Below, one piece after another: positions 1-64,000 of a stretch of DNA of 64,000 nt. The notes beneath the pieces were generated by a model, which searched no databases, was not told the DNA's origin, and saw nothing but the letters and a program-made list of their open reading frames with translations. Both the position numbers and the translations under genes were made by a program. This DNA is from an uncultured Ignavibacteria bacterium (lineage in GTDB: Bacteria > Zixibacteria > MSB-5A5 > SM1-73): contig CAYGCR010000009.1 in NCBI GenBank assembly GCA_964348415.1, positions 649-64,648 of the forward strand. Reading direction: 5' to 3'. Position 1 is the stretch's first letter, and the number at the start of each line of letters is the position of its first letter.

Positions 1-138
1 AAGGATTCAATCGACTTCGTGCTTTCAGATCAAAGGTTAGCTTCTTCTCTTAGAAAGAAAGGGTTACAAAGAGCCGCTCTCTTTACCTGGGAGAAGACCG
101 CGGAAAAAACACTTGCAGTCTATCGAAAGCTTTTATGA
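1..138 (+). CDS. glycosyltransferase, C-terminal fragment (5' end outside window)
   Basis: Frame-1 translation KDSIDFVLSDQRLASSLRKKGLQRAALFTWEKTAEKTLAVYRKLL* matches the C-terminal tail of GT4-type glycosyltransferases. Stop TGA at 136-138. Tandem with the next GT. Confidence 0.5.
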   Translation, partial: KDSIDFVLSDQRLASSLRKKGLQRAALFTWEKTAEKTLAVYRKLL

Positions 139-160
139 AGCCAGCCACGGCAGGAAAAAA

Positions 161-1273
161 ATGAGAATCGGGATTGACGTGAGGAAAATCAAGGATTTTG
201 GCATCGGGGTTTACATAGAGAATCTGGTTAAAAACCTTCTTCTCCTGGACCAGCAGAACGAATACCTTCTGTTCTTTCGTCCCCAAGACGCAGATGATTT
301 CGCCTTTCCTGAAGACAGGGTTCAAAAAGTCATAAACCGCTCGGGCAAATATTCCTTAAGTGAGCATCTTACGCTATCCTGGCAATCCAGAAGAAAGGGA
401 ATCGATGTCTTCTTCTCCCCACACTACGTTATGCCTCTTTTCTTAACCTGCAAGAAGGTGGTCACCATCCATGATCTAATTCACCTCAAATTTCCTCAGT
501 TTTTTCCTCGTCCGGGGGCAGGCTTGTATGCCAAGTTTATGTTTCAGCAGACTGTGAAACATGCTGACAAAATCATTGCTGACTCTGAGAATACCAAAAA
601 GGACATCTGCCGAATACTTGGAGTCGACCCGGCAAAAATCGAGGTCATCTACCCTGCCGTGGACGAAGAATTTTCCCGGTTTCAAGATGGCGAGAGGGTC
701 AGAGAATTCAGAAGCAGATACAGAATCGAGACCGATTACATTCTTTACGTAGGTTCCGAGAAACCGCACAAGAACCTGAAAAACACGCTTCTGGCCTTTT
801 CGATTGTGGCACACAGAACTGATTTGAATCTGGTGATTCGCGGGGCGAGTTTGAAAAAAAACGAGGAACTTTGGCAAACATTCTGTGACCTAAAACTCCA
901 AGACAGAACTATTGTTCTGGATTTCATTCCGAAGGAAGAACTTCCCCTGTTGTATGCCGGAGCGGAGCTTTTGGTTTTCCCCTCGCTGTATGAAGGATTC
1001 GGCTTCCCGGTTCTGGAGGCCTTCTCCTGCGGAACACCGGTGGTCACCTCGAATCGTTCCTCAATTCCTGAGGTGGCGGGCGACGCCGCTTTTCTGGTTG
1101 ATCCCCAGGACGTGGACGCCATAGCAGAAGGGATTCTTACCGTGCTGCACGACCCCCAGTTAAAAGGTAGTTTGATTGAAAAGGCCAGAAACAGAGCCGA
1201 ACTCTTTTCCTGGAAGGCTTCTGCAGAAAAGACCTTAGAAGTGTTTGGGGACATTGTGGAAGGAAACAGATAG
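161..1273 (+). CDS. glycosyltransferase family 4 (GT-B fold)
   Basis: Conserved GT4 C-terminal core EGFGFPVLEAFSCGTPVVTSNRSSIPEVAGDAAFLVDP. ATG at 161 preceded by aggaaaaaa. The ORF-track start at 113 is probably too far upstream. Confidence 0.8.
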   Translation: MRIGIDVRKIKDFGIGVYIENLVKNLLLLDQQNEYLLFFRPQDADDFAFPEDRVQKVINRSGKYSLSEHLTLSWQSRRKGIDVFFSPHYVMPLFLTCKKVVTIHDLIHLKFPQFFPRPGAGLYAKFMFQQTVKHADKIIADSENTKKDICRILGVDPAKIEVIYPAVDEEFSRFQDGERVREFRSRYRIETDYILYVGSEKPHKNLKNTLLAFSIVAHRTDLNLVIRGASLKKNEELWQTFCDLKLQDRTIVLDFIPKEELPLLYAGAELLVFPSLYEGFGFPVLEAFSCGTPVVTSNRSSIPEVAGDAAFLVDPQDVDAIAEGILTVLHDPQLKGSLIEKARNRAELFSWKASAEKTLEVFGDIVEGNR

Positions 1274-1515
1274 GCCTCCCGAAAGATTCCTCCTAACAGC
1301 GTTAGCCAGCCGAGTTCATCCCCATCAAGTCTTAACTCGGGCACACCCTGGCAAGTTGGTGTACCATAGTCAAATGGGGCAACAAACTCCTTGAGCGCGG
1401 GTCAGAGAGGCGAGAGCGATCCCATGGGCATACCTCTGGGATAAAGCGAGAGTTGGGAAGAAGAGCCTTGGGTGGGGTGAGGGGTGCAAAAGGGCAGCGC
1501 GAAGGCAAAGAAATG

Positions 1516-1544
1516 TTGACAAAGTGCGTCTATTGTGTGATATT
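1516..1544 (+). promoter_or_regulatory. sigma70-like promoter (TTGACA-17-GATATT with TGn extension) upstream of the EF-G paralog
   Basis: ttgaca at 1516-1521, a 17-nt spacer, then tgtGATATT at 1536-1544. Located about 50 nt upstream of the GTG start. Confidence 0.5.
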
Positions 1545-1595
1545 GGACATTTGTGTGCAGAACGTTATCGTCAATCTTTGTTCCAGGAGGTCAAT

Positions 1596-3680
1596 GTGAA
1601 GGAGTTTAGAATCGACCAAATCAGAAACGTGGGAGTGGTTGGCCATGGGGGTGTAGGCAAAACCTCCCTGGTGGAAGCCATGCTTTTTGACGCCAAGGTT
1701 ACCAAGAGGCTGGGCAGTGTGGACGACGGAACCAGCTTATCAGATTACACCGATGATGAGATCGAAAGAAAGGTATCGATTGGTGCCTCCCTCCTTCATC
1801 TGGAGTGGAGAAACCACAAAGTGAACATTGTGGACATGCCCGGCTACCAGGACTTCATCGGGGAGGTGGTAGGAGGTTTAAGGGTTACGGAAACCGCCCT
1901 GATCCTGCTTTCCGCTCAGGCCGGCGTGGAGGTGGGAACCGAGCAGGTGTGGGGCATTGCCGACAAGTACAACCTGGCACGGATGTTCTTTGTAAACAAA
2001 ATGGAAAAAGAGCACGCCGACTTCGAGAAGGTGCTTAGCCAGACCAAGGAAAGCTTTGGTCATAAGGTGGTTGCCATCCAGATCCCTATCGGGGAAGGAC
2101 CCAATTTCAAAGGGGTGGTGGATTTAGTCAAGATGAAGGCTTTATATTTCGAAAAGAATGGAAAGTCGAAAGAGGATAAAATTCCCGACGAGCTGGAGGC
2201 AAAAGCCAAAGAGTACCAGGAGAAACTAATAGAAGCCGCAGCGGAGACCGATGATGCGCTCCTGGAGAAGTTTTTTGATAAGGGCGGACTGTCCGACGAG
2301 GAGACAAGGACCGGACTGCGTAAAGGAATTGCAGAAAGGTCGGTCTTTCCTCTTCTCTGCGGATCGGCGTTGGAGAACGCGGGAACAACCAGTCTTCTGG
2401 ACTGTATAGCCTCATATCTCCCCTCACCCGCGGATTTCGGCCAGGTCGAGGCAAGGGTGCCAGGCACAGACAAAGAGAAGATGGCAAAGATAAGCCCAAA
2501 TGGATCTTTATGTGCCTTTGCCTTCAAGACCGTGTCCGAGCCCCACGTGGGAGAGTTAACATTTCTGAAAGTCTATTCAGGAAAACTGCGATCAGGAACG
2601 GATGTGTATAATTCGACGCAAGAGGCTTCGGAGAGGATAGGACAGATTTACGCCTTGAACGGCAGGGAGAGAAAGGAGATCGGCATCGTCAGCGCGGGCG
2701 ACCTGGCCGCCTTAGTCAAGTTAAAGAGCACAAAAACTGGGGATACCTTCTGTGACCAAAAAGATCAGCTGATATTGCCTCCAACCGAATTCCCCACGCC
2801 GGTGATCAACATGGGCATCAGACCCAAAAGCCGGGGAGACGAGGAGAAGATCGCCAACGGATTTGCCAAACTACATGACGAGGACCCTACCTTCATCATG
2901 GAGGTGGATGCTGACATAAGGCAAACCATAATCTACGGTCAGGGTGAGCTCCACCTGGACGTAATGGTGGACAGACTGAGAAGAAGGTTCGGCGTGGAAG
3001 CCGAGCTGCAGAAACCCCGTATACCCTACAGAGAGACGATTACAGCCAAAGCGGAAGCACAAGGGAAGTACAAGAGACAGTCGGGTGGGCGAGGGCAATA
3101 TGGCGATGTCTGGCTCAAGCTGGAACCGCTGCCCCGCGGAGAAGGGTTTCAGTTCGTAAATGAGATAGTAGGGGGAGTTGTTCCGTCCAAGTATATACCT
3201 GCAGTGGAGAAAGGCGTGGTGGAAGCCATGAATGACGGATTCTTAGCAGGCTATAAGGTTGTAGACGCAATGGTCACGCTGTACGATGGTTCATTCCATG
3301 AGGTAGACTCATCAGACCTAGCCTTCAAGATCGCGGGCTCCATGGGTTTCAAAAATGCTGCTACAAAGGCAAAGCCAGTGATGCTGGAGCCGATCTATAA
3401 CGTGGAGGTGATCGTTCCGGAGGACTTCATGGGCGACGTGATGGGCGACCTCTCCAGCCGACGCGGCAAGATCCTGGGAATGGAACAGGAGGCAAGCTTC
3501 CAGAAGATAAGGGCACAGGTCCCGCTGGCAGAATTGTATAAATACTCAACCTCTTTGCGGTCTTTAACCCAGGGAAGAGGGCTTCACACCCGGCAGTTTT
3601 CTCATTATGAAGAGACACCCAGAGACATTGCAGAAAAGCTTATCAAGGAAGCCCAGCAGGCAAAGGAGGCAGAGAAGTAA
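1596..3680 (+). CDS. elongation factor G paralog (EF-G2-like translational GTPase)
   Basis: G1 motif VGHGGVGKTS (as in T. thermophilus EF-G2, not the canonical AHIDAGKTT). DMPGYQDF G3 motif, NKMEK G4 motif, full EF-G domains II-V. GTG start at 1596 preceded by ccaggagg. Confidence 0.85.
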   Translation: MKEFRIDQIRNVGVVGHGGVGKTSLVEAMLFDAKVTKRLGSVDDGTSLSDYTDDEIERKVSIGASLLHLEWRNHKVNIVDMPGYQDFIGEVVGGLRVTETALILLSAQAGVEVGTEQVWGIADKYNLARMFFVNKMEKEHADFEKVLSQTKESFGHKVVAIQIPIGEGPNFKGVVDLVKMKALYFEKNGKSKEDKIPDELEAKAKEYQEKLIEAAAETDDALLEKFFDKGGLSDEETRTGLRKGIAERSVFPLLCGSALENAGTTSLLDCIASYLPSPADFGQVEARVPGTDKEKMAKISPNGSLCAFAFKTVSEPHVGELTFLKVYSGKLRSGTDVYNSTQEASERIGQIYALNGRERKEIGIVSAGDLAALVKLKSTKTGDTFCDQKDQLILPPTEFPTPVINMGIRPKSRGDEEKIANGFAKLHDEDPTFIMEVDADIRQTIIYGQGELHLDVMVDRLRRRFGVEAELQKPRIPYRETITAKAEAQGKYKRQSGGRGQYGDVWLKLEPLPRGEGFQFVNEIVGGVVPSKYIPAVEKGVVEAMNDGFLAGYKVVDAMVTLYDGSFHEVDSSDLAFKIAGSMGFKNAATKAKPVMLEPIYNVEVIVPEDFMGDVMGDLSSRRGKILGMEQEASFQKIRAQVPLAELYKYSTSLRSLTQGRGLHTRQFSHYEETPRDIAEKLIKEAQQAKEAEK

Positions 3681-3790
3681 TTATTCGTTTTCCCCTCTGT
3701 TTCCTCACTCGAAAAATCGGAGAGGATAACAAAGAGGTGAGGCTTGATAGCTGCGGACGACGGACGGTCGTCTGCGGACATGATTTTGAC

Positions 3791-3862
3791 GCCGATGTAG
3801 CTCAACGGTAGAGCAACTGATTTGTAATCAGTTGGTTGGAGGTTCGATTCCTCTCATCGGCT
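3791..3862 (+). tRNA. tRNA-Thr (anticodon TGT)
   Basis: Cloverleaf GCCGATG / D-arm GCTCAACGGTAGAGC / anticodon stem ACTGA-loop TTTGTAA-TCAGT / T-arm GGAGGTTCGATTCCTCT / CATCGGC. No CCA encoded. Confidence 0.8.
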
Positions 3863-3875
3863 GAATACGCAAAAA

Positions 3876-3908
3876 AGGTGGACGATCAGGTGACGTCCAC
3901 CTTTTTCT
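3876..3908 (+). terminator. rho-independent terminator after tRNA-Thr
   Basis: aggtggacg-atcaggtga-cgtccacct hairpin followed by TTTTTCT. Confidence 0.7.
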
Positions 3909-4308
3909 ATTGAATCTTCAAATTCGTAGAGCTGTCGTGCCGGCCCACTGGATCAAGCGCCGGACTCGCATTTCCATCGGATCGGCAGAACATGTGACCT
4001 TCTTCTCTATGCCGGGTCCGATGAATCGGGCGTCTGGCCAAGACTCCAGGCCAAGCTGGCGACCCCGCCCAGGGATCCCAGCAGAGTCCCGGTGATACTG
4101 ATCCGGTTCAATATCTCCACACCAGCCGAAGGTGCCTCGGTTCTCCCCTGTGGGAGATATTCAGCAAGCTGTTGAATTATCCCCACACCTCTTGGCTATG
4201 GGTAGACCTCCCACTGGACCTAAAAGGAATTCCCAGCATGCTCTCAAGCCAAGCTAAGCCGTTAACCCTTTGATGGTTAGCGTTCTTCCCCGGCTGTGGC
4301 TGCCCGGT

Positions 4309-4324
4309 TGGCACAAAGGTTGCT
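4309..4324 (+). promoter_or_regulatory. sigma54 (RpoN) -24/-12 promoter element TGGCAC-N5-TTGC
   Basis: tTGGCACaaaggTTGCtg is a perfect match to the GG-N10-GC sigma54 consensus. About 385 nt upstream of the first pilin gene. A sigma54 EBP is encoded at 16868. Confidence 0.55.
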
Positions 4325-4708
4325 GTGGTTATAGACAAATTCCAGACAAAACTCGGCGCGAAAGGGGGGCCGGTTTCGCCGTAAACATTTCTTAAGGTTT
4401 AAGATAAACTAACCGATAAGTGTTAGGAACGAGAGTGATTGGGGGACGAGCGGATAAAGCCATATCCTGATCTGCTCGTCCGCAAACACTTGCGAGAAAC
4501 TGACGCGACCGCAAAAAGGGGGGAAACTCGCTTTCCTATTTGCCATTCAATCTCAAGCAGAAGCCATTGGAGATACAAGAGGAGTGTTGCTGCACTCCTC
4601 CGGATCGGCCCAGACACTCATCCCGTGTTTGGACTGACCTGAAGTTGCAAAGCAGGGGCATAAGGGAGCCGACTAACCTTAGAGCAGAACGAAAGGGGGT
4701 GAACAGGA

Positions 4709-5224
4709 ATGAAGGCAATGCGCAAGCTCTTTTCGAGCCAGGCCGGTTTTACCTTAGTCGAGCTGGCTATCGGACTGGTGATCATCGGTCTTTTGATCGG
4801 AGCCATTCTGGGAGGCGCCCAGATGATCAAGAACGCCAAGATCAAAAGGCAGGTGTCGGACCTCCGCGGTCTTTACGGAGCAGTATACACTTACTTCGAC
4901 AGATACCTGCAGCTGCCGGGCGACAATGACGCTGATGGTTATTTCGATGCCGACTCTGCGGTGTGGGCTGACATAGAGAACGATGAGTTAGCTTACGAGA
5001 ACAAGCGGAGTCCTTTTGGAGCCAAGTACTTTTTTGGTGCCGACACCTTAGGCACTCCGGTTGCCTACAGGAATGGAAACTACATCAGGGTCAGTTTGCC
5101 ACCGGATGTGGCGGAAAACGTCGATAAGCAGCTTGACGACGGGGTAGACAGCACCGGCTTTATCACAGCAGCTTCGCCTTACACCGGTACAGCGAAGATC
5201 AATGTCTATTACTTCGTGGACTAA
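4709..5224 (+). CDS. type IV pilin / pseudopilin (prepilin-type N-terminal cleavage/methylation domain)
   Basis: MKAMRKLFSSQAG|FTLVELAIGLVIIGLLIGAILGG is a classic G|FTLxE prepilin leader plus hydrophobic alpha1. RBS aaaggggg. Confidence 0.85.
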   Translation: MKAMRKLFSSQAGFTLVELAIGLVIIGLLIGAILGGAQMIKNAKIKRQVSDLRGLYGAVYTYFDRYLQLPGDNDADGYFDADSAVWADIENDELAYENKRSPFGAKYFFGADTLGTPVAYRNGNYIRVSLPPDVAENVDKQLDDGVDSTGFITAASPYTGTAKINVYYFVD

Positions 5225-5409
5225 GGGATAACAATCGGTGGGGAGGGGGGACTGGTGAAAACAGTCTCCCCTCCCCACCGAGTTCCCTTTTGCAGATCCT
5301 CCGATTTGTTTTCTCAGCAGGAGCAAGTTAGGATAACGCCGGTTAGGGTATCCTTCTCTGGAGATTCTGCTTGTGAGTTTTAGGGCACCGCTTTCACATA
5401 GAAGAATAG

Positions 5410-6261
5410 ATGAAACTCTCATTTTATCGGATGGATGAGAAAAGATCAGGCCAGGGATTCACCCTTCTGGAGTTGGCCATTACCATGGCCATAATTGGCC
5501 TGCTCATGGTTTCAGGGGTGGGCCTTTATGCCGCATTGGCCAAGAGGCAAAGGGAGGTTAAGACCAGGGAGGAAATGGAGGGCATCAGACAAGCGATTCT
5601 GGGCTACTATGAGAACTGCCTGGTGCTGCCATCTCCCGATTCCGGGTATCTTGTTCCCATTGAGGACCTTGAGCTTTCTCCCAACGCGCAGACCGACGAG
5701 CTCTATACCGGAAAATACTATGCTTATGTGACCACCAACGACGGATCGCCTTTTCCCGACCTGAAAGTGGACGGACAGTCCATAGGCAGTACGGCTATGG
5801 TTTTGATATCCAGCGGCACAAACTTGAAGTTCGACGAAAGTAATAACGACCTGACCGACGGCCAATACAGCCAGGACGGGACTACTGATGATTTCGATGA
5901 CATACTCCTGTATCTTTCAGCCAACGAACTGTCATCATCAACCGCCTGGAAAAGGGAGATAGAAGAGGAGGTGGCGGTTCTGAATAAGGCCGCAACAATC
6001 CTGGCTGAAAACGATGACGACGGAGACGGGTTCGTAGACGAGGATTCCACCGACGCGCCGGGCAATTCCGATAGCATGACCGACTGGAATTTGGTGACCG
6101 GAACACAGTCTCTGGTCAATGCAGGGCTTTTGTGGAATCCAGACCATCTGGTGGACCCGTGGGGCACCGAGTACTGCTGGAATTCGTTTGGTTATGAATT
6201 TTACTCTGCCGGTCCCAACAAAACCGATGAGGGCTGTGGCGGTGACGATATATGTCCTTAA
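5410..6261 (+). CDS. type IV pilin-like protein with acidic (Ca-binding-like) C-terminal region
   Basis: GQG|FTLLELAITMAIIGLLMVSG prepilin motif (alternative start ATG 5431). D/E-rich segments DDDGDGFVDEDSTDAPGNSDS. C-terminal Cys pair. Confidence 0.75.
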   Translation: MKLSFYRMDEKRSGQGFTLLELAITMAIIGLLMVSGVGLYAALAKRQREVKTREEMEGIRQAILGYYENCLVLPSPDSGYLVPIEDLELSPNAQTDELYTGKYYAYVTTNDGSPFPDLKVDGQSIGSTAMVLISSGTNLKFDESNNDLTDGQYSQDGTTDDFDDILLYLSANELSSSTAWKREIEEEVAVLNKAATILAENDDDGDGFVDEDSTDAPGNSDSMTDWNLVTGTQSLVNAGLLWNPDHLVDPWGTEYCWNSFGYEFYSAGPNKTDEGCGGDDICP

Positions 6262-6276
6262 GCGGAGCGGAAGCAA

Positions 6277-7665
6277 ATGATCCTGTGCGTGGACTTTGCA
6301 GGTCGAAAAGTCAACATAATGTGCTTGGAGAACAGAAAGGGGCCAGCCAGATCCTCCAAAGGCGGACGGAACCCCGAACTTCGGGTGACGGAATCGCTTG
6401 AACTTAACGTTTCCGATGCCCCAGACTATCTCCGAAGCAAATCCGGAATGATCGAGAGCACAAGGGTCTCGGCACCTTTAGAAAAAACGTTCCACAAGAT
6501 TCTCACTCTGCCCGATTTGAAGCCAAAGATGCTCAAATCGGCCGTCGAAGCGGAGGTGACAAAGGCCTTCGGAAACGAGTATCAATTTCGCTACCAAAAC
6601 CTTGGGGAGGTGCTCGGTCCAGGCAACCAGGTAAACAGAAAGATAATGGCCGCGGGAACGAACAAGGAGACCCTGGAAGAACTCTCACAGATTTTTTCCC
6701 GATCGCCAGTCAGACCCAGAATGTATACAACCTATCCTACCGCCGTGCGGGCGCTACTGAGGAAGCTGGGAATCCTGGGCGAAGAGCCCATAGCCTTTAT
6801 GGAGCTCAGTCGTCCGACAAACCGGATCGTCATCTTCAAAGGGAATGAGGTGCGACTAACCCGAGAGGTCAGCTCAGCGGAAGACGCTAAGGACCCTGGC
6901 CGCTCGGGCCTGGCAAAGGACGTTTTCCGGACCGTTCTTTTCTATAACGAGACCTACCCGGACGAGAGAGTGGGCAAACTTGTATTTGCGGGAAACTCCA
7001 ACACCTCGGAGATGCGGCACAGTTTAAGCCAGAAGATCGGAGCAGAGCTTATTCCCTTTGTGCCTGAGACCCTTCTCTGGGGAAGCGAACAGATGCACCA
7101 CCTCCATCCGGGATGTCTGGGGTTGGCTCTGCTGAACTCTGGTTCGCGCAGCTTTGGGTTCGTGCCCATCTCGGTGCAGGAAAAAAACAAGCTCAGAAAG
7201 ATATTGGTCTTATCCTCCTCCGTGTGCCTTGCCGTTCTTCTGACATTTGCCGTGATCATCTCTCGATTCTCTTTCGATCTGAGCAACCTGAATGCTTTTC
7301 ATGGGGGGATAAAGGGCGAAATCAAGATGAAAGAGGACAGGTTAAAGGAGATGCCACTGGAATTTATTGACCAAACCATAGAAAGCTCTCAGCCGCCCTG
7401 GTCTGACATTCTCCTGGAAGTGGCAGCGGTGGTGCCAGAGGGAGTGGCTCTTAAGACCTTCACCCTGAAAAACGCAAAAAGAATATGGCGAGGGGAAATC
7501 ACCGCCGTCGCAAATGGATCAGACGAGATTAACTCGCTGCTCCAAGTAGAAGAGACGCAAAATAATTTCGTGAAGTCACCCTTATTCAAAGGGGTTAGGT
7601 TGACCAACAGAGAATTACAGGGCAAGCAAGCCTCATTTAAGATAACCTATCAGTTGGATATCTAA
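6277..7665 (+). CDS. PilM-like actin-fold domain fused to a PilN-like TM/coiled-coil domain (MshI-like)
   Basis: N-terminal about 300 aa resemble PilM (ILCVDFAGRKVNIMCLE ... TLPDLKPKMLKSAVEAEVTKAFGNEYQFRYQNLGE). Single TM ILVLSSSVCLAVLLTFAVII, then a periplasmic domain. This matches the MshI architecture. Confidence 0.55.
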   Translation: MILCVDFAGRKVNIMCLENRKGPARSSKGGRNPELRVTESLELNVSDAPDYLRSKSGMIESTRVSAPLEKTFHKILTLPDLKPKMLKSAVEAEVTKAFGNEYQFRYQNLGEVLGPGNQVNRKIMAAGTNKETLEELSQIFSRSPVRPRMYTTYPTAVRALLRKLGILGEEPIAFMELSRPTNRIVIFKGNEVRLTREVSSAEDAKDPGRSGLAKDVFRTVLFYNETYPDERVGKLVFAGNSNTSEMRHSLSQKIGAELIPFVPETLLWGSEQMHHLHPGCLGLALLNSGSRSFGFVPISVQEKNKLRKILVLSSSVCLAVLLTFAVIISRFSFDLSNLNAFHGGIKGEIKMKEDRLKEMPLEFIDQTIESSQPPWSDILLEVAAVVPEGVALKTFTLKNAKRIWRGEITAVANGSDEINSLLQVEETQNNFVKSPLFKGVRLTNRELQGKQASFKITYQLDI

Positions 7666-7666
7666 G

Positions 7667-8203
7667 ATGGGCAGAGAAAAGATCATCATCATCGGTTTCG
7701 GTTGTCTGATTTTCTTGATTGCGTTCTTTGGGCTAAAAAGAATCAAATCACTTAACCGGCAGATCAGAGAACAGAAGGAAAACGTGGCCAAATCAAGCCA
7801 GCGGTTGGATTACGTCAAAAACCTGGGCGAGTCCTTGGAATTGAGAAGGATGAGCGGCAAGGTACTGTTCGAAATTCCTCGAGCACAGGATCCTATTGCA
7901 AACAAAATTCTGATGGAAAAGTTCATCAAGTCTCTCTTGTCGCGATTGGGGCTCGAGGCCGAGGTGAAAATCGAGAATGAACGCAAAAGCAGGGATTTCC
8001 CCGATGTGATCACGGTAAACGAGGTGCCTTTGAAGATCGGCATAAAGAATTACTCCTCCTATCACCAAGTGATAAAGATGTTAAAGGAATTCGGGAATTT
8101 GCCCTTTGTGGTGGAAATACTGACCATCGGGGGCACGGATGTGGCTGTCCCTGGTAATTTGAGGGTTCAGCTCAAATACTATGTCTTGCCCAGAGGCTCC
8201 TAA
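7667..8203 (+). CDS. PilO/MshJ-like pilus assembly protein (TM + coiled coil)
   Basis: N-terminal TM IIIIGFGCLIFLIAFFGL followed by a coiled-coil-rich periplasmic region. Position matches MshJ/PilO. Confidence 0.5.
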   Translation: MGREKIIIIGFGCLIFLIAFFGLKRIKSLNRQIREQKENVAKSSQRLDYVKNLGESLELRRMSGKVLFEIPRAQDPIANKILMEKFIKSLLSRLGLEAEVKIENERKSRDFPDVITVNEVPLKIGIKNYSSYHQVIKMLKEFGNLPFVVEILTIGGTDVAVPGNLRVQLKYYVLPRGS

Positions 8204-8204
8204 A

Positions 8205-8876
8205 ATGGAATTTCTTCAAAGCCCCAAATCCAAGAAGCTGGTCCTCCTGGGGGCGGGACTGGTGGTGGTGATTCTGGTCGGATTCTTCCTTTTGAAGTTC
8301 ATGACCTCAGGAGGAGCCGATGTGGTCCCGGAGAAACCCCGGTCCACCCAGCGGAGCGTAAAGAAGATCTCTAAACCTAAAGCGGAGGAGCCGAAGAAGT
8401 CTCCCCTTTATGAGGCTATGAAAGCCCTTAAGGATCCGTTCCGGGCTGAGGACCCCAGAGCTGCAGAATTGCAGGATAAGCTCAGCCTGACTCAAAAAGA
8501 AGTGGAATACTTAAGGGCAATCTTGGAGGAAAAAAAACTCCGGCACGAGATAAAGGTAATAGAGAGGTCCATAGCCGAAGCTGACCGGGCAAGCTCACCC
8601 TGCGAACAGGCAGCCGCGTCATCCTCCCAAGCAGGAAAAGCAGAGGCCAGCTCCAAAAAGCAACGGGTGCTGGTCAAGGCAATACTGATCACTGATGAAG
8701 AGAAAAGTGCTCTGTTGGTCTCCGGGAGCAAGAAGACTTGGGTTCACGAAGGAGAGAATTTCGACGGTTGGGACATAAAAGAGATCAGAAGGGAAAGTGT
8801 CGTCCTCTCCAAGGAGGGGAAGACAATCGTTTTCTTTTATGATCGTCCCGGCATTTTTCGGGAAGGAGAATCATGA
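8205..8876 (+). CDS. PilP/MshK-like pilus assembly protein
   Basis: TM LVLLGAGLVVVILVGFFLL, low-complexity linker, C-terminal beta domain VLVKAILITDEEKSALLVSGSKKTWVHEGENFDGWDIKEI typical of PilP. Start taken at ATG 8205, just after the upstream stop. Confidence 0.5.
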   Translation: MEFLQSPKSKKLVLLGAGLVVVILVGFFLLKFMTSGGADVVPEKPRSTQRSVKKISKPKAEEPKKSPLYEAMKALKDPFRAEDPRAAELQDKLSLTQKEVEYLRAILEEKKLRHEIKVIERSIAEADRASSPCEQAAASSSQAGKAEASSKKQRVLVKAILITDEEKSALLVSGSKKTWVHEGENFDGWDIKEIRRESVVLSKEGKTIVFFYDRPGIFREGES

Positions 8877-10342
8877 GAAGGTTCGGTTCCACCAGGGGGG
8901 TGCTTGCACTGCTTTCTGTATTGCTTTTTCTTTGCGGCTGCGCGTCAAATCTATCCCAGCAGGACGTGACCAAGGCCATATCGCAGACCGAAGAGGACCA
9001 CGACACTCCGCCGCCGCTGCCTCCCGAGTTAGGCCTGTCTCCCCTGCTCGATCTTCCGCCGGAGAAGGAAAAACTCTTTTCCTTCTCCGCCATAGAGGTC
9101 GCTCTGGAGGATGTGCTGCTTCCTTTATCAAAAGAGGCCGGGCTTAATATCATGTGGGATAAGGATGTTGATCCAAAGGCCCGCCTCAGCGTGAGTTTCG
9201 AAGATCTGACGCTGCTGGAAGCTTTAGAAGCCATATTTGCCCGGACCGAATACATGTATTGCATAAACAGTCCTACACTTCAGGTCAAACTTGTAGATAC
9301 CCGCACGTTTGAGTTAGGGCATGTTCCGACTAAGACCCAATCTCGGATGCAGGTGGGAGGGGACGTGCTGGGATCCATTCCCAATGTGGGAGGGGTGAGC
9401 GGTCAGTTCCAAATCACCGGGTCGACCGACGATGAGGCGCTTGATCTCTGGAAGCAGGTGAAGGAAGGGCTGGAGAACATAGTCTCACCAGAAGGGAAAT
9501 TCTTTGTAAACAAGCTTGCCGGAATGGTGACGGTGACCGACCGAAAGAGAAACCTTAAGCTGGCAGAAGAGTTTATCCAAAAGTTGAGAGCTACTTTGGA
9601 AAGACAGGTGCTGATTGAAGCCGAGGTAGTTGAAGTCACTCTGGAGCAAGCCCAAAGTTGGGGGGTGGATTGGTCGGCGATTCACTCCTTCTTGGTGGAT
9701 AACAAGACCATAGAACTGACAGGTACTCAGACGTTAGGCCTGCCTGGCTCCGTGGTAGAATTGACCGCCTCCCGGCATGATGCTGCCGTTATTCTGGACA
9801 TCCTGGGTCAGTTCGGTGAGGTTCACGTGCTGTCCAAACCCAGAATCAACGTGATGAACGGTCAGACTGCAATGATCAACGTGGGGCGGGTGATAAGCTA
9901 CTGGGAGTTGACCGGACTTTCCGCCGGAGCAGAGGTGGGGCAGCCAATTGTCTTTCCCGAGCAGAAGACGGTGCTTCTGGGCCTGACCATGGGCGTGACC
10001 CCTTATATCTCAGCAGACGGTTACGTTACCCTGCAGGTGGTTCCAATTGTGAGCGATGCCAGCACCTTCTCCGAGTTTCAATTTGAGAGTCAAATGCTCA
10101 AAGCTCCCAACATAGACATCCGCGAGACCAGCACTCAGGTGCGGATAAAAAATGGCGAGACCGTGGTAATCGGCGGTCTTATCACCTCCAGGAAAACGGA
10201 CACAGAACACAAAGTGCCCTTGCTGGGCGATCTCCCCCTGTTGGGCTACTTCTTTAAGCGAAAGGAAAAGACCGAGCAAAGAGCAGAGCTGGTGATCCTT
10301 CTAACTCCCCGAATTGCACGGATGGACAGAGAGGAAGGCTGA
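8873..10342 (+). CDS. type IV pilus / type II secretion secretin (PilQ/MshL/GspD family), lipoprotein
   Basis: Lipobox LLFLCGCASN. Secretin domain VLSKPRINVMNGQTAMINVG ... and C-terminal signature VPLLGDLPLLGYFFKRKEKTEQRAELVILLTPRI. Confidence 0.85.
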   Translation: MRRFGSTRGVLALLSVLLFLCGCASNLSQQDVTKAISQTEEDHDTPPPLPPELGLSPLLDLPPEKEKLFSFSAIEVALEDVLLPLSKEAGLNIMWDKDVDPKARLSVSFEDLTLLEALEAIFARTEYMYCINSPTLQVKLVDTRTFELGHVPTKTQSRMQVGGDVLGSIPNVGGVSGQFQITGSTDDEALDLWKQVKEGLENIVSPEGKFFVNKLAGMVTVTDRKRNLKLAEEFIQKLRATLERQVLIEAEVVEVTLEQAQSWGVDWSAIHSFLVDNKTIELTGTQTLGLPGSVVELTASRHDAAVILDILGQFGEVHVLSKPRINVMNGQTAMINVGRVISYWELTGLSAGAEVGQPIVFPEQKTVLLGLTMGVTPYISADGYVTLQVVPIVSDASTFSEFQFESQMLKAPNIDIRETSTQVRIKNGETVVIGGLITSRKTDTEHKVPLLGDLPLLGYFFKRKEKTEQRAELVILLTPRIARMDREEG

Positions 10343-10343
10343 A

Positions 10344-11312
10344 ATGAGATTGATATTCAAGTCCTCCAGAGACAAAGACGACGTGATTCAATTGCCTTCC
10401 GACCGCAGAGTGGTGTCTTCATTCCCGGACCGGGAAGGAAGGCGGTCTCTTTTGCGGGTTGACCTTCCGGACTCCTATAAGGACTTCTTCAAGTTCAAAG
10501 AATCGCCCTTCTGCATTACGCCTGACCCGAAGTTCTTCTTCTTTTCCCGTTCGGCATCTGAAGGGTTAAACCATCTGCGTTATGGCATCTACGAGGGGTT
10601 GGGGTTCACCATGATAACCGGGGAGCCCGGAACGGGCAAGACCGTCCTTTCGCGATACTTCTCCAGCAAGGCAGGAGACGATTTGCAGATAACGCGAATA
10701 TCCGATCCCCATCTGTCCAACAAAGAGCTTCGGCTGGCAGTTCTCGAAAACCTCGGTGGATCAAGATACCTGCAGGAGGATCTGAGTGAAAGACAATTGA
10801 CCCGACTGCTTCACGACCTTCTTATCTGGGCCAACCGCCAGTCAAAGAGGGTAGTCATATTCTTGGACGAGGCCCAGGGGCTGGGCTTCGAGTTGTTAGA
10901 GGGCCTAAGGCTTCTTTCCAATCTGGAAACGGAGAGCAAGAAACTGACTCAGATTGTTCTTTTCGGTCAGACCGAGTTAGAGGAGATGCTGCGGGAGAAA
11001 AGACTGAGACAGCTTGATCAGCGTATCCTGGTAAGGTATCGTCTGCTTCCGCTGGAGCCAGATGAGATCCAGCCTTATATCCAACATCAACTTGCCGTAG
11101 CCAAGGCGGACAGGTACGTGGAGTTTGCCGACGAAGCAGTCACCAAAATCTACCAGATCTCCAGAGGATTGCCCCGGATGGTGAATGTTCTTTGCGAGCG
11201 TGCCATGATGTCAACCTTCGTTCAGAATAGCAGGAAGATCACGGTACAGAGTGTATTGGAGGGTTGGGAAAGTTTGAATGGGATAGGGATACTGGAAGCA
11301 AGAAATTTTTAA
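10344..11312 (+). CDS. ExeA/GspA/MshM-like AAA+ ATPase
   Basis: Walker A ITGEPGTGKTVLSRYF and Walker B VIFLDEAQ (AAA_22/ExeA family). ATG 10344 with RBS gaggaagg. Adjacent to the secretin as in msh/exeAB systems. Confidence 0.7.
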   Translation: MRLIFKSSRDKDDVIQLPSDRRVVSSFPDREGRRSLLRVDLPDSYKDFFKFKESPFCITPDPKFFFFSRSASEGLNHLRYGIYEGLGFTMITGEPGTGKTVLSRYFSSKAGDDLQITRISDPHLSNKELRLAVLENLGGSRYLQEDLSERQLTRLLHDLLIWANRQSKRVVIFLDEAQGLGFELLEGLRLLSNLETESKKLTQIVLFGQTELEEMLREKRLRQLDQRILVRYRLLPLEPDEIQPYIQHQLAVAKADRYVEFADEAVTKIYQISRGLPRMVNVLCERAMMSTFVQNSRKITVQSVLEGWESLNGIGILEARNF

Positions 11313-11346
11313 GGAGGAACGGACAGCAGCCATTCAGGGGGCAAAG

Positions 11347-12687
11347 GTGGGGCTAATAACAAAAGCCATAGACAAGGTGGACAAGGATCAAAGTCCACCT
11401 GCTCAGGAAGAGACGGCATCTCCACCCAAAAGAAAACGCAAAATTCTGCTGGCAGCTGTGACGCTCCTTTTGGCTGGCACGTGTTTGGGTTTGGGCTATC
11501 TGTTCTTACTTCAACGGACGGCGGAGGTTCCGCCCAGGGTCGCCCGTCGCTCCATGAGCGTCAAAAAGAGCCCGCCGAAGCGCGCGCCAAAACAGGCCGA
11601 GGTGAAGGGGACCGCAGGCCTGAAAGGCCGGGAGATGATAGAGGAGAAGACTGCTTCTGAAGAGACACCGAAGGAAACACTTCCCCAAAAGCACCCAGAC
11701 AAAGAGAGTGCTACAGCCGGAAAGGAGATGAAGCCAGCAGCGCCTGAGGAGGAATCGTCCGGCCGGACCGCTCTCGACCGGACTTCGGGGGTGCAGAGTG
11801 TGCCGGAACCTACGAAATCGTCGATTGAAATCATCCAAGAAGAGCCAGAGCAAGAGCCGGAGATTGCAGAATCCCCGGTTGACAAGCTTGAGGAACCAGA
11901 GGACCCCTCAGCTGCGGAAAAAGAGGAAAACATCCCCGCAGGTGTCGCAGCATCGGACGACATAGAGGAGACTCCCGGCGAGCTGTCTGGTAAAGCGGTT
12001 CCCGCCCTCCCCGAGCAAATCCCTTCGGAAGAAGTGTCTCCGTCATATCTCGAAGAACCAGAAAGGGAGTGGACGCAGAAGCAGCTGGCTGTAACCGAAA
12101 GATCTGACTCCAGAGCGAAAAGATACTACAAGAAGGGAGTATCTTATCACCAACAGGGAGAACTCAATCGAGCTATCGATTCATACAGGGAGGCACTGGT
12201 TTGTGATCCCGATCATCTGCCGGCTCACAAGAATCTGGCTACAGCTTACCTGCAGACAGGTAGGTTTTGGGAAGCCGAGCAGGAGTTGGTCTATCTCTAC
12301 GCGTTAAGGCCAAGGGATCCCAGGACACTTTTCAACTTCGGATTGCTTCTATACCGGATCGGTGAGCACGTTTCGGCTGAGATTAAGCTGAGAAGGCTTT
12401 TGGAGTTGGAGCCCCTTCACTTGGAGGCTAACCTTCTTCTGGGCAGCATCTATGAGAAAAAAGGAGACACAGACCAAGCGCTTGAGTTTTGCATAAGAGC
12501 CTATCAGATCAATTCGGCCGATCCGCGTGTCCTTTATCGGTTAGGAAGAGCCTGGGACATGGCGGGCGAACCGGCAAAGGCGGTAAAATACTACCAGTTA
12601 TTTATCAAAACTCATTCGCCCAAGGAAGACGAACTGGAACCAGCGGTGCGTGATAGATTGAAGTATCTGATCAACAGAAAGGAGTAG
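11347..12687 (+). CDS. membrane-anchored TPR-repeat protein (MshN-like)
   Basis: GTG start. TM LLAAVTLLLAGTCLGLGYLFLL, acidic low-complexity linker, C-terminal TPR repeats (YYKKGVSYHQQGELNRAIDSYREAL...). Position between the ExeA-like and MshE-like genes as in msh operons. Confidence 0.55.
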   Translation: MGLITKAIDKVDKDQSPPAQEETASPPKRKRKILLAAVTLLLAGTCLGLGYLFLLQRTAEVPPRVARRSMSVKKSPPKRAPKQAEVKGTAGLKGREMIEEKTASEETPKETLPQKHPDKESATAGKEMKPAAPEEESSGRTALDRTSGVQSVPEPTKSSIEIIQEEPEQEPEIAESPVDKLEEPEDPSAAEKEENIPAGVAASDDIEETPGELSGKAVPALPEQIPSEEVSPSYLEEPEREWTQKQLAVTERSDSRAKRYYKKGVSYHQQGELNRAIDSYREALVCDPDHLPAHKNLATAYLQTGRFWEAEQELVYLYALRPRDPRTLFNFGLLLYRIGEHVSAEIKLRRLLELEPLHLEANLLLGSIYEKKGDTDQALEFCIRAYQINSADPRVLYRLGRAWDMAGEPAKAVKYYQLFIKTHSPKEDELEPAVRDRLKYLINRKE

Positions 12688-12689
12688 AG

Positions 12690-14333
12690 ATGCCTGAGTC
12701 ATTGGGAGATATGCTACTGGAGAGCGGGAGAATAACCAAGAGCCAGTTTGAATTGGCCCAGATAGAGAAGAACCGCACCGGTGCCAAGTTTGGGGAGATA
12801 TTGGAGAGGCTGGGCTTTGTAAGTCACGAAGAAGTGCTTGAGCTGGTGGGGCAGCAGTGGGAAGCGCCTTACCTGGACTTCTCCCACACGCCGGTGGATC
12901 CCGAAGTAGTCAAGCTGATCCCGGAAGAGATTGCCAGATCGTCAAAGCTGATACCGGTGGAGATAAAAGAGGGGGGTATATTGACGGTTGCCATGGCTAA
13001 TCCCAATGATATCAACGCAATAGACCGGCTGGGGGAGCTCACCAAGCTGACCATTGAGCCCAGAATAGCTGATGAGGATACCATCTTAAGCTACATAGAT
13101 GAGCTCTATGGGATGACCATTTCCCCGGAGAAGGTATTGGAAGAGAGCTTGAACCAAGCATTGAGCCTGGACCAAGTGGAAGAGGAGACTCCTCCTTTGA
13201 TCAGACTGGTCGACTCCTTGATTGCTCGGGGGATAAAGGAAAGGGCCACGGACATTCACGTAGAGGTCGACGAAAGCGTGGGGCGTGTGCGGTACAGGAT
13301 AGACGGCGTGCTTCAGACCGCCTTTATCCTCTCCAAGAAAATCTATCGCCCCGTGGTAAGCAGGATAAAGATCATGGCGAGTCTGGACATAACCGAGAGC
13401 AGGATCCCGCAGGATGGAAGTCTCCGCTTCACCTACAATACTCAGGAGATCGATGTCCGGGTATCCACCATGCCCGTCTTTTACGGTGAGAGCGTGGTCC
13501 TGAGGATACTGCAGAAGCCCAAGTTTCTCATGAGCTTAGCCGACCTCGGCTACTGGGGTGAGAATCTGGAGAGGTTCAAGAAACTGGTGCAGAAGCCCTA
13601 CGGCATGATTGTGATCACCGGTCCCACCGGCTCAGGTAAGTCCACCACTCTTTACGCAGCGCTCACCACCATGAACAGCTTGGAGAAGAACGTAATCACG
13701 CTGGAAGATCCGGTGGAGTATCAGCTTCCCATGAGCAAGCAGTCTCCCATTCACGAGAAGGCGGGGTATACCTTTGCCAAAGGACTGCGCTCCATCCTCC
13801 GTCACGACCCGGATATAATTCTCCTGGGAGAGATGAGGGATGAGGAGACCGCGGAGATGGCGTTTCGAGCATCCATGACCGGTCATTTGGTCTTCACCAC
13901 GCTGCACGCCAATAGCGCGGCTGCCGCTGTGGCGCGCCTTCTGGATATGAATGTGGAGCCTTTTGTGGTATCCACCTCCTTGCTGGCGGTAATAGCTCAG
14001 CGACTGGCTCGAAGGATTTGCGTCAAGTGCAAGGAAAGTTATGCCCCGTCTGACGAGGAGCTCAACTGTTATCCGCAGCTTAGAGGCAGGAAAGACATCA
14101 CTCTCTATCGGGGGAAGGGGTGCGAAAGATGCAAGCATACCGGCTATCGGGGAAGAATAGGAATATTTGAGGTGCTGGAAGCAAACGAAGAGATAAATCA
14201 ACTGATCCTTAACAAAGTCCTTTCCTCCGAGCTGGAAAAGGCCGCCAACATGAAGAGCATGTTAGATGACGGAATAGAGAAGGTATTGAAAGGGATAACC
14301 ACTTTGGACGAAATTCGAAGGGTCATCGGATAA
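12690..14333 (+). CDS. type IV pilus assembly ATPase (GspE/PilB/MshE family) with N-terminal c-di-GMP-binding MshEN-type motifs
   Basis: Walker A GPTGSGKST. Asp/His boxes. Tetra-Cys Zn motif CVKCKE...CERCKH. The N-terminus carries two tandem 24-aa motifs (LGDMLLESGRITKSQFELAQ / KFGEILERLGFVSHEEVLELVGQQ) matching the MshEN c-di-GMP-binding consensus. Confidence 0.9.
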   Translation: MPESLGDMLLESGRITKSQFELAQIEKNRTGAKFGEILERLGFVSHEEVLELVGQQWEAPYLDFSHTPVDPEVVKLIPEEIARSSKLIPVEIKEGGILTVAMANPNDINAIDRLGELTKLTIEPRIADEDTILSYIDELYGMTISPEKVLEESLNQALSLDQVEEETPPLIRLVDSLIARGIKERATDIHVEVDESVGRVRYRIDGVLQTAFILSKKIYRPVVSRIKIMASLDITESRIPQDGSLRFTYNTQEIDVRVSTMPVFYGESVVLRILQKPKFLMSLADLGYWGENLERFKKLVQKPYGMIVITGPTGSGKSTTLYAALTTMNSLEKNVITLEDPVEYQLPMSKQSPIHEKAGYTFAKGLRSILRHDPDIILLGEMRDEETAEMAFRASMTGHLVFTTLHANSAAAAVARLLDMNVEPFVVSTSLLAVIAQRLARRICVKCKESYAPSDEELNCYPQLRGRKDITLYRGKGCERCKHTGYRGRIGIFEVLEANEEINQLILNKVLSSELEKAANMKSMLDDGIEKVLKGITTLDEIRRVIG

Positions 14334-15532
14334 TGCCCCAGTACAGCTATCAGGCAGTAGACAGCAAGAACAAACGGGTAAGGGGTGTTCTTCCCGCCTC
14401 AGGTCTGGAGGATGCAGAAGCTCAACTGCGGGAGATGGGCCTCTACCCCATCTCGGTGCAGACCAAGGCCGTGCGCCAGAGTCGTGGCTTCGGGTCCCGA
14501 AGGATCAACACAAAAGACGTCCTCTCCTTCACCATTCAGCTCCATCTGATGTTTACTGCAGGGCTGCCTCTTTTAAAAGCTCTGGAGAACATTGCTGAAC
14601 AGGAGAAAAACCCCGCATTCCAGGAAGTGATCACAGACGTGTGTAAGAAGATAGAAACCACAGGTAGTTTCTCTGAAGCCATTGCCGCTCACCCCAAGGT
14701 ATTTCCTCCCTTTTATCTGGGGGCAATAAGAGCGGGCGAATCCGGAGGTACTCTTCCCGAGATCCTGGAAGAGCTGGCCGGCTCTCTGGAAAAGCAGGAT
14801 GAACTGCAGGCGGAACTCAAACAGGCTTTGATGTATCCTGTCATGATCATGTGCGTGATGTCGGCGGTCACGGGCTTTTATGCCTTTTATCTAATGCCCA
14901 AGATGATGCAATTGGTCGAGGAACTGGGGGCCCCCATTCCCTTTTATACCAGAGCCATACAGTTTATCATCAACAGCATTATGGGCCTGTGGTTGCCCAT
15001 TATAGTTCTCTTCATCCTGGGGATCGTCGGCTTCCTCGCGTACCGAAAGACCGAAGGTGGAGCTTACACCTTAAGCTACCTGAAGATGAAGTTTCCTCTC
15101 TTTGGGTTGGTTATTCAGAAGAGCGTTCTGTGTACCTTCTCCCATTATCTGTCACTTCTGCTCCGCTCCGGCTTTGGGCTGCTTCCCTCTCTGGATCTGG
15201 TCAAGGGAACCATCGGAAATAAGAGTATTGTGAGATCTATAGAGATCATTGAAGAAAGGATTAAACGAGGTGAGTCCTTTGCTGACTCCATGAAGGGTCT
15301 GCCATTCCCCGGCTTCATGATCACCATGATTGCACTGGGGGAACAGACCGGCAAGGTGGCAGAACAGCTGGCCATGATTAACGCATACTTCGAGAAAGAC
15401 GTGCAGAGAACCACCAAGAAGGTGCTAACGGTGATGGAACCCCTGATCCTGGTCACATTCGGCGGAATTTCGGCTGTAATACTCCTCTCCACATTCTTCC
15501 CACTTTATAATGCCATGGGGCAGGTGAAATAA
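14333..15532 (+). CDS. type IV pilus / T2SS inner-membrane platform protein (GspF/PilC/MshG family)
   Basis: Two T2SSF repeats, 3 TM segments, ATGA overlap with the upstream ATPase gene. Confidence 0.9.
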   Translation: MPQYSYQAVDSKNKRVRGVLPASGLEDAEAQLREMGLYPISVQTKAVRQSRGFGSRRINTKDVLSFTIQLHLMFTAGLPLLKALENIAEQEKNPAFQEVITDVCKKIETTGSFSEAIAAHPKVFPPFYLGAIRAGESGGTLPEILEELAGSLEKQDELQAELKQALMYPVMIMCVMSAVTGFYAFYLMPKMMQLVEELGAPIPFYTRAIQFIINSIMGLWLPIIVLFILGIVGFLAYRKTEGGAYTLSYLKMKFPLFGLVIQKSVLCTFSHYLSLLLRSGFGLLPSLDLVKGTIGNKSIVRSIEIIEERIKRGESFADSMKGLPFPGFMITMIALGEQTGKVAEQLAMINAYFEKDVQRTTKKVLTVMEPLILVTFGGISAVILLSTFFPLYNAMGQVK

Positions 15533-15686
15533 GGATCCCTTTTAGGTTTACCTGCCCGCCGAACCTTAGAGGTCTTATCTGCCCTGATTAAGATTCGCAC
15601 AAAACTCGCGATGAAATGTTTCTCGCTTTTGGACGGATTAGATTAAGCAGAGACAGGTAGTCGCGGTGGCGGAGGGGGCTGCAGTC

Positions 15687-16004
15687 TTAGACTTCGGTTC
15701 GGGGTTGAACCTTCTCCGGATCGGCTATATCTCCCAGCTGACGTGGCACGTCAGGACTCTCTTTTGCCTCTCCGTTTATGAGATAATGTCTTAAACACCT
15801 TACCATCAGAAAGACAGAGAAGCCCACAGCCGCACCCGCCAAGAAAGCTCCAAAGGTAAACTTCCCCAGCCACACCAGCCAGACGATTAGTGTAAGCGTC
15901 AAGCAAACTGCAACAACTCTCAGCACGCGGGCAAAGACCAGACGGATAAAAGCGCTAAATCCTAAATGTCCTTTTACCAATCCTTCCAGTATCTCTTGTC
16001 TCAC
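15687..16004 (-). CDS. hypothetical small membrane protein
   Basis: 105-aa ORF with 2 predicted TM helices. 4-nt overlap with the upstream 78-aa ORF suggests a two-gene operon. No recognisable family. Confidence 0.35.
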   Translation of the reverse strand: MRQEILEGLVKGHLGFSAFIRLVFARVLRVVAVCLTLTLIVWLVWLGKFTFGAFLAGAAVGFSVFLMVRCLRHYLINGEAKESPDVPRQLGDIADPEKVQPRTEV

Positions 16005-16237
16005 GGTCTTCCTCTCGTTTCAGCGGACACATATTCGCAAAGATCGAAGATCATGTAGGCGGCATAGAAAAACATGACTACGATGTATGAGTGAATGGAA
16101 AATATTTTGGCCACTCCGCTTTCCGGACCGACAGAGAATCTAATCCCCAGGAGGAGCAGACTTAAACCCGCCCAGGAGACCAGCATCACCAGAGTGTTCA
16201 GCACGAAAATCAAGAGCAATTTTTTTATCGTGTCCAT
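16001..16237 (-). CDS. hypothetical small membrane protein
   Basis: 78-aa ORF with two hydrophobic helices, translationally coupled to the downstream ORF. Confidence 0.3.
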   Translation of the reverse strand: MDTIKKLLLIFVLNTLVMLVSWAGLSLLLLGIRFSVGPESGVAKIFSIHSYIVVMFFYAAYMIFDLCEYVSAETRGRP

Positions 16238-16589
16238 GTCGATCTATTTGGTTCAGAGGCCTTGCGGCGATTCCAAAAGACTTACTCTTAATCTTTCTTC
16301 CTTGCTCAAAGATACGCCCTGTAAACAGAACAGTTACACAGAAAAAAGATAGAAAAGAAACACAGCGACCCAGCCTAGCCGGAGGTCGAGTTCCTGATAC
16401 TGCCGGGAATCGCGGTTAATCTTTCTTGCCACCAGAGCAATTGTGTCTCTGCTTACAGTATCGGCCTGCGATAACGCGTTGGCAAGCCAAATCGCAAGTT
16501 TTTTGGTAAACTAGCAAAGTTAACCGTGGAGGGGAAATAAGAATGCAAATAGGTATGCTATCCAGAAGGATGCTGAAACGTTTATTTAG

Positions 16590-16663
16590 TGGGCCCAGCA
16601 GGACTCGAACCTGCGACCCACTGATTATGAGTCAGTTGCTCTAACCAACTGAGCTATGGGCCC
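16590..16663 (-). tRNA. tRNA with CAT anticodon (Met elongator or Ile2-lysidine type)
   Basis: Reverse complement GGGCCCATAGCTCAGTTGGTTAGAGCAACTGACTCATAATCAGTGGGTCGCAGGTTCGAGTCCTGCTGGGCCCA. Anticodon loop CTCATAA. Resembles ileX-type tRNAs. Confidence 0.85.
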
Positions 16664-16867
16664 TGCATGAGAACCAATTATATATTACGTCACAAACTTC
16701 TTCAAGTCAACATTTTTTTCTGTAAGGTATTTCGGAGGAGAACCACCACTTCCTTGCTTGCCCTTCAGTTTTGTTGTAGAAAAATTTTTTCGGATTTACA
16801 TCCTTTTGTTATCAACGCAAACAGATTTTAGTTGACAAATCCTGAGTTGAAATTCATATTGAAAAAT

Positions 16868-18718
16868 ATGAAGAAGCGGAAAACAAAACCTACCTTAGAC
16901 AAAGTCGAGGAGAGCGTCCAAACCCTCAGACTGAGTGGCTCGAGGAATCTCAAGTCCATCTTCAGAGAACTTTCCAGTCTCAAAGAGAGTTTTCTTAACC
17001 TCAGTTCCGCAAGTCCTGTCGACAAATCGAAAGAGGTAATTGAGGCAGCCTCATCATCTCTGGACAACATTGAGAGGAAAGCTTCCACCCTGGAGAACTC
17101 TCTTAGCGACAACATCCAGAGGCTCAACTCCGAATATGAGCGACGTAAATCCGAGTCCAAGGAGTTGGAAGACGAAAGAAGAACCTTCAAAACCTTGTAT
17201 GAGCTTTCCGACATCATCTATTCTGAAAGGGATGTGAATGCGCTGTTGGAAGAGGTGGTGGATTCGATAATAGAGATTACCTCCTGTGAGCGCTGCTTCC
17301 TGAAAATATTTGATGAGGGCAAAAACGTAAAGCTTTCTATTGCCAAGGACACCGACAAAAAGGAAATCGACGAAGACAGCGAGAACATAAACGAGAAGAT
17401 AACCGAAGCGGCAGCGGAGAGTGGCAATGGAATATGTATTACTCAACTCTTAGCTTCAGAAGTCGATGAAGAAAAAGAAGGTGGTCCTTTTGAGACGATC
17501 TCCATATTGTGCGTCCCCTTGAAGTCGAAGGACAAGGTTCTGGGCATCATCTACCTGGATGACGCCAAGACCGACTCTTACTTCACCCCGGACGATGCTC
17601 TGCTTTTGACGTCGTTGGGTGAGAGAGTGGGAGTAGCTTTGGAGAATAATTTCCTTTTCACCGAACTCAAAGAATCTCAGGAGAAGCTTCTGCAGGACCT
17701 GCGGGGAAGATTCAACTTCGATGAGATTTTGGGAAACAGCCCTCAGATGGTAGAGGTCTTAAAAACTGTAGCGGACGTGGCGGATACCGATGCTACTGTC
17801 TTGATTGAAGGCGAATCTGGAACCGGCAAAGAGCTTTTGGCCCGGGCAATCCACTTCAACAGCGGTCGTTCCAAAAAGCCGTTTGTTCCCATCAACTGTG
17901 CTGCCATCCCCGAGACCCTTCTGGAAAGCGAGCTTTTCGGATACGAAAAAGGCGCCTTCACCGGAGCGGAGCAGAGAAAGCAGGGGAAGTTTGAGAAAGC
18001 AAACGGTGGAACCATCTTCTTGGATGAGATCGGCGAGATGAGCCCGCTTTTGCAGGTGAAGATCTTGAGATTTCTCCAGTCGCGCCAGTTCGAGCCGTTA
18101 GGTTCTAACAGAATAAAAAAGTCCGATGTCCGCATCATCGCCGCCACCAACAAAGACCTTCTCTCACAGGTCAAGGAAAATGAATTCAGAGAGGATTTGT
18201 TTTATCGAATAAACGTGATCAACATAAAGCTTCCACCTTTGAGGGAAAGAAAGTTGGACATCGCACCCTTGGCAGAGTCTTTCGCCATCAAGTTCGGGAA
18301 GAAGAACGGAAAGAAGATCAAGGGGGTTGATCCCGAAGCTTTGAATGTCCTGAGTCGTTATAGTTTTCCCGGCAATATAAGGGAGCTGGAGAATATTATC
18401 GAAAGATCCGTGATCTTAGCACAGAACGACTGGATCACCAGAGAGGATCTTCCCAAAACCCTGTTCGAGGAGAATGATTTCGACTACAAGATCAAAATCC
18501 CTCAGAATTACGGTGAGCTGAAGGCTCTAAAAAAGAAAGCCATCGAGGAGATAGAGAAATCTTTCTTGAATCACATACTGACAATGAGCAACAACGTTGT
18601 CTCCAAAGCTGCAGAAGAAGCCAGAATGCACCGGGTGGAGCTGCACCGATTGATCAACAAATACAAAGAAGATTTCAAAGAATCGAGAAAAGCTAAATCC
18701 GAAGTTTCCCACCAGTAA
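16868..18718 (+). CDS. sigma54-dependent transcriptional activator (NtrC-family EBP) with N-terminal coiled-coil and GAF sensor domain
   Basis: AAA+ sigma54-interaction domain with GESGTGKE Walker A and GAFTGA motif ([10 protein letters not shown]). C-terminal Fis-type HTH. GAF-like region at about aa 130-270. First ATG at 16868 (the ORF track uses TTG at 16832). Confidence 0.9.
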
Positions 18719-18843
18719 ACCATCTAATTCCTGTTCTGTCGGATCTCGCCCGCTCTGGCGGGCGTGACCCAACAGCCGATTAATTCCGAGTCAGGTCACT
18801 CTTGCGGCAAGACATAAGCAAGACCTGAAACAACCTCCGTATC

Positions 18844-18950
18844 GTCATCGCGGGAAGTCCCGTCAGAGGCGGGACGAGGGGGCGATCTGTGTCCAAATGA
18901 ACGATAGGCTGTCAAGGGATTGCCACGCTCGCTGCGGGCTGGTCTTACGC
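18844..18950 (+). repeat. about 105-bp repeat element, copy A (upstream of flavin reductase gene), contains conserved hairpin
   Basis: gtcatcgcgggaagtcccgtcagaggcgggacgagggggcgatctg... aligns at about 75-80% identity with 19690-19795. Hairpin gtcccg/cgggac. Confidence 0.6.
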
Positions 18951-19092
18951 GTTTTTTCGAGTCTTGTCCTACGCGTGTGATCTAACATAGTGGTCCATCA
19001 CTATTCCCAGAAAATACTCTGCCCCGTGCAACCGAGCTTTGCTCTTCTCCGTTACTTAACTTAGAGACATCCAACCTCTAAAAGGAGGAATA

Positions 19093-19617
19093 ATGAAACA
19101 GGAATTCAAGGAAAATCTGTTGAGTCCGCTGCCAGTGGTTTTGGTTGGAGCGATGGTGAACGGCCGTCCAAACTACCTTGTGATCGGATACATCTGTCCT
19201 TTTAACTTCGGAAAACATATTTTCTTCAGCTTGTACAAGAAGCGGTATACAAGTCTTGGAATTCATGAGAGCAAGACCTTCAGCGTAAACATCCCTTCGG
19301 TGGATCTGTTGGCTGAAACGAACATCTGTGGAAGCAAGTCCGGTCGAGATGTCGACAAGGCAAAGCTCTTCGACAACTTTCACGGCGAGCTGAAAACCGC
19401 ACCGATGATTCGCCAATGTCCGATAAACATCGAGTGTGAAGTTGCCCAGATCGTCGACTATGATCCCAACGAAGGGATAATTGGCAGAGTAGTCAAATCA
19501 TATGCAAACCCGGAATGCTTCACAGATGGCAAGCTGGACTGGAGGAAAGTTCATCCCATTATCTGGGCTACCGGCGGTGATTTCAACTACTACCGACTTG
19601 GGGAACGGATCAGCTAG
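19093..19617 (+). CDS. flavin reductase-like FMN-binding split-barrel protein
   Basis: LLSPLPVVLVGAMVNGRPNYLVIGYICPFNF... typical of the Flavin_Reduct (PF01613) family. RBS aaaggagg. Confidence 0.7.
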   Translation: MKQEFKENLLSPLPVVLVGAMVNGRPNYLVIGYICPFNFGKHIFFSLYKKRYTSLGIHESKTFSVNIPSVDLLAETNICGSKSGRDVDKAKLFDNFHGELKTAPMIRQCPINIECEVAQIVDYDPNEGIIGRVVKSYANPECFTDGKLDWRKVHPIIWATGGDFNYYRLGERIS

Positions 19618-19689
19618 GAGGAGTCGGAGCGTAGGTCTTGAGTTCTGTCGGGTCACACTCACCGCAAGGCCCGACACAAACTTCAAATG

Positions 19690-19795
19690 GTCATCGCGAG
19701 GAGCCCCGGCAGAGGCGGGGCTACCCAGCGATCTGCTTCTAAGTAAGCGATTGCTTGGCGAGAGATTGCCGCGCTCCCTGCGGTCGCTCGCAATG
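19690..19795 (+). repeat. about 105-bp repeat element, copy B (downstream of flavin reductase gene)
   Basis: gtcatcgcgaggagccccggcagaggcggggctacccagcgatctg... Hairpin agcccc/ggggct shows compensatory changes relative to copy A. Confidence 0.6.
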
Positions 19796-19981
19796 ACTGC
19801 CTTGCGCATTGGCTTCTCCTCAACTTTTTTCTTGCATTTACCCGTCAAGGTTCGATATTAGTATTGGGCCGCTGGGCGGCCTGTCGACCGTCCACTGTCC
19901 ACCACTAAGGCATCGCGATGGTGGTTGGAGTCGGCGCTGAGTGGTGTTAGCTGCGGACAGTCGACGGTGGACGCATTCTGC

Positions 19982-20068
19982 GGAGGGTTAGTCCTAACTG
20001 GTAAGGCAGTGGACTTGAAATCCACCGGCCGCAAGGCCTTGCGGGTTCGAATCCTGCACCCTCCGCCA
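19982..20068 (+). tRNA. tRNA-Ser (anticodon TGA), long variable arm, CCA encoded
   Basis: GGAGGGT acceptor, anticodon stem-loop GTGGA-CTTGAAA-TCCAC, variable arm CGGCCGCAAGGCCTTGCG, T-arm GCGGGTTCGAATCCTGC, ACCCTCC-G-CCA. Confidence 0.85.
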
Positions 20069-20129
20069 TTTCTTATCCGGATCAAGCTGCTGTTTCGAAA
20101 AGCAAGACCACATTAAGCTCAAACTTTGA

Positions 20130-20636
20130 ATGCCCAAACAAAAGGAGACACAGGTGCAAGTTTTAGTGATGTACTATTCGAGAACCGGAAATACGAAAAA
20201 GCTAGCTGAGGAGATAGCCAAGGGCGTGCGGCAGGTTGAAGGTGTTGATTGTCTGGTGAAGTCGGTCTCCGAAGTGACAGAAGACGATTTCGTCAAATCC
20301 GATGGAATAATAGCCGGCTCGCCCGTGTATTTCGGAACCATGGCCCATCCCATGAAAGAGGTTCTGGACAAGTTTGTTGGCATACGCGGTGAGATGGAAG
20401 ACAAAGTGGGTGCGGCCTTTGCAACCTCCGCAGATCCGTCCGGCGGAAAGGAAACCACCATCTTTTCCATCTTTCAGGCCATGCTGATTTACGGTATGGT
20501 CATCGTGGGAGACCCTTTGAATGCCACCGGTCACTATGGCGTTTCATGTGTCGGTGCACCTGACAGGCAGACTGCCTCCAATGCCGCAAAGCTAGGAAAG
20601 AGGGTGGCGACATTGGTCAAGAAATTGAGGAGTTAG
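20130..20636 (+). CDS. flavodoxin-like fold NAD(P)H-dependent FMN reductase (WrbA/NADPH-dependent FMN reductase family)
   Basis: VLVMYYSRTGNTKKLAEEIAKG ... AGSPVYFGTMAHPMKEVLDKF flavodoxin-like motifs. Confidence 0.7.
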   Translation: MPKQKETQVQVLVMYYSRTGNTKKLAEEIAKGVRQVEGVDCLVKSVSEVTEDDFVKSDGIIAGSPVYFGTMAHPMKEVLDKFVGIRGEMEDKVGAAFATSADPSGGKETTIFSIFQAMLIYGMVIVGDPLNATGHYGVSCVGAPDRQTASNAAKLGKRVATLVKKLRS

Positions 20637-20761
20637 GCAGCGACGAATGAGAAAGGTTGCGTCTATCCCTGAAGGTTACCTTCCGTGAAAACGAAAGGGG
20701 AGGACTGGTTGTCGTCCCCTGCGGACCCACATCATCTCATTATGGTCGAGGCAGGATTACC

Positions 20762-21559
20762 CTAAGCGGCGCCTGTTTTGTAAAGATTCTGGATGTATGC
20801 GATGTCGATCTTCTGGAACAAGCGAATGGGCGGAAAGGGTGAATACAGCACGTCGATGTTATTCTGCTGATGTCGGAATACCCGGCGAAGATCGGCAATG
20901 GAGCAATCGTCGATACTTTTGCCCAGATCGATCATCAACAACAATGGGATTCCCGCCTTGGGCATGCCGTCGAAATAGACCTCTCCCGCAGGCTGGGAGG
21001 GTGCGTAGATTACGAAGTCCGACTTCACCGGCTCCTTTTTGATGGATCCCTCCGACCTGGTCTCCACATCGTAATAGCAGCGCTGACACAAGACGTCACG
21101 CAGGTTGCCGATCCGCTCAGTGGGCTCATCCTGGAAGATCAAACAGAGCTTTTTTACGCGCACCGTGTTGCGGTAAGTGTCCCGGAAGGTCAAAGGATGA
21201 GCACGGCATTCCTCTCGTATTGCGGTTTTCTGCTTCTCGCAGACTTCCTCCAGCCCTCGGTTGAACAGGCTGGTTCTCTCACATAAATCCTTACACTCAG
21301 CTTCCTTTAATGCAGCCACCATTTGTGAGAGCTTTTGCCGCTCGTCAGGAGGCAGGGCTTCCATCTCCGAGAGGACATTCAGCATTCTTGATAAGCAGTC
21401 CAAGTGAGAGTCAAACTCTTCTTTGACCTTCGCAGGCATTTCCGGCAAAGCGCCCTCTCCGGTGACACCCTGAACACTTGCAAAAATCGTAGGCAGCGGA
21501 CGAAGCAGCTGAAATGGCACCACCGACGCCCTCAAGGTGAACATAATTGGCTGAAACAT
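20762..21559 (-). CDS. hypothetical Cys-rich protein, divergent from LysR regulator
   Basis: 265-aa ORF with good coding texture. Multiple Cys (CERTSLF...CEKQ...CRAHP...CQRCYY). No family recognised. Shares a 300-bp divergent promoter region with the LysR gene. Confidence 0.4.
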   Translation of the reverse strand: MFQPIMFTLRASVVPFQLLRPLPTIFASVQGVTGEGALPEMPAKVKEEFDSHLDCLSRMLNVLSEMEALPPDERQKLSQMVAALKEAECKDLCERTSLFNRGLEEVCEKQKTAIREECRAHPLTFRDTYRNTVRVKKLCLIFQDEPTERIGNLRDVLCQRCYYDVETRSEGSIKKEPVKSDFVIYAPSQPAGEVYFDGMPKAGIPLLLMIDLGKSIDDCSIADLRRVFRHQQNNIDVLYSPFPPIRLFQKIDIAYIQNLYKTGAA

Positions 21560-21860
21560 CTTTGCCTCCTGGTTTTAACATCCTGGCAGACCAGAACCGA
21601 AACGAAGTCAGGTTCCGCTCGGGTCTCGCCAGGTGTATAAAGGAAAGTTCCCTTATGGAAGAGAACTCGACTTTTAGCGACCTTGCTTCTTTTCTCCAAT
21701 TATAAAATATCGGTTGACAACCATGAAGAAAAGTATTATTTTGAAACGAGATAGTATATATGTTCATATATCGTCCCGGTCGTTCATATATAGCGTTTGT
21801 ATCTTAGAGGGTACGACTGATACCCGGGTAGGTGCAAATCTTTACGTTGATGGAGGCAAT

Positions 21861-22769
21861 ATGGAACTACAGGCTTTACGGGGCTTTTACTGGGCTGGCG
21901 CCCACGGTAGTTTTTCAAAAGCAGGCAAGATATTGAACGTAGGGCAGTCGGCGGTGAGTCATCAGGTCAAGGCTCTGGAGGAGGAGCTCAGAGTGAAGCT
22001 TTACGAAAGGGCGGGTCGCGGCATCCACCTGACCGCGGCGGGCAAAGTCCTTATGGCTTATGCGGATATCATCCTGCAGACCCTGGATAACATAGAAACC
22101 CACTTCGCAGAGCTGGCTGGTTCTCCCGAGGGCACAGTCACCATGGCTGCCTATCGCGGAATAATGCAATACAAGCTGCCTCAGATCGTGCAGAGTTTCA
22201 AGAAGAAGAATCCGGAGATTAGATTGGTGATCTTGAATAAGCCGTTGGACACGGAGATTTTGGATATCGTCTCTGGCGGCGATGCGGATTTTGGCATCAC
22301 TTCCTCTTGGAATGATTTCATGGACCTTTCCTTTTATGAAGTGTGGTCTTACGACATGTTTCTCTGCGTTCCCGCCAATCATCACTTGGCTGGTCGGCGG
22401 ACAGTAGGCTTAAAGGAGATAACTCGAGAGCCCTTGATATTGTATGAGCCAGAGAACTCCATCCGCAGAAGGACGGAGGAGATTTTTAGAAAGAATAACC
22501 TCGCTTATAGTTTCGTGATCGAGACGGGCGGAGCCACCGTGATTCAGGAATACGTGAAGATCGGGCAGGGTATATCTATAGTCTCGGGGTTGGTGACGCA
22601 AGCCACGGAGGATCCAGCTTTGTCATACATACCCATCACCGAGCATTTAGGCAAGTTAGGATATGGTGTTGTACTAAAGAAACGCAAGTATCTTTCGCTC
22701 CCAGTGAGAAAGTTCCTGCAGGAATTGGGGTTGGGAGCAACTCTGTCTAATCGGAATTGGGAGATCTAA
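21861..22769 (+). CDS. LysR-family transcriptional regulator
   Basis: N-terminal HTH LQALRGFYWAGAHGSFSKAGKILNVGQSAVSHQVKALEEEL. LysR substrate-binding domain. ATG 21861 with RBS ggagg. Confidence 0.85.
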   Translation: MELQALRGFYWAGAHGSFSKAGKILNVGQSAVSHQVKALEEELRVKLYERAGRGIHLTAAGKVLMAYADIILQTLDNIETHFAELAGSPEGTVTMAAYRGIMQYKLPQIVQSFKKKNPEIRLVILNKPLDTEILDIVSGGDADFGITSSWNDFMDLSFYEVWSYDMFLCVPANHHLAGRRTVGLKEITREPLILYEPENSIRRRTEEIFRKNNLAYSFVIETGGATVIQEYVKIGQGISIVSGLVTQATEDPALSYIPITEHLGKLGYGVVLKKRKYLSLPVRKFLQELGLGATLSNRNWEI

Positions 22770-23399
22770 TTGTCGGGCAGGATCTCATACGTTCGGCTCA
22801 ATGCACGAATCCGTGACTCTTGTCGCAAGTTAGTACGGTTGCTGAACTACGAACATGGTTTTCCCCCTCGGAACTCCGAATCATCTGCCGTTTTAGCGCC
22901 CCTCAACCTGCGGTCGGCCTTGGGTCTAGATCACTTCTGAATCTCTCCGGTTTGCTTCGGTCACCCATCCCGACAGTATGCTAACTCGCGCGGTCCCCTA
23001 CTTCTCGTCCAACACAGCTCTTTTCTTGCATGGCCCGATCACATTGCGCTGCGAGAATCACGTTGACTGCCTGAATCATAGCATGAGCTTATCGGGTAGA
23101 GGCATCCTTCAGGTGGAACTGCTACCGGGGTTTTGATTGAATCCAAGAAGCAGGCAGGGGGAGGAACTTTAGAAGGGCTTTGGCAAAGGACAATACGAAT
23201 GGCAAGAATAACTTGAGGCTTTTCTTTGGACAACCAGCTTAGAAAGCGCTGTTTAATTTAAGATGTTATCAAACGTTACAGGAAAGTATGTGGATAACTG
23301 CATCCCGATGGTGCTAAGTGTGGCGAGTTAAGCTGTTAATAGAAAACAAATTAACAAATTTTCCACAAACTCCCGGCAGTTACCAACATCAGTAGTCTC

Positions 23400-23804
23400 T
23401 CAAGGTTTGCTAGGTATGTCTACCTCGTCTGACTCCTCGCGAGGGACAGCCATGGGAACGGATTCTTTCATATTACACATCCCGTGAAACACCGCGCCTT
23501 CCTCGACGATCAGGTTTTTGGTGGTGATGTCCCCCTCCACCATTCCCTTAGACTGAAGCTCAATTCTCTCCTTTGCCAGAATGTTTCCGGCCACCTTGCC
23601 GCCAATCACCACAATTTTGGCGATCAAATCAGCTTCAATGCTGCCGGTGTCGCCCACGGCAAGAGACTCCGTGACCGAGACTCTTCCTCTTACTTTGCCG
23701 TCGACACGAAGCCCGCCGTTGACCTGGACAGTCCCTTCTATTATGGAGTCCTTTCCAATAACGGTATTCAACCCACTCACTCCTGTGTCTTTTTTGTTTT
23801 TCAT
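23400..23804 (-). CDS. bactofilin (DUF583) cytoskeletal protein
   Basis: Repeating beta-helix motif VIGKDSIIEGTVQVNGGLRVDGKVRGRVSVTESLAVGDTGSIEADLIAKIVVIGGKVAGNI. Start chosen at MKNKKD (23804), just downstream of the M23 gene stop. The longer ORF to 23954 overlaps that gene. Confidence 0.75.
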   Translation of the reverse strand: MKNKKDTGVSGLNTVIGKDSIIEGTVQVNGGLRVDGKVRGRVSVTESLAVGDTGSIEADLIAKIVVIGGKVAGNILAKERIELQSKGMVEGDITTKNLIVEEGAVFHGMCNMKESVPMAVPREESDEVDIPSKP

Positions 23805-23814
23805 TTTGTCGATT

Positions 23815-24645
23815 TCAACGTTGGGTTTGGAAATTCTCGGGATTGACAGGAACATCGTTTTCTCTGATCTCGTAGTGTAGATGGGGAGCCGAACTTCTTC
23901 CGGTGTTACCGGAAAGGGCGATCGCTTGGCCTCTGATGACAGCATCGCCGACATTGACCAGATTCGTCGAATTGTGCCCGTAGTAGGTCATGTAGCCACT
24001 TCCGTGATCGATTGCCACCAGAAATCCATAGGTATCATCCCAGCCAGCAAAGGCCACTTTGCCGTCCGCCGTCGCCCTCACTTCTGTTCCTATCTTTGCA
24101 GCGAAATCCACGCCGGGATGCTCGCGTCCGAACCCGGGAATACTCATGGAGAAGCCTTGAGTGATCCATCCCTCCACAGGGACTCCCGCCGGAATGTGTC
24201 TCAACGAGTCGGACGCCTCCATGATTGAGTCCAAAGCATAGAGACTGGCTTCCTGCCCTTTAAGCAGATTATCAGCCACCAACGCATCCTCCGACTCCAT
24301 AGCCTGAGTGTAGCTGGCAAGCCCTGCTGTTGTCTGTCCGGAATACTCGGCCCCGGCCAGCTGGGCTACTCTCTGAACAAAGCTCTGGTACTCTCTGAGC
24401 TCCTTTTCCAGCTCCATCACTTTGGCACTGTATCTTTTCAGCCTTTCGTTTTCCTGCTTCAGCGACTTGCCGAGGATCACCTCGTAAAGCAGTTTTCCGT
24501 GAAGGATAGACAGAACAAGCACGAAAACCACAAGCAATCCTGCTACACTTGCTATCGCCCGGGTGGTGAGGAAAGACAACTTGAACTTCAGGCTCTTCGG
24601 GCTTCCCTCCGGAACTATTAAGAAGTTGACGTATCTTTTCGCCAT
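23815..24645 (-). CDS. M23 family metallopeptidase (LytM/EnvC-like) with N-terminal TM and coiled coil
   Basis: HPGVDFAA...DHG...HLHYE M23 signature (HxxxD, HxH). N-terminal TM LVVFVLVLSILHG plus coiled coil. Confidence 0.85.
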   Translation of the reverse strand: MAKRYVNFLIVPEGSPKSLKFKLSFLTTRAIASVAGLLVVFVLVLSILHGKLLYEVILGKSLKQENERLKRYSAKVMELEKELREYQSFVQRVAQLAGAEYSGQTTAGLASYTQAMESEDALVADNLLKGQEASLYALDSIMEASDSLRHIPAGVPVEGWITQGFSMSIPGFGREHPGVDFAAKIGTEVRATADGKVAFAGWDDTYGFLVAIDHGSGYMTYYGHNSTNLVNVGDAVIRGQAIALSGNTGRSSAPHLHYEIRENDVPVNPENFQTQR

Positions 24646-24711
24646 ACCGCTTTTTCGTTCCCTTTAAAGCAAAAAAGAGAACTGAAAAACTCCAGAATCA
24701 GAAAGCCGCCC

Positions 24712-25596
24712 TTATAGAGTTATCGACAACAATTCCAATATCCTGGATAGGTCTTCCTCTGAATAAAACTCTATCTGGACCTTCCCTCCTTTGCCTTTCG
24801 CCAGAACCTTGACTGACGTTCCGAAAAACTCTTTCAACTTCTCCTCCACTTCAAAAAACGCCGGGGAAGTCTTCTTCTTGGGTCTGGAGCCAGGAGTCTT
24901 CTTCTTTCCGTACGCTAAATCTTCGGTGCTTCGCACAGAAAGCCCCTCTTTGACCACTCGTCTGGACAAGGCTACTTGTTCTCTTTCACTGGATAGCGAA
25001 AGTATAGCCCGAGCGTGTCCCTCCGATAGCTTTCCGCTTGACATCAGCTTCTGTACCTCCTCGGGCAAGCTTAAAATTCTCAGGGTGTTGGCAACCGAGG
25101 AGCGGTCCTTCCCTATTCTTTGCGCCACCTGTGTCTGAGTGAGGAGGCACTCCTCTAAAAGCCTCTTGTAGCCTCTGGCGGTATCAATTGGATTCAAATC
25201 CTCCCTTTGAAGATTCTCGACCAAGGAGAGTTCCAGCATCTGTTCTTTGGAGAGCTTTCCCGCTATCACCGCCGGAACTGTCTCCAAGCCCAGCTTTTTT
25301 GCCGCCATAAGTCGTCTTTCCCCAGCAACCAATTCAAATTCATCTCCCACCTGTCTGACCACCACCGGTTGTATGAGTCCCTTTTCCTTTATGGAGGCAG
25401 CAAGCTCGGAGAGCTTGCCCTCGTCGATTCTGGTGCGGGGTTGATAGCGGCTTGACTTGATCTTATCGATCTTCAGATTCACCAGCCCTGTCTCCGCCTG
25501 CTTCTCTGCCTTCAGCAGCGCTTGAGGACGTTCAGGGATCAGAGCCTCCAGACCTTTTCCCAGAGCGTTTCTACTCATTGGGGACCTCTCCAACAT
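24712..25596 (-). CDS. parB: chromosome partitioning protein ParB (Spo0J)
   Basis: ParB box [33 protein letters not shown]. Overlaps the upstream parA. Confidence 0.9.
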
Positions 25597-26461
25597 AGAC
25601 TGTTTCTAAAACCTCTGCGCTATGATTTAGCATCTCCTCTGCCAGACTCAAATAGTTCTCGGCTCCGACTGAGGTTATATCGTAAAGTATTATTGGCTTG
25701 CCAAAGCCGGGAGCCTCGGAAAGCCTCACGTTTCTGTTTATGACCGTCTTGAAAACCTTGTCCAAAAAATATTTCCTGGTCTCATCCGCCACCTGTCTGG
25801 ATAGATTCAGTCTTCCATCGTACATGGTAAGGAGAACGCCTTCAATCCTGAGATCGGGATTCAAGTTATCCTGTACCAGTTTGATGGTATTTAAAAGCAG
25901 GCTCAATCCTTCCAGAGCATAGTATTCGCACTGGATGGGTATCAGGATGGAGTCTGCGGCGGTAAGAGTGTTGATGGTCAAAAGTCCCAGCGACGGAGGT
26001 GAATCAATTAAGATGAAATCATACTTCTCTCTTACCGGTTCGAGCGCAATGCGGAGCTTGGTCTCCCGGGCTAAGGCGCTCACCAACTCCACCTCGGCAC
26101 CTACCAGGCGAAGCTGAGAAGGGATCAAATCCAGAAAAGAAAGCTCCGTCTTCCGAATCACCGTTTCTGCGGGCACATCCCCGATCAGCACCTCGTAAAT
26201 ACTCCTCTCCAGCTTGTTCTTATCAACTCCCAATCCAGAGGTGGAGGTGGCCTGGGGGTCGATGTCCACGAGCAGGGTCTTTTTCTCAGCCACGGCCAAG
26301 CAGGCTGACAGGTTAACTGCCGTGGTGGTTTTTCCAACGCCGCCCTTCTGATTGGCAACAGCGATTATCCTTCCCAAAGTCTTGTCCCCTCCTCCAAACT
26401 GACGGTCAGCGAACAAATCCCATGTTTTTCTATACATAACGGTTTTTCCCCAAAAAAGCAA
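25571..26461 (-). CDS. parA: chromosome partitioning ATPase ParA (Soj)
   Basis: Deviant Walker [19 protein letters not shown]. True start possibly at MYRK (26437). Confidence 0.9.
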
Positions 26462-27493
26462 GAGATTTTAACAGAAAAATCTCCGGCGCAAGTCCATTGC
26501 TCGCCAACAGGCGAAAGGTCCGCCACTTGACGCACCGAATTTTCTTCACATCCAACTCACAACGTTGGCAATTGTCGTTTACGAAAAACACTCCCGGCCC
26601 AAATCCTAGTGGTCGATTTGGTGGCCCAGCGTTGTTTTTTTTGAGATAGCCAGGAAGAAAGTGAAGGCCAGCGGCGCGACTCTTAGATGTGAACCCGTTT
26701 CTGACGGGATTGAGGGTGATGCAGGTGAACTCTCTCGAAACTTTAACAAGAGAGTGCACGAAGATCTCGTAGACGCGGATCGCCTTGCGAAAGCGGGGAC
26801 AGTCGCTGGGGATGATGCCGAGAAACCTTGACACTTGCAGATACTATCTCCAGTTACTCGGGTTTGGGGACTATTTGTTCTCATATTTCACCGACGCAGA
26901 AAAAATGTAACGCTTAGCCGTAGCCAGGAATAAATCATCCAAAATTCGTGTCGTCCGCGTCGCCTGACAGCGTCTGGTACCTTGCCTCAACTCAGGATGG
27001 CCAGTTTAACCTTTTTCCGCAACGGGACGTAAGGTGATGACAGCGGCAGGCATACTTGGCACCACTGCGAGTTGAAGAAACAAACCCTTGCCTTCCACCG
27101 CTGCAAGTCCAGTTTTGAGGCTAACGGGAAGAAGTAATGCTGCCGATCGATCATAAGATTCCCGTGGTTAGACCAAAAGAGGCGGACAGACTGACTGTAT
27201 CGGAGCCCATCGATTATCCCTTTTTCTGCTTAGAAGAATCAAGGTTGCGCCCGGTTCTTACTTTTGCTTCCTTCGGGCGGAAATCCTAGTTTAGAAGCCC
27301 CCCTTTCTCACTCCTGCGATGGTTCTTGTCACGAAAAACAACAGGGCTTAGGAGAAAGAAAGGCAGCTTTGCGATCGAAGTTATTGGCTGCGTGAGAGAT
27401 CGAGCGTTTCGGCCACCCCAACTGGATGTTTGTAACCATCTGAACTTGGGATTCAACAGTCTGTAAAAAATCCATTAATATCAAAAAAATCAC

Positions 27494-27522
27494 TTGACAC
27501 AGGGACCACAATTAGGTAATAT
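27494..27522 (+). promoter_or_regulatory. strong sigma70-like promoter TTGACA-17-TAATAT with about 170-nt leader
   Basis: ttgaca at 27494-27499, a 17-nt spacer, taatat at 27517-22. Followed by a 170-nt 5'UTR and RBS aaggaggg before ATG 27698. Confidence 0.5.
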
Positions 27523-27697
27523 AGGTTCTGTCGAGGGAGCACGCAAAACCCTTTCTTCTGGTATACGGGAGGCATAATGCCACCATTATGGTATGGCGCA
27601 GGATAATAGACTCGCCGGCTCGCTCATTGGTGGTTCAACGGTTTTGAGTTCCGAAGCGATTGTTTTGATTCCTGCTGGTTAAAGCAAGGAGGGTGTC

Positions 27698-28663
27698 ATG
27701 GCAAAGGCAATAGAGCAGTCGGAATCCGGTCTGACAGTAGGCCATTTTGGCCTCGGTTCCCGGGGTGGCACGGTGGGAAGCATCCGGCACCAAGTGCACG
27801 ATGGAGACACCATCAGTGTCCGTGCTCTTGGCAATTTTGGCATTCGTTTCCTTGGAGTAGATGCCCCCGAAATCAGTTTCAGACTCCCAGACGAGACCGC
27901 GTTCAGCGGGCTTGGGCACGAGAGATGGGAAGCTTTCTTAACGGATCCGTTTGCACAGGGCTTACGACCGTTTGACCCCCCTATCGCTCCGGGATTGCGC
28001 AACTACCTGCTACAGCAGTTAGGGCCGGGCGTCGCAACGAACCAGCACAATCATGCCGAGGCTGCCGAAGATGTCCTGGAGCAAGAGGTGGTCAAAGACG
28101 TGCGGGCACTTGGCCAGTCAGAAGATGACTTCAAGTTCTTCCTTGCCTTCGCTCACGAAATCGTGGATAGATACGGCCGTCTTCTCTGCTTTATCAACCG
28201 CCACCAACCTGACCCCGCTGTTCCAGAGAAACGGCGGCCGCTTTCGTACAATGAGCGATTATTGAAAGAGGGTAAAGTTGCCCCCTATTTCATATTTCCC
28301 AATTTAGATCCATTCAGGAGCAAGGAATCCATCACCGAGGCTGTCATTCCTGCGGGCACCGCCGCTAATCTGGCCAGTGGGGACAATGCGCTGGGTCTTG
28401 CAAGAAAGTGGGTCCGCGACGCCAGAACAAGAAGCGGCGGAATATTCGATGGGAACGATCCATTGAAACTGCAGCCTTTTGAGGTAAGATTCCTGGCCAG
28501 GAGAAAGCCACCAGATCGCTGGGTCATTGACCTGGGCAAGAACGATAATGCCCTCATGCGGCCGCAGAAATACTACAGCGTACCCAGGGTGGAGGACCGC
28601 CTGTACATCCCCAGCCAGTTCGTACCCTTATTCGTGGAAGCAGGATGGCAAAAGCAGAATTAG
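27698..28663 (+). CDS. staphylococcal nuclease (SNase/thermonuclease)-fold protein with internal insertion and C-terminal extension
   Basis: VHDGDTISVRALGNFGIRFLGVDAPE (Ca-site DGDT plus catalytic GVDAPE). Later DRYGRLLCFI and SYNERLLKEGKVAPYFIFPN match SNase DKYGRGLAYIY / [21 protein letters not shown]. No signal peptide. Confidence 0.7.
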   Translation: MAKAIEQSESGLTVGHFGLGSRGGTVGSIRHQVHDGDTISVRALGNFGIRFLGVDAPEISFRLPDETAFSGLGHERWEAFLTDPFAQGLRPFDPPIAPGLRNYLLQQLGPGVATNQHNHAEAAEDVLEQEVVKDVRALGQSEDDFKFFLAFAHEIVDRYGRLLCFINRHQPDPAVPEKRRPLSYNERLLKEGKVAPYFIFPNLDPFRSKESITEAVIPAGTAANLASGDNALGLARKWVRDARTRSGGIFDGNDPLKLQPFEVRFLARRKPPDRWVIDLGKNDNALMRPQKYYSVPRVEDRLYIPSQFVPLFVEAGWQKQN

Positions 28664-29200
28664 TCTCGGCTTTCAACCGGAGGTAAAAGGACCGGAAGCT
28701 CGTGCACATGCGAGCAATCTCCGTCGTAAAGACTCCGGTCCGGCTACTGGTGGTTTCGCCTTCGAGACCGAGCCTCTTGCGTTGGCACGGCAACCTGTCA
28801 GCTTTTGTGTACAGACAAAAATAGAATAGACTGAAACAAAAAGGTATAGACTCCCACGTAATCTGGATGTCTCGGGAGAAGGATCTTGGGGATAAGCCGC
28901 TGAAACGAGTGCGGCAAGCAGAGTGTCATCAAGCCACCTGAGCCCTCTTTGGATGGTTCATGTGGTCAGGTCGGCGGTGAACGTTCTCGGACCCCAACAG
29001 CTGCGAGACAGACCAAGGCATTTGCATCTGGTGTGAGCAGATTTGACCGTCCAAGCAGGTTTTCTTAACATTCCAACGCACATGGAGGTGCAGTACTCGC
29101 CTCATCTTTTCGAGGATCGACCCTTCTTCGTTCGCTGCAAAAAGGCCAGCGGGCTGGATATAGTACAAGGCATGCGTCAGCATGAGAAAGGAGGTGTACC

Positions 29201-29662
29201 ATGAGGCGTATCACACTCGTGCTTGTTGCGGGATTGGCTTTGATCCTTGCCGGTTCCGCCATATACGCACTGAACTGCAATGTCTCCTTCAGCTCGGTGC
29301 TCAGGATGGATGCTAGCGGCTATTGCCAGGCTAATGACTGGGTCATCGACAATCAGACTGACTTTTGCAGCTTCTGGAACCAGGCCAATGTTATCAGGCT
29401 TCCCCCTCCACCATGTCCGGAGATCGACTTTTCAACCTATGTGGTTATTGTGACCGCTATGGGGACCAGGCCCAATGGCTGCTACGGCACGGAAATCTAC
29501 TGCATTGAGGAGGACCAAAAGGGCAACTATACCGTCTATGTGAAGGATTACTATCCTAGAAAGGGATGGTTCTGCACTCAAATGATAGTCTGCCCGCTTC
29601 ATGCAGTCAAGGCACCAATTCCGAGGGGGACGGTAACGTTCCAGCATGAAATAGGTCAGTAG
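29201..29662 (+). CDS. secreted PrcB_C-domain protein
   Basis: Signal peptide MRRITLVLVAGLALILAGSAIYA. PEIDFSTYVVIVTAMGTRPNGCYGTEIYCIEEDQKGNYTVYVKDYYP...CPLHAVKAP fits the PrcB C-terminal domain pattern. Confidence 0.55.
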   Translation: MRRITLVLVAGLALILAGSAIYALNCNVSFSSVLRMDASGYCQANDWVIDNQTDFCSFWNQANVIRLPPPPCPEIDFSTYVVIVTAMGTRPNGCYGTEIYCIEEDQKGNYTVYVKDYYPRKGWFCTQMIVCPLHAVKAPIPRGTVTFQHEIGQ

Positions 29663-29738
29663 ATCGTTTGGTGCGAGTAGCAGGTGATGTTCCGGCCCGC
29701 TGGCTTTAGCTACAGCCCCAAAGACTATCGATTCTTAC

Positions 29739-30413
29739 TTAAAAACCCGGTCGCAGCTTCTCCGCGATAACCAGCCACCTGAAAAGCCGGAATGAAGGCG
29801 TTTCGATTTTCACTATATCTACAATTCGGCAGTTTTCACTGCAGTTTATCTCTCGAACTTCCCTGTAAGCGCCTTTCCCCTTATACGCCACCAATAATCC
29901 GTCTGCTTTCAGGAAAGGCATGCCGAGTCTGACCATATCTCTGAGTTTCCCCACTGCCTTGGCAGTAACCAGATCGAATCTTTCTCTCAAGCCAGTCTGA
30001 TCTGAGAGTCCCTCGGCTCGCTGGTCGAGTACCGATATGTTCTCAAGCTTCAGAACATCACTCAGTTTCCGCAGAAATAGCGTCTTCTTATGAATCGATT
30101 CCACCAGTGTCATTTTGACATCATCTCTGACGATTTTGATGGGGATAGCCGGAAAGCCTGGTCCAGATCCAAGATCCAAAAGCTCTGCCTGATTCGGCAG
30201 GTTGACAGCCTTGAAGATCGAGAGTGAATCGACGAAGTGTCTCATGATGCGGTCGTCTGTAGCATCCTTTTTGGAAACAAGATGAATTCTCTGATTCCAT
30301 TCCAGAAGCAGGCCTACGTAATCTTGGAAACTCTCTATCATCTTCTCAGAGAGGCTTACTCGGAATGAGGAGCAGATTCCTTTGAATTGGCTTATTTGAT
30401 GAGGGGAGAGCAT
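29739..30413 (-). CDS. rsmG: 16S rRNA (guanine527-N7)-methyltransferase RsmG (GidB)
   Basis: SAM motif LLDLGSGPGFPAIPIKI. Typical length. Downstream of mnmG. Confidence 0.9.
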   Translation of the reverse strand: MLSPHQISQFKGICSSFRVSLSEKMIESFQDYVGLLLEWNQRIHLVSKKDATDDRIMRHFVDSLSIFKAVNLPNQAELLDLGSGPGFPAIPIKIVRDDVKMTLVESIHKKTLFLRKLSDVLKLENISVLDQRAEGLSDQTGLRERFDLVTAKAVGKLRDMVRLGMPFLKADGLLVAYKGKGAYREVREINCSENCRIVDIVKIETPSFRLFRWLVIAEKLRPGF

Positions 30414-30444
30414 TTGATATGATCAGATTGGGCAAGAGTCAGGC

Positions 30445-30460
30445 TGTTTCACGTGAAACA
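30445..30460. promoter_or_regulatory. perfect 16-bp palindrome TGTTTCACGTGAAACA (candidate operator), between mnmG stop and rsmG start
   Basis: Exact inverted repeat with CACGTG core, 32 nt upstream of the rsmG ATG. A second copy sits directly upstream of mnmG. Confidence 0.5.
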
Positions 30461-30470
30461 TCAGAAGCTG

Positions 30471-32381
30471 TCAACGGATTGAGCGGACATCATCCGTTCT
30501 ATCCGTTTGATCCGTTGACCGTTTTGCTCCGAACTGCTTGAGATAAACCATCAAGATAGCTACGTCCCCGGGTGACACACCAGAGATGCGGGAAGCTTGT
30601 CCGACTGAGACCGGCTTGACTCTTTTCAGTTTCTCCAGAGCCTCCCGTTTGAAGCCCTTGAGGCCATCGTAGCTGAAGTTTTCCGGTATCCGCATCGACT
30701 CCAGCCTCTTGGACTTCTCGATCTCCTTATTCTGCCTTCGAATATAGCCCTCGTATTTGATCTCCAGCTCCACCTGGTCAGAAACCTCTGGCGCTACCTC
30801 CTGCGCTTCCCAGTCCACCTTTCTAACATCCTGGTAGGTGATCTGCGGCATCCTCAATATCTTTGCCAGAGACATCTTTCGACTATTCTCCATTTCCCCC
30901 AGAAGATGAGGAAAAGAGGACAGAGAAACGAACACTCGTTTCAGCCGAGCTTTCTCCTTCTCCACCCCTTCCCTCTTTTCTCGATACTTGACGTAGATCT
31001 CGTCTGAGACCAGTCCGTATGTGTGTCCGTATTCGAGCAGCCTCTGGTCCGCGTTGTCTTCTCTCAGCACCAGCCGGTATTCGGCTCGCGAGGTGAACAT
31101 GCGATAAGGCTCCTCCGTACCTTTGGTGACCAGGTCATCAATTAAGACTCCAACGTAGGCCTCGCTCCTTTCCAGCACGAAGGGTGGGGCCCCCTTTAGC
31201 TTCAAAACTGCGTTTATCCCCGCCATAATTCCCTGAGCTGCCGCCTCTTCGTACCCGGACGTCCCGTTGATTTGCCCGGCAAAATAGAGATTCTCCACCA
31301 GCTTTGTCTCCAGCGTATGCTTCAGCTGTATCGGAGGGAAGTAATCATATTCTATCGCGTAGCCGGTTCGCATCATCCTGGCATTCTCAAGACCGGGGAC
31401 GGTTCTGAGAGCTCTGAACTGAACATCTTCGGGCAGGCTGGTGGCAAAGCCATTCACGTAGTACTCGGCAGTCCCCAGTCCTTCCGGCTCAAGGAATAGC
31501 TGGTGTCTGGGCTTCTCTCGGAACTTGACCACCTTATCCTCGATGGAAGGACAGTACCGGGGTCCAATCCCCTGGATCTTGCCACTGTAGAGGGGCGATC
31601 TGTCCAGATTATTCAGGATTACCTCATGGGTGCCTGAGTTGGTGTAAGTCAAATAGCAGAGGGCTCTGTTCCGGGGCGGGTTCTTTGTCCGAAGAGAAAA
31701 CGGCTTGGGGTGCTCATCCCCGTGCTGAGGAATAGTCTTTGAGAAATCGATGGTTCTTCCGTCCAGCCGGGGAGGTGTCCCGGTCTTCAAACGTCCTGAG
31801 CGAAAACCGAGCTTGACCAGATTCTCAGTGAGACCGCGGGCTGGGAATTCTCCTGCTCTGCCCGCCGAGAACTGCTCTAATCCTATGTGAATCAAACCAT
31901 TGAGAAACGTGCCGCAGGTCAGGATGACAGCATTTGAGTAATAAGCCATCCCCGTTCCTGTGACCACTCCGTAAGCTTTTCCGCTCTTCACCAGGACTTC
32001 GATAACCATATCCTGTTTTATAAAAAGGCGGTCTTGATTCTCGATAGATTCGCGCATTGCCAGACGATACAACGACCTGTCGTTCTGGGTACGCGTGGAC
32101 CAAACCGCCGGGCCTTTCTTCAGATTCAGCGTCTTGATCTGGATGGCTGTCTTATCTGCTATGAAGCCTATCTCCCCCCCCAAGGCATCGATTTCTTTAA
32201 CCAATTGCCCTTTAGCCTGACCGCCTACTGCCGGATTGCATGACATCTGGGCGATGGTCTCCTTGTTCATGGTAAAAAGGAGGGTCCTCTGCCCCATCCT
32301 GGCGGCAGCCAGTGCTGCCTCACATCCGGCGTGCCCGGCACCTACAACGATTATGTCGAATTCCTCTTCGTACGTCGGCAT
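30471..32381 (-). CDS. mnmG: tRNA uridine 5-carboxymethylaminomethyl modification enzyme MnmG (GidA)
   Basis: FAD motif [20 protein letters not shown]. Full-length 636 aa. Confidence 0.95.
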
Positions 32382-32383
32382 AC

Positions 32384-32398
32384 TGTTTCACGTGAAAC
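32384..32398. promoter_or_regulatory. second copy of palindrome TGTTTCACGTGAAAC immediately 5' of the mnmG start codon
   Basis: 15/16 match to the 30445 copy. Ends 3 nt from the mnmG ATG on the coding strand. Confidence 0.5.
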
Positions 32399-32481
32399 GG
32401 GTTCGTATCGGTCGCATTCATGCGACCACAGAACAGCGTAGCCGGAGCCATGCGGTTTTCAAGAATCTACGCATCTGCGGC

Positions 32482-33063
32482 TCAAGCTTTTTGCGTGTTT
32501 CTCTCAATCCTGCTCAAGACCTCCAGCATCTCCCTCAAGAGCTCCTCTTGACCGCGCTCTCTTGGTTTATCTTCTGTTGTCAGAGCGTCGGACTTCACCA
32601 AGCGCACCTTCTGCATTATCTCTTCCTTGATCCTATCGAAATCATCCAGACCTACCAGCTTCCCTTCAGGTGACGTGTTGGCACCATGGCCGGCAGTCTG
32701 GACATTCAAGTGCCCTAAATCAAAACGTCTTTCCAAAGGTCCCTGAAGCGTGTTCAGGTTGGTTATCTTGTGGAAGGGAATCACCTTTCTCTTTTTCCAG
32801 AAGACACCGCTCTCCAGTCGCAGATCCTGCGACGAGAGCTCATATCTCAGCGTCTTGATATATGCGAGTAAATACAGCTGAAGCAGAATAAATGTGATGA
32901 CTCCCAGAATTCCTATGACCAGAGACCACAAATCGTAGAGATAGCGGGGCCTCTGTCTCAGGATCTGAAGCACAACCACTGGCAACGGACAATAAAGGAC
33001 GAATACGAGGGAATTGATCAGCGTGTACAAATTCTTGATTTTGGGGGCCGGCTTGATTTCCAT
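32482..33063 (-). CDS. membrane protein with bacterial PH (bPH_2 / YdbS-like) domain
   Basis: Two N-terminal TM helices then KVIPFHKITNLNTLQGPLERRFDLGHLNVQTAG, typical of the bPH_2 membrane-flanked domain. Confidence 0.55.
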   Translation of the reverse strand: MEIKPAPKIKNLYTLINSLVFVLYCPLPVVVLQILRQRPRYLYDLWSLVIGILGVITFILLQLYLLAYIKTLRYELSSQDLRLESGVFWKKRKVIPFHKITNLNTLQGPLERRFDLGHLNVQTAGHGANTSPEGKLVGLDDFDRIKEEIMQKVRLVKSDALTTEDKPRERGQEELLREMLEVLSRIERNTQKA

Positions 33064-33152
33064 GATATTTTCTCCTTTACTGGCATCTTTGCTGTTTCAT
33101 ATTCGGTCGGGGCCGCATCCGTGCGGCCTGTCGGGTTCGATGAACCGAACCC

Positions 33153-33685
33153 CTACGATTCCCCGTAGCGCTCCCAGTGCAGAACTTCAGACAGCGCCTT
33201 CTTCGGCGGAGGCTTGGACCATTGAACCGGTTCACCTAGAGCAATCAGCAACAGGATTCTCCTGTCTTTGGGCACCGCTAGCAGTTCCTTGAATTTCTCT
33301 TCATGCGGACGCATCTGACCTTCAATCCAGCAGCTTCCCCAACCTAAGTCTCTGGCTGTCAATAAGATATTCTGTGTGGCCGCTGATCCATCCTCTCCCC
33401 AGTATTCATGCGACCCATCAAGGACAACTGCAATTATGGCAGATGTTCCGTCAAACTTACCGTCATCCTGTGTGCTAAACTTCCTTCTGGTTCTAAAATG
33501 ACTGGTGATTTGCTTTAGCACACCTCTCCCTGTGTCACAATGATGAAATCCCATCTCTGTTCATTCCTGGCTGAGGGAGCAAGTCTACCTGCATCCACCA
33601 TCTTCTCTAAATCGCTTTTAGGAATCTTCTTTCCGGTAAACGTTCTGATGGCTCTTCTGATCTCAATCGCTTCCCAAACATCCAT
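33153..33685 (-). pseudogene. nitroreductase family gene disrupted by a frameshift
   Basis: N-terminal part MDVWEAIEIRRAIRTFTGKKIPKSDLEKMVDAGRLAPSARNEQRWDFIIVTQGEVC* (33685-33515) is the canonical nitroreductase N-terminus. The C-terminal part (QNILLTARDLGWGSCWI) continues in the +1 frame (ORF 33153-33554). Single-nt indel near cagggagaggtgtgctaaag, no homopolymer. Confidence 0.65.
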
Positions 33686-33755
33686 TACACTTTCCTTCCA
33701 AGTCTATTGTATTCGAATCTTGTCACAGTATCGAATAAGCTGGAAGACTAAATGG

Positions 33756-36095
33756 CTACTTGTTTTTGACCTCACACAAAACCGCATGAAACGGATTCAA
33801 AATCACCTGTCGGGGCTCCAGAGGTGCTTTGGGCAATTCATACTTATTGTGAGGCTTGTCCACCCACAACCGCAGCACCGCATACATATCCCCGCCGAAA
33901 TCCAAAAGCACCGGAACCCACATCTTGAAATCCTCCGGAACCTTTTCCTGGGTAATCTCACAGGTCACGACGTATTTGTCGGCCACTTGCTCGATGTCGT
34001 AAGAGAATATGTAAGTTGGGATATCAACGCCGTAAACCCATTGATCGAAGAACCAGTCCATATCCTCGCCCATGTGCTTCTCCACAATCTCCTTGAAATC
34101 CTCGGTGCAGGCGTTCTTTCCCCGGTAAGTTTCGGCGAAATCCCTCATCATCTCTTTGAACCGATCATCGCTTTTGGTGTCAAAGTCCATCATTATGTTT
34201 CTGAGCATGTGCACCACGTATGCGCCCTTTTCGTAGACCAAGATGCCATAGTCCTGGGACTTTGATGAATTGAGGCGCCGTCCCAACCATATAGGTCCCA
34301 CTTTTGAACCCTCAGCCCATTTGTACCCCTTTCCCGTGATGTCCTTTCGCCATTCCTCAAGCTCTTCGAAGAAAGCCTCATTGTCCTGCATAGACATCTG
34401 GGCATACCAAACTCCGGAGTATTCGGCAAAACCCTCACAGAGCCACTGATCATGGTACCTCTCCCATCCCACAACGTTTCCCCACCATTGGTGAGAGACT
34501 TCGTGCGCGCGAAACGACTCGGTCCGAAACCTCGTCTCCTGGATTGCCTCATCTACTGCAAATGTTCCCCAAGACAGCCGCAGCAGTCCCGGCAGGCCCT
34601 GACCATAGAAAGAGGGAATCTCAGTGGCTGCGATCTTGGAAAAAGGGCAATCGCCGTAGATGGTCTGAAAGAAATTCAAGCTGTTAACAACGTCTGCTGC
34701 TACGCTTTCCTTGGATTTCTTATATTTCGTCATCATTTTTCTGTGACTTTTCTCCAAATGGTAAACGCAGACCGGAGGTATCCCCTCCATATCTACCTCG
34801 TAAGTCTCGAATTTCCCGTAGTTGAATGATGCCACAGAAACGGGGATGTCCTCAATCCATCGAGTACACAGAGAGTCGCCCTCAACCCACTCCTCTGCTT
34901 TCTGTCCTATCGAGATCAGCTGGTATCCCTCAGGACACTTGAAAGTCAGATCATAGGTGGCTCTCTTGAGATAACCATATTGGGGATACCAAAAGGTAGA
35001 AGACCTGATATAGAGGTCTCCGAGCCAGTCCTGCAAGATTATCTGTTTGGCAGAATACTTGAAGGTCAACTTGCGCTCCTCGCCTGACCTGGTTGGGCGG
35101 GAAAGGAACACAGAAACTCCATATTGCTCATCCCTCTCCTTGACGAAGAAAAGCGAATCGCCCTCATCGTCTGCAATTCGCTCGATTTCCAGGTCTCCGT
35201 GCAGATCAAAATCGATCACCTTAACACCATCCACTAAACTCTCAAAATCCATCTCTACAGCTGCGGATAGTTCTTCCTTGATGTTAATGCTCACCTCCAT
35301 CTTGTAGTAGGTCACTTTGATCTCATCCTTGTCTTCATGGGGAATAGGAGTGTATTTCTCAAGCGGGTTCTTAAGGTAATCTTCTGCTCTGTGAAAGGAG
35401 CAAACCAAGTCGCGCGCATCTATTCCGGGCCTGGGATCGGGCTTTTCCAGGCTCACCTCTTCCACCTGTTTCGGATCGAAGGTGAAAAAAAGGCGGCCTA
35501 AGTCTTTTGTTTCGATGTCCGCGTAGAAGAAACCGTTCGCTCGATCGGGGTGGCTGGTCAGGTATGATGAATCAGCCAGAATGTCGGACAGAACGCGAAC
35601 CCAGAGGTTTCCGCCGGTCTCTTTCAAGAACCGTCTCGGGGCATCTTTCCTCAGGAACTCGGGGGCTGTCATCATTTCTGCCTTAGAGAAACTCAGCATG
35701 CGTTCCAATTCCCTATCGGTCGAGTCAGAAAACAACATATACAGCTTCTCAAACTCTTCCGATAGAGTCCCCTGCTTCGTGAACCGCCTCAACTGATATC
35801 GCTCGATCTCCGTGGGTGGTGAGAACTCAAAAACTCCCTCTCCCACAAAAACCGCTCCGATGCTTCTCCCCTGCACCGGCTCGAACGCGTGTATCCTTCC
35901 CTGATTGAGCCTGAAAACTGCCACGTCCCTTTTCAAGACCAAGCTCTCCACTCTGGCCACCATGTTCTCGTCGAACGAGATGTTCTTGATCTGGTCATAA
36001 AGATTCGCCCATTGATCGAGCTCTTGTCCGAATGAAATCCCAGCCGCTGCAAGACCAATGACTATCAACAGTGAAATCATCTTGAGGGCTCTCAT
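33756..36095 (-). CDS. secreted M1-family zinc aminopeptidase (aminopeptidase N-like)
   Basis: HEVSHQWWGN...x18...EGFAEY zinc motif (HExxHx18E). Signal peptide MRALKMISLLIVIGLAAAGISFG. Start ATG 36095 with RBS gggggtgagg (the ORF track extends to 36263). Confidence 0.85.
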   Translation of the reverse strand: MRALKMISLLIVIGLAAAGISFGQELDQWANLYDQIKNISFDENMVARVESLVLKRDVAVFRLNQGRIHAFEPVQGRSIGAVFVGEGVFEFSPPTEIERYQLRRFTKQGTLSEEFEKLYMLFSDSTDRELERMLSFSKAEMMTAPEFLRKDAPRRFLKETGGNLWVRVLSDILADSSYLTSHPDRANGFFYADIETKDLGRLFFTFDPKQVEEVSLEKPDPRPGIDARDLVCSFHRAEDYLKNPLEKYTPIPHEDKDEIKVTYYKMEVSINIKEELSAAVEMDFESLVDGVKVIDFDLHGDLEIERIADDEGDSLFFVKERDEQYGVSVFLSRPTRSGEERKLTFKYSAKQIILQDWLGDLYIRSSTFWYPQYGYLKRATYDLTFKCPEGYQLISIGQKAEEWVEGDSLCTRWIEDIPVSVASFNYGKFETYEVDMEGIPPVCVYHLEKSHRKMMTKYKKSKESVAADVVNSLNFFQTIYGDCPFSKIAATEIPSFYGQGLPGLLRLSWGTFAVDEAIQETRFRTESFRAHEVSHQWWGNVVGWERYHDQWLCEGFAEYSGVWYAQMSMQDNEAFFEELEEWRKDITGKGYKWAEGSKVGPIWLGRRLNSSKSQDYGILVYEKGAYVVHMLRNIMMDFDTKSDDRFKEMMRDFAETYRGKNACTEDFKEIVEKHMGEDMDWFFDQWVYGVDIPTYIFSYDIEQVADKYVVTCEITQEKVPEDFKMWVPVLLDFGGDMYAVLRLWVDKPHNKYELPKAPLEPRQVILNPFHAVLCEVKNK

Positions 36096-36314
36096 AACCT
36101 CACCCCCTGAGTTCTGTCGGCTTGTCGTTTCAATGAAGTTACCCGTGAAAAAGGTAACTATACCCAACCAGATTAATATAGGCGGAGACTGTATAAATGT
36201 AAAGCAACTTTTGTTTCCGTCCTTAAGAGTGGCCTGGGCCGAGACGATAAACAAATTTGTCAAGCTGGGTAGATTATCTGTTCTTTAAAATAAATCGCAA
36301 AAGGAGGGGCATCC

Positions 36315-36884
36315 ATGAACGGAGCCATGTTCAACAGTCTGGCTCGCTTCATCGATAAGAATTATCCCCAGGTTTCCTTCACCGATCTTTGTCAGAAGGC
36401 AGCTTTGAAAACCAATATCTTCGCTGAATTAACCTGGTATCCAGATAAAGATTTTTCAAACCTCGTGCAGGCTTTAAGCGACCAGACAGACATACAGGTC
36501 TCTGCACTCTGGAGAGAGTTGGGAAGAGAAACTTTCACCTACTTTGCTGACATCTTCGGCGACTATATGAACCAGGTCAAAAGCTTTCCCGATATGATCA
36601 CAGCAGTAAACAGGATTCACCATGACATAAAGCACGATGGGCTGGGAACTCCTACCCGTCTGGAATTCAGAAAAGCCTCGCAGGACCAGTTTGAAATCAG
36701 ATACTCCTCAGATAGAAGTTTCAACGATTTCTTCTTGGGAATGTTAGAGGGCGCCGCCAGGCATTTTCAATCGGAGGTGAAGATCCTCGGAAGAAAGGAA
36801 AGAGGAAAACTCATCGTTACCATCAAGCTCAAAGAACCTGAGATGGCGATAGTCAAGCTAAGGGCATCCAGTCTTGTTCGATAA
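36315..36884 (+). CDS. stand-alone H-NOX (haem nitric oxide/oxygen binding) domain protein
   Basis: Aligns along its length with Tt H-NOX: MNGAMFNSL..., proximal His in NRIHHD, Y-x-S-x-R haem-propionate motif in EIRYSSDRS, and GMLEGAARHFQSE ~ GLIEGSSKFFKEE. Distal-pocket Tyr replaced by Phe (FNDFFLG). Confidence 0.8.
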   Translation: MNGAMFNSLARFIDKNYPQVSFTDLCQKAALKTNIFAELTWYPDKDFSNLVQALSDQTDIQVSALWRELGRETFTYFADIFGDYMNQVKSFPDMITAVNRIHHDIKHDGLGTPTRLEFRKASQDQFEIRYSSDRSFNDFFLGMLEGAARHFQSEVKILGRKERGKLIVTIKLKEPEMAIVKLRASSLVR

Positions 36885-36997
36885 GTCCTCCTTGCATGGG
36901 TAAACGGCGGAGTTTGCCGGAACCTCTTCGAAAAGTAAGGGTGGAGCCTCAGCTCCACCCTTTTTCGCGGGGTCGTCCCGACTCTTCTTGCGGAGAG

Positions 36998-38404
36998 TCA
37001 TTTTCCAATACAGAATTCAGAAAATATCTTATTCAAGATGTCATCGGTGACCGTTTTCCCGATCACCTCGCCGATTGCATCCAGCCCAGCTCTCACATCC
37101 AGCGCCACAAACTCCGGACTCATACCCTTCTTCAAGCTGCCTCTTGCCAAAAACAGGCTTCTTTTTGCTCTGGTGATAGCATCTTTATGCCTTAAGCTTG
37201 AGATGATCACGCTTTGAGTCCGGTCCTTCTGTAGGACGCGGGAGGTCGATACGATCGTCTCCTTTAGCCGCTCGAGACCTTCTCCTGTCAGAGCAGAGAC
37301 CTTGACTATCGACCCCTCCGTAAGCCTTTCCTGGTTTTTTGCTATCAAATCGGGCAGAGCTATGTCAATTTTGTTGAATACGGTCAGGTATTTCACCTCT
37401 TTCATTTGCCCTTGTAGATCCAGATCCTCTTGGTCGACCTTAATGGAGGTGTCGATGACCAGAAGGAGTAAATCCGCCTCACTCATCTCGATCTTTGTTC
37501 TCCTGATCCCTTCCAGTTCGATGGTATCTCCGGAGATGCGGTAGCCCGCCGTGTCCACCAATCTCACCGGGATTCCCTGTAAGTTGGCGTATTCTGAGAT
37601 GACGTCCCTGGTGGTTCCGGGGATGGGTGTCACAATCGCTCGATCCTCCTTAAGAAGAGCGTTCAGCAGGCTGGACTTGCCCACGTTGGGCTTGCCCACG
37701 ATGACGACGTTCAAGCCTTCTTTGAGAATCTTGCCCTCCCCATACGTGGCAAGCAGATTCTGCAGCTCCTTTTCGATTGATTCAATCTCCTCAAGAGTCT
37801 TGTTCCTATCCAGAGGCTCCACATCTTCCTCTGAAAAATCTATTTCCACCTCAAGCCTGGCCAGCATGTCGATTAATCGGTCTCGATAGGAGTTGATCTT
37901 CTCTGAAACATCGCCTTTCAAGTGTTTCAGAGCCAGTTTAAGTCCCAGATCGGTCTTAGCCCTGATTAGCTCTGCCACAGCTTCCGCCTGGGAGAGATCT
38001 ATTCGCCCGTTGATGAAGGCTCTCAGGGTGAATTCGCCTGGCTCCGCCAATCTGGCGCCGCATTTTAGCGCCTGCTCCAGCACTCTTGTCAAAACCAGCT
38101 GCCCTCCATGACAGCTTATCTCAACCAAGTTTTCCGCAGTATAGCTTTTGGGAGCAGCGAAGACGGTAAGGAGAACCTCATCCACAACTTCGTTAGTCTC
38201 AGAATCAACTATTTCGCCATAACTGACCCGGTGTGAAGAAAGCTGGTCAACTGACCTTTCTCCTTTAAAGATTTTTCCGGCGATTTTGATGGAGTCCTTG
38301 CCGGAGATGCGAACTACGCCTATCCCTCCCTCACCCAACGGGGTGGAGATTGCAGCTATTGTGTCCTCAAGCCCTGAAGCGGTATCTCTTCCCTTCTTTG
38401 CCAT
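36998..38404 (-). CDS. mnmE: tRNA modification GTPase MnmE (TrmE)
   Basis: G-domain NVVIVGKPNVGKSSLLNALL. C-terminal CIGK motif. 468 aa. Confidence 0.95.
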   Translation of the reverse strand: MAKKGRDTASGLEDTIAAISTPLGEGGIGVVRISGKDSIKIAGKIFKGERSVDQLSSHRVSYGEIVDSETNEVVDEVLLTVFAAPKSYTAENLVEISCHGGQLVLTRVLEQALKCGARLAEPGEFTLRAFINGRIDLSQAEAVAELIRAKTDLGLKLALKHLKGDVSEKINSYRDRLIDMLARLEVEIDFSEEDVEPLDRNKTLEEIESIEKELQNLLATYGEGKILKEGLNVVIVGKPNVGKSSLLNALLKEDRAIVTPIPGTTRDVISEYANLQGIPVRLVDTAGYRISGDTIELEGIRRTKIEMSEADLLLLVIDTSIKVDQEDLDLQGQMKEVKYLTVFNKIDIALPDLIAKNQERLTEGSIVKVSALTGEGLERLKETIVSTSRVLQKDRTQSVIISSLRHKDAITRAKRSLFLARGSLKKGMSPEFVALDVRAGLDAIGEVIGKTVTDDILNKIFSEFCIGK

Positions 38405-38462
38405 GTGGCAAATATACCTGTTTTAACATCCAATGTAAAGTCGCCCTCAAGCAAAGAAAACA

Positions 38463-38485
38463 GGGGCGGGATGAATTCCCGCCCC
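38463..38485. repeat. palindromic hairpin repeat GGGGCGGG-ATGAATTC-CCGCCCC (copy 1), terminator-like
   Basis: 8-bp GC stem with EcoRI-site loop. On the minus strand it is followed by a U-rich tract, downstream of the 38623-40176 gene. Confidence 0.6.
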
Positions 38486-38622
38486 TATTAACTTCGCAGT
38501 TTCAGCACGGCTCGCATCCATGCGATCTGGACGGGTCCGATGAGCGGACGCCCTACAGGCCTGCAGGGGCCGTCCGCCTTCGTCCGTCTGGGTGAATCGA
38601 ACCCCCACGCCTCACTCCCTCA

Positions 38623-40176
38623 TCAGTCGCAAGGCGGTGAGCCTCCTCTAAACAAGTAGCTTATTACATAGACCACATCACCGGATTGAACTACACCGTC
38701 ACAGTTAGCGTCCCCAGCCTGCAAGATCGGGAGCGGCGGGGTCCCACCTCTGAACAAATAGCTTATCAGATAGACCACATCTCCAGCCTCAACGGCCCCG
38801 CTTTGATTGACATCTCCGCGCCAGAATTGAGCATATCTAATGGTGGTACAATCCTTCACAGTCAAGATCCCATCACTGAACCCGTTGACGTACACATTGC
38901 CAACGCTGTCCACTGCCAGGTCACGCCCGCCGTCAAAGCCAGCAACCGGTCCACCGTATGGTCCATCGTATCTTTCCACCCAGACCTCGTTACCTGAAGG
39001 ATCGTACTTGATGGTGGCGTAGTCGGGGTCTCCTTCTGTGCCAGGAGTTTGCCCGGTGACATAGACGTTTCCGGAATCATCTACTGCCAAAGCAAAAGCG
39101 CAATCGAAGGCACCCTCTACACCGTACAGCCTTACCCAAAGCTCATCACCCGAGGCATCATAAACTATGGTGCCATAGTCCTTGCAGTCGTATCACCCGC
39201 CCTCCATGTGGCTGGCCCCTGTCACATAAACTCGGCCCTCATGATCCACGGCTATGGCTTTGGGTACATCCGGCCCGTCTCCAGGACCGTTGTACCTTCT
39301 TACCCAGGCGGTGTCACCATTCGGATAGTACTTTATCGTGACGTAGTCGTCGTCTGAATCAGTGCTGTAACTTGTCCCGGTTACGTAGACATTGCCGGAA
39401 GCGTCCACAGCGACGGCTCTACCCGCATCCGCTCCGTTTCCCGGACCGTTGTACCTGCCCACCCAGGCGGTATCTCCGTCAGGATAGTACTTTATGGTTG
39501 CGCAGTCCGTGGCTGTCTCACTGGCGTAACTTTCTCCGGTTACGTAAGCAAAACCGAAATCATCTATGGCCAAGGCGTGAGCGCAATCAAGTTGATTTCC
39601 GGGTCCGTCGTAAGTCCTCAGCCAGGCTGTATCGCCGTTTGGATAGTACTTTATGAGGACATAGTCCTCATTTGTTTCCTCGTCGAGACTTTGTCCAGTG
39701 ACATATGCATTGCCGGAAGCGTCCAGCTCTACGGCCGTGGCAAAATCCTCGCCGTTGCCAGATCCATTATGCCGCCATACCCAGACCTCGCTGCCGGAAG
39801 AATCATACTTTATGGTGGCAATGTCTGAGTCCGTCCCCACTCCAAAGCTCCATCCGGTCACGTAAACGTTACCCGAGCCATCCACAGCTATGTCCTCAGT
39901 CACGTCATTCGAGCCGGCCGGTCCGTCGTAGCTTCCAACCCATTTAGCAATTCCATCTTTCGAGTACTTTATGGTAAGATAGTCGGTCGTGATGATATCA
40001 GAGACGTAACTGTTACCTGCAACGTAGAGATAGCCGGAAGCATCTAAAGCTAAGGCACCGCCTTCGACGATTGCCGGTCCGGCGTATCTCCTCACCCAGG
40101 CGGTATCGACGGACTGGGCAGCGGCAGACGCGCTAGCCAAAAGCAAAATCGCCAATATACAGAACTTTCTGGTCAT
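38623..40176 (-). CDS. secreted SBBP beta-propeller-repeat protein with C-terminal double dockerin-like module, containing an in-frame TGA (39193-39195). Candidate selenoprotein or disrupted gene.
   Basis: Signal peptide MTRKFCILAILLLASASAAAQ. About 8 repeats SGNVYVTG.S....DY.TIKY..G...W. The reading frame continues uninterrupted through TGA (…VTGASHMEGG-TGA-YDCKDYGTIVYDASG…) into ORF 38623-39090, which ends with two dockerin-like Ca loops (GDVNQSGAVEAGD / GDANCDGVVQSGD). Confidence 0.55.
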
Positions 40177-40197
40177 ACTCCGACTCCTACCTTAGGT

Positions 40198-40530
40198 TTA
40201 GGGGTTAGCCTTGCTCTCATGTGGCTTCTGGCAGAACTGTTTCGTCTCCTTGTATTTGCCGATGAACTCCTGATGTGACATGAACCCGTAATAGGTCTCC
40301 GGTTTGTCCGGCTCAAGTTCGTAAGCTTTATGAAGTACAGAGACGTCCTTCACGCCGTAGTGATTCCAGAATCTGAGAGGGTAGTACTCATAAGTGCCGG
40401 GGCTTCTCCGGCTTGCCGTCTAGGGACTGACTGCGCACGCGTAATCGAAGCACAGGAGCAGGAAAAAGAATATCCACAGTGCGTGGTGAAATCGTCTGGT
40501 GATTCTGATCCTCCTCATCTTGAGATTCAT
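40198..40530 (-). pseudogene. small secreted protein ORF interrupted by an in-frame TAG (40420-40422)
   Basis: Strong RBS aaggagg-ATG. MNLKMRRIRITRRFHHALWIFFFLLLCFDYACAVSP-TAG-TASRRSPGTYEYYPLRFWNHYGVKDVSVLHKAYELEPDKPETYYGFMSHQEFIGKYKETKQFCQKPHESKANP*. Signal-peptide-like N-terminus. Not in the ORF track because of the amber codon. Confidence 0.3.
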
Positions 40531-40843
40531 GCCTCCTTTGGCAGTGGCATCTCACCCTTTAATACGCACCACGTTCAGATGGGTTCAGAGTTTTTTCCAG
40601 AAGCCGGCTTCAGCCAACAGCGTCGGATAGGCCTTGCGACCATATCCGACCTAACTTTCTAACGAGAGCCACTGCGCAAGCCGATTTCCACAATATCATT
40701 TACAATGGCCTCACTTGCAGAAGGTCGGTGTTGGCACTTTGTTTCTGCAAACTCGTACTTATCCTTTGTGACTCTAATTGGCTGCCTCTTTCCCGCTACC
40801 ATGATGTGCGACTTGCTTTTATCTAGTGTTATCTGCAATGATA

Positions 40844-40865
40844 GGGGCGGGATGAATTCCCGCCC
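40844..40865. repeat. palindromic hairpin repeat GGGGCGGG-ATGAATTC-CCGCCC (copy 2)
   Basis: Identical core to copy 1. Located 3' of the 40977-42815 gene on the minus strand. Confidence 0.6.
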
Positions 40866-40976
40866 TTATCAGATCCACGATTTACTTGTTGGGGTCGCAC
40901 TCATGCGGCCGGTGGGCCTCCGTCCTTCGACAGGCTCAGGATGGTCAGTTTAAGGTCAGACTCATCTGCCTGAAGC

Positions 40977-42815
40977 TTAACCACAGCCTGGCGGGTCACC
41001 GTTTCTGAAAAGGTAGTTGACCAGAAAGACCACGTCACCGGGTTCAACCGCGCCGTCACAGTTGGCATCTCCGGCCCACAGAGGATAGGGAGGAGAATCA
41101 CCTCTGAAAAAGTAGTTTATCATATAGACTATATCCGAAGGGTCAACCACCCCGTCTGCGTTAGCGTCGCCCCGCAAGAAGACCTGGAAGGTCCAAGTTT
41201 CGGTTGACCAGGTTTCTGCATACTCATCATAAGCTCTCACCTTCCAGTAGTAGGTCCCCAGATCAAAGGCAGCCGTGTAACCGCTAGTCAAGAGGCCTCC
41301 GCAGACAGCCGTGGAGTCCGGATGGAAGGAAGGAGAATGACTGACATACAGGTCATATCTCACTTCGTCCAGGGGATCGGGGTCTATGGCATCTTCCCAT
41401 TCGAAGATCACAATGAAACTCAAAAGAGAGCTGTCCGGGGGCATAAGGAGGGAAAACGCATCAGGAGGGGAGTTCTCCACATACTTTATGGTGGCGTAGT
41501 CGTATCCTGTGGCACCACCTTCACTATAACCGGTCACGTAGACGTTGCCGGAATCGTCCAAAGCTATGTCACGCCCCCCGTGCCAGCCCTCTGCCTGCCC
41601 GTGGTACCTTTGTATCCAAGCCACGCTCCCCAAAGAATCATACTTAATGGTGGCATAGTCCACGTACGGTGACATATCCATACTCTCTCCGGTTACGTAG
41701 ACATTGCCGGAATCGTCTACTGCCAGAGCATAAGGTCGATCAGAGTCGAAAGGTCCGTAGTACGTTGCTTCCCAAAGGACATTACCCGAGGCACCATAAA
41801 CTATGGTGCCGAAACAGCTGCAGGACGCTCACCCGGTCGAGGTTCGGAGGGCTCCTGTCACGCAGACTCGACCCCCGGCATCAACCGCCAAATCATACGG
41901 TCTATCCGGTCCGTTCACCGGACCATTATATCGTCTTGTCCAGGCAGTATCTCCATTTGGGTAGTACATTACCGTGAGGTAATCCTTGTCAGTGCTCTCT
42001 AAGTAACTCTGACCTGTCACATATACGTTACCCTGTGGGTCTACAGCTATGGCAAGAGCTGCATCCCAGGCGGCACCCGGACTGGTGAATCGCCGCACCC
42101 ACGCGGTGTCACCGTTTGGATGGTATTTTACGGTGGCATAGTCGAAGCCCGTCGCCGCGGTCAGGCTTTGTCCGGTCACCAGGATGTAACCAGACTCGTC
42201 CAAGGCCACCGCCGTAGCGTAATCGTAGTCGTTGTCCGGGCCGTCGTATCTCCTCAGCCACAGGGTGTCTCCGGCAGGGCCATACTTTATTGTGACATAG
42301 TCCCTGTTTGTGTCCTCATACAGGCCTTGGCCGGTCACATAGACATTCCCCAAATCGTCCGCGGCTACCCCCGTGGCAAAATCCTCACCGTTAGACGTTC
42401 CGTTATACCTCCTGACCCAAAGCTCGTTTCCGGAGCCATCATACTTCACGGTGGCCCAATCCACCCCTGTTTCAGAGCCGGTGCTCCAGCCGCTCACGTA
42501 CACATTTCCAGAAGCGTCCACTGCTATCACGTTGGCCACGTCATCGAGGCCGGCCGGTCCGTCGTATCTTCTGACCCAGGCGGTGTCTCCATCTGGAAGA
42601 TACTTTATGGTGAGATAGTCCCACCATGTCCCACTGCCGGTACTGTATCCGGTGACGTACGCGTTGCCTGATCCATCAACTGCTATAGCCAGAGCCTTGT
42701 CCCAGGCGCTTGCCGGCCCGTCGTATCTGCTTACCCAAGCGGCTCCCATGTTCTGAGCTACTACCGGCGTACTTGCCAAAAGCAAGATCACAAAAACGAA
42801 AAACGTTCTGGTCAT
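40977..42815 (-). CDS. secreted SBBP beta-propeller-repeat / dockerin paralog with in-frame TGA (41829-41831) at the position homologous to the neighbouring gene. Candidate selenoprotein.
   Basis: Signal peptide MTRTFFVFVILLLASTPVVAQ (ATG 42815). Frame continues …VTGALRTSTG-TGA-ASCSCFGTIVYGASG… into ORF 40977-41681. C-terminal dockerin-like loops (GDANADGVVDPSD / GDANCDGAVEPGD). 33 nt downstream of the TGA are nearly identical to the paralog. Confidence 0.55.
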
Positions 42816-43096
42816 GCGGCGACTCCGTTTTGAAGGTGAGGAGCAGAATAGATGTCTTCTCTTGTATGAAGGTGTTCCACCACTACTATAACTCAAAAAT
42901 CCGAAAAATCAAGAAAAATCTTTCCCTGCGAACGCATACCTTGTCCCCTTCCCAGATCGCAGGTGTTAGGCAACAGTGACACGTTGACTCACAGTGTGCA
43001 TTGGGCCTTTCCTTAGTGCTCCCCATCAAGCGGATGAGAACAGATCAGTAGTAGGGGTCGCATTTATGTGACCCGCGGGTTCTATGAATTGAACCC

Positions 43097-43723
43097 CTAC
43101 AGATCCCATCTGTCTTGAATCCTGTATATCTCCTGCGGGGTCACGATGATGTCTACTCTGGCGTCATGCTCAACGTGGGGCACGGAATCGACCAATTGCA
43201 GAGCATGAACGGTGGTAACAACGGGGATTTCGCCGAATTTGTCTCTAATCGTCTGGACTTCGATGTCACCGTAGCCCCCTCCTTTACCCAATCTCCAGCC
43301 CGACCGGTCCACAGCTACGCAGCTGGTAATAATCAAATCCGGCCTGGGAATTTCTCTAACCGGCTTGCCATACTTGAACGCACCCCTAATGCTGGACGCC
43401 TCTTGCTCCCTGCCTTTCACATTCTGAGGATCGATCTGCAGACACCCGTGTTTCAGTCGTGGAGATGCCATTATCAAAGTCTTCCCATCTTTCAAAGCGA
43501 ATTCTCTGATCCTCTTCTGCGGCGAATCCGGGTTAGCGAAAACAACCCTGGCTTTTTTCCATTCCGGCAGCGTTCGCACCAAGTCGGCGGCCTTGTCGCT
43601 CCCGATGAAATTGGGAATTCGACCTCTGATCGGGAGTGGAAAGACAGCAACATTCTTTTGCTCCAGAAGCTGCCAGATTTCGTTTCTTAACCGTTCTTTT
43701 TCCTCGGAGATTTTATTTTTCAT
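43097..43723 (-). CDS. 5-formyltetrahydrofolate cyclo-ligase family protein
   Basis: GKGGGYGD motif (5-FTHF cyclo-ligase GxGGGYYD signature). 208 aa. Confidence 0.65.
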   Translation of the reverse strand: MKNKISEEKERLRNEIWQLLEQKNVAVFPLPIRGRIPNFIGSDKAADLVRTLPEWKKARVVFANPDSPQKRIREFALKDGKTLIMASPRLKHGCLQIDPQNVKGREQEASSIRGAFKYGKPVREIPRPDLIITSCVAVDRSGWRLGKGGGYGDIEVQTIRDKFGEIPVVTTVHALQLVDSVPHVEHDARVDIIVTPQEIYRIQDRWDL

Positions 43724-43813
43724 AACAGATAATCATGCACAAGAAGCTCGTGTTCTAGCTCCCCCTGTGTCGCCCTCTCCATTTCGTGCAGAGGGGGATT
43801 AAGGGGGGAGAGG

Positions 43814-44062
43814 TCAAAATAGCTTGCTCATCACCCACATCAGGATTACTATGGATATAAGCGCATCGATCACTACCAAAACTGAGTATCTCACATCCCG
43901 CCAGGTCACATCGGCAGAAAATGGCGACTTGGTCAGAAGGAATTTGAACTTCTCGCCTGTCCGTGAAACCGCCACCTTTTGCCACCCCTTCAAGAGAAGC
44001 CTGAGCACTAAAACAAACAAAAGAACCAGTATTGCTATCTTGAGTCCATCTAAATCTCGCAT
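43814..44062 (-). CDS. hypothetical small membrane protein
   Basis: 82-aa ORF with two hydrophobic helices. Followed on the minus strand by a CCCTCT/AGAGGG hairpin. Confidence 0.3.
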   Translation of the reverse strand: MRDLDGLKIAILVLLFVLVLRLLLKGWQKVAVSRTGEKFKFLLTKSPFSADVTWRDVRYSVLVVIDALISIVILMWVMSKLF

Positions 44063-44199
44063 CTCAGTAGAATAATCTAAAGAGTGTGAAGGCCTGTAAG
44101 GCGTCCCTCATACTTTCTAAAGCGTGAAAACGAGAACCAGCACCCAACTTCAGTTAAGTGCTGGTCTCCAGCCACAACCATGAGCGTCTTCACAAACGA

Positions 44200-46683
44200 T
44201 TAAGTTTCCGGTGCGGATGCCTCTTGATTTGCATTTTCATTCGCCTCGCCTTTCACCACCCTGGCCACATCCACCACCCTGTCTCCTGCGGTCAGGTTTA
44301 TCAATCTCACCCCCTGGGTAGCTCGCCCAATCACGCTTATCTGCTTGACCGGCTGCCTGATAATGATCCCCTTCTGGGTGATGAGCATCAGCTCGTCATC
44401 GGTCACCACTTCTTTGATATCTACCACTCTTCCGTTCTTGTCGGTGATCTTGATGTTGATTATCCCTTTGCCGCCACGATTGGTCACACGATAGTCAGAA
44501 ATGTTGGTGCGCTTGCCGTAGCCCTTTTCAGTGACTGAGAGTAAGGTAGCGTCCCTTTTGACCACCACCATGCCGATCACCACGTCTTTCTTCCCCAAGG
44601 TGATTCCCTTCACGCCGTAAGCTGCTCTTCCCATATCTCGAACCTTGTCCTCGTGGAATCGAATAGCCTGCCCATCCCTGGTCGCCAGGACTGCGTCACA
44701 TGTGCCGTCCGTGATTTTGGCCTCGATCAGATTGTCTTTCTCCGGGATGTTCATGGCGTTGATTCCGCCTCTTCGGGGATTGCTGAAGGCAGAAAGCACC
44801 GTTTTTTTGATTACCCCGTTCTGGCTCGCCATAACCACAAAATGCTTGTCGTCAAACTCTCTCACCGGCAGAAAGGCAGCGATCTTTTCCTCCTCCCCCA
44901 CGTCCAACATGTTCACAATAGGCTTGCCCTTAGCCAGCCTCCCGCCCACCGGAATCTCGTGCACCTTGATCCAGTGACATCTTCCCCTGGGCGTGAAGAA
45001 AAGGATGTAGTTATGGGTGGAGGCGATGAACAGATGCTCGACAAAATCCTCCTGCTTGGTCTCAATGCCGATCACTCCCCTTCCGCCCCGGCTCTGCCTC
45101 CTGTATGAGGTGATGGAGAGCCTCTTGATGTATCCGGAATGGGTGATGGTGATAACCATGTCCTCTTCTGCGATCAGATCCTCGATGGTGAACTCCTCTT
45201 CCTCCTCCTCCCGTATCTCAGTTCTGCGCTCGTCCCCGTATTTTTTCTTAAGCTCGAGAAGTTCCTCTTTGATTATGCTCATCCTCTTGGGCTTGCTTGC
45301 CAGGATCCCTTTGAGCTTCTCGATCAGTTTGATCGTATCCAGATATTCCTGCTCAACTTTTTCCCTCTCCAGACCGGTGAGCCTCTGAAGCCGCATATCC
45401 AGAATAGCCTGAGCTTGAATTTCAGACAGCTTGAATTTCTCCATCAGACCATTCCGGGCATCCTCTACGGTCTTGGATGCTCTGATAAGCTTTATCACTG
45501 CATCAATGTGATCTAAGGCGATCTTTAGCCCTTCAAGGATGTGGGCTCGATGCTCTGCTTTTTTGAGCTCGAACTGAGTCCTGCGGGTAACGACCTCGTG
45601 CCGGTGCTCCAGGAAGAGAGTTAGCAGCTCTTTTAAGTTCAAAACCTTCGGTTCACCGTCCACCAGCGCCAGCATGATCACCCCGAAGGTGGTCTGCATC
45701 TGGGTGTGCTTGAAGAGCTGATTCAGAACCACATCCGTCTGCGCATCCCGCTTGAGCTCCACCACGATCCTCATGCCGTCCCGGTCCGATTCGTCTCTTA
45801 AATCAGAGATTCCTTCAATAAGCTTGTCCCGCACCAGGTGAGCGATCCTCTCCAGAAGGTTGGACTTGTTTATCTGGTACGGTATCTCGGTGATGACTAT
45901 GCTCTCCTTGCCGCTCTTATGCTTTTCCACATTGACCCTGGCTTTTAGTATAACCCTCCCCCGTCCGGTCCTATAAGCCTCCACGATGCCCTTTTTACCC
46001 TGAACGATTCCTCCGGTAGGAAAATCCGGGCCCGGAACATACTCCAAGACCTTTTCATCCTCCAACTCGGGCTCGTCAATGAGAGCCACCAGGGCATCCA
46101 CCACTTCGGTTATGTTATGGGTGGGGATATTGGTTGCCATCCCCACGGCAATGCCGGACGCACCGTTGCAGACCAGATTGGGGAACTTGCTGGGCAGCAC
46201 GACTGGCTCCTGTCGGGTCTCATCGTAATTGGGCTGGAAGCCGACGGTCTCTTTCTCCAAATCCTGCAACATCTCCGTCGCCAGGGGAGCAAGTCTTGCC
46301 TCGGTATACCTCATGGCTGCCGGGGCATCGCCATCAATGGAGCCGAAGTTGCCCTGTCCGTCAACCAAAACGTACCGCATATTGAAATCCTGCGCCATCC
46401 GCACCAGGGTGGGATAGACCACCTGCTCTCCGTGGGGATGATAGTTACCTGAGGTGTCGCCGGCAATCTTGGCGCATTTCCTATGGGGCCTTCCCGGAGC
46501 CAGATTGAGATCATTCATCGCCACCAGAATGCGACGGTTGGAGGGCTTCAGCCCGTCCCTGACGTCGGGTAAGGCGCGGGCAGTGATCACCGACATGGAG
46601 TAGTCGATGTAAGAGGACTTCATCTCCTCTTCAATGTATACCGGAACGATCTTTTCTCTTTCCATAGCCATATTAAACCTCAC
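44200..46683 (-). CDS. gyrA: DNA gyrase subunit A
   Basis: [36 protein letters not shown], active-site Tyr region, C-terminal beta-pinwheel repeats. True start probably MAMERE/MEREK a few codons in. Confidence 0.95.
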
Positions 46684-46963
46684 GTGATCAGAAAATTCCT
46701 TTTCCTCTCATAGAGTTAGGAGTAGAAATGCGAAGGATTCAAAGTTCAAAATGCAAAAACCAAAATTACGATTCAAAATCCAAAATTAAAAATCTCTTGG
46801 GGCAGGGTAATTTTGAATTTTGCTCTTTGCATTTTCAATTCGTCTAACCTCTCCGCCTGTTTCCCCTTCTCCACTCTGTGGAGAGGGGAACTGAGGGGTG
46901 AGGTAAATATATGCTTTTTCTTACATTTACGCAACACCCAGGCTGGATAAAAACCACATTTTT

Positions 46964-46987
46964 GCGGGGTGATGAATTCCCGACCCT
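46964..46987. repeat. degenerate copy of the GAATTC-loop hairpin repeat (copy 3)
   Basis: gcggggtgATGAATTCCCGaccc shares the 12-nt core gATGAATTCCCG. Arms are partly decayed. Confidence 0.4.
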
Positions 46988-47013
46988 ATGCTGTAGAGGC
47001 CACATTTCTGTGG

Positions 47014-47036
47014 TAGGCAGATCCGCCTACGGCGGA
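47014..47036. repeat. 23-bp direct repeat TAGGCAGATCCGCCTACGGCGGA (copy 1; internal palindrome TCCGCC-TAC-GGCGGA)
   Basis: 22/23 identical to 47190-47212. Lies in the 550-bp gyrA upstream region. Confidence 0.55.
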
Positions 47037-47189
47037 CATGCGGCCCGCGGGCTCGATGAGTCGAACCTCTACGTCCCTTCCGTAGAGCAGGGCATTCAGC
47101 CCTGCCAGCTCGTATCCGTGAACGTATTGAAGGGAAAACGTGGTAGCCGCCCCGCCTTTGGCGGGGCGCCCTCTCGCACCCTATCTGCC

Positions 47190-47212
47190 CTAGGCAGATC
47201 CGCCTCCGGCGG
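47190..47212. repeat. 23-bp direct repeat TAGGCAGATCCGCCTCCGGCGGA (copy 2)
   Basis: See copy 1. Flanked by the GGTGGTAGCCGC ... GCGGCTACCACC long-range inverted repeat. Confidence 0.55.
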
Positions 47213-47238
47213 AAAGGGTGCGGCTACCACCCTTTCCC

Positions 47239-48519
47239 CTAAAATAAGCCCAATTGCTCGGTCGGCTGTTTCTCCTTCTCCGCGAAAATCTGTATCTTGC
47301 CATAGACCCCGTCATGCCCCGGAGTTATTTGCAGATTTCCCTCTCTGACTCTCCTAATTCCCTCAAGGATCTTGGGCGGCGTGGATTTTTCCAATTCCTC
47401 CAAAGGAAGATCAAGAAGTATCCTGAACTCGGAGCCGAACGTGGAGACCAGCCTCAGATACTCGCTTTCCACCCCTTTGGTATCCACACCTTGATTTAAG
47501 GCCTCTGCGATGATCTCCTGCAGGGGTATCAGATGCTTGCAGGGAATGGCTCCTTCCGGTTTGAATCCCTCCGGCCGATCAGACAGTGTCTCAACTCGAT
47601 GCATCACGCCGACAGTGAGCTTGCGCCCGCATACCGGGCAGATGTTTTTGTGTTTTCTGGATTCGGCTGGTGAGAAGAGTACCCCACAGTTCCGGTGCCC
47701 GTCGAAGTGGTACTTCCCTTCCTCCGGGAAGAACTCAATGCTGAAAAGAAATTTGTTTTTGTCTCTGGTTTTGATCGCTTTTACTATATCCTTGAAGCTC
47801 ATCTCGCAGTTGAAAGCATTCGCCTCCCGACCTATGCGATTCGGGGAATGCGCGTCGGAGTTGGAGATTAAGGCTATCTTGTCCAATGCAGACCAACGCC
47901 AGTTCATCTCCGGATCAGAAGATAGGCCGGTCTCAATGCAGGAGATGTGTTTTAACTGCTCCTCAAAACAGTCCTCCAGGCAATCAAAACCGGAATTGGC
48001 TCCGAACACGGAAAACCAGGGTGTCCAGGCATGAGCCGGCACTATGAAACACTGGTCCGTGATGTCTGCGATTATCTCCACCAGCTCCTTGGTGGGAAAT
48101 CCGAAGATGGGCCTGCCGTCCGACCCCAATTTGCCGTACTGGGAGAGTTCCTCGTTTATCTTTTCCACCACCTCAAAGCTGGGTGCAAAGATCATGGTGT
48201 GAATTCTTCTGCCCGATCCACCTTGCTGAAACATGTTGCTCACCTCGGTGGTAAGCATGAAATGAACTTCTTTCTGGGAACCGTTATCTACGATTCCTGC
48301 AGACCTTTTGAACTCCCTTTTCAGCGTAAAAAGTCCGAAGCCGGTGGGCTGTAGCTTCTGCTTCAGTTCTGCAAAGTAGAAGGGATGGGTAAAGTCCCCC
48401 GTCCCAAGTAGACCTAAGCCCTTGAGGTTCGCCCACCGAGCCATATTCTCCACATCCATCTCTTTGGAAGTAGCCCGACTGTACTTGGAGTGCACGTGAA
48501 AATCGGCTATGAATTTCAT
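47239..48519 (-). CDS. PHP-domain endonuclease Q (EndoQ)-like protein
   Basis: MKFIADFHVHSKYSRATSK ... GLGLLGTGDFTHP ... VPAHAWTPWFSVF parallel the P. furiosus EndoQ DLHIHSHYSKAVSK / GLNLVGTGD / GPAHAFTPWTSLY. C-terminal Zn-finger CPVCGRK. ATG 48519 with RBS ggag. Confidence 0.7.
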   Translation of the reverse strand: MKFIADFHVHSKYSRATSKEMDVENMARWANLKGLGLLGTGDFTHPFYFAELKQKLQPTGFGLFTLKREFKRSAGIVDNGSQKEVHFMLTTEVSNMFQQGGSGRRIHTMIFAPSFEVVEKINEELSQYGKLGSDGRPIFGFPTKELVEIIADITDQCFIVPAHAWTPWFSVFGANSGFDCLEDCFEEQLKHISCIETGLSSDPEMNWRWSALDKIALISNSDAHSPNRIGREANAFNCEMSFKDIVKAIKTRDKNKFLFSIEFFPEEGKYHFDGHRNCGVLFSPAESRKHKNICPVCGRKLTVGVMHRVETLSDRPEGFKPEGAIPCKHLIPLQEIIAEALNQGVDTKGVESEYLRLVSTFGSEFRILLDLPLEELEKSTPPKILEGIRRVREGNLQITPGHDGVYGKIQIFAEKEKQPTEQLGLF

Positions 48520-48756
48520 TTTTATCTCCAGGTGAGGGAAAAATCCATTCTGTTTATGCAATAATTATACTCACCCAACACCCGCTTGTCAACCTAAACT
48601 TCTCGGGACAGCCCTTGGATCTCTTGCTCCTGCCGCGCAAGCTGAAGCCTGCGTCCATTCACCCCTTACTTACTCCGAATTGCTTTGTAGCAGGGAACAG
48701 GGATAAAATCCCGCTGAAAAACGATAGAACTCTGACAAAGAAAAACCAAGCCTGCT

Positions 48757-50031
48757 TCAGTCACTCTGAAACGAATTCAAGAATTCACCTACCGTGTAGT
48801 GCGAGCCGGTTAAGCAGATAATGTCGTCAGCCTTGGCTCCCTTCAGAGCGAAAAGGTAAGCTTGCGTGACTTGGGGCACGATTTCGACCGGTATATCTTT
48901 TTTTGCGATTGCTTTTTTCAAATCCTCTGGATCGGCCGCCCTCTTGTAATCCGGCTTGGTGAGAATCAGAAATTCTGCTTTCCTACAAATCTCCTTTAGC
49001 ATCGCCTGGTGGTCTTTGTCTTCCATGACTCCGAAAACAAAGATGATTCGCTTCCCGGGGAAGAGTTGATCCAGAGAGTGAATCAAAGCTGTCATTCCCG
49101 GCGGATTGTGAGCTACATCCAACAAGACCAAAGGCTCCTTCCTAAAGACTTCCAGCCTTGCCCGCCAGTTTACTTGCTTTAGACCTCTCCTGATTGCGGG
49201 TTCATCAACTTTCCAGCCCAATTCCCTCAGCTTTTGAGCCGCGGTCAGAGAAGTCAAGGCGTTTCGAAGCTGATGCTCGCCTGCCAAGTTCAATTCGAGG
49301 TTTTGGTAGTCAACAGAATTCGAGGAAAAATTGAATGTCCAACCATAAATGGAGGAGTCTGACATCTCGCAGTTTGATCCGTCCTGAACGCGGATAAGCT
49401 CTGATTTTCTCTGCGCACAAACAGCTCTGATCGCATCCAGGGCTTCCGCCTGATCCACCGCGGTGATGGTAGGGACGCCACGCTTAACGATTCCTGCTTT
49501 TTCGTTGGCTATCTGGGGAATGGCATCTCCCAGATGTTTGGTGTGTTCCCGCCCTATATTCGTGATGATCGAGAGCAGCGGCGTTACCATATTGGTGGCA
49601 TCCAATCTGCCGCCCAGACCTGTTTCCACAACCGCTACATCCGCCTGCTTCTGAGCAAAATACTGAAACGCCAGGGCGGTGGTCACTTCGAAGAAGGTAT
49701 AGCCTTTTTGTTCGATCTCATCCTTGAGCTTGTGGACAAAATCTAAAATGAAATCTTTGTCCACCAACTCATATCCGATCTTGACTCTCTCCCGAAAATC
49801 CACCAGGTGGGGAGAGGTATACAGCCCCGCTTTGTATCCAGACTCGCAGAGAATCGAATGGAGAATCGCCGCAACCGAGCCTTTGCCATTGGTTCCGGCA
49901 ATATGGATGGAGGGAAACCTATCGTGTGGATTCCCCAGTCTTCGCAGGATTCCGGTGATGTTTGACAGATCTAGCTTTATCCCAAACCGCTCGAGATTAT
50001 ACAGGTAAGAAATCGTCTCTTGATAACTCAT
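48757..50031 (-). CDS. folC: bifunctional folylpolyglutamate synthase / dihydrofolate synthase
   Basis: Mur-ligase P-loop HIAGTNGKGSV, FolC-type middle and C-terminal domains. ATG 50031 with RBS aaagggga. Confidence 0.85.
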   Translation of the reverse strand: MSYQETISYLYNLERFGIKLDLSNITGILRRLGNPHDRFPSIHIAGTNGKGSVAAILHSILCESGYKAGLYTSPHLVDFRERVKIGYELVDKDFILDFVHKLKDEIEQKGYTFFEVTTALAFQYFAQKQADVAVVETGLGGRLDATNMVTPLLSIITNIGREHTKHLGDAIPQIANEKAGIVKRGVPTITAVDQAEALDAIRAVCAQRKSELIRVQDGSNCEMSDSSIYGWTFNFSSNSVDYQNLELNLAGEHQLRNALTSLTAAQKLRELGWKVDEPAIRRGLKQVNWRARLEVFRKEPLVLLDVAHNPPGMTALIHSLDQLFPGKRIIFVFGVMEDKDHQAMLKEICRKAEFLILTKPDYKRAADPEDLKKAIAKKDIPVEIVPQVTQAYLFALKGAKADDIICLTGSHYTVGEFLNSFQSD

Positions 50032-50094
50032 GGACAACCCATCCCCTTTATCCATTCCATCCGTTGACTCATCCTTTCGGTCCGTGAAATCCGC

Positions 50095-50823
50095 TCAATC
50101 CGCTGGCCAGCTTATCAGCAGCCCCACCCAGAATTCATTTTCATCATTTATAGTTTCATTAGGCACGATCACATAGTTGATGCTGGGACTCAGAGTAATT
50201 CCTTTCAGACCAAAATCGGTGGAAATCCCAAGACAGATATCCGAGAAGCCCGGATCGACTCCGATGCCACGATACTGCTCGGTATATCCTACTAGGATAT
50301 TCGAACAAAGAACTTTGCCTACCACATGAAAATCACGACTCAACGATATCGTAGTATAAATTCCGTCTCCCAGGTTGAAATCATAATACAGACTTACAGA
50401 CGGCGACATGGGAATAGAGTTTGCAGTCACCCCCGCATATACCTCGGGCGTAGCCGAATTATTGTCCGGATAACCCGATATGGTGGGAAAGGTGAAATAG
50501 CCGAATCCAGCTGAAACACTCATGTGTTCGGAGAGGGGCCTATCATAACCTAAAACCAAGTCCAGTTCTACAAAATCGGTGTCGGCTAATGCCACCGCGG
50601 ACCAGAGATTGAACCACACTCCACTCTTGCCGAAACCGAACGTGACCGAGGGCTGTATGGCGGGACGATCGTCAACAATGGTATCAAATCCTCTCCATAT
50701 GTATTTCGAGACGACAGCCAGGTCGGAACGAAAACCGATTCTTGCCGGGCTGGTTTGGGGAAGCAAGAGAAGAGTCAGAATCGCAAAGCTTAAAACGGAG
50801 ATGCTTCTACTGGCGATTTTCAT
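50095..50823 (-). CDS. putative outer-membrane beta-barrel protein
   Basis: Signal peptide MKIASRSISVLSFAILTLLLLPQTSPA. Alternating hydrophobic beta-strand pattern rich in G/Y/F. No family assigned. Confidence 0.4.
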   Translation of the reverse strand: MKIASRSISVLSFAILTLLLLPQTSPARIGFRSDLAVVSKYIWRGFDTIVDDRPAIQPSVTFGFGKSGVWFNLWSAVALADTDFVELDLVLGYDRPLSEHMSVSAGFGYFTFPTISGYPDNNSATPEVYAGVTANSIPMSPSVSLYYDFNLGDGIYTTISLSRDFHVVGKVLCSNILVGYTEQYRGIGVDPGFSDICLGISTDFGLKGITLSPSINYVIVPNETINDENEFWVGLLISWPAD

Positions 50824-51050
50824 CTAACGCGCAGACTCCGGCTTTCTGTGAGTACTTTGAAGCCGTTGGCAATTTAAGCTTAGGGGCAGGAAGTGTCAAG
50901 GGATTTTGGAAGATGTGTAGATACAGGAAATTCGTTGACAAATAGGAACTTGGTATTACATTATATTTAGGCTAAGCTTGAAGCTGAAGACGGGTTTTTC
51001 CTGAGCGGACTTGAAGATCCGCTTTTCCATCCCTTATCAGGAGGTCTCTT

Positions 51051-53285
51051 GTGAAGCGAATTTTAGATGTATTTGCTTTAGCTCTGCTTCTATTCATTTC
51101 TGTAGCTCCGGTTCAGACCGCGTGCGCCGGGGATTCAGATGATCCACCAAAGGGATTCATATTTACCGACCAGAATACGACTCCTCGTCAATACCATCGG
51201 ATGCTGGCCGAGATGAAACAGAAAAGGCTGAATCAACTGCTCCAGTCAGGGAGATCCATACCCACCAAGGGGACTCTGGCTCAGAGTCATTACGACGTCA
51301 AGTATTACCGGCTGGATGTGAACCTGAACGACACCACCGAGATCATATCCGGCTCTGTTTACATGTATGCTCAGGCCTTAATTGACGGCTTCAACACAGT
51401 GGAACTCAACTTCTTCGAGAATCCCCAGATGTATATAGACTCCGTCAAGAGTGGCGGTGTGCCTCTCTCCTTCACCTGGAGCAATGACATTGTCACCATA
51501 ACGCTGAACGACACTTACAATCAGGAACCATTCAACCTGATCGTCTACTATCACGGGCACCCTCTGGAGGGAGGCCTTCAATCCTTTAGCTGGGGATATC
51601 ACGGGAGTCCTCCGATGCCGATGATCTGTACGGTCAGCTGTCCCTATTTTGCCCAGGCCTGGTGGCCCTGCAAGGACCTTCCCAGGGATAAGGCGGATTC
51701 GGCAGATATCAGCATAACCGTCCGTTCAGACTTGTATGTCGCATCGAACGGGCTTCTCAGAGACATAGTTGATCAGGGGTCGACGAAAACATACAAGTGG
51801 CATGAGGGATACCCCATAACCACCTATTTGATCTTCGTTTCAGCGACAGACTACTCCATTTTTTCAAACTGGTATCATCCCCTTCAAGGAGATTCCATGC
51901 AGGTCATCTACTACGTTTACCCCGAACGCCTTTCCCAGGCTCAGGCTCTTTACCCTATGACTCCCTCCGCGATTGAGTTTTATGCCGGCTTATTTGGGGA
52001 GTATCCCTTTTTGGAGGAAAGGTACGGGATGGCTCATTTCACCTGGGGTGGCTGCATGGAACATCAAACCTGCGCCAGCATGTCCTCTTCCTGGTACTCG
52101 CAATGGGTTCTGGTACACGAGTTGGCCCACCAGTGGTGGGGGGACTACATCACCTGCCACAACTGGCACCACACCTGGTTAAATGAAGGATTTGCAACCT
52201 ACTGCGAGGCTCTTTGGGCGGAGCACACCTATGGCGAAGATTATTATCACTCCTACATGGACGGTATCGACTACTTCCTTGGGGGAAGCATCTTTGTGCA
52301 AGACACCACCGATGTCTATAGTGTGTTCGGAACGATAGTGTATGACAAAGGAGCTTGGGTATTGCATATGCTGCGCCACGTTGTCGGAGATTCGGCGTTT
52401 TTTGAGATTCTCAGAACATACTATTCGGATCCGCGTTTCGCTTACGGAGTTGCAGAAACTCAGGATTTCCAGGATATCTGCGAAACTGTCTCCGGCATCG
52501 ATTTGGACTATTTCTTCGACCAATGGATCTACGGAACCTATTATCCCCGCTATCAATATTCGTACACCTGGGAATCAGTAGGGGGAGGTTACTACGACGT
52601 GTTCATTCATATTGGGCAGACTCAATCCACTGAACCTACCCACTTCACCATGCCGGTTGACATAACCGTTAGCACGTACTCTATGGATACCTTGGTAACG
52701 GTTTTCAATGATCCCAGACACAAAGATTTCATAGTCCGTGTTCTCTCCGCGGGTATCAACGTGGATGTGGACCCGGACAGGTGGATTTTAAGATCGGTCT
52801 CTTCCACCTCTTATGGGATGAACATAATCACCACCGATTTGCCCCCGGACTCCCAGTTCTACGCTTACGCGGAGACGCTTGTGGTCAAAGGTGGAACTGC
52901 TCCCTATACCTGGGAGGTGGAAAGCGGCAGCCTGCCGGACGGACTGGAGTTGGACTCTGTAACTGGGGTCATCTCCGGTGTCCCAACGGTTTCGGATAGC
53001 TTCGATTTCACCATCAAGGTTACCGACTCAAGCTCACCCGGCAAAACTGATACCCAGGAGCTCTACGTCGTGGTAACGGAGACTCCATTTATGCATGGGG
53101 ATGCCAATCACGACTTTGTGATAGACGGGGCAGATGTAATATACATCATCAACTATCTCTACCGGAGTGGCCCCGAGCCCTTTCCCTGGGATGCCGGGGA
53201 TGTCGACTGTGACGGAATAGTAGGCCCGGGAGATGTGGTCTATCTGCTCAATTACCTTTTCAGAAACGGCCCCCCTCCCTGCTAA
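51051..53285 (+). CDS. secreted M1-family metallopeptidase with C-terminal double dockerin-like module (paralog 1)
   Basis: GTG start. Signal peptide. HELAHQWWGDYITCHNWHHTWLNEGFATY (HExxHx18E). C-terminus GDANHDFVIDGAD...GDVDCDGIVGPGDVVYLLNYLFRNGPPPC. Confidence 0.8.
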   Translation: MKRILDVFALALLLFISVAPVQTACAGDSDDPPKGFIFTDQNTTPRQYHRMLAEMKQKRLNQLLQSGRSIPTKGTLAQSHYDVKYYRLDVNLNDTTEIISGSVYMYAQALIDGFNTVELNFFENPQMYIDSVKSGGVPLSFTWSNDIVTITLNDTYNQEPFNLIVYYHGHPLEGGLQSFSWGYHGSPPMPMICTVSCPYFAQAWWPCKDLPRDKADSADISITVRSDLYVASNGLLRDIVDQGSTKTYKWHEGYPITTYLIFVSATDYSIFSNWYHPLQGDSMQVIYYVYPERLSQAQALYPMTPSAIEFYAGLFGEYPFLEERYGMAHFTWGGCMEHQTCASMSSSWYSQWVLVHELAHQWWGDYITCHNWHHTWLNEGFATYCEALWAEHTYGEDYYHSYMDGIDYFLGGSIFVQDTTDVYSVFGTIVYDKGAWVLHMLRHVVGDSAFFEILRTYYSDPRFAYGVAETQDFQDICETVSGIDLDYFFDQWIYGTYYPRYQYSYTWESVGGGYYDVFIHIGQTQSTEPTHFTMPVDITVSTYSMDTLVTVFNDPRHKDFIVRVLSAGINVDVDPDRWILRSVSSTSYGMNIITTDLPPDSQFYAYAETLVVKGGTAPYTWEVESGSLPDGLELDSVTGVISGVPTVSDSFDFTIKVTDSSSPGKTDTQELYVVVTETPFMHGDANHDFVIDGADVIYIINYLYRSGPEPFPWDAGDVDCDGIVGPGDVVYLLNYLFRNGPPPC

Positions 53286-53776
53286 GGGGAGTAGTTCGGT
53301 TGAAGCTGACCAATATCGCCTCCGTCGGTGAGAAGCTACCGGGGCTCTCTTTCTGTGCTTGATTTGTTAGAATCATATGCTTGGTACGAAATCACCCGTT
53401 CTAATCTTAGATCAGATTGCACCCTCAGAGATCCGATCGGGACATGTTTGCCGGAAGTTCTTCTGCTGCAGATGAGAGAGAACTGCGTTTTGGCTGATCG
53501 GGTCCGTAGAATTTACAGCTATTGCCCACGCCTTTCTGGAAGCTTAATCAGATTTGATTCGACTTTATCGTCTCATCAGTCGTATTTAGATGTTAGCCTC
53601 TGAGGCCTTGACCACCGAGAGCGTGGATCATGTCAAAAGAGCAGAAAATTGTTGACAAAAGTGGACATTGTATTAAATTAAAATTAGGCTAAACTGATAA
53701 GGTAAGTCGGGTTTAGCTTTTTTGTTGGGCTGTTTTGCTCCGGTCATCAATTGTGATCCTTCTCAGGAGGTTTTCC

Positions 53777-55999
53777 ATGAAATGCCTTGTAAATGTTTTT
53801 GCTTATAGTTTTGCTGTCCTGGTCGCTGTCTTTTGGAGCCAGAATCTTCCGGCCCAGCAATCAGGTCAACGGTCCGGTGAGGTTTTGTTCACCGACGAGA
53901 ACACAACTCCGAGTCAGTTCCACCAGATGCTGGCAGAGATGAAGCAGAAAAGGTTGAACCGGCTACGTGAGCTGGGGAAAACTACTCCCATCAAGGAGAC
54001 TGCAGCTCAGGCTCACTACGACGCCAAATACTACCGTTTGGACTTGACCTTGAATGACACCACCCAGATCGTCTCCGGATCAGTCTACATGTATGCGGAA
54101 GCCTTGATCAACGGATTCAACGTGTTGGAGCTTAACTTCTTCGATAATCCCCAGATGTATGTTGATTCGATCAAAAGCAACGATGCTTTTCTATCCTTTC
54201 TCTGGAGCGATGACATCATCCGAATCTTCTTGAACCAGATTTATAATCACGAGCCTTTCGACGTCACCGTCTACTATCACGGGCATCCTTTGGAGGGTGG
54301 CCTTCAATCGTTTGATTGGGGCTATCACGGAAGTCCTCCCAAGCCGATTATGTGCACCCTAAGCGAGCCGTATTTTGCCCAAGCCTGGTGGCCTTGCAAG
54401 GATCTTCCCAGGGACAAGGCGGATTCGGCAGACATTAATGTAACCGTGCGGTCGGATCTATATGTGGGCTCCAATGGGCTTTTGCGAGAGATCGTGGACC
54501 ACGGCTCAACCAAGACCTACAAGTGGCACGAGAGATATCCCATTACCACCTATTTGATCTCTATCGCGGCCACCAACTACACTATCTTCTCCAATTGGTA
54601 TGAATCCTTGAGCGGAGACTCCATGGAGGTCATATACTATGTGTATCCGGAGAAGCTGTCCCAAGCACAGGCGCTGTGGCCCATCACCCCCTCCATGATC
54701 GAGTGCTACGCCACGCTGTTTGGAGAGTATCCCTTCCTGCAGGAGAAATACGGGATGGCGCATTTCACCTGGGGTGGTGCCATGGAGCATCAGACCAACA
54801 CCAGCTTTTCCTCCACCTGGTACTCCGAATGGGTGGTGGCGCATGAGCTGGCACACCAATGGTGGGGGGACTATATCACCTGTCACAATTGGCACGACAT
54901 CTGGCTCAATGAGGGGTTTGCCGTTTACTGCGAGGCGCTCTGGGCGGAATGGGAATATGGAAAAAGCTACTATCACACCTACATGAACAGCTTCGCCTAT
55001 TGGGGGGGAGGAACCATATTTGTCGAGGACACAACCGACGCCTGGAATATCTTCGCCCCCATAGTGTATGACAAAGGGGGATGGGTTCATCACATGCTGA
55101 GGCACGTGGTGGGGGACTCTACCTATTTTGATATCATGAGAGCTTATTACTACGATCCCCGATTCGCCCACGGTGTGGCGGAAATCGAAGATTTCCAGGA
55201 GGTGTGCGAGACGGTCTCCAGCATGGATTTAGACTATTTCTTCGACCAATGGATCTACGGAACCTACTATCCCAAGTATAAGTATTCAACTTTTTCGGAA
55301 CCTGTTGGGGATAACCAATATGACGTTTACGTTCACATAGATCAAAGCCAGACCACAGACCCCACCTATTTCACCATGCCCATTGACATTCGCATAGTCA
55401 CCTATGACATGGATACAATTGCGGTGGTGTTCAACGATCCCCGACATCAGGATTTCGTTTTCCGGGTTAACTGGGGCATTGCTGGTCTTGAATTGGACCC
55501 GGACAGATGGATACTGCGAACGTCCAACACGGACATCTATGGCCTCAATATAGTCACCACCGATCTACCCCCTTCCAGGTTGGGCTCTGCTTACGCAGAA
55601 ACTCTTCTGGCCAAGGGAGGCACAGCCCCCTATGGGTGGGCAGTGTCGAGTGGCGATGTGCCGGACGGACTGGAGTTGGATTCGGTAGCCGGAGTCATCT
55701 CCGGCATCCCTACGGTAGTAGACAGCTTCGATTTCACCATCATGGTCATCGACGATGACCTAAATACCGACACGCAAGGATTCCACATCATGGTGAGGGA
55801 GTTCATGCGAGGGGATGCCAACAACGACTCGATGGTTGATGCCGGAGATATCGTCTACCTAATCACCTATCTGTACCGCAATGGGCCTGAGCCTGTTCCA
55901 TATGAGGTTGGCGACGTTAACTGCGATGGAGAAGTCAATGCGGCGGACGTAGTTTATCTGATCAATTACCTTTTCAGAAACGGGCCACCGCCGTGCTAG
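53777..55999 (+). CDS. secreted M1-family metallopeptidase with C-terminal dockerin-like module (paralog 2, tandem duplicate)
   Basis: About 70% identical to 51051-53285. HELAHQWWGDYITCHNWHDIWLNEGFAVY. C-terminus GDANNDSMVDAGD...GDVNCDGEVNAADVVYLINYLFRNGPPPC. ATG 53777 with RBS caggagg. Promoter-like TTGACA at 53653. Confidence 0.8.
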   Translation: MKCLVNVFAYSFAVLVAVFWSQNLPAQQSGQRSGEVLFTDENTTPSQFHQMLAEMKQKRLNRLRELGKTTPIKETAAQAHYDAKYYRLDLTLNDTTQIVSGSVYMYAEALINGFNVLELNFFDNPQMYVDSIKSNDAFLSFLWSDDIIRIFLNQIYNHEPFDVTVYYHGHPLEGGLQSFDWGYHGSPPKPIMCTLSEPYFAQAWWPCKDLPRDKADSADINVTVRSDLYVGSNGLLREIVDHGSTKTYKWHERYPITTYLISIAATNYTIFSNWYESLSGDSMEVIYYVYPEKLSQAQALWPITPSMIECYATLFGEYPFLQEKYGMAHFTWGGAMEHQTNTSFSSTWYSEWVVAHELAHQWWGDYITCHNWHDIWLNEGFAVYCEALWAEWEYGKSYYHTYMNSFAYWGGGTIFVEDTTDAWNIFAPIVYDKGGWVHHMLRHVVGDSTYFDIMRAYYYDPRFAHGVAEIEDFQEVCETVSSMDLDYFFDQWIYGTYYPKYKYSTFSEPVGDNQYDVYVHIDQSQTTDPTYFTMPIDIRIVTYDMDTIAVVFNDPRHQDFVFRVNWGIAGLELDPDRWILRTSNTDIYGLNIVTTDLPPSRLGSAYAETLLAKGGTAPYGWAVSSGDVPDGLELDSVAGVISGIPTVVDSFDFTIMVIDDDLNTDTQGFHIMVREFMRGDANNDSMVDAGDIVYLITYLYRNGPEPVPYEVGDVNCDGEVNAADVVYLINYLFRNGPPPC

Positions 56000-56075
56000 A
56001 TGCGGCTTTTGGGGGAGACGGAGATGGGCCCATGAATCATGGACTGTAAACTATAGAGTATCCTAAGGGGAGCAA

Positions 56076-56125
56076 CCGAGCCCCGGTCTCCTAAGTGAGA
56101 TCGGGGCTATTTTGTCTATCTTTCC
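56076..56125 (+). terminator. rho-independent terminator after M1 peptidase paralog 2
   Basis: agccccggtctc-ctaagt-gagatcggggct 12-bp stem followed by a T-rich tract. Confidence 0.55.
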
Positions 56126-56350
56126 TCTGAAGAGGCCAATTCCAGTCGATTTCTACCTTATCTTCAGGAGTTTCGCTACATTTGCAACCAACACAGGGAA
56201 AGGCACGTGGAAGGCTGGCCTTATCCGCCCAAGATAAGGATCCCTGAAGAAGGTACTTTGCCCGCCTTAAGGGGATTGTGTCAAACATTCGTAACAAAAA
56301 AGCCCCGCCGCGCTGGCGAGGCTTGTAAAGGCACACTTTCGCTTTTCTCT

Positions 56351-57016
56351 TTACTCTGTCTTCTCGTACACCTTGGTCATTATGACTTTCTCTAAGGGCA
56401 TGTCTCTGTCATCGGTTTTAACCTGAGCGATCTTGTCCACCACGTCCATGCCTTTGACAACCTTGCCGAAAACGACGTAGTTTCCGTCAAGATTGGGAAG
56501 TGCCTTCAAGCAGATATAGAACTGACTGCCCCCTGAATTCAGATCCTGAGAACGGGCCATGCCTAAAGACCCCCGCAGATGCTTGGTGTCTGCCTTTTCG
56601 AAGTCTATTGTATACCCCGGGCCTCCGGTTCCGGTACCCAGAGGGTCGCCCCCTTGAATCACGAAGTCCGGTACTACGCGATGGAAGGTAAGGCTGTCGT
56701 AAAATTCGCTGATGACCAATCGCAGGAAATTCTCTGCGGTCTTGGGGGTCTTGTCCCAGAACAGCTCAAGCTCGATTGGGCCAAAGTTTGTCTCCACCAC
56801 CACGACGGGGTTCTTCTCCCTTTCAATCGCCTCCTGGGTTATGGGCTTGGTCATTTCTTCTTCTGCCTCGGCAACCTGTTCCGGCTGCTCCTGGGGCGCC
56901 TCACCTTTTGGCTCCTCCTGCTTTCCACAACCAAACAGAAAGAAAACCAGCAAAACCGATAGAATAAGGACTTTTTTCATCCCTTCCTCCTTGAAATTGA
57001 AACGTCCTAAAGTCAT
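56351..57016 (-). CDS. cyclophilin-type peptidyl-prolyl cis-trans isomerase, lipoprotein
   Basis: Lipobox LVFFLFGCGKQ. Cyclophilin core FHRVVPDFVIQGGDPLGTGTGGPGYT. Confidence 0.9.
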   Translation of the reverse strand: MTLGRFNFKEEGMKKVLILSVLLVFFLFGCGKQEEPKGEAPQEQPEQVAEAEEEMTKPITQEAIEREKNPVVVVETNFGPIELELFWDKTPKTAENFLRLVISEFYDSLTFHRVVPDFVIQGGDPLGTGTGGPGYTIDFEKADTKHLRGSLGMARSQDLNSGGSQFYICLKALPNLDGNYVVFGKVVKGMDVVDKIAQVKTDDRDMPLEKVIMTKVYEKTE

Positions 57017-57194
57017 TGTCTAAGAACAAAGGCGAATTCTCTTTATCACCTCCTGACCGGATAGGGTTTACTTTCTTTCAGATCGTGCCGAAAATACCAA
57101 ACCACGTATCTGTTGTCAAGACAATTATGTGCTCGGGCGCAAAAAAGTACTTTTGGAGGGTGTACGATTTGATTCTCTTTGTCTCAATTGAAAA

Positions 57195-57215
57195 GGGCGG
57201 GATGAATTCCCGCTC
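57195..57215. repeat. palindromic hairpin repeat GGGCGGG-ATGAATTC-CCGC (copy 4), nested in a larger inverted repeat CTCAATTGA...TCAATTGAG
   Basis: Downstream of gdhA on the minus strand. Followed by CTTTTC. Confidence 0.55.
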
Positions 57216-57259
57216 TTGTGTCAATTGAGAAGGTCTCAGAAGCTTCGTAAGAATCGAAA

Positions 57260-58540
57260 TTACGGAAAGATTCCGCGCTCCTTGTAGACCGTTTCCAGCC
57301 GGGAGAGAGCTACAATGTAAGCGGCCGTCCGCCAATCCGTATCGTATTTTTTCGCTGTATCGCGCACCCGGCCGTAGGCGTTGACGATCCTCTTGTGCAG
57401 TTTGCTGTCTACTTCCTCTAAATCCCAGAATTCGCTTCGTTTGTTCTGCAACCACTCAAAGTAGCTAACTATCACTCCACCTGAGTTGCACAAGATGTCG
57501 GGAATGAGATCAATCCCTCTCTCTTGCAGGATCTCATCGCCGTCCGGATCGGTGGGACCGTTGGCGCCTTCGGCTACAACTTTCACGCTCAGAAGTGGAG
57601 CCGTCTCCGCTGTTATCTGGTTTTCCAGTGCGGCCGGAATGAATATGTCTGCCCTGGTCTCAAACAAGGCCTCGTGATCAATGGGCTTAGCCCTGGGATA
57701 GCCAGCGATCAGATTCTTGTTCTCCTTGGCATAGGCCAGCAGATCCTCCGGGTCGATACTATCAGAGTTAGCCACAGCACCGCTGGCGTCTTCCGCTGCC
57801 ATTAGCTTTGACCCGTGCTGTTTCAGTAGCAGGGAAGCCCAAGAGCCCACGTTTCCGAACCCCTGAACTATGTAAGTGGCTCCGTTTAGGTCGAAGCCTT
57901 TGTCCTTTGCCCATTCCTCGAGGGTGAACACCACCCCCTGGCCGGTGGCCTTATCCCGCCCCAAACTGCCGCCGGACTCAACCGGCTTTCCTGTAACCAC
58001 GTGAATGTTCGCCTGCCGTTCATGAGGTGGCTGGGTAGAAACGAACGTGTCGACGATCCAGGCCATGATCTGGGCGTTGGTGTTTACGTCCGGAGCCGGG
58101 ATATCGTACTCTGGCCCGATATTGCAACCGAGGGCGAAGGTAAAGCGGCGGGTTATCCTCTCCATCTCGCCGCACGTGCACTCGGAAGGGTCGAACTGAA
58201 TTCCTCCCTTGGCGCCGCCAAAGGGTATGTTGGTCAGGGCTCCCTTCCAGGTCATCCAGGTGGCCAGCGCACGCACCTCGTCGATGTCAACCGCCGGATG
58301 AAAGCGCAGCCCACCCTTATAAGGACCCAGCGCATTGTTATGCTGCACCCGGTAGCCGGTGAACATATCGATCCCACCATCGTCCATCTTCACCGGGAAA
58401 TTAACTATTATCTCGTTCTGAGTTCTGGCCAAGATCTGCCGGACGTCCGGATCCAGTTTCATCAGATCCGCTGCCTTGTTGAACTGCTTGGTTACATTAT
58501 CGTAGACACTCGGCTTTTTGTTCTCGGGTACGTCGCTCAC
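57260..58540 (-). CDS. gdhA: glutamate dehydrogenase (NADP-type, GdhA family)
   Basis: GGAKGG, catalytic Lys region, NAD(P) Rossmann fold GFGNVGSWA. 426 aa. Confidence 0.9.
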   Translation of the reverse strand: MSDVPENKKPSVYDNVTKQFNKAADLMKLDPDVRQILARTQNEIIVNFPVKMDDGGIDMFTGYRVQHNNALGPYKGGLRFHPAVDIDEVRALATWMTWKGALTNIPFGGAKGGIQFDPSECTCGEMERITRRFTFALGCNIGPEYDIPAPDVNTNAQIMAWIVDTFVSTQPPHERQANIHVVTGKPVESGGSLGRDKATGQGVVFTLEEWAKDKGFDLNGATYIVQGFGNVGSWASLLLKQHGSKLMAAEDASGAVANSDSIDPEDLLAYAKENKNLIAGYPRAKPIDHEALFETRADIFIPAALENQITAETAPLLSVKVVAEGANGPTDPDGDEILQERGIDLIPDILCNSGGVIVSYFEWLQNKRSEFWDLEEVDSKLHKRIVNAYGRVRDTAKKYDTDWRTAAYIVALSRLETVYKERGIFP

Positions 58541-58833
58541 ACTTTCCTCCTTGATAAAAGACAGATGATTTGTCTGAACATAAAAAAGATCAGCCAGCAG
58601 CCGCCGTCATACGCCCCCTTTTGAAGGATAGCTTGGCCAGCTGAGCACCTGACTTGGTGCTATATAGGCTGTAGAAACTTATTGCGTCGCTGATGCCCTT
58701 TTCACTCTTGGAGCACAAGATGTGATCTGCGGCCACCGAGAAATGGTATCTCTTCCCAGGCAGATCCGCGAGACGACCGGATCAATCTGTGCGTGGAAAA
58801 GCTGTGGTACTGGAAGTCAAGCCTGAGTATCGG

Positions 58834-60417
58834 TCATGAGTCCAGTATCTTCTCAGCTTCCTCTTTATCGACATCCATCACATACGGTATGCCGCTTATT
58901 TCTGCGGCCTCCCTGGTGATGGCGGCTATGTCATCTCTGGCAATGTATTCTAAAGCGAATTTACGGTTTCCTGTCATTATCTGGCGCAATCCTTGAGAAA
59001 GTCTTGCCACATAGGTATACACGCCCATGGCTCCCGGCGGAATTTTCTCGAAGTCGCTTCCGAACTTGGCCCGCAACTCGGGTGCAGTAACGAATATCTC
59101 CTCCGGGTGAGTCCCGAACCTCTCCACATAGACGGGGATTTGCCCTTCTTGGATGCGCTTTCCAATGGTTTTTCCGACCATAGCTGCAGTCAAGGGAGCC
59201 CTTGCCATGCCTATTAGCTTGAAATACGGTGCCCCCAGGGCAAGACCCTTGAATATCTGATCCTCCAGGGCGAACCCGCCAGCAATGGCGATGTCCGGAA
59301 CGTACATTTCCTTCTTGGCCAGCCTATCCACGTACTGGTACAACAGAGACCACAGTTCCACGCCCGGGACGCCCCACTCGTTCATCATCCTCCAGGGGCT
59401 CATTCCCGTTCCGCCCCCGGCCGCATCTACGGTCAGCAGATCGATCTTGGCCAAAGACGAGTATTTGACCGCTCTTGCCAGATCCTGGGGTCTAAATGCA
59501 CCCGTCTTCAAGAAGACATACTTCGCCCCGGCCTGGCGCAGTTCCTCTGCTCTTTGCACGAAGCTTTCCTCCGAGACCATGCCGATCCTGGAATGCCGCT
59601 CGAACTCCCTAAACGATCCGTGCTCAAAGGCCTTGATAACATCAGGATTGGTGGGGTCGGGAAGAACCACGTAGCCTCTCTGTTTTAAGGTCTGTGCTCT
59701 TTTCAAGTCTTTGATCTTAACCTCTCCGCCGATGTCCTTGGCTCCCTGTCCCCATTTTAGTTCAACCACCTCCACGCCTAACTTCGAGATGACGTACTCT
59801 TGAGTTCCCAACCTGGTGTCTTCCACATTAGCCTGAACCACGATGGCGCCGTACCCGTCCTGTTGCCAGTCTTTGTAAAGTTTCACCCGCGTCTCCATGT
59901 CTTTAGAACAGACTACCCGGTCACCTTTTATTTCGGATTCAGGATCCATTGCACAAACGTTTTCTCCGATGGTAAGGGCTATGCCGGATAGTGCCGCTCC
60001 TATGGCCAGACCCTCCCAGTTGTTCTTGGCAACTGCGGTTGAGCCCAATCCGGGGACAACGATCGGGGCCTTAAGCTTTATTCGCTTGTCATGCCCGATC
60101 GCTCTTTCCAGTTTTGCATTGGGGAAGATAGCTTTATCCGGGTCGGCCTCAATCCCCTGGGCACCTACGCAGGTACCCAAGATGGTGAAATGCGACAGAT
60201 CCACTGGATAGGTTTTTTCAGCCGCCGTAGTCATTATACCGAAGGGCTGCGGATAGATCACCTCCGGCCCCCGGTAGGCGGACTTACCCACCTCGCACAT
60301 CCCTATACATCCATCCACGCAGGTGACACAAAGACCGCTGAGAGAAACGACCGAATCCTCAGTTCGGTTCTTGGTCAGCGTCGCCGCTGACGCGTTTATC
60401 CTTGACAAAGACATCAA
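58834..60417 (-). CDS. glutamate synthase FMN-binding (GltB central TIM-barrel domain) family protein with N-terminal Cys cluster
   Basis: CVTCVDGCIGMCEVG Fe-S motif. FMN barrel motifs GLGSTAVAKNNWEGLAIGA... and IAIAGGFALEDQIFKGLALGA. Confidence 0.8.
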   Translation of the reverse strand: MMSLSRINASAATLTKNRTEDSVVSLSGLCVTCVDGCIGMCEVGKSAYRGPEVIYPQPFGIMTTAAEKTYPVDLSHFTILGTCVGAQGIEADPDKAIFPNAKLERAIGHDKRIKLKAPIVVPGLGSTAVAKNNWEGLAIGAALSGIALTIGENVCAMDPESEIKGDRVVCSKDMETRVKLYKDWQQDGYGAIVVQANVEDTRLGTQEYVISKLGVEVVELKWGQGAKDIGGEVKIKDLKRAQTLKQRGYVVLPDPTNPDVIKAFEHGSFREFERHSRIGMVSEESFVQRAEELRQAGAKYVFLKTGAFRPQDLARAVKYSSLAKIDLLTVDAAGGGTGMSPWRMMNEWGVPGVELWSLLYQYVDRLAKKEMYVPDIAIAGGFALEDQIFKGLALGAPYFKLIGMARAPLTAAMVGKTIGKRIQEGQIPVYVERFGTHPEEIFVTAPELRAKFGSDFEKIPPGAMGVYTYVARLSQGLRQIMTGNRKFALEYIARDDIAAITREAAEISGIPYVMDVDKEEAEKILDS

Positions 60418-60493
60418 TCCTCCCTTGTTAAAAATCCAAACGTAATAGGCTCAAGATCTGAGCCGGCAGATAAAAGAAGAAGTTCCCGTGCGA

Positions 60494-61207
60494 TCATCGG
60501 TTGTCATTCTCCTTCTGTACTCTCTCCGGCTTTTCTTTTACACATGTTCCACAATCGCCTTTCAACCCCATGTAACACTTGTAGTCTTCATAGAAGTCCA
60601 GGCAGGTAGGTTGCACGGCATTATAGCATCTTCCGCATACGACTGACGCAGGCTCCGGGCCCTCGCACCGGAGCTGGCAGGCCGGACAGATGTAGATGCA
60701 GCCCCCACAGGTCCGGCAAACCTCAGAGGTCTTATCGAAGGGGGTGGTGATTTTAAGCTTACCCCCGCGGTCGGCAAAGCCTATTGCCTTTGCCATCATC
60801 TGCTCTTCACAAATCCTAACGCACAGCCCGCAGTACACGCAGTCCTCCCAGTCAGGCTTGAATCTGGTCCTGTCCACGCCAAATTTCGCGGCTAAGTCTT
60901 GTACAGTCTTCGACGTGGGACAACTGGCCAGCAGAAGCTCCAGCAGCACCTTTCTTGCCTGTACGACTCTCTTGCTGGCGGTCCTGACCTTGAGTCCCTC
61001 TTGAACCGGGTAAATGCAGGAGGTGGCCAGCTTTGAGCTTTCCCCCTCGCCTATCTCTACCACGCAGAGTCGGCACCCGCCCCAGGCGCTGAGCCCCTCA
61101 TCATAGCACAGGGTGGGGATCTCTAAGCCCAGGAACCGAGCAACCTCGAGAACTGTCCAGCCCTCTTCCGCTTCAAAATCAATACCATCAATCCTTATGT
61201 TAGGCAT
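60494..61207 (-). CDS. iron-sulfur subunit (N-terminal 2Fe-2S ferredoxin-like plus 4Fe-4S domains, NuoG/HydC-like)
   Basis: [18 protein letters not shown] 2Fe-2S pattern. [12 protein letters not shown] and [14 protein letters not shown] 4Fe-4S motifs. ATG 61207 overlaps the upstream stop (ATGCCTAA), with RBS gaggagg. Confidence 0.75.
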
Positions 61208-64000
61208 CCGGCACCTCCTCGGCAACTGTGGAGTCCTTTTTCAGCTCTTCCAAGAAGATCTTGCCATCCTCAGTCTCCAGATCGCAGCGTAGACAGCGTT
61301 TAGCTTCCGTAACAGCTTGTTCTTCGGTCAGACCCCTTTCCACCTCTTTGAAATTGTGCTTCCTTTCATGAGGTGAGAGCTGACGCATTAAAGGGGGCTC
61401 AGTCTCCGCCAACTCTTCCTCGGAAAGCTCCAGCGGTTCCACGTATCTTGATGGCCTGGTTAGTCGGTACTCCCTCTGTACCGGCTTGCTTGACAAGAAC
61501 TGGTTTATGGACTCCGCTGCGATCTTTCCTGAAGCTACGGCATCCACAACCGTGTTGGGCCCTGTCACCAGATCCCCGCCAGCGAAGACTTCTTTTCGTT
61601 TCGAACCAAGGGTCTCTGAGTCCACTATCAACGTTCCTCTTCGAGAGAACTCGAGGCCCGATACGTTTGAAATGAAAGCTGTGTCTGGCTGCTCGCCGAT
61701 GGCCGCTATCAAGGTGTCCAATTCTACAATGAACTCCGAACCTTCAACAGGCAGGGGTCTTCTCCTGCCCGTTTGATCCACATCACCCATCTTCATCCTT
61801 ATGAATTCGCAACCAAAGAGCCTGCCGTCGTTTGTGACTATCCTTTTGGGCGCGGTTAAATACTCGATATTTACTTCCTCCTCAAGCGCATCATCCATCT
61901 CTTCTTTATAGGCAGGCATTTCGTTGATGGTTCTTCTGTAGAAGATCGTTACACTTTCCGGCATTCCGGTGCGCAAAACCGCTCTGGCGGCATCAACGGC
62001 CGAGTTTCCGCCGCCGATCACCCCCACCCTCTTGCCGATCTCTACCTTTTCTCCAAGGTTTATGGCTGTCAGCACCTTCATGGCAGGTAGGACGCCCTCT
62101 GCGTCCTCACCAGGTAGACCCAGCTTCATTGACTTGTGGGCACCGGTAGCGACAAAAATGGCTTTGTAGCCCTGGGCAAGCAAGTCTTCCAGGGTGAGGT
62201 CCCTGCCGATGGCACAATTTGTTCGAATATCGACGCCTGCGCTTCTGATGTAGTCGATGTCGGCCTGTAATATGTCCCTGGGCAGTCTAAATGCAGGAAC
62301 CCCCACGGCCAACATGCCTCCTGCCACGGGATGCTTTTCAAATGCGGTAACATCATAGCCCTTTTGTGCCAGATAAAAAGCACAGGTAAGGCCTGCCGGT
62401 CCTGAGCCGACCACCGCAACTTTGCCCTTTCCGTTCCTGGGTGTGGCTGCCGCTTTCAACAAAAGACCATTGGCCAATCCGTAGTCGGTCACAAACCTCT
62501 TGAGGTTCCTTATTCTGATAGCCTCTCCGCCTTCGGCTGCGCGACACTTGACTTCGCAAGGATGATGGCATACCCTGGCAAGTACGGACGCAAACGGATT
62601 GTCCTTTTTTATTACCTCCAGAGCTTCTTCATATTCTCCTTGAGCAATCAGGGCAATGTAGACCGCAGCCTCGGTATCTATGGGGCAGGTATGTTGACAG
62701 GGGGAGGATATCAGCTCTTTGCATATAGCCGCCTGACATTTTTTCTTCTTTACGTGATCTTCATATTCGTTTCTGAAGTAACGCAGCGTTGCCAGCACGG
62801 GATTCGGTGCTGTCTGACCCAAACCGCACAATGAGGTATCCCTTACCACCTGGGCCAGTTCCTCCAGAGTGCCCAAGTCTTCTTCCGTCGCTTTGCCTTC
62901 GGTTACGTCCGTAACTATCTCCAGCATCTTTTGGGTACCTTTCCGACAGGGGAGACACTTACCACACGACTCGTCTTGGAGGAAGTTCAAAAAGTACCTG
63001 GCTATATCCACCATGCAGGTGCGCTCATCCATCACTATCATGCCGCCCGAGCCCATTATGGATCCTGCCTGGGTCAGGGAGTCATAGTCGACAGGCAGGC
63101 CCAGAAGCTGGCCGGGGATACAGCCTCCGGAGGGTCCTCCGGTCTGAACGGCTTTGAACTTCCTGTTCCCGGGTACCCCGCCTCCGATATCGTATACAAT
63201 CTCTCGCAGGGTGATTCCCATGGGGACTTCCACCAAGCCTGTGTTTCTGATTTTACCCACCAGCGAGAATATCTTGGTCCCTTTGCTGCCCTCCGTGCCG
63301 ATCTCCGAATACCAATCCGCTCCTTTCTTGATGATCAGAGGAACATTGGCCCACGTCTCCACGTTGTTTATGTTGGTAGGTTTACCCCAGAGACCCTTGC
63401 GCACGGGGAAAGGCGGCCGCTGTCTGGGCATTCCCCTTTTTCCTTCAATGGAAGCGATAAGCGCGGTTTCCTCGCCGCAGACGAAGGCGCCGGCACCGGT
63501 GGCAACTTTTACGTCGAAGCTGAATCCCGAGCCCAGTATGTTCTCCCCCAAAAGCCCATTCTCTCGTGCCTGTCTTAGAGCTGCTTTGATATTCTTAACT
63601 GCCAATGGATACTCGTTTCTCACATATATCCAGCCCTCTGCTGCTCCCCCAGCGTAGGCACCGATTAACATGCCCTCAATAACGGCGTGTGGATTGCCTT
63701 CCAGCAGGCTTCTGTCCATGTAGGCTCCCGGGTCCCCCTCATCCGCGTTGCAAATGAGGTACTTGATGTTCCCCTTGGCCTTCCTACAGAACTCCCATTT
63801 ATACCCCGTGGGAAATCCAGCTCCACCTCTTCCTCTCAGGCCGGACTTCTTGACTCTTTCGACCACCTCCTCGGGAGTCATCTTGCTGACGACTTCAAGA
63901 AAAGCGGTGTAGCCCCCCAGGGCAAAGTAATCGTCAATGGTGGTTGGGTCGATCACTGAATTATTCCCCAAAAGAAGCCGCAGCTGCTTTTTGTAGAAGG
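61200..64000 (-). CDS. NuoF-like (NADH/FMN/4Fe-4S) domain fused to GltD-like NAD(P)H-dependent FAD oxidoreductase. 5' end probably beyond the window.
   Basis: [13 protein letters not shown] NuoF motif, SLBB and 4Fe-4S region. C-terminal GltD/NfnB-like [21 protein letters not shown]. The ORF opens with TTG and stays open upstream to the window edge. Confidence 0.8.

Follow-up and report, generated by a model that had tools for sequence, protein, structure and literature searches.

Bacterial H-NOX signalling is known almost wholly from Proteobacteria, where the partner of the sensor has been read off the neighbouring gene. Stand-alone HnoX genes usually adjoin, or share an operon with, a histidine kinase (HK) gene or a DGC/PDE gene (PMC8738867), and the proteobacterial HnoX proteins that we used for comparison are those of Shewanella oneidensis (SO2144, with HnoK), Vibrio species, Legionella (Hnox1, with a GGDEF-EAL protein), and Shewanella woodyi (with HaCE). 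Tt H-NOX is the sensor domain of an MCP of Caldanaerobacter (Thermoanaerobacter) tengcongensis (PDB 1U4H, 1U55); it forms part of a membrane-bound MCP, and its O2 ligand is held by W9, N74, and Y140. According to a review (PMC8738867), O2 binding requires a distal Tyr. The H-NOX domain of sGC Beta-1 is NO-selective and forms the N-terminus of a eukaryotic enzyme with several domains, so its output is covalently attached to it.

The H-NOX gene analyzed here lies in a 64-kb stretch of DNA from a Zixibacteria genome, which we call the window. What is new about it is its clade, which is isolated, restricted to one phylum, and consistently without a partner gene, and which has a conserved putative promoter region of its own. 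The features that we discuss below have the following positions in the window.

12690..14333, plus strand: PilB/MshE-type ATPase with an MshE-related c-di-GMP motif, in a plus-strand pilus cluster
33153..33685, minus strand: nitroreductase-family gene, the most recurrent H-NOX neighbor in the clade
33756..36095, minus strand: M1-family peptidase, divergent from H-NOX; the listed open reading frame is 33756-36263, with a TTG start at 36263
36189..36212, no strand assigned: box A, CTGTATAAATGTAAAGCAACTTTT, conserved, with an altered form kept in relocated copies
36223..36228, plus strand: box B, TTAAGA within C-T-T/C-A-A-G-A/G, putatively a -35-like element, with box C 17 nt further downstream
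36243..36251, plus strand: box C, GACGATAA in most regions and at 36243-36250 in the window, with a putative -10-like hexamer GATAAA at 36246-36251
36300..36309, plus strand: Shine-Dalgarno sequence AAAGGAGGGG, separated from the ATG by 5 nt and conserved in all orthologous loci
36315..36884, plus strand: H-NOX (HNOB) gene, encoding a single-domain protein of 189 aa, ATG start
36937..36965, plus strand: intrinsic terminator with an 11-bp stem and a 4-nt loop, followed by UUUUU
36998..38404, minus strand: mnmE (tRNA modification GTPase), convergent with H-NOX

The preliminary description had named the product of 36315-36884 an H-NOX protein, and a Pfam profile search bears this out. PF07700 (HNOB) matches residues 3-157 of the protein with E=5.6e-27, scoring 95.1 bits where the cut-off is 25.5 bits, and of the 163 profile positions the match takes in 2-161; among NCBIfam models there is none specific to the protein. 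In a search of PDB sequences, Tt H-NOX chains rank first (E ~2e-14 to 7e-14), ahead of H-NOX proteins of Shewanella, Kordia, and Nostoc. The same description had the protein align with Tt H-NOX along its full length, which a global alignment supports (49 identities in 166 aligned positions, ~30%) but the phmmer alignment does not, since it spans residues 43-175 only. Foldseek also supports a full-length relationship: an AlphaFold2 model made from a 57-sequence family alignment (pLDDT 79.2, pTM 0.76) superimposes on the Tt, So, Ns, and Ka H-NOX structures with TM 0.78-0.81 over ~182 columns, and its top 45 PDB matches are all H-NOX or sGC, with TM 0.7-0.81. The model has the H-NOX fold, that is, a helical distal subdomain and an alpha/beta proximal subdomain. 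From the profile match and the predicted fold, we conclude that the gene encodes a genuine member of the H-NOX family, both its presence and its modeled fold being confirmed.

We mapped the haem-site residues by a pairwise alignment with Tt H-NOX and by a 153-sequence alignment that includes it. In both, the proximal haem ligand on helix F, Tt H102, falls on H102 of the window protein, and the haem-propionate triad Y131/S133/R135 falls on Y130/S132/R134 (YSSDR), so the proximal His and the YxSxR motif are aligned as had been claimed. The reported exchange of the distal Tyr for Phe is also found, with Tt Y140 at F139 (FNDFFLG), and it is accompanied by two more changes, since Tt W9 is L9 and Tt N74 is T73 in the window protein. 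All three residues of the hydrogen-bond network that holds O2 in Tt H-NOX are absent (W9L, N74T, Y140F). Within the clade, H102 is invariant (57/57 members), as are L9 and F139, and T73, Y130, S132, and R134 are each conserved in at least 90% of members; one orthologue, P0021, is without the Y and S of YxSxR. The haem-site residues occupy the same alignment columns as in Tt H-NOX and in 146 out-group proteins. The Pro that distorts the haem in Tt H-NOX (P115) is the clade consensus and is kept in 113/120 short and 22/24 long out-group relatives (~94%), whereas the window protein has Thr114 at this position. Because of this Thr and the partial loss of the triad in P0021, haem properties may vary.

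The rule that a distal Tyr signifies O2 binding and its absence NO binding was tested on the 146 best out-of-clade relatives. Among those of MCP length (at least 450 aa, n=24), W9 is present in 20/24, N74 in 21/24, and Y140 in 21/24. Among those shorter than 260 aa (n=120), position 140 is mostly L (56) or F (46), with V in 10 and Y in 4, and position 9 is L in 73 and F in 35. The states L9/T73/F139 prevail among the 120 stand-alone relatives, and only those of MCP length (n=24) have the W/N/Y network. The L9/T73/F139 pocket is, as far as its residues predict, the stand-alone, non-O2 signature and not that of the MCP-fused, Tyr-bearing class. By this rule, NO selectivity of the window H-NOX is well predicted; absence of the distal Tyr is necessary for the exclusion of O2 but may not be sufficient.

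Compared with Tt H-NOX, the window protein has the same fold (TM 0.78-0.80), proximal His, triad, and overall length, but it stands alone: it has no C-terminal transmembrane or MCP domains and ends at residue 189, and it differs in the three pocket residues and in Thr114 for Pro115. It resembles the stand-alone HnoX proteins in being a single domain of ~180 aa with an apolar, Tyr-less pocket and in its modeled structure (TM 0.80-0.81; PDB 4U9B, 4U99), but identity is ~20%, and genes of the clade are never found beside an HK or DGC/PDE gene in 38 loci. By predicted pocket and architecture, the window H-NOX matches the HnoX class, yet it fails the hallmark of that class, an adjacent partner. With the H-NOX domain of sGC Beta-1 it shares the fold (TM ~0.72), the proximal His, YxSxR, and the lack of a distal Tyr, at ~18-20% identity, and unlike that domain it carries no covalently attached output.

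A homologue search over 5.8 billion proteins returned 91 homologues, all HNOB-only, 60-96% identical to the window H-NOX, and ~180 aa long except for a few truncated fragments; the few that carry an organism label come from Candidatus Zixibacteria MAGs. An exhaustive HMMER search of 1.84 billion representatives at 50% identity found the clade as one full-length sequence (306 bits) and three short fragments, and the best match outside it reached 63 bits at 26% identity. The clade is thus sharply isolated. Its nearest out-of-clade relatives, P0095 and P0097, are also stand-alone H-NOX proteins, of 176-186 aa, and P0095 has the pocket F/S/F, but they score 55-63 bits at 26-28% identity, against the 306 bits seen within the clade. 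The clade H-NOX is carried by 16 GTDB species-representative genomes, which are Zixibacteria or are recorded as 'uncultured Ignavibacteria' or 'uncultured bacterium', and most of the 'uncultured' records have Zixibacteria synteny around the H-NOX gene; 35 further metagenome loci carry it as well. The median dN/dS is 0.11 (306 unsaturated pairs, with synonymous sites near saturation), so the gene is functional and under purifying selection. We also considered a truncated MCP or a gene remnant and rejected it on the grounds of the same dN/dS, the uniform length of the 91 homologues, and the terminator. In the literature, we found no paper that pairs H-NOX with Zixibacteria, and we did not find the phrase 'orphan H-NOX' in any paper.

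The preliminary description had reported that there is no kinase or cyclase near the gene and that its neighbors are an M1 peptidase and mnmE, both on the minus strand. The neighbors are as claimed, and the absence of a partner holds well beyond the window. Pfam scans of the substantial open reading frames in the 64 kb found no HK, response regulator (RR), MCP, GGDEF, or EAL domain, and a six-frame search of the window with HK, RR, and MCP seed sequences gave no match. The contexts that we found in the clade are as follows.

Ancestral context: parB-parA-gidB-mnmG-(bPH)-nitroreductase-(M1 peptidase) reading leftward, H-NOX reading rightward, then mnmE ... gyrA reading leftward
Relocated locus L010: MazG, H-NOX, radical-SAM
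Relocated locus L011: MazG, H-NOX, CysS
Relocated locus L014: H-NOX, methyltransferase

In the ancestral context, H-NOX is the sole gene on its own strand, and in the three lineages where it has been relocated, it moved without any signaling gene; no partner gene was found adjoining the relocated copies. Nor was a partner gene (HK, GGDEF/EAL) found within 8-10 kb of H-NOX in six relatives with Pfam-annotated contexts. We then pooled the 148 open reading frames that lie within 3.5 kb of H-NOX in 38 distinct loci, scanned them with Pfam, and tabulated the 25 most frequent families. These include nitroreductase (22), M1 peptidase (12), MnmG (10), MnmE (7), bPH_2 (6), dockerin (6), and MazG (4), and a signaling family is absent from the 25. 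BLAST of the HK, RR, and MCP seeds against the same 148 frames gave no match, while the seeds find each other; GGDEF/EAL genes were covered in this set by the list of the 25 commonest families only, so that rare ones could escape. As positive controls, the loci of the nearest out-of-clade relatives do have partners, P0095 lying in an operon RR-RR-RR-RR-hybrid HK-H-NOX-HK and P0097 in an operon H-NOX-HK-RR. We conclude that the orphan state of this H-NOX is real, conserved, and clade-specific. In P0096, another such out-of-clade relative, a neighboring gene overlaps the H-NOX stop codon.

One downstream gene was considered as a partner and rejected. It encodes 163 aa on the same strand as H-NOX in one divergent subclade only and is absent from the window; it matches no Pfam family and has a lipoprotein-like N-terminus. 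A sensor in the cytoplasm is unlikely to have it as its partner. The 99-aa open reading frame at 36896-37195 on the plus strand, directly after H-NOX, has no family and is antisense to mnmE, and we regard it as spurious.

The H-NOX gene also appears to be transcribed by itself. Its flanking genes are on the opposite strand, it has boxes of its own, and it is followed by the terminator, which sits between the convergent H-NOX and mnmE genes and has a GC-rich stem core GGGTGGAGC/GCTCCACCC; the terminator folds with a dG of -26.4 kcal/mol (z = -4.7), and 0/200 shuffled sequences are as stable. Together these features show the gene to be a monocistronic unit, as predicted from the DNA. The ~130 nt upstream of H-NOX, which hold the three boxes and the ribosome-binding site, are conserved far above synonymous sites, and GACGATA of box C is found in every upstream region compared. 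The spacer between box B and box C is 13-14 nt in 33/35 distinct upstream regions, which equals a hexamer spacing of 16-17 nt. Boxes B and C would fit a sigma70-type promoter, TTAAGA-N17-GATAAA, with a 5' UTR of ~55 nt; alternatively, the hexamers being non-canonical, they could be read as a two-part operator. On the minus strand, a promoter that would serve the divergent M1 and nitroreductase genes is predicted at 36203..36175 (TTTACA-17-TATATT), and its -35 element overlaps with box A.

These promoter-like boxes accompany the H-NOX gene into its relocated contexts, and they are found almost nowhere else. In 578 kb, we counted 47 copies of the bipartite motif in front of H-NOX genes and 5 elsewhere, with no second occurrence in the 64-kb window, and because it is essentially confined to the upstream regions of H-NOX genes, no regulon can be read from it. 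A riboswitch or other structured 5' leader, to which the upstream conservation had pointed, was tested and rejected, as there was no Rfam match and RNAalifold predicted 0 base pairs in 21 diverse leaders, and for this reason we read the boxes as DNA-level promoter or operator elements. Readings of box A as a sigma54 element or a LexA box were rejected by eye because spacing and core bases misfit.

The result is that a whole clade of an uncultured phylum keeps an intact, constrained H-NOX and never has a partner gene beside it, so guilt by adjacency fails for part of the H-NOX family. The clade offers a clean test case for finding partners by co-occurrence, interaction screens, and complex prediction. 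A sensor of this kind would also give NO sensing to a lineage that is widespread in sediments and aquifers and has NirK and no known NO reductase. The domain itself is ordinary, and the gain would be incremental if the protein is an ordinary trans-acting HnoX, which is the most likely outcome.

In the DNA that we covered, which comprises 64 kb of the window genome and up to 10 kb on either side of the gene in each relative, there is no partner nearby in any lineage, and so a partner must be encoded elsewhere or the protein must act without one. Our best explanation overall is an NO-sensing stand-alone H-NOX with its partner in trans. We consider it probable, taken jointly, that the window protein is a cytoplasmic, single-domain haem-b binder of a Zixibacteria-specific clade, monocistronically expressed from its own conserved promoter, and that it senses NO on behalf of such a partner. 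Ferrous haem on His102 would bind NO (and CO) but not O2. Binding would then break or strain the Fe-His bond and shift the distal subdomain against the proximal one, as in characterized H-NOX proteins. The signal would most plausibly be NO from the organism's own nitrite reduction or from neighboring organisms: the first Zixibacteria genome, RBG-1, encodes the NO-forming NirK and aerobic respiration but lacks any known NO reductase (PMC3903129), and this physiology fits the pattern of 'facultative organism, NO-selective H-NOX' given in a review (PMC8738867). We assume that the conformational change would be passed on to a partner whose gene lies at another site of the genome; by analogy with every characterized stand-alone H-NOX, the likeliest candidates are a histidine kinase and an enzyme of c-di-GMP metabolism.

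Two glycines that are conserved in the H-NOX clade, G70 and G142, which we take to be the hinge glycines described in review, would point to a switch and not to passive binding. They speak against a protein that has no partner and simply binds NO or CO so as to buffer, store, scavenge, or carry gas or haem; hinge glycines are conserved in all H-NOX groups, and no characterized bacterial H-NOX is known to act as such a binder (PMC8738867). Stoichiometric binding would also protect little. A simple binder would agree with a gene that has moved at least three times singly with its own promoter, with the absence of a signaling neighbor in 38 loci, and with the missing NO reductase of RBG-1 Zixibacteria (PMC3903129), but on balance we think it unlikely. 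We are similarly doubtful of the wider proposal that the clade H-NOX is truly partner-less and has an output mode new to the family, either as a free binder of NO or CO or by acting on a non-canonical target such as a nitroreductase-type flavoprotein, with its dedicated promoter/operator (TTAAGA-N16/17-GATAAN + box A) bound by a regulator. A more specific form of coupling, to the divergent nitroreductase flavoprotein via a shared bidirectional promoter region, could, for example, make the H-NOX the sensor of NO or of redox state and leave to the flavoprotein the reduction or repair of a nitrosative product or of the haem. The nitroreductase gene is the commonest neighbor (22/148 frames), and in most loci it is divergent from H-NOX either directly or with just the M1 peptidase gene in between; box A overlaps the predicted minus-strand promoter, and a published neighborhood network places a nitroreductase near hnoX in another group (PMC8738867). 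On the other hand, the association lies within a conserved housekeeping block, parB-parA-gidB-mnmG...mnmE-gyrA, and may reflect inherited synteny, the M1 peptidase gene is interposed in many loci, the relocated L010, L011, and L014 copies have no adjoining nitroreductase, and the gene in the window reads as frameshifted near 33518-33533, so we rate this coupling as quite improbable.

The remaining explanations change the signal or the output, and we give them very little credence. That Tt H-NOX chains are the best PDB sequence matches, and that many Zixibacteria live at oxic-anoxic interfaces, would suit an O2 sensor like Tt H-NOX, but the network needed for this is replaced by L9, T73, and F139 clade-wide (T73 in at least 90%), and it co-occurs with MCP fusion, whereas the window H-NOX has no MCP domain and ends before the terminator; an O2 sensor is very unlikely. 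It is just as hard to believe in a haem-independent thiol or redox sensor acting through Cys26, as proposed for the haem-free H-NOX of Vibrio cholerae. C26 is the only invariant Cys of the clade, and haem-independent redox sensing is described in review (PMC8738867), but with a single invariant Cys, the zinc site of 3-4 Cys in the described mechanism is absent, and the haem ligand and propionate triad are strongly conserved. Characterized H-NOX pathways often end in c-di-GMP (PMC8738867), and the preliminary description had raised a link from NO through c-di-GMP to the pilus, by way of an ATPase that it called c-di-GMP-responsive and MshE-type. The ATPase is indeed in the window, and its c-di-GMP motif scores barely above the NCBI cut-off (40.8 vs 38 bits), but Ser or Lys stands in place of the lead Arg in both copies of the motif. 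The link itself has no support: the ATPase lies in a separate cluster 22 kb and more than 15 genes away, a shared contig is the sole tie, and the window has no GGDEF/EAL protein, which makes an NO signal to this pilus ATPase highly improbable.

The GAF-sigma54 activator at 16832-18718 was considered as a NorR-type NO sensor and rejected, since it scores below every equivalog cut-off (NifA 409 of 529, NorR 342 of 476). For the divergent M1 peptidase, the likelier start is the ATG at 36095, which opens a signal-peptide-like sequence (MRALKMISLL...) and is preceded by GGGGGTGAGG; the TTG at 36263 is disfavored because the extension would cover the non-coding box A.

The DNA immediately upstream of the H-NOX gene (window 36315-36884, + strand) is conserved well above synonymous sites across the clade formed by this gene and its Zixibacteria relatives, as seen when window 36189-36251 is compared with the corresponding DNA 5′ of the gene in L001-L058, the loci that carry the clade gene in other genomes and metagenomes. 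The conservation in this segment includes three short boxes, all upstream of H-NOX:

Box A, within window 36189-36251: CTGTATAAATGTAAAGCAACTTTT, conserved in the clade
Box B, within window 36189-36251: TTAAGA, conserved in the clade
Box C, within window 36189-36251: GACGATA, found in all upstream regions compared

The spacing of the three boxes is fixed, and where the H-NOX gene has been relocated, the boxes move along with it. We read this conserved DNA as putative back-to-back promoters or an operator.

The extent of the region between H-NOX and the divergent M1 peptidase gene depends on where the latter starts. As mechanically called, the M1-peptidase ORF begins at a TTG at 36263 (- strand) and would read across the conserved non-coding box A. 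An alternative start is the ATG at 36095 (- strand), which is preceded by GGGGGTGAGG and opens a signal-peptide-like N-terminus (MRALKMISLL...). The ATG at 36095 is the likelier true start rather than the TTG at 36263, and therefore the divergent intergenic region would be 219 nt in length.

In one divergent subclade (L040-L044, L049, L058, L007 and L009), the leader is longer, extending 96-134 nt past GACGATA, and it contains repeated ACCAT(T) elements together with an inverted repeat, AACCATTTT...AAAATGGTT, that adjoins the ribosome-binding site and could form an attenuator-like hairpin. The same subclade has a conserved 163-aa gene 64-126 nt 3′ of H-NOX:

L007:10673-11161 and L009:10665-11138; also L044, L051 and L055, same strand as H-NOX: 163-aa downstream gene

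This gene is 69-75% identical across loci and absent from the window, and its product, which matches no Pfam family, has a lipoprotein-like N-terminus and ends in ...GTVWIDDIRLL.

Within the H-NOX protein itself, two deviations at the haem site were seen. Residue 114 of the window protein (codon 36654-36656) is Thr at the position equivalent to Pro115 of Tt H-NOX, the haem-distorting residue, where Pro is both the clade consensus and the residue in ~94% of out-group H-NOX proteins; a few close relatives of the window protein have Ser. Thr114 could thus allow a flatter haem with altered redox or ligand properties. In the clade orthologue P0021 (L003:8001-8543), whose locus has the same synteny as the window, the YxSxR triad has Leu for Tyr and Thr for Ser (EIRLSTGRD), and haem binding may be weaker in this lineage.

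Across the clade, H-NOX has a nitroreductase-family gene as its neighbour more often than any other, and the window member (33153-33685, - strand) is frameshifted. The orthologous protein from L003 matches the window in two separate reading frames, one covering its residues 1-56 and the other its residues 51-173, and the frames meet around 33518-33533. The window gene is either a pseudogene or the product of an assembly indel.

Elsewhere in the window, a 628-aa GAF and sigma54-activator protein (16832-18718, + strand) resembles NifA and NorR; it has an additional N-terminal region of ~130 aa and scores under all NCBIfam equivalog cut-offs (409 against 529 bits for NifA, 342 against 476 bits for NorR). 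Its gene is followed by:

Window 19093-20636: flavin reductase and flavodoxin-like genes

Two MshEN-like motifs of 24 residues each, at the canonical spacing of 5 residues, lie in the N-terminal part of the PilB/MshE-type ATPase (12690-12860, + strand); the lead Arg is Ser in copy 1 and Lys in copy 2, and the NCBI c-di-GMP motif model is passed only narrowly (40.8 versus 38 bits).

Several species-representative MAGs with this H-NOX (L011, L012, L013, L019, L020, L022 and L024) are labelled 'uncultured Ignavibacteria bacterium'. Most carriers so labelled share the parB-parA-gidB-mnmG...H-NOX...mnmE-gyrA synteny with Zixibacteria-labelled records, and MnmG and GyrA are 77-90% identical between the two sets of carriers. 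The Ignavibacteria labels are probably coarse automatic labelling.

Four consecutive SBBP beta-propeller-repeat genes lie at window 38623-42896 (- strand), and two of the four encode C-terminal dockerin-type domains; the first is possibly just the 3′ portion of a gene that has been split. Two further M1-family peptidases with He_PIG Ig and dockerin domains are encoded at 51051-55999 (+ strand), and dockerin-tagged secreted proteins are again found near H-NOX at other Zixibacteria loci.

Follow-up and report, generated by a model that had tools for sequence, protein, structure and literature searches.

Two tandem genes on the minus strand of the window (the whole 64-kb stretch of DNA analysed here) each contain an in-frame TGA, raising the question of whether this codon is decoded and, if so, as which residue. 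The initial annotation interpreted both as candidate selenoprotein genes with a SECIS element. The genes and their surroundings comprise the following features.

40977–42815, minus strand: gene 2 read-through ORF, 612 codons, with the UGA as codon 329; signal peptide, eight SBBP blades, an extra domain of ~95 aa and a double dockerin (sequence and Pfam)
41829–41831, minus strand: candidate Sec codon (in-frame TGA) of gene 2; every gene 2 orthologue has it, at dS as high as 2.2
42753–42815, minus strand: putative signal peptide of gene 2, MTRTFFVFVILLLASTPVVAQ, as judged by reading the sequence
41007–41171, minus strand: two dockerin repeats of gene 2 (41106–41171 and 41007–41072; Pfam Dockerin_1, E = 1e-7)
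42885–42912, minus strand: promoter-like site 5′ of gene 2, TTGATT-16-TATAGT, a consensus match of a kind no commoner here than in shuffles
40845–40865, minus strand: 21-nt palindrome GGGCGGGAATTCATCCCGCCC after gene 2, an "identical" palindrome read from the sequence
38623–40176, minus strand: gene 1 read-through ORF, 517 codons, with the UGA as codon 328; signal peptide, eight SBBP blades and a double dockerin (sequence and Pfam)
39193–39195, minus strand: in-frame TGA of gene 1, present in all recovered strains
38650–38817, minus strand: two dockerin repeats of gene 1 (38752–38817 and 38650–38715; Pfam)
38459–38489, minus strand: intrinsic-terminator-like hairpin GGGGCGGGAAUUCAUCCCGCCCC and then a T run, after gene 1, read from the sequence

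A GGAG ribosome-binding site lies directly 5′ of the signal-peptide start of gene 2, and the two genes are separated by a small ORF that is itself interrupted. Both proteins are SBBP beta-propeller repeat proteins with a type I dockerin, scoring 120 and 126 bits against Pfam SBBP (PF06739; cut-off 20.5) and 33.2 and 32.5 bits against Dockerin_1 (PF00404; cut-off 22.9).

The TGAs were confirmed at 39195–39193 (gene 1) and 41831–41829 (gene 2), and both fall in the homologous loop of the sixth blade, within ...VTGASHMEGG-TGA-YDCKDYGTIVY... and ...VTGALRTSTG-TGA-ASCSCFGTIVY..., respectively. The frames past the TGA, described by the initial annotation as long, are open for 189 and 283 codons and carry SBBP blades (Pfam E = 3e-35 and 4e-37) and a double dockerin (Dockerin_1 E = 6e-8 and 1e-7), with the earliest in-frame ATG, GTG or TTG located 34 and 50 codons past the TGA. 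The SBBP blades share one frame on either side of the TGA, which sets these genes apart from a prfB-type frameshift. In 147 related loci totalling 1.8 Mb, no SBBP blade with any other in-frame TGA turned up, so the presence of two TGAs at the same residue is no chance event. Scans of metagenomes and GTDB genomes with the gene 1 protein yielded no relative above 56% identity and no further in-frame TGA, and hence no orthologues of intermediate distance.

An assembly or sequencing error, or a code in which UGA is a sense codon throughout the organism, would make the TGAs trivial. The TGA is real, as the identical triplet recurs in independent assemblies from at least eight datasets. An altered code (tables 4 and 25) is contradicted by the 11 of 41 long ORFs that end in TGA, housekeeping genes and mnmE, mnmG and folC among them, none of which runs on into a meaningful extension. 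Both possibilities are thus already refuted; the genetic code is standard, and the recoding of the UGA is therefore site-specific.

In a neighbour-joining analysis with 18 homologues, gene 1 and gene 2, which are 57% identical to each other, form one clade (100/100 bootstraps). In L157, a more distant species, only the gene 2 type is present at the syntenic site, and it retains the TGA. Around the TGA, the paralogues also use the same codon at 14 successive identical residues, which is unusual (~2e-4 raw and ~0.03 corrected, at a background of 0.55 per codon). Gene conversion was considered as the source of the shared TGA and rejected, since 12 of 15 codons differ between the identical stretches and the clade structure indicates that the TGA arose once, long ago. 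These comparisons indicate that the TGA is ancient, with a single old origin, and that gene 1 shares it by descent.

Orthologues of gene 2 (L149, L153, L154/L155, L156 and L157/L158) were obtained from at least six independent metagenomes and represent four lineages at dS 0.4–2.2. They are collinear over 1839 nt without indels or extra stops in 613 codons, and the TGA, the Cys and the exact length are retained in all of them. Past the TGA, with 163–254 substitutions per pair, dN/dS was 0.14–0.22 (P down to 1e-22), as compared with 0.09–0.21 before it, and the ratios of synonymous to nonsynonymous changes did not differ between the two sides. Codons +1 to +49, ahead of any in-frame ATG, GTG or TTG, had dN/dS values of 0.07–0.29 (P from 3e-7 to 5e-3). 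Because purifying selection past the TGA equals that before it, even over the 49 codons preceding any possible restart, gene 2 is almost certainly translated in frame through its UGA. The three bases of the TGA are invariant in gene 2, although six of the nine possible single-base changes would create a sense codon, and this invariance argues for specific decoding.

The initial annotation treated the two genes alike and held that neither C-terminal half had decayed, which is borne out for gene 2 and less clear for gene 1. Among the gene 1 orthologues (L001, L002, L148–L152 and L154), all cluster members with an intact N-terminal part stop at the TGA, giving 327 aa. The post-TGA dN/dS of 0.4–0.8 is not distinguishable from neutral, and the ratio of synonymous to nonsynonymous changes is lower downstream than upstream of the TGA in 6/6 strain pairs (Fisher P 0.007–0.36). 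L001 contains an additional stop and shifts frame, two in-frame deletions occur in L151, and P0234 has a frameshifted variant. Gene 1 thus appears to be under relaxed constraint downstream of its UGA.

These properties of gene 1, and the interruption of the ORF lying between the genes, are in line with nonsense-mutated pseudogenes, in which the TGA is inactivating and the downstream frames are decaying remnants. For gene 2, such decay is excluded by the number of substitutions accumulated at low dN/dS with neither a stop nor an indel, a pattern indicating that it is not a pseudogene. Even in gene 1, the downstream divergence lies below the upstream synonymous rate (dS 0.04–0.10 versus 0.13–0.17), the downstream part still matches the SBBP and dockerin profiles despite its distance from gene 2, and the break in L001 coincides with the end of homology and may reflect a chimeric assembly. 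We consider the pseudogene interpretation very unlikely overall. Gene callers annotated two ORFs in every assembly, as would be expected of a split gene, the post-TGA part of which is made separately by re-initiation so that the halves assemble afterwards. It is hard to reconcile this with the purifying selection on the 33–49 codons that separate the TGA from the earliest in-frame start in gene 2, or with the called start, which varies among strains (GTG, TTG and ATG at different codons). Moreover, the second half has no ribosome-binding site and no signal peptide, and without the latter it could not join a secreted first half, making a split gene highly improbable. Re-initiation at the GTG overlapping the TGA was also considered and rejected, as this frame is out of register and closes after 12 codons. 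Translation through the UGA, as the initial annotation proposed, is strongly supported for gene 2 by the TGA kept in lineages whose synonymous divergence is saturated, the equal purifying selection and the lack of indels.

The identity of the inserted residue was addressed from the sequence around the UGA, which includes the following features.

41814–41822, minus strand: gene 2 Cys at +3 (TGC, 41820–41822) and Cys at +5 (TGT, 41814–41816), forming U-x-x-C-x-C; both invariant in the four gene 2 lineages
41790–41810, minus strand: gene 2 hairpin GGCACCAUA-GUU-UAUGGUGCC, 9 bp, −12.9 kcal/mol, candidate SECIS
39184–39186, minus strand: gene 1 Cys at +3 after the TGA (TGC), read from the sequence
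39154–39174, minus strand: gene 1 copy of the hairpin, with GAU replacing GGU and a resulting C·A mismatch at pair 5; broken in 5/5 gene 1 sequences

The hairpin starts 18 nt after the UGA and its GUU loop begins 27 nt after it. As had been described, it is perfect in one copy (gene 2) and has one C·A mismatch in the other (gene 1). Among the 16 equivalent blade positions, the 21-nt palindrome of the gene 2 hairpin ranks first in stability. The TGA-free blade 2 of gene 2 holds a comparable palindrome (−10.7 kcal/mol), so the self-complementarity partly comes free with the T-I-x-Y codons. Among the gene 2 orthologues, the hairpin window had one synonymous change against 5.3 expected, the lowest rate among 83 comparable windows, and this sole change preserves pairing (C-G to U-G; L149). 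The hairpin is thus present and under synonymous constraint. The published bacterial SECIS model (PMC1976440) stresses a conserved G in the apical loop, and the loop of the gene 2 hairpin is small and contains G and U, suggesting that the hairpin may act as a SECIS.

Other properties of the hairpin fit this role less well. No compensatory change or covariation was found in it. Seven of the nine pairs are constant, every gene 1 copy has lost one pair, and L157, the most divergent gene 2 orthologue, has lost another through a C·A mismatch. The RNAalifold consensus structure favours pairs other than those of the hairpin, the minimum-energy fold of gene 1 is a different hairpin, and the folding energies of the whole segments were no better than those of shuffles (z −0.35 and −0.65). 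Rfam searches of the whole window, and of both TGA regions at permissive thresholds, returned noise only. The 31 of 33 identical nucleotides reported for this stretch become 29 of 33 if two R positions count as differences, and an equally similar window exists elsewhere. With a longest exact run of 16 nt, versus 18 nt elsewhere, the exceptional nucleotide conservation of the paralogues had been overstated and is weakly supported.

The Cys at +3, confirmed in both genes, is invariant in both paralogues within an otherwise variable loop. Relative to 3173 SBBP blades, the TGA-bearing blade has Val (GUU, 0.09%) in place of a Lys present in 95.6%, and Gly (GGC, 1.6% of blades) in place of Ala; Gly at the following +1 and Ala at +2 occur in 2.4% and 17%, respectively, and the string G-T-[IVL]-V-Y in 0/3173. 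The blade thus leaves the family consensus exactly where the palindrome needs it, which fits the Sec/SECIS reading.

Cys homologues aligned to the UGA are the usual, though not strictly defining, criterion for a selenoprotein. Neither Cys nor C-x-x-C occurs at the UGA position in 30 aligned full-length homologues, and neither C-x-x-C nor a conserved loop Cys was found in 1025 blades from the first 120 homologues, or in related loci amounting to 1.8 Mb. P0227, the full-length protein closest to gene 2 and of the same architecture, has an ordinary loop. Searches with the full-length gene 2 protein were dominated by long multi-blade proteins, with nothing close, and at the positions of the orthologues beside gyrA or mnmE, distant relatives (GyrA 80–83% identical) hold unrelated dockerin proteins. 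Regarding the machinery, the window encodes no tRNAs other than those for Thr, Met and Ser, the last with anticodon UGA; it and ~70 kb of same-lineage loci yielded no selA, selB, selC (tRNA-Sec) or selD. Likewise, no tRNA-Sec, SelD motif or known selenoprotein gene was detected in the window or the related loci, which cover little of the genome. A literature search gave nothing relevant on selenocysteine in Zixibacteria or on dockerin or beta-propeller selenoproteins.

In Sec-independent read-through, a near-cognate tRNA or a dedicated one (for Trp, Cys, Arg or Gly) would decode the UGA part of the time, possibly with stimulation by the hairpin, and truncated and full-length proteins would both be made. 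Such read-through would explain the downstream purifying selection without the Sec machinery, none of which was seen in the loci searched, and it fits the lack of Cys homologues and the tolerance of the hairpin to mismatches. However, the TGA has stayed unchanged over dS >1 when most single-base changes would lead to sense codons, a six-blade fragment without a dockerin would probably be of little use, and the equal constraint on both sides in gene 2 is unexpected if few ribosomes pass. In the bacterial world, the precedent for UGA read-through is phage Q-beta A1; to our knowledge, no established class of chromosomal bacterial genes relies on programmed UGA read-through. We therefore regard such read-through as possible but unlikely. 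Decoding without a canonical Sec system, either as hairpin-assisted programmed read-through or by a SelC-like tRNA carrying another amino acid, is similarly doubtful. In either form, the decoding would have persisted for a long time in a structural protein that is secreted and whose relatives lack both Cys and Sec at this site.

Taken together, the UGA in these genes is probably decoded as selenocysteine, to which we assign a probability of roughly 0.6. This reading, the best available mechanism, is favoured by the standard code, the U-x-x-C, the small G-containing loop of a hairpin 27 nt after the UGA and a synonymous rate that is lower at this hairpin than elsewhere in the gene; it is unproven because of the absence of a Cys homologue and of compensatory hairpin changes, and because of the mismatches in gene 1 and L157. 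Both genes are good candidates, as yet unproven, for a new selenium-containing protein family.

In the proposed scheme, gene 1 and gene 2 would derive from one ancestral SBBP-propeller/dockerin gene, in which some three residues were added to the loop joining strands two and three of blade 6, and UGA-x-x-Cys appeared there. Ribosomes would decode the UGA, most probably as selenocysteine, with the hairpin serving as the bacterial SECIS to which SelB and Sec-tRNA are recruited. An N-terminal signal peptide would export the resulting full-length protein, and a C-terminal dockerin would anchor it. A propeller loop, as placed by the repeat topology, would then bear Sec-x-x-Cys (Sec-x-x-Cys-x-Cys in gene 2), the predicted chemistry of which would suit a selenenylsulfide redox couple or soft-metal binding. 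Gene 2 would be fully functional in its read-through form, whereas the gene 1 hairpin would be weakened by the G-to-A change and constraint past the UGA relaxed.

If the residue is Sec, these genes would represent an unusual selenoprotein family, an extracellular dockerin-anchored beta-propeller of an uncultured sediment bacterium. As no Cys-containing ancestors are in sight, the loop would have arisen by insertion rather than by Cys-to-Sec replacement. Extracellular selenium use would then be wider, for example in redox or soft-metal binding on a cellulosome-like surface assembly, and the two genes would offer a natural test of whether weakening of a SECIS relaxes selection on the rest of the gene. 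The pipelines that have met these genes all called two fragments, and selenoprotein finders that require Cys/Sec homologue pairs would miss them.

Like bacterial selenoprotein genes with an in-ORF SECIS (fdhF and the U-x-x-C redox families), these genes have an orthologue-conserved in-frame UGA under the standard code, a Cys three residues on, a predicted G-containing small-loop stem-loop tens of nucleotides downstream in the coding sequence and, in gene 2, full coding constraint past the UGA. They differ from those genes in having no Cys homologues, in a beta-propeller repeat instead of a thioredoxin-like or other redox fold, in encoding secreted, dockerin-bearing proteins, and in a hairpin that lacks covariation and tolerates mismatches. 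With the SBBP (PF06739)/dockerin proteins of Zixibacteria and neighbouring candidate phyla, they share the eight blades, the signal peptide and the C-terminal double dockerin. The full-length homologues are 50–56% identical, and P0227 also shares the extra domain of gene 2. In all sampled homologues the loop is of the ordinary G/S/T-rich kind and the T-I-K-Y strand contains Lys; the three-residue-longer UGA-x-x-Cys loop and the G-T-I-V-Y strand are confined to the clade of gene 1 and gene 2. In phage Q-beta A1, the UGA must likewise be passed for an essential longer product, but there it is read by tRNA-Trp at low efficiency and both products are functional, whereas here a product ending at the UGA would lack part of the propeller and, in gene 2, constraint is equal on both sides of the UGA.

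Both SBBP (beta-propeller repeat) genes carry a single TGA that the window sequence reads through with no frame change, as the initial annotation had stated.

38623-40176, minus strand: gene 1, with one in-frame TGA at 39195-39193, frame unchanged
40977-42815, minus strand: gene 2, with one in-frame TGA at 41831-41829, frame unchanged
39154-39174 (gene 1) and 41790-41810 (gene 2), minus strand: 21-nt palindrome GGCACCATAGTTTATGRTGCC, after the TGA and the Cys codon

Codon alignment places the two TGAs at the same residue of blade 6 (a blade being one repeat), in the loop between ...YVTG and ...TI(K)Y, and a Cys codon, TGC each time, follows three codons later; the homologous position and the Cys had both been correctly recognized. 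Pfam profiles likewise agree with the proposed architecture, matching eight SBBP repeats per protein (PF06739; E=3e-35 for gene 1 and 4e-37 for gene 2) and a C-terminal double dockerin (PF00404; E=6e-8 and 1e-7, respectively). The N-termini of both proteins are typical signal peptides, and gene 2 has an extra domain (~95 residues) ahead of the dockerin.

The split halves of both genes are recorded in databases as separate proteins, and the window's own gene fragments are recorded in NCBI on a 72.5-kb contig. Using 90%-identity clusters of these halves and protein searches, we reached orthologue contigs in at least eight independent datasets (JGI, ENA, NCBI, Logan). Among the related loci recovered (L numbers), gene 1 orthologues were found in L001, L002, L148-L152 and L154, and gene 2 orthologues in L149, L153, L154/L155, L156 and L157/L158. 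The TGA and the Cys at +3 are kept in every recovered copy of both genes. Further gene 2 orthologues are represented by the C-terminal fragments P0287, P0305 and P0347 (70-78% identity). The remotest gene 2 orthologue, L157/L158 (69% protein identity), lies in a syntenic order of gyrA, 5-formyl-THF cyclo-ligase, gene 2 and mnmE, from which gene 1 is absent, being either lost in this species or located elsewhere in its genome. At the syntenic site of L157 (8912-12544), the gene 2 type stands alone, followed by a 90-aa ORF and mnmE. Between the window and L149, DNA identity is 95-97.5% in gene 1, ~91.5% in the flanking housekeeping genes and 83% in gene 2, a contrast that points to a recent transfer of gene 1 between strains or to strongly uneven rates.

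Related strains and species differ in the secreted dockerin proteins encoded between gyrA/5-formyl-THF cyclo-ligase and mnmE, which include LamG-like, large metalloprotease-like and peptidase C25 proteins and another propeller. This site is apparently a hotspot of variable dockerin cargo.

Loci with alternative dockerin cargo
L052, 3804-5447
L031, 1298-4504
L148, 2068-8083
L002, 30-1082

Downstream of each SBBP gene stands one and the same 21-nt palindrome, GGGCGGGAATTCATCCCGCCC (minus strand, 38464-38484 and 40845-40865). It recurs after neighbouring genes in related strains (L002 ~1170-1200, L157 ~10950), where translation shows it as GREFIPPL, and it resembles a shared terminator or a small repeat element. 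Between gene 1 and gene 2 lies a small ORF (40200-40523, minus strand) consisting of a signal peptide and a ~70-aa part, with counterparts in L149 (2409-2949) and L148 (8412-8768). It has an in-frame stop just past the signal peptide in the window (TAG) and in L149, the two parts are in different frames in L148 and L002, and the ORF represents either a gene in decay or a pair of short ORFs. Elsewhere in the window (4709-6261, plus strand), two ORFs with a classic type IV prepilin N-terminus (GFTLVELAIG..., GFTLLELAITMAIIGLL) head a co-directional gene run reaching ~15.5 kb, a probable pilus or type II secretion cluster.

Selection on gene 2 was analyzed in four lineages with pairwise dS of 0.4-2.2. 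The dN/dS was 0.14-0.22 downstream of the TGA (binomial P down to 1e-22 against neutrality) and 0.09-0.21 upstream, the synonymous to nonsynonymous ratios did not differ between the two sides, and the orthologues had no indels or extra stops across 613 codons. At this divergence, with synonymous sites saturated, no base of the TGA has changed. For gene 2, the earlier view that the TGA is decoded and the downstream half has not decayed is thus upheld, as is the statement that this half has no signal peptide of its own. A separately initiated C-terminal polypeptide is ruled out, since the 49 codons from the TGA to the first in-frame ATG, GTG or TTG, which precede any possible start, are under purifying selection (dN/dS 0.07-0.29, P 3e-7 to 5e-3). 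Taken together, these substitution patterns indicate that gene 2 is almost certainly translated in frame through the conserved UGA.

The claim of undecayed C-terminal halves is weaker for gene 1, where dN/dS is 0.14-0.29 upstream of the TGA and 0.4-0.8, not distinguishable from neutral, downstream. Each of the six strain pairs had a lower synonymous to nonsynonymous ratio after the TGA than before it (Fisher P 0.007-0.36). In addition, gene 1 has two in-frame deletions in L151, the homologous protein P0234 is a frameshifted gene 1 variant, and L001 carries a further stop plus a frame change where the homology ends, a break that may reflect chimeric assembly. The downstream part is not simply drifting, because it has diverged less (dS 0.04-0.10) than the upstream synonymous sites (0.13-0.17). 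We read gene 1 as a copy probably under relaxed constraint after the UGA, rather than a dead gene.

TGA is an ordinary terminator in the source genome: it ends 11 of the 41 long ORFs of the window, including mnmE, mnmG and folC, with no plausible extension past the terminal TGA in any of the 11, and a sense-UGA code is excluded, as had been argued. One further case, a Gcw_chp-family gene (50095-50823) and folC (48757-50055), both on the minus strand and in the same frame with one TGA between them, was rejected as recoding; the arrangement is a coincidence, since these are separate genes with their own starts. ARAGORN detected only tRNA-Thr, tRNA-Met and tRNA-Ser(UGA) in the window, in accordance with the reported lack of tRNA-Sec there, and Rfam found those three tRNAs and nothing else. 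Neither tRNA-Sec nor a SelD motif was found in the related loci scanned, which are a small part of any genome. The literature searched contained nothing on propeller/dockerin selenoproteins or on selenocysteine use in Zixibacteria.

In gene 2, the candidate SECIS hairpin described in the initial annotation has a 9-bp stem without mismatches and a GUU loop (-12.9 kcal/mol), and it ranks first in stability among the 16 corresponding blade positions of the two genes, but in all gene 1 copies one pair is broken (GAU for GGU). A similar hairpin (-10.7 kcal/mol) lies in blade 2 of gene 2 (42440-42475), with no TGA. Every SBBP blade has a small built-in palindrome due to its T-I-x-Y codons, since the codons ATA (Ile) and TAT (Tyr) are the reverse complement of each other, and hairpin-based SECIS predictors are therefore prone to false positives in this family. 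The loop of the gene 2 hairpin begins 27 nt after the UGA; the bSECISearch model reportedly allows 16-37 nt and takes as its key feature a small apical loop with a conserved G. A conserved apical G in bacterial SECIS elements is also described in PMC1976440.

Among nine distinct hairpin sequences from both genes, seven pairs never vary, L149 has one C-G pair changed to U-G, L157 has a further C.A mismatch through an Ala-to-Thr change, and no compensatory change occurs. The RNAalifold consensus structure is built on other pairs, the minimum-energy fold of gene 1 is another hairpin, and whole-segment folding energies are no better than those of shuffled controls. The seven hairpin codons show 1 synonymous change in the four gene 2 lineages, as compared with 5.3 expected, the lowest rate of 83 comparable gene 2 windows (Poisson P=0.03). 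Relative to the consensus of 3173 SBBP blades, the residues forming the palindrome replace Lys (95.6%) with Val/GUU (0.09%) and Ala with Gly/GGC (1.6%), with Gly at +1 (2.4%) and Ala at +2 (17%), and G-T-[IVL]-V-Y is found nowhere else in these blades. The low synonymous rate and the consensus departures argue for putative selection on the RNA, although the departures could alternatively reflect protein-level co-adaptation to the longer loop.

The exceptional nucleotide conservation between the paralogues after the TGA had been overstated. The stretch given as 31 of 33 identical is actually 29 of 33, a second window of the alignment matches it in similarity, and its longest exact run is 16 nt, versus 18 nt elsewhere. 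The TGA is surrounded by 14 consecutive identical codons at identical residues, which, with a background of 0.55 per codon, corresponds to roughly P=0.03 allowing for position.

A neighbour-joining tree with 18 homologues groups the sequences of gene 1 and gene 2 in a single clade (100 of 100 bootstraps), with gene 1 falling outside the whole set of gene 2 orthologues. The TGA, the Cys and the G-T-I-V-Y strand thus have one origin, which precedes the duplication, and the duplication is older than the divergence of the L157 species. A recent gene conversion was rejected as the source of the common TGA, since 12 of 15 positions differ in the codons between the identical stretches. SBBP protein matches number in the thousands, the closest full-length ones having 50-56% identity and coming mostly from Zixibacteria MAGs. 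In all 30 aligned close homologues, the loop at the TGA position is of the ordinary G/S/T-rich kind, shorter by three residues and lacking Cys, and P0227, the closest relative with the extra domain of gene 2, is no exception. The search for Cys (CxxC) homologues suggested in the initial annotation found none in these alignments or in the first 120 homologues (1025 blades), and across 147 related loci (1.8 Mb) no SBBP blade contains another in-frame TGA. The UGA-x-x-Cys feature is thus restricted to one lineage.

The recoding of gene 2 is real, and better supported than could be known from the window alone, with gene 1 the weaker case. Cys/Sec-pair homologues, presented as a standard selenoprotein criterion in PMC12013277 and PMC1976440, lend no support to selenocysteine (Sec), since no homologue examined has Cys at the loop; the U-x-x-C motif and the positioned hairpin are consistent with its insertion. 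We place the probability that the UGA residue is Sec at about 0.6, a candidate identity still short of proof. Sec-independent read-through or another recoding of the UGA is rather improbable, and the remainder is spread across other rivals and unknown causes. From general propeller topology, the loop joining strands 2 and 3 would be on the face where binding or catalytic sites are usually found, and in gene 2 it would present Sec-x-x-Cys-x-Cys there. A conserved UGA decoded in a standard-code organism resembles, among known bacterial mechanisms, selenocysteine insertion, and if this is confirmed, the proteins would constitute a new family of selenoproteins that uses a recoding mechanism already known.
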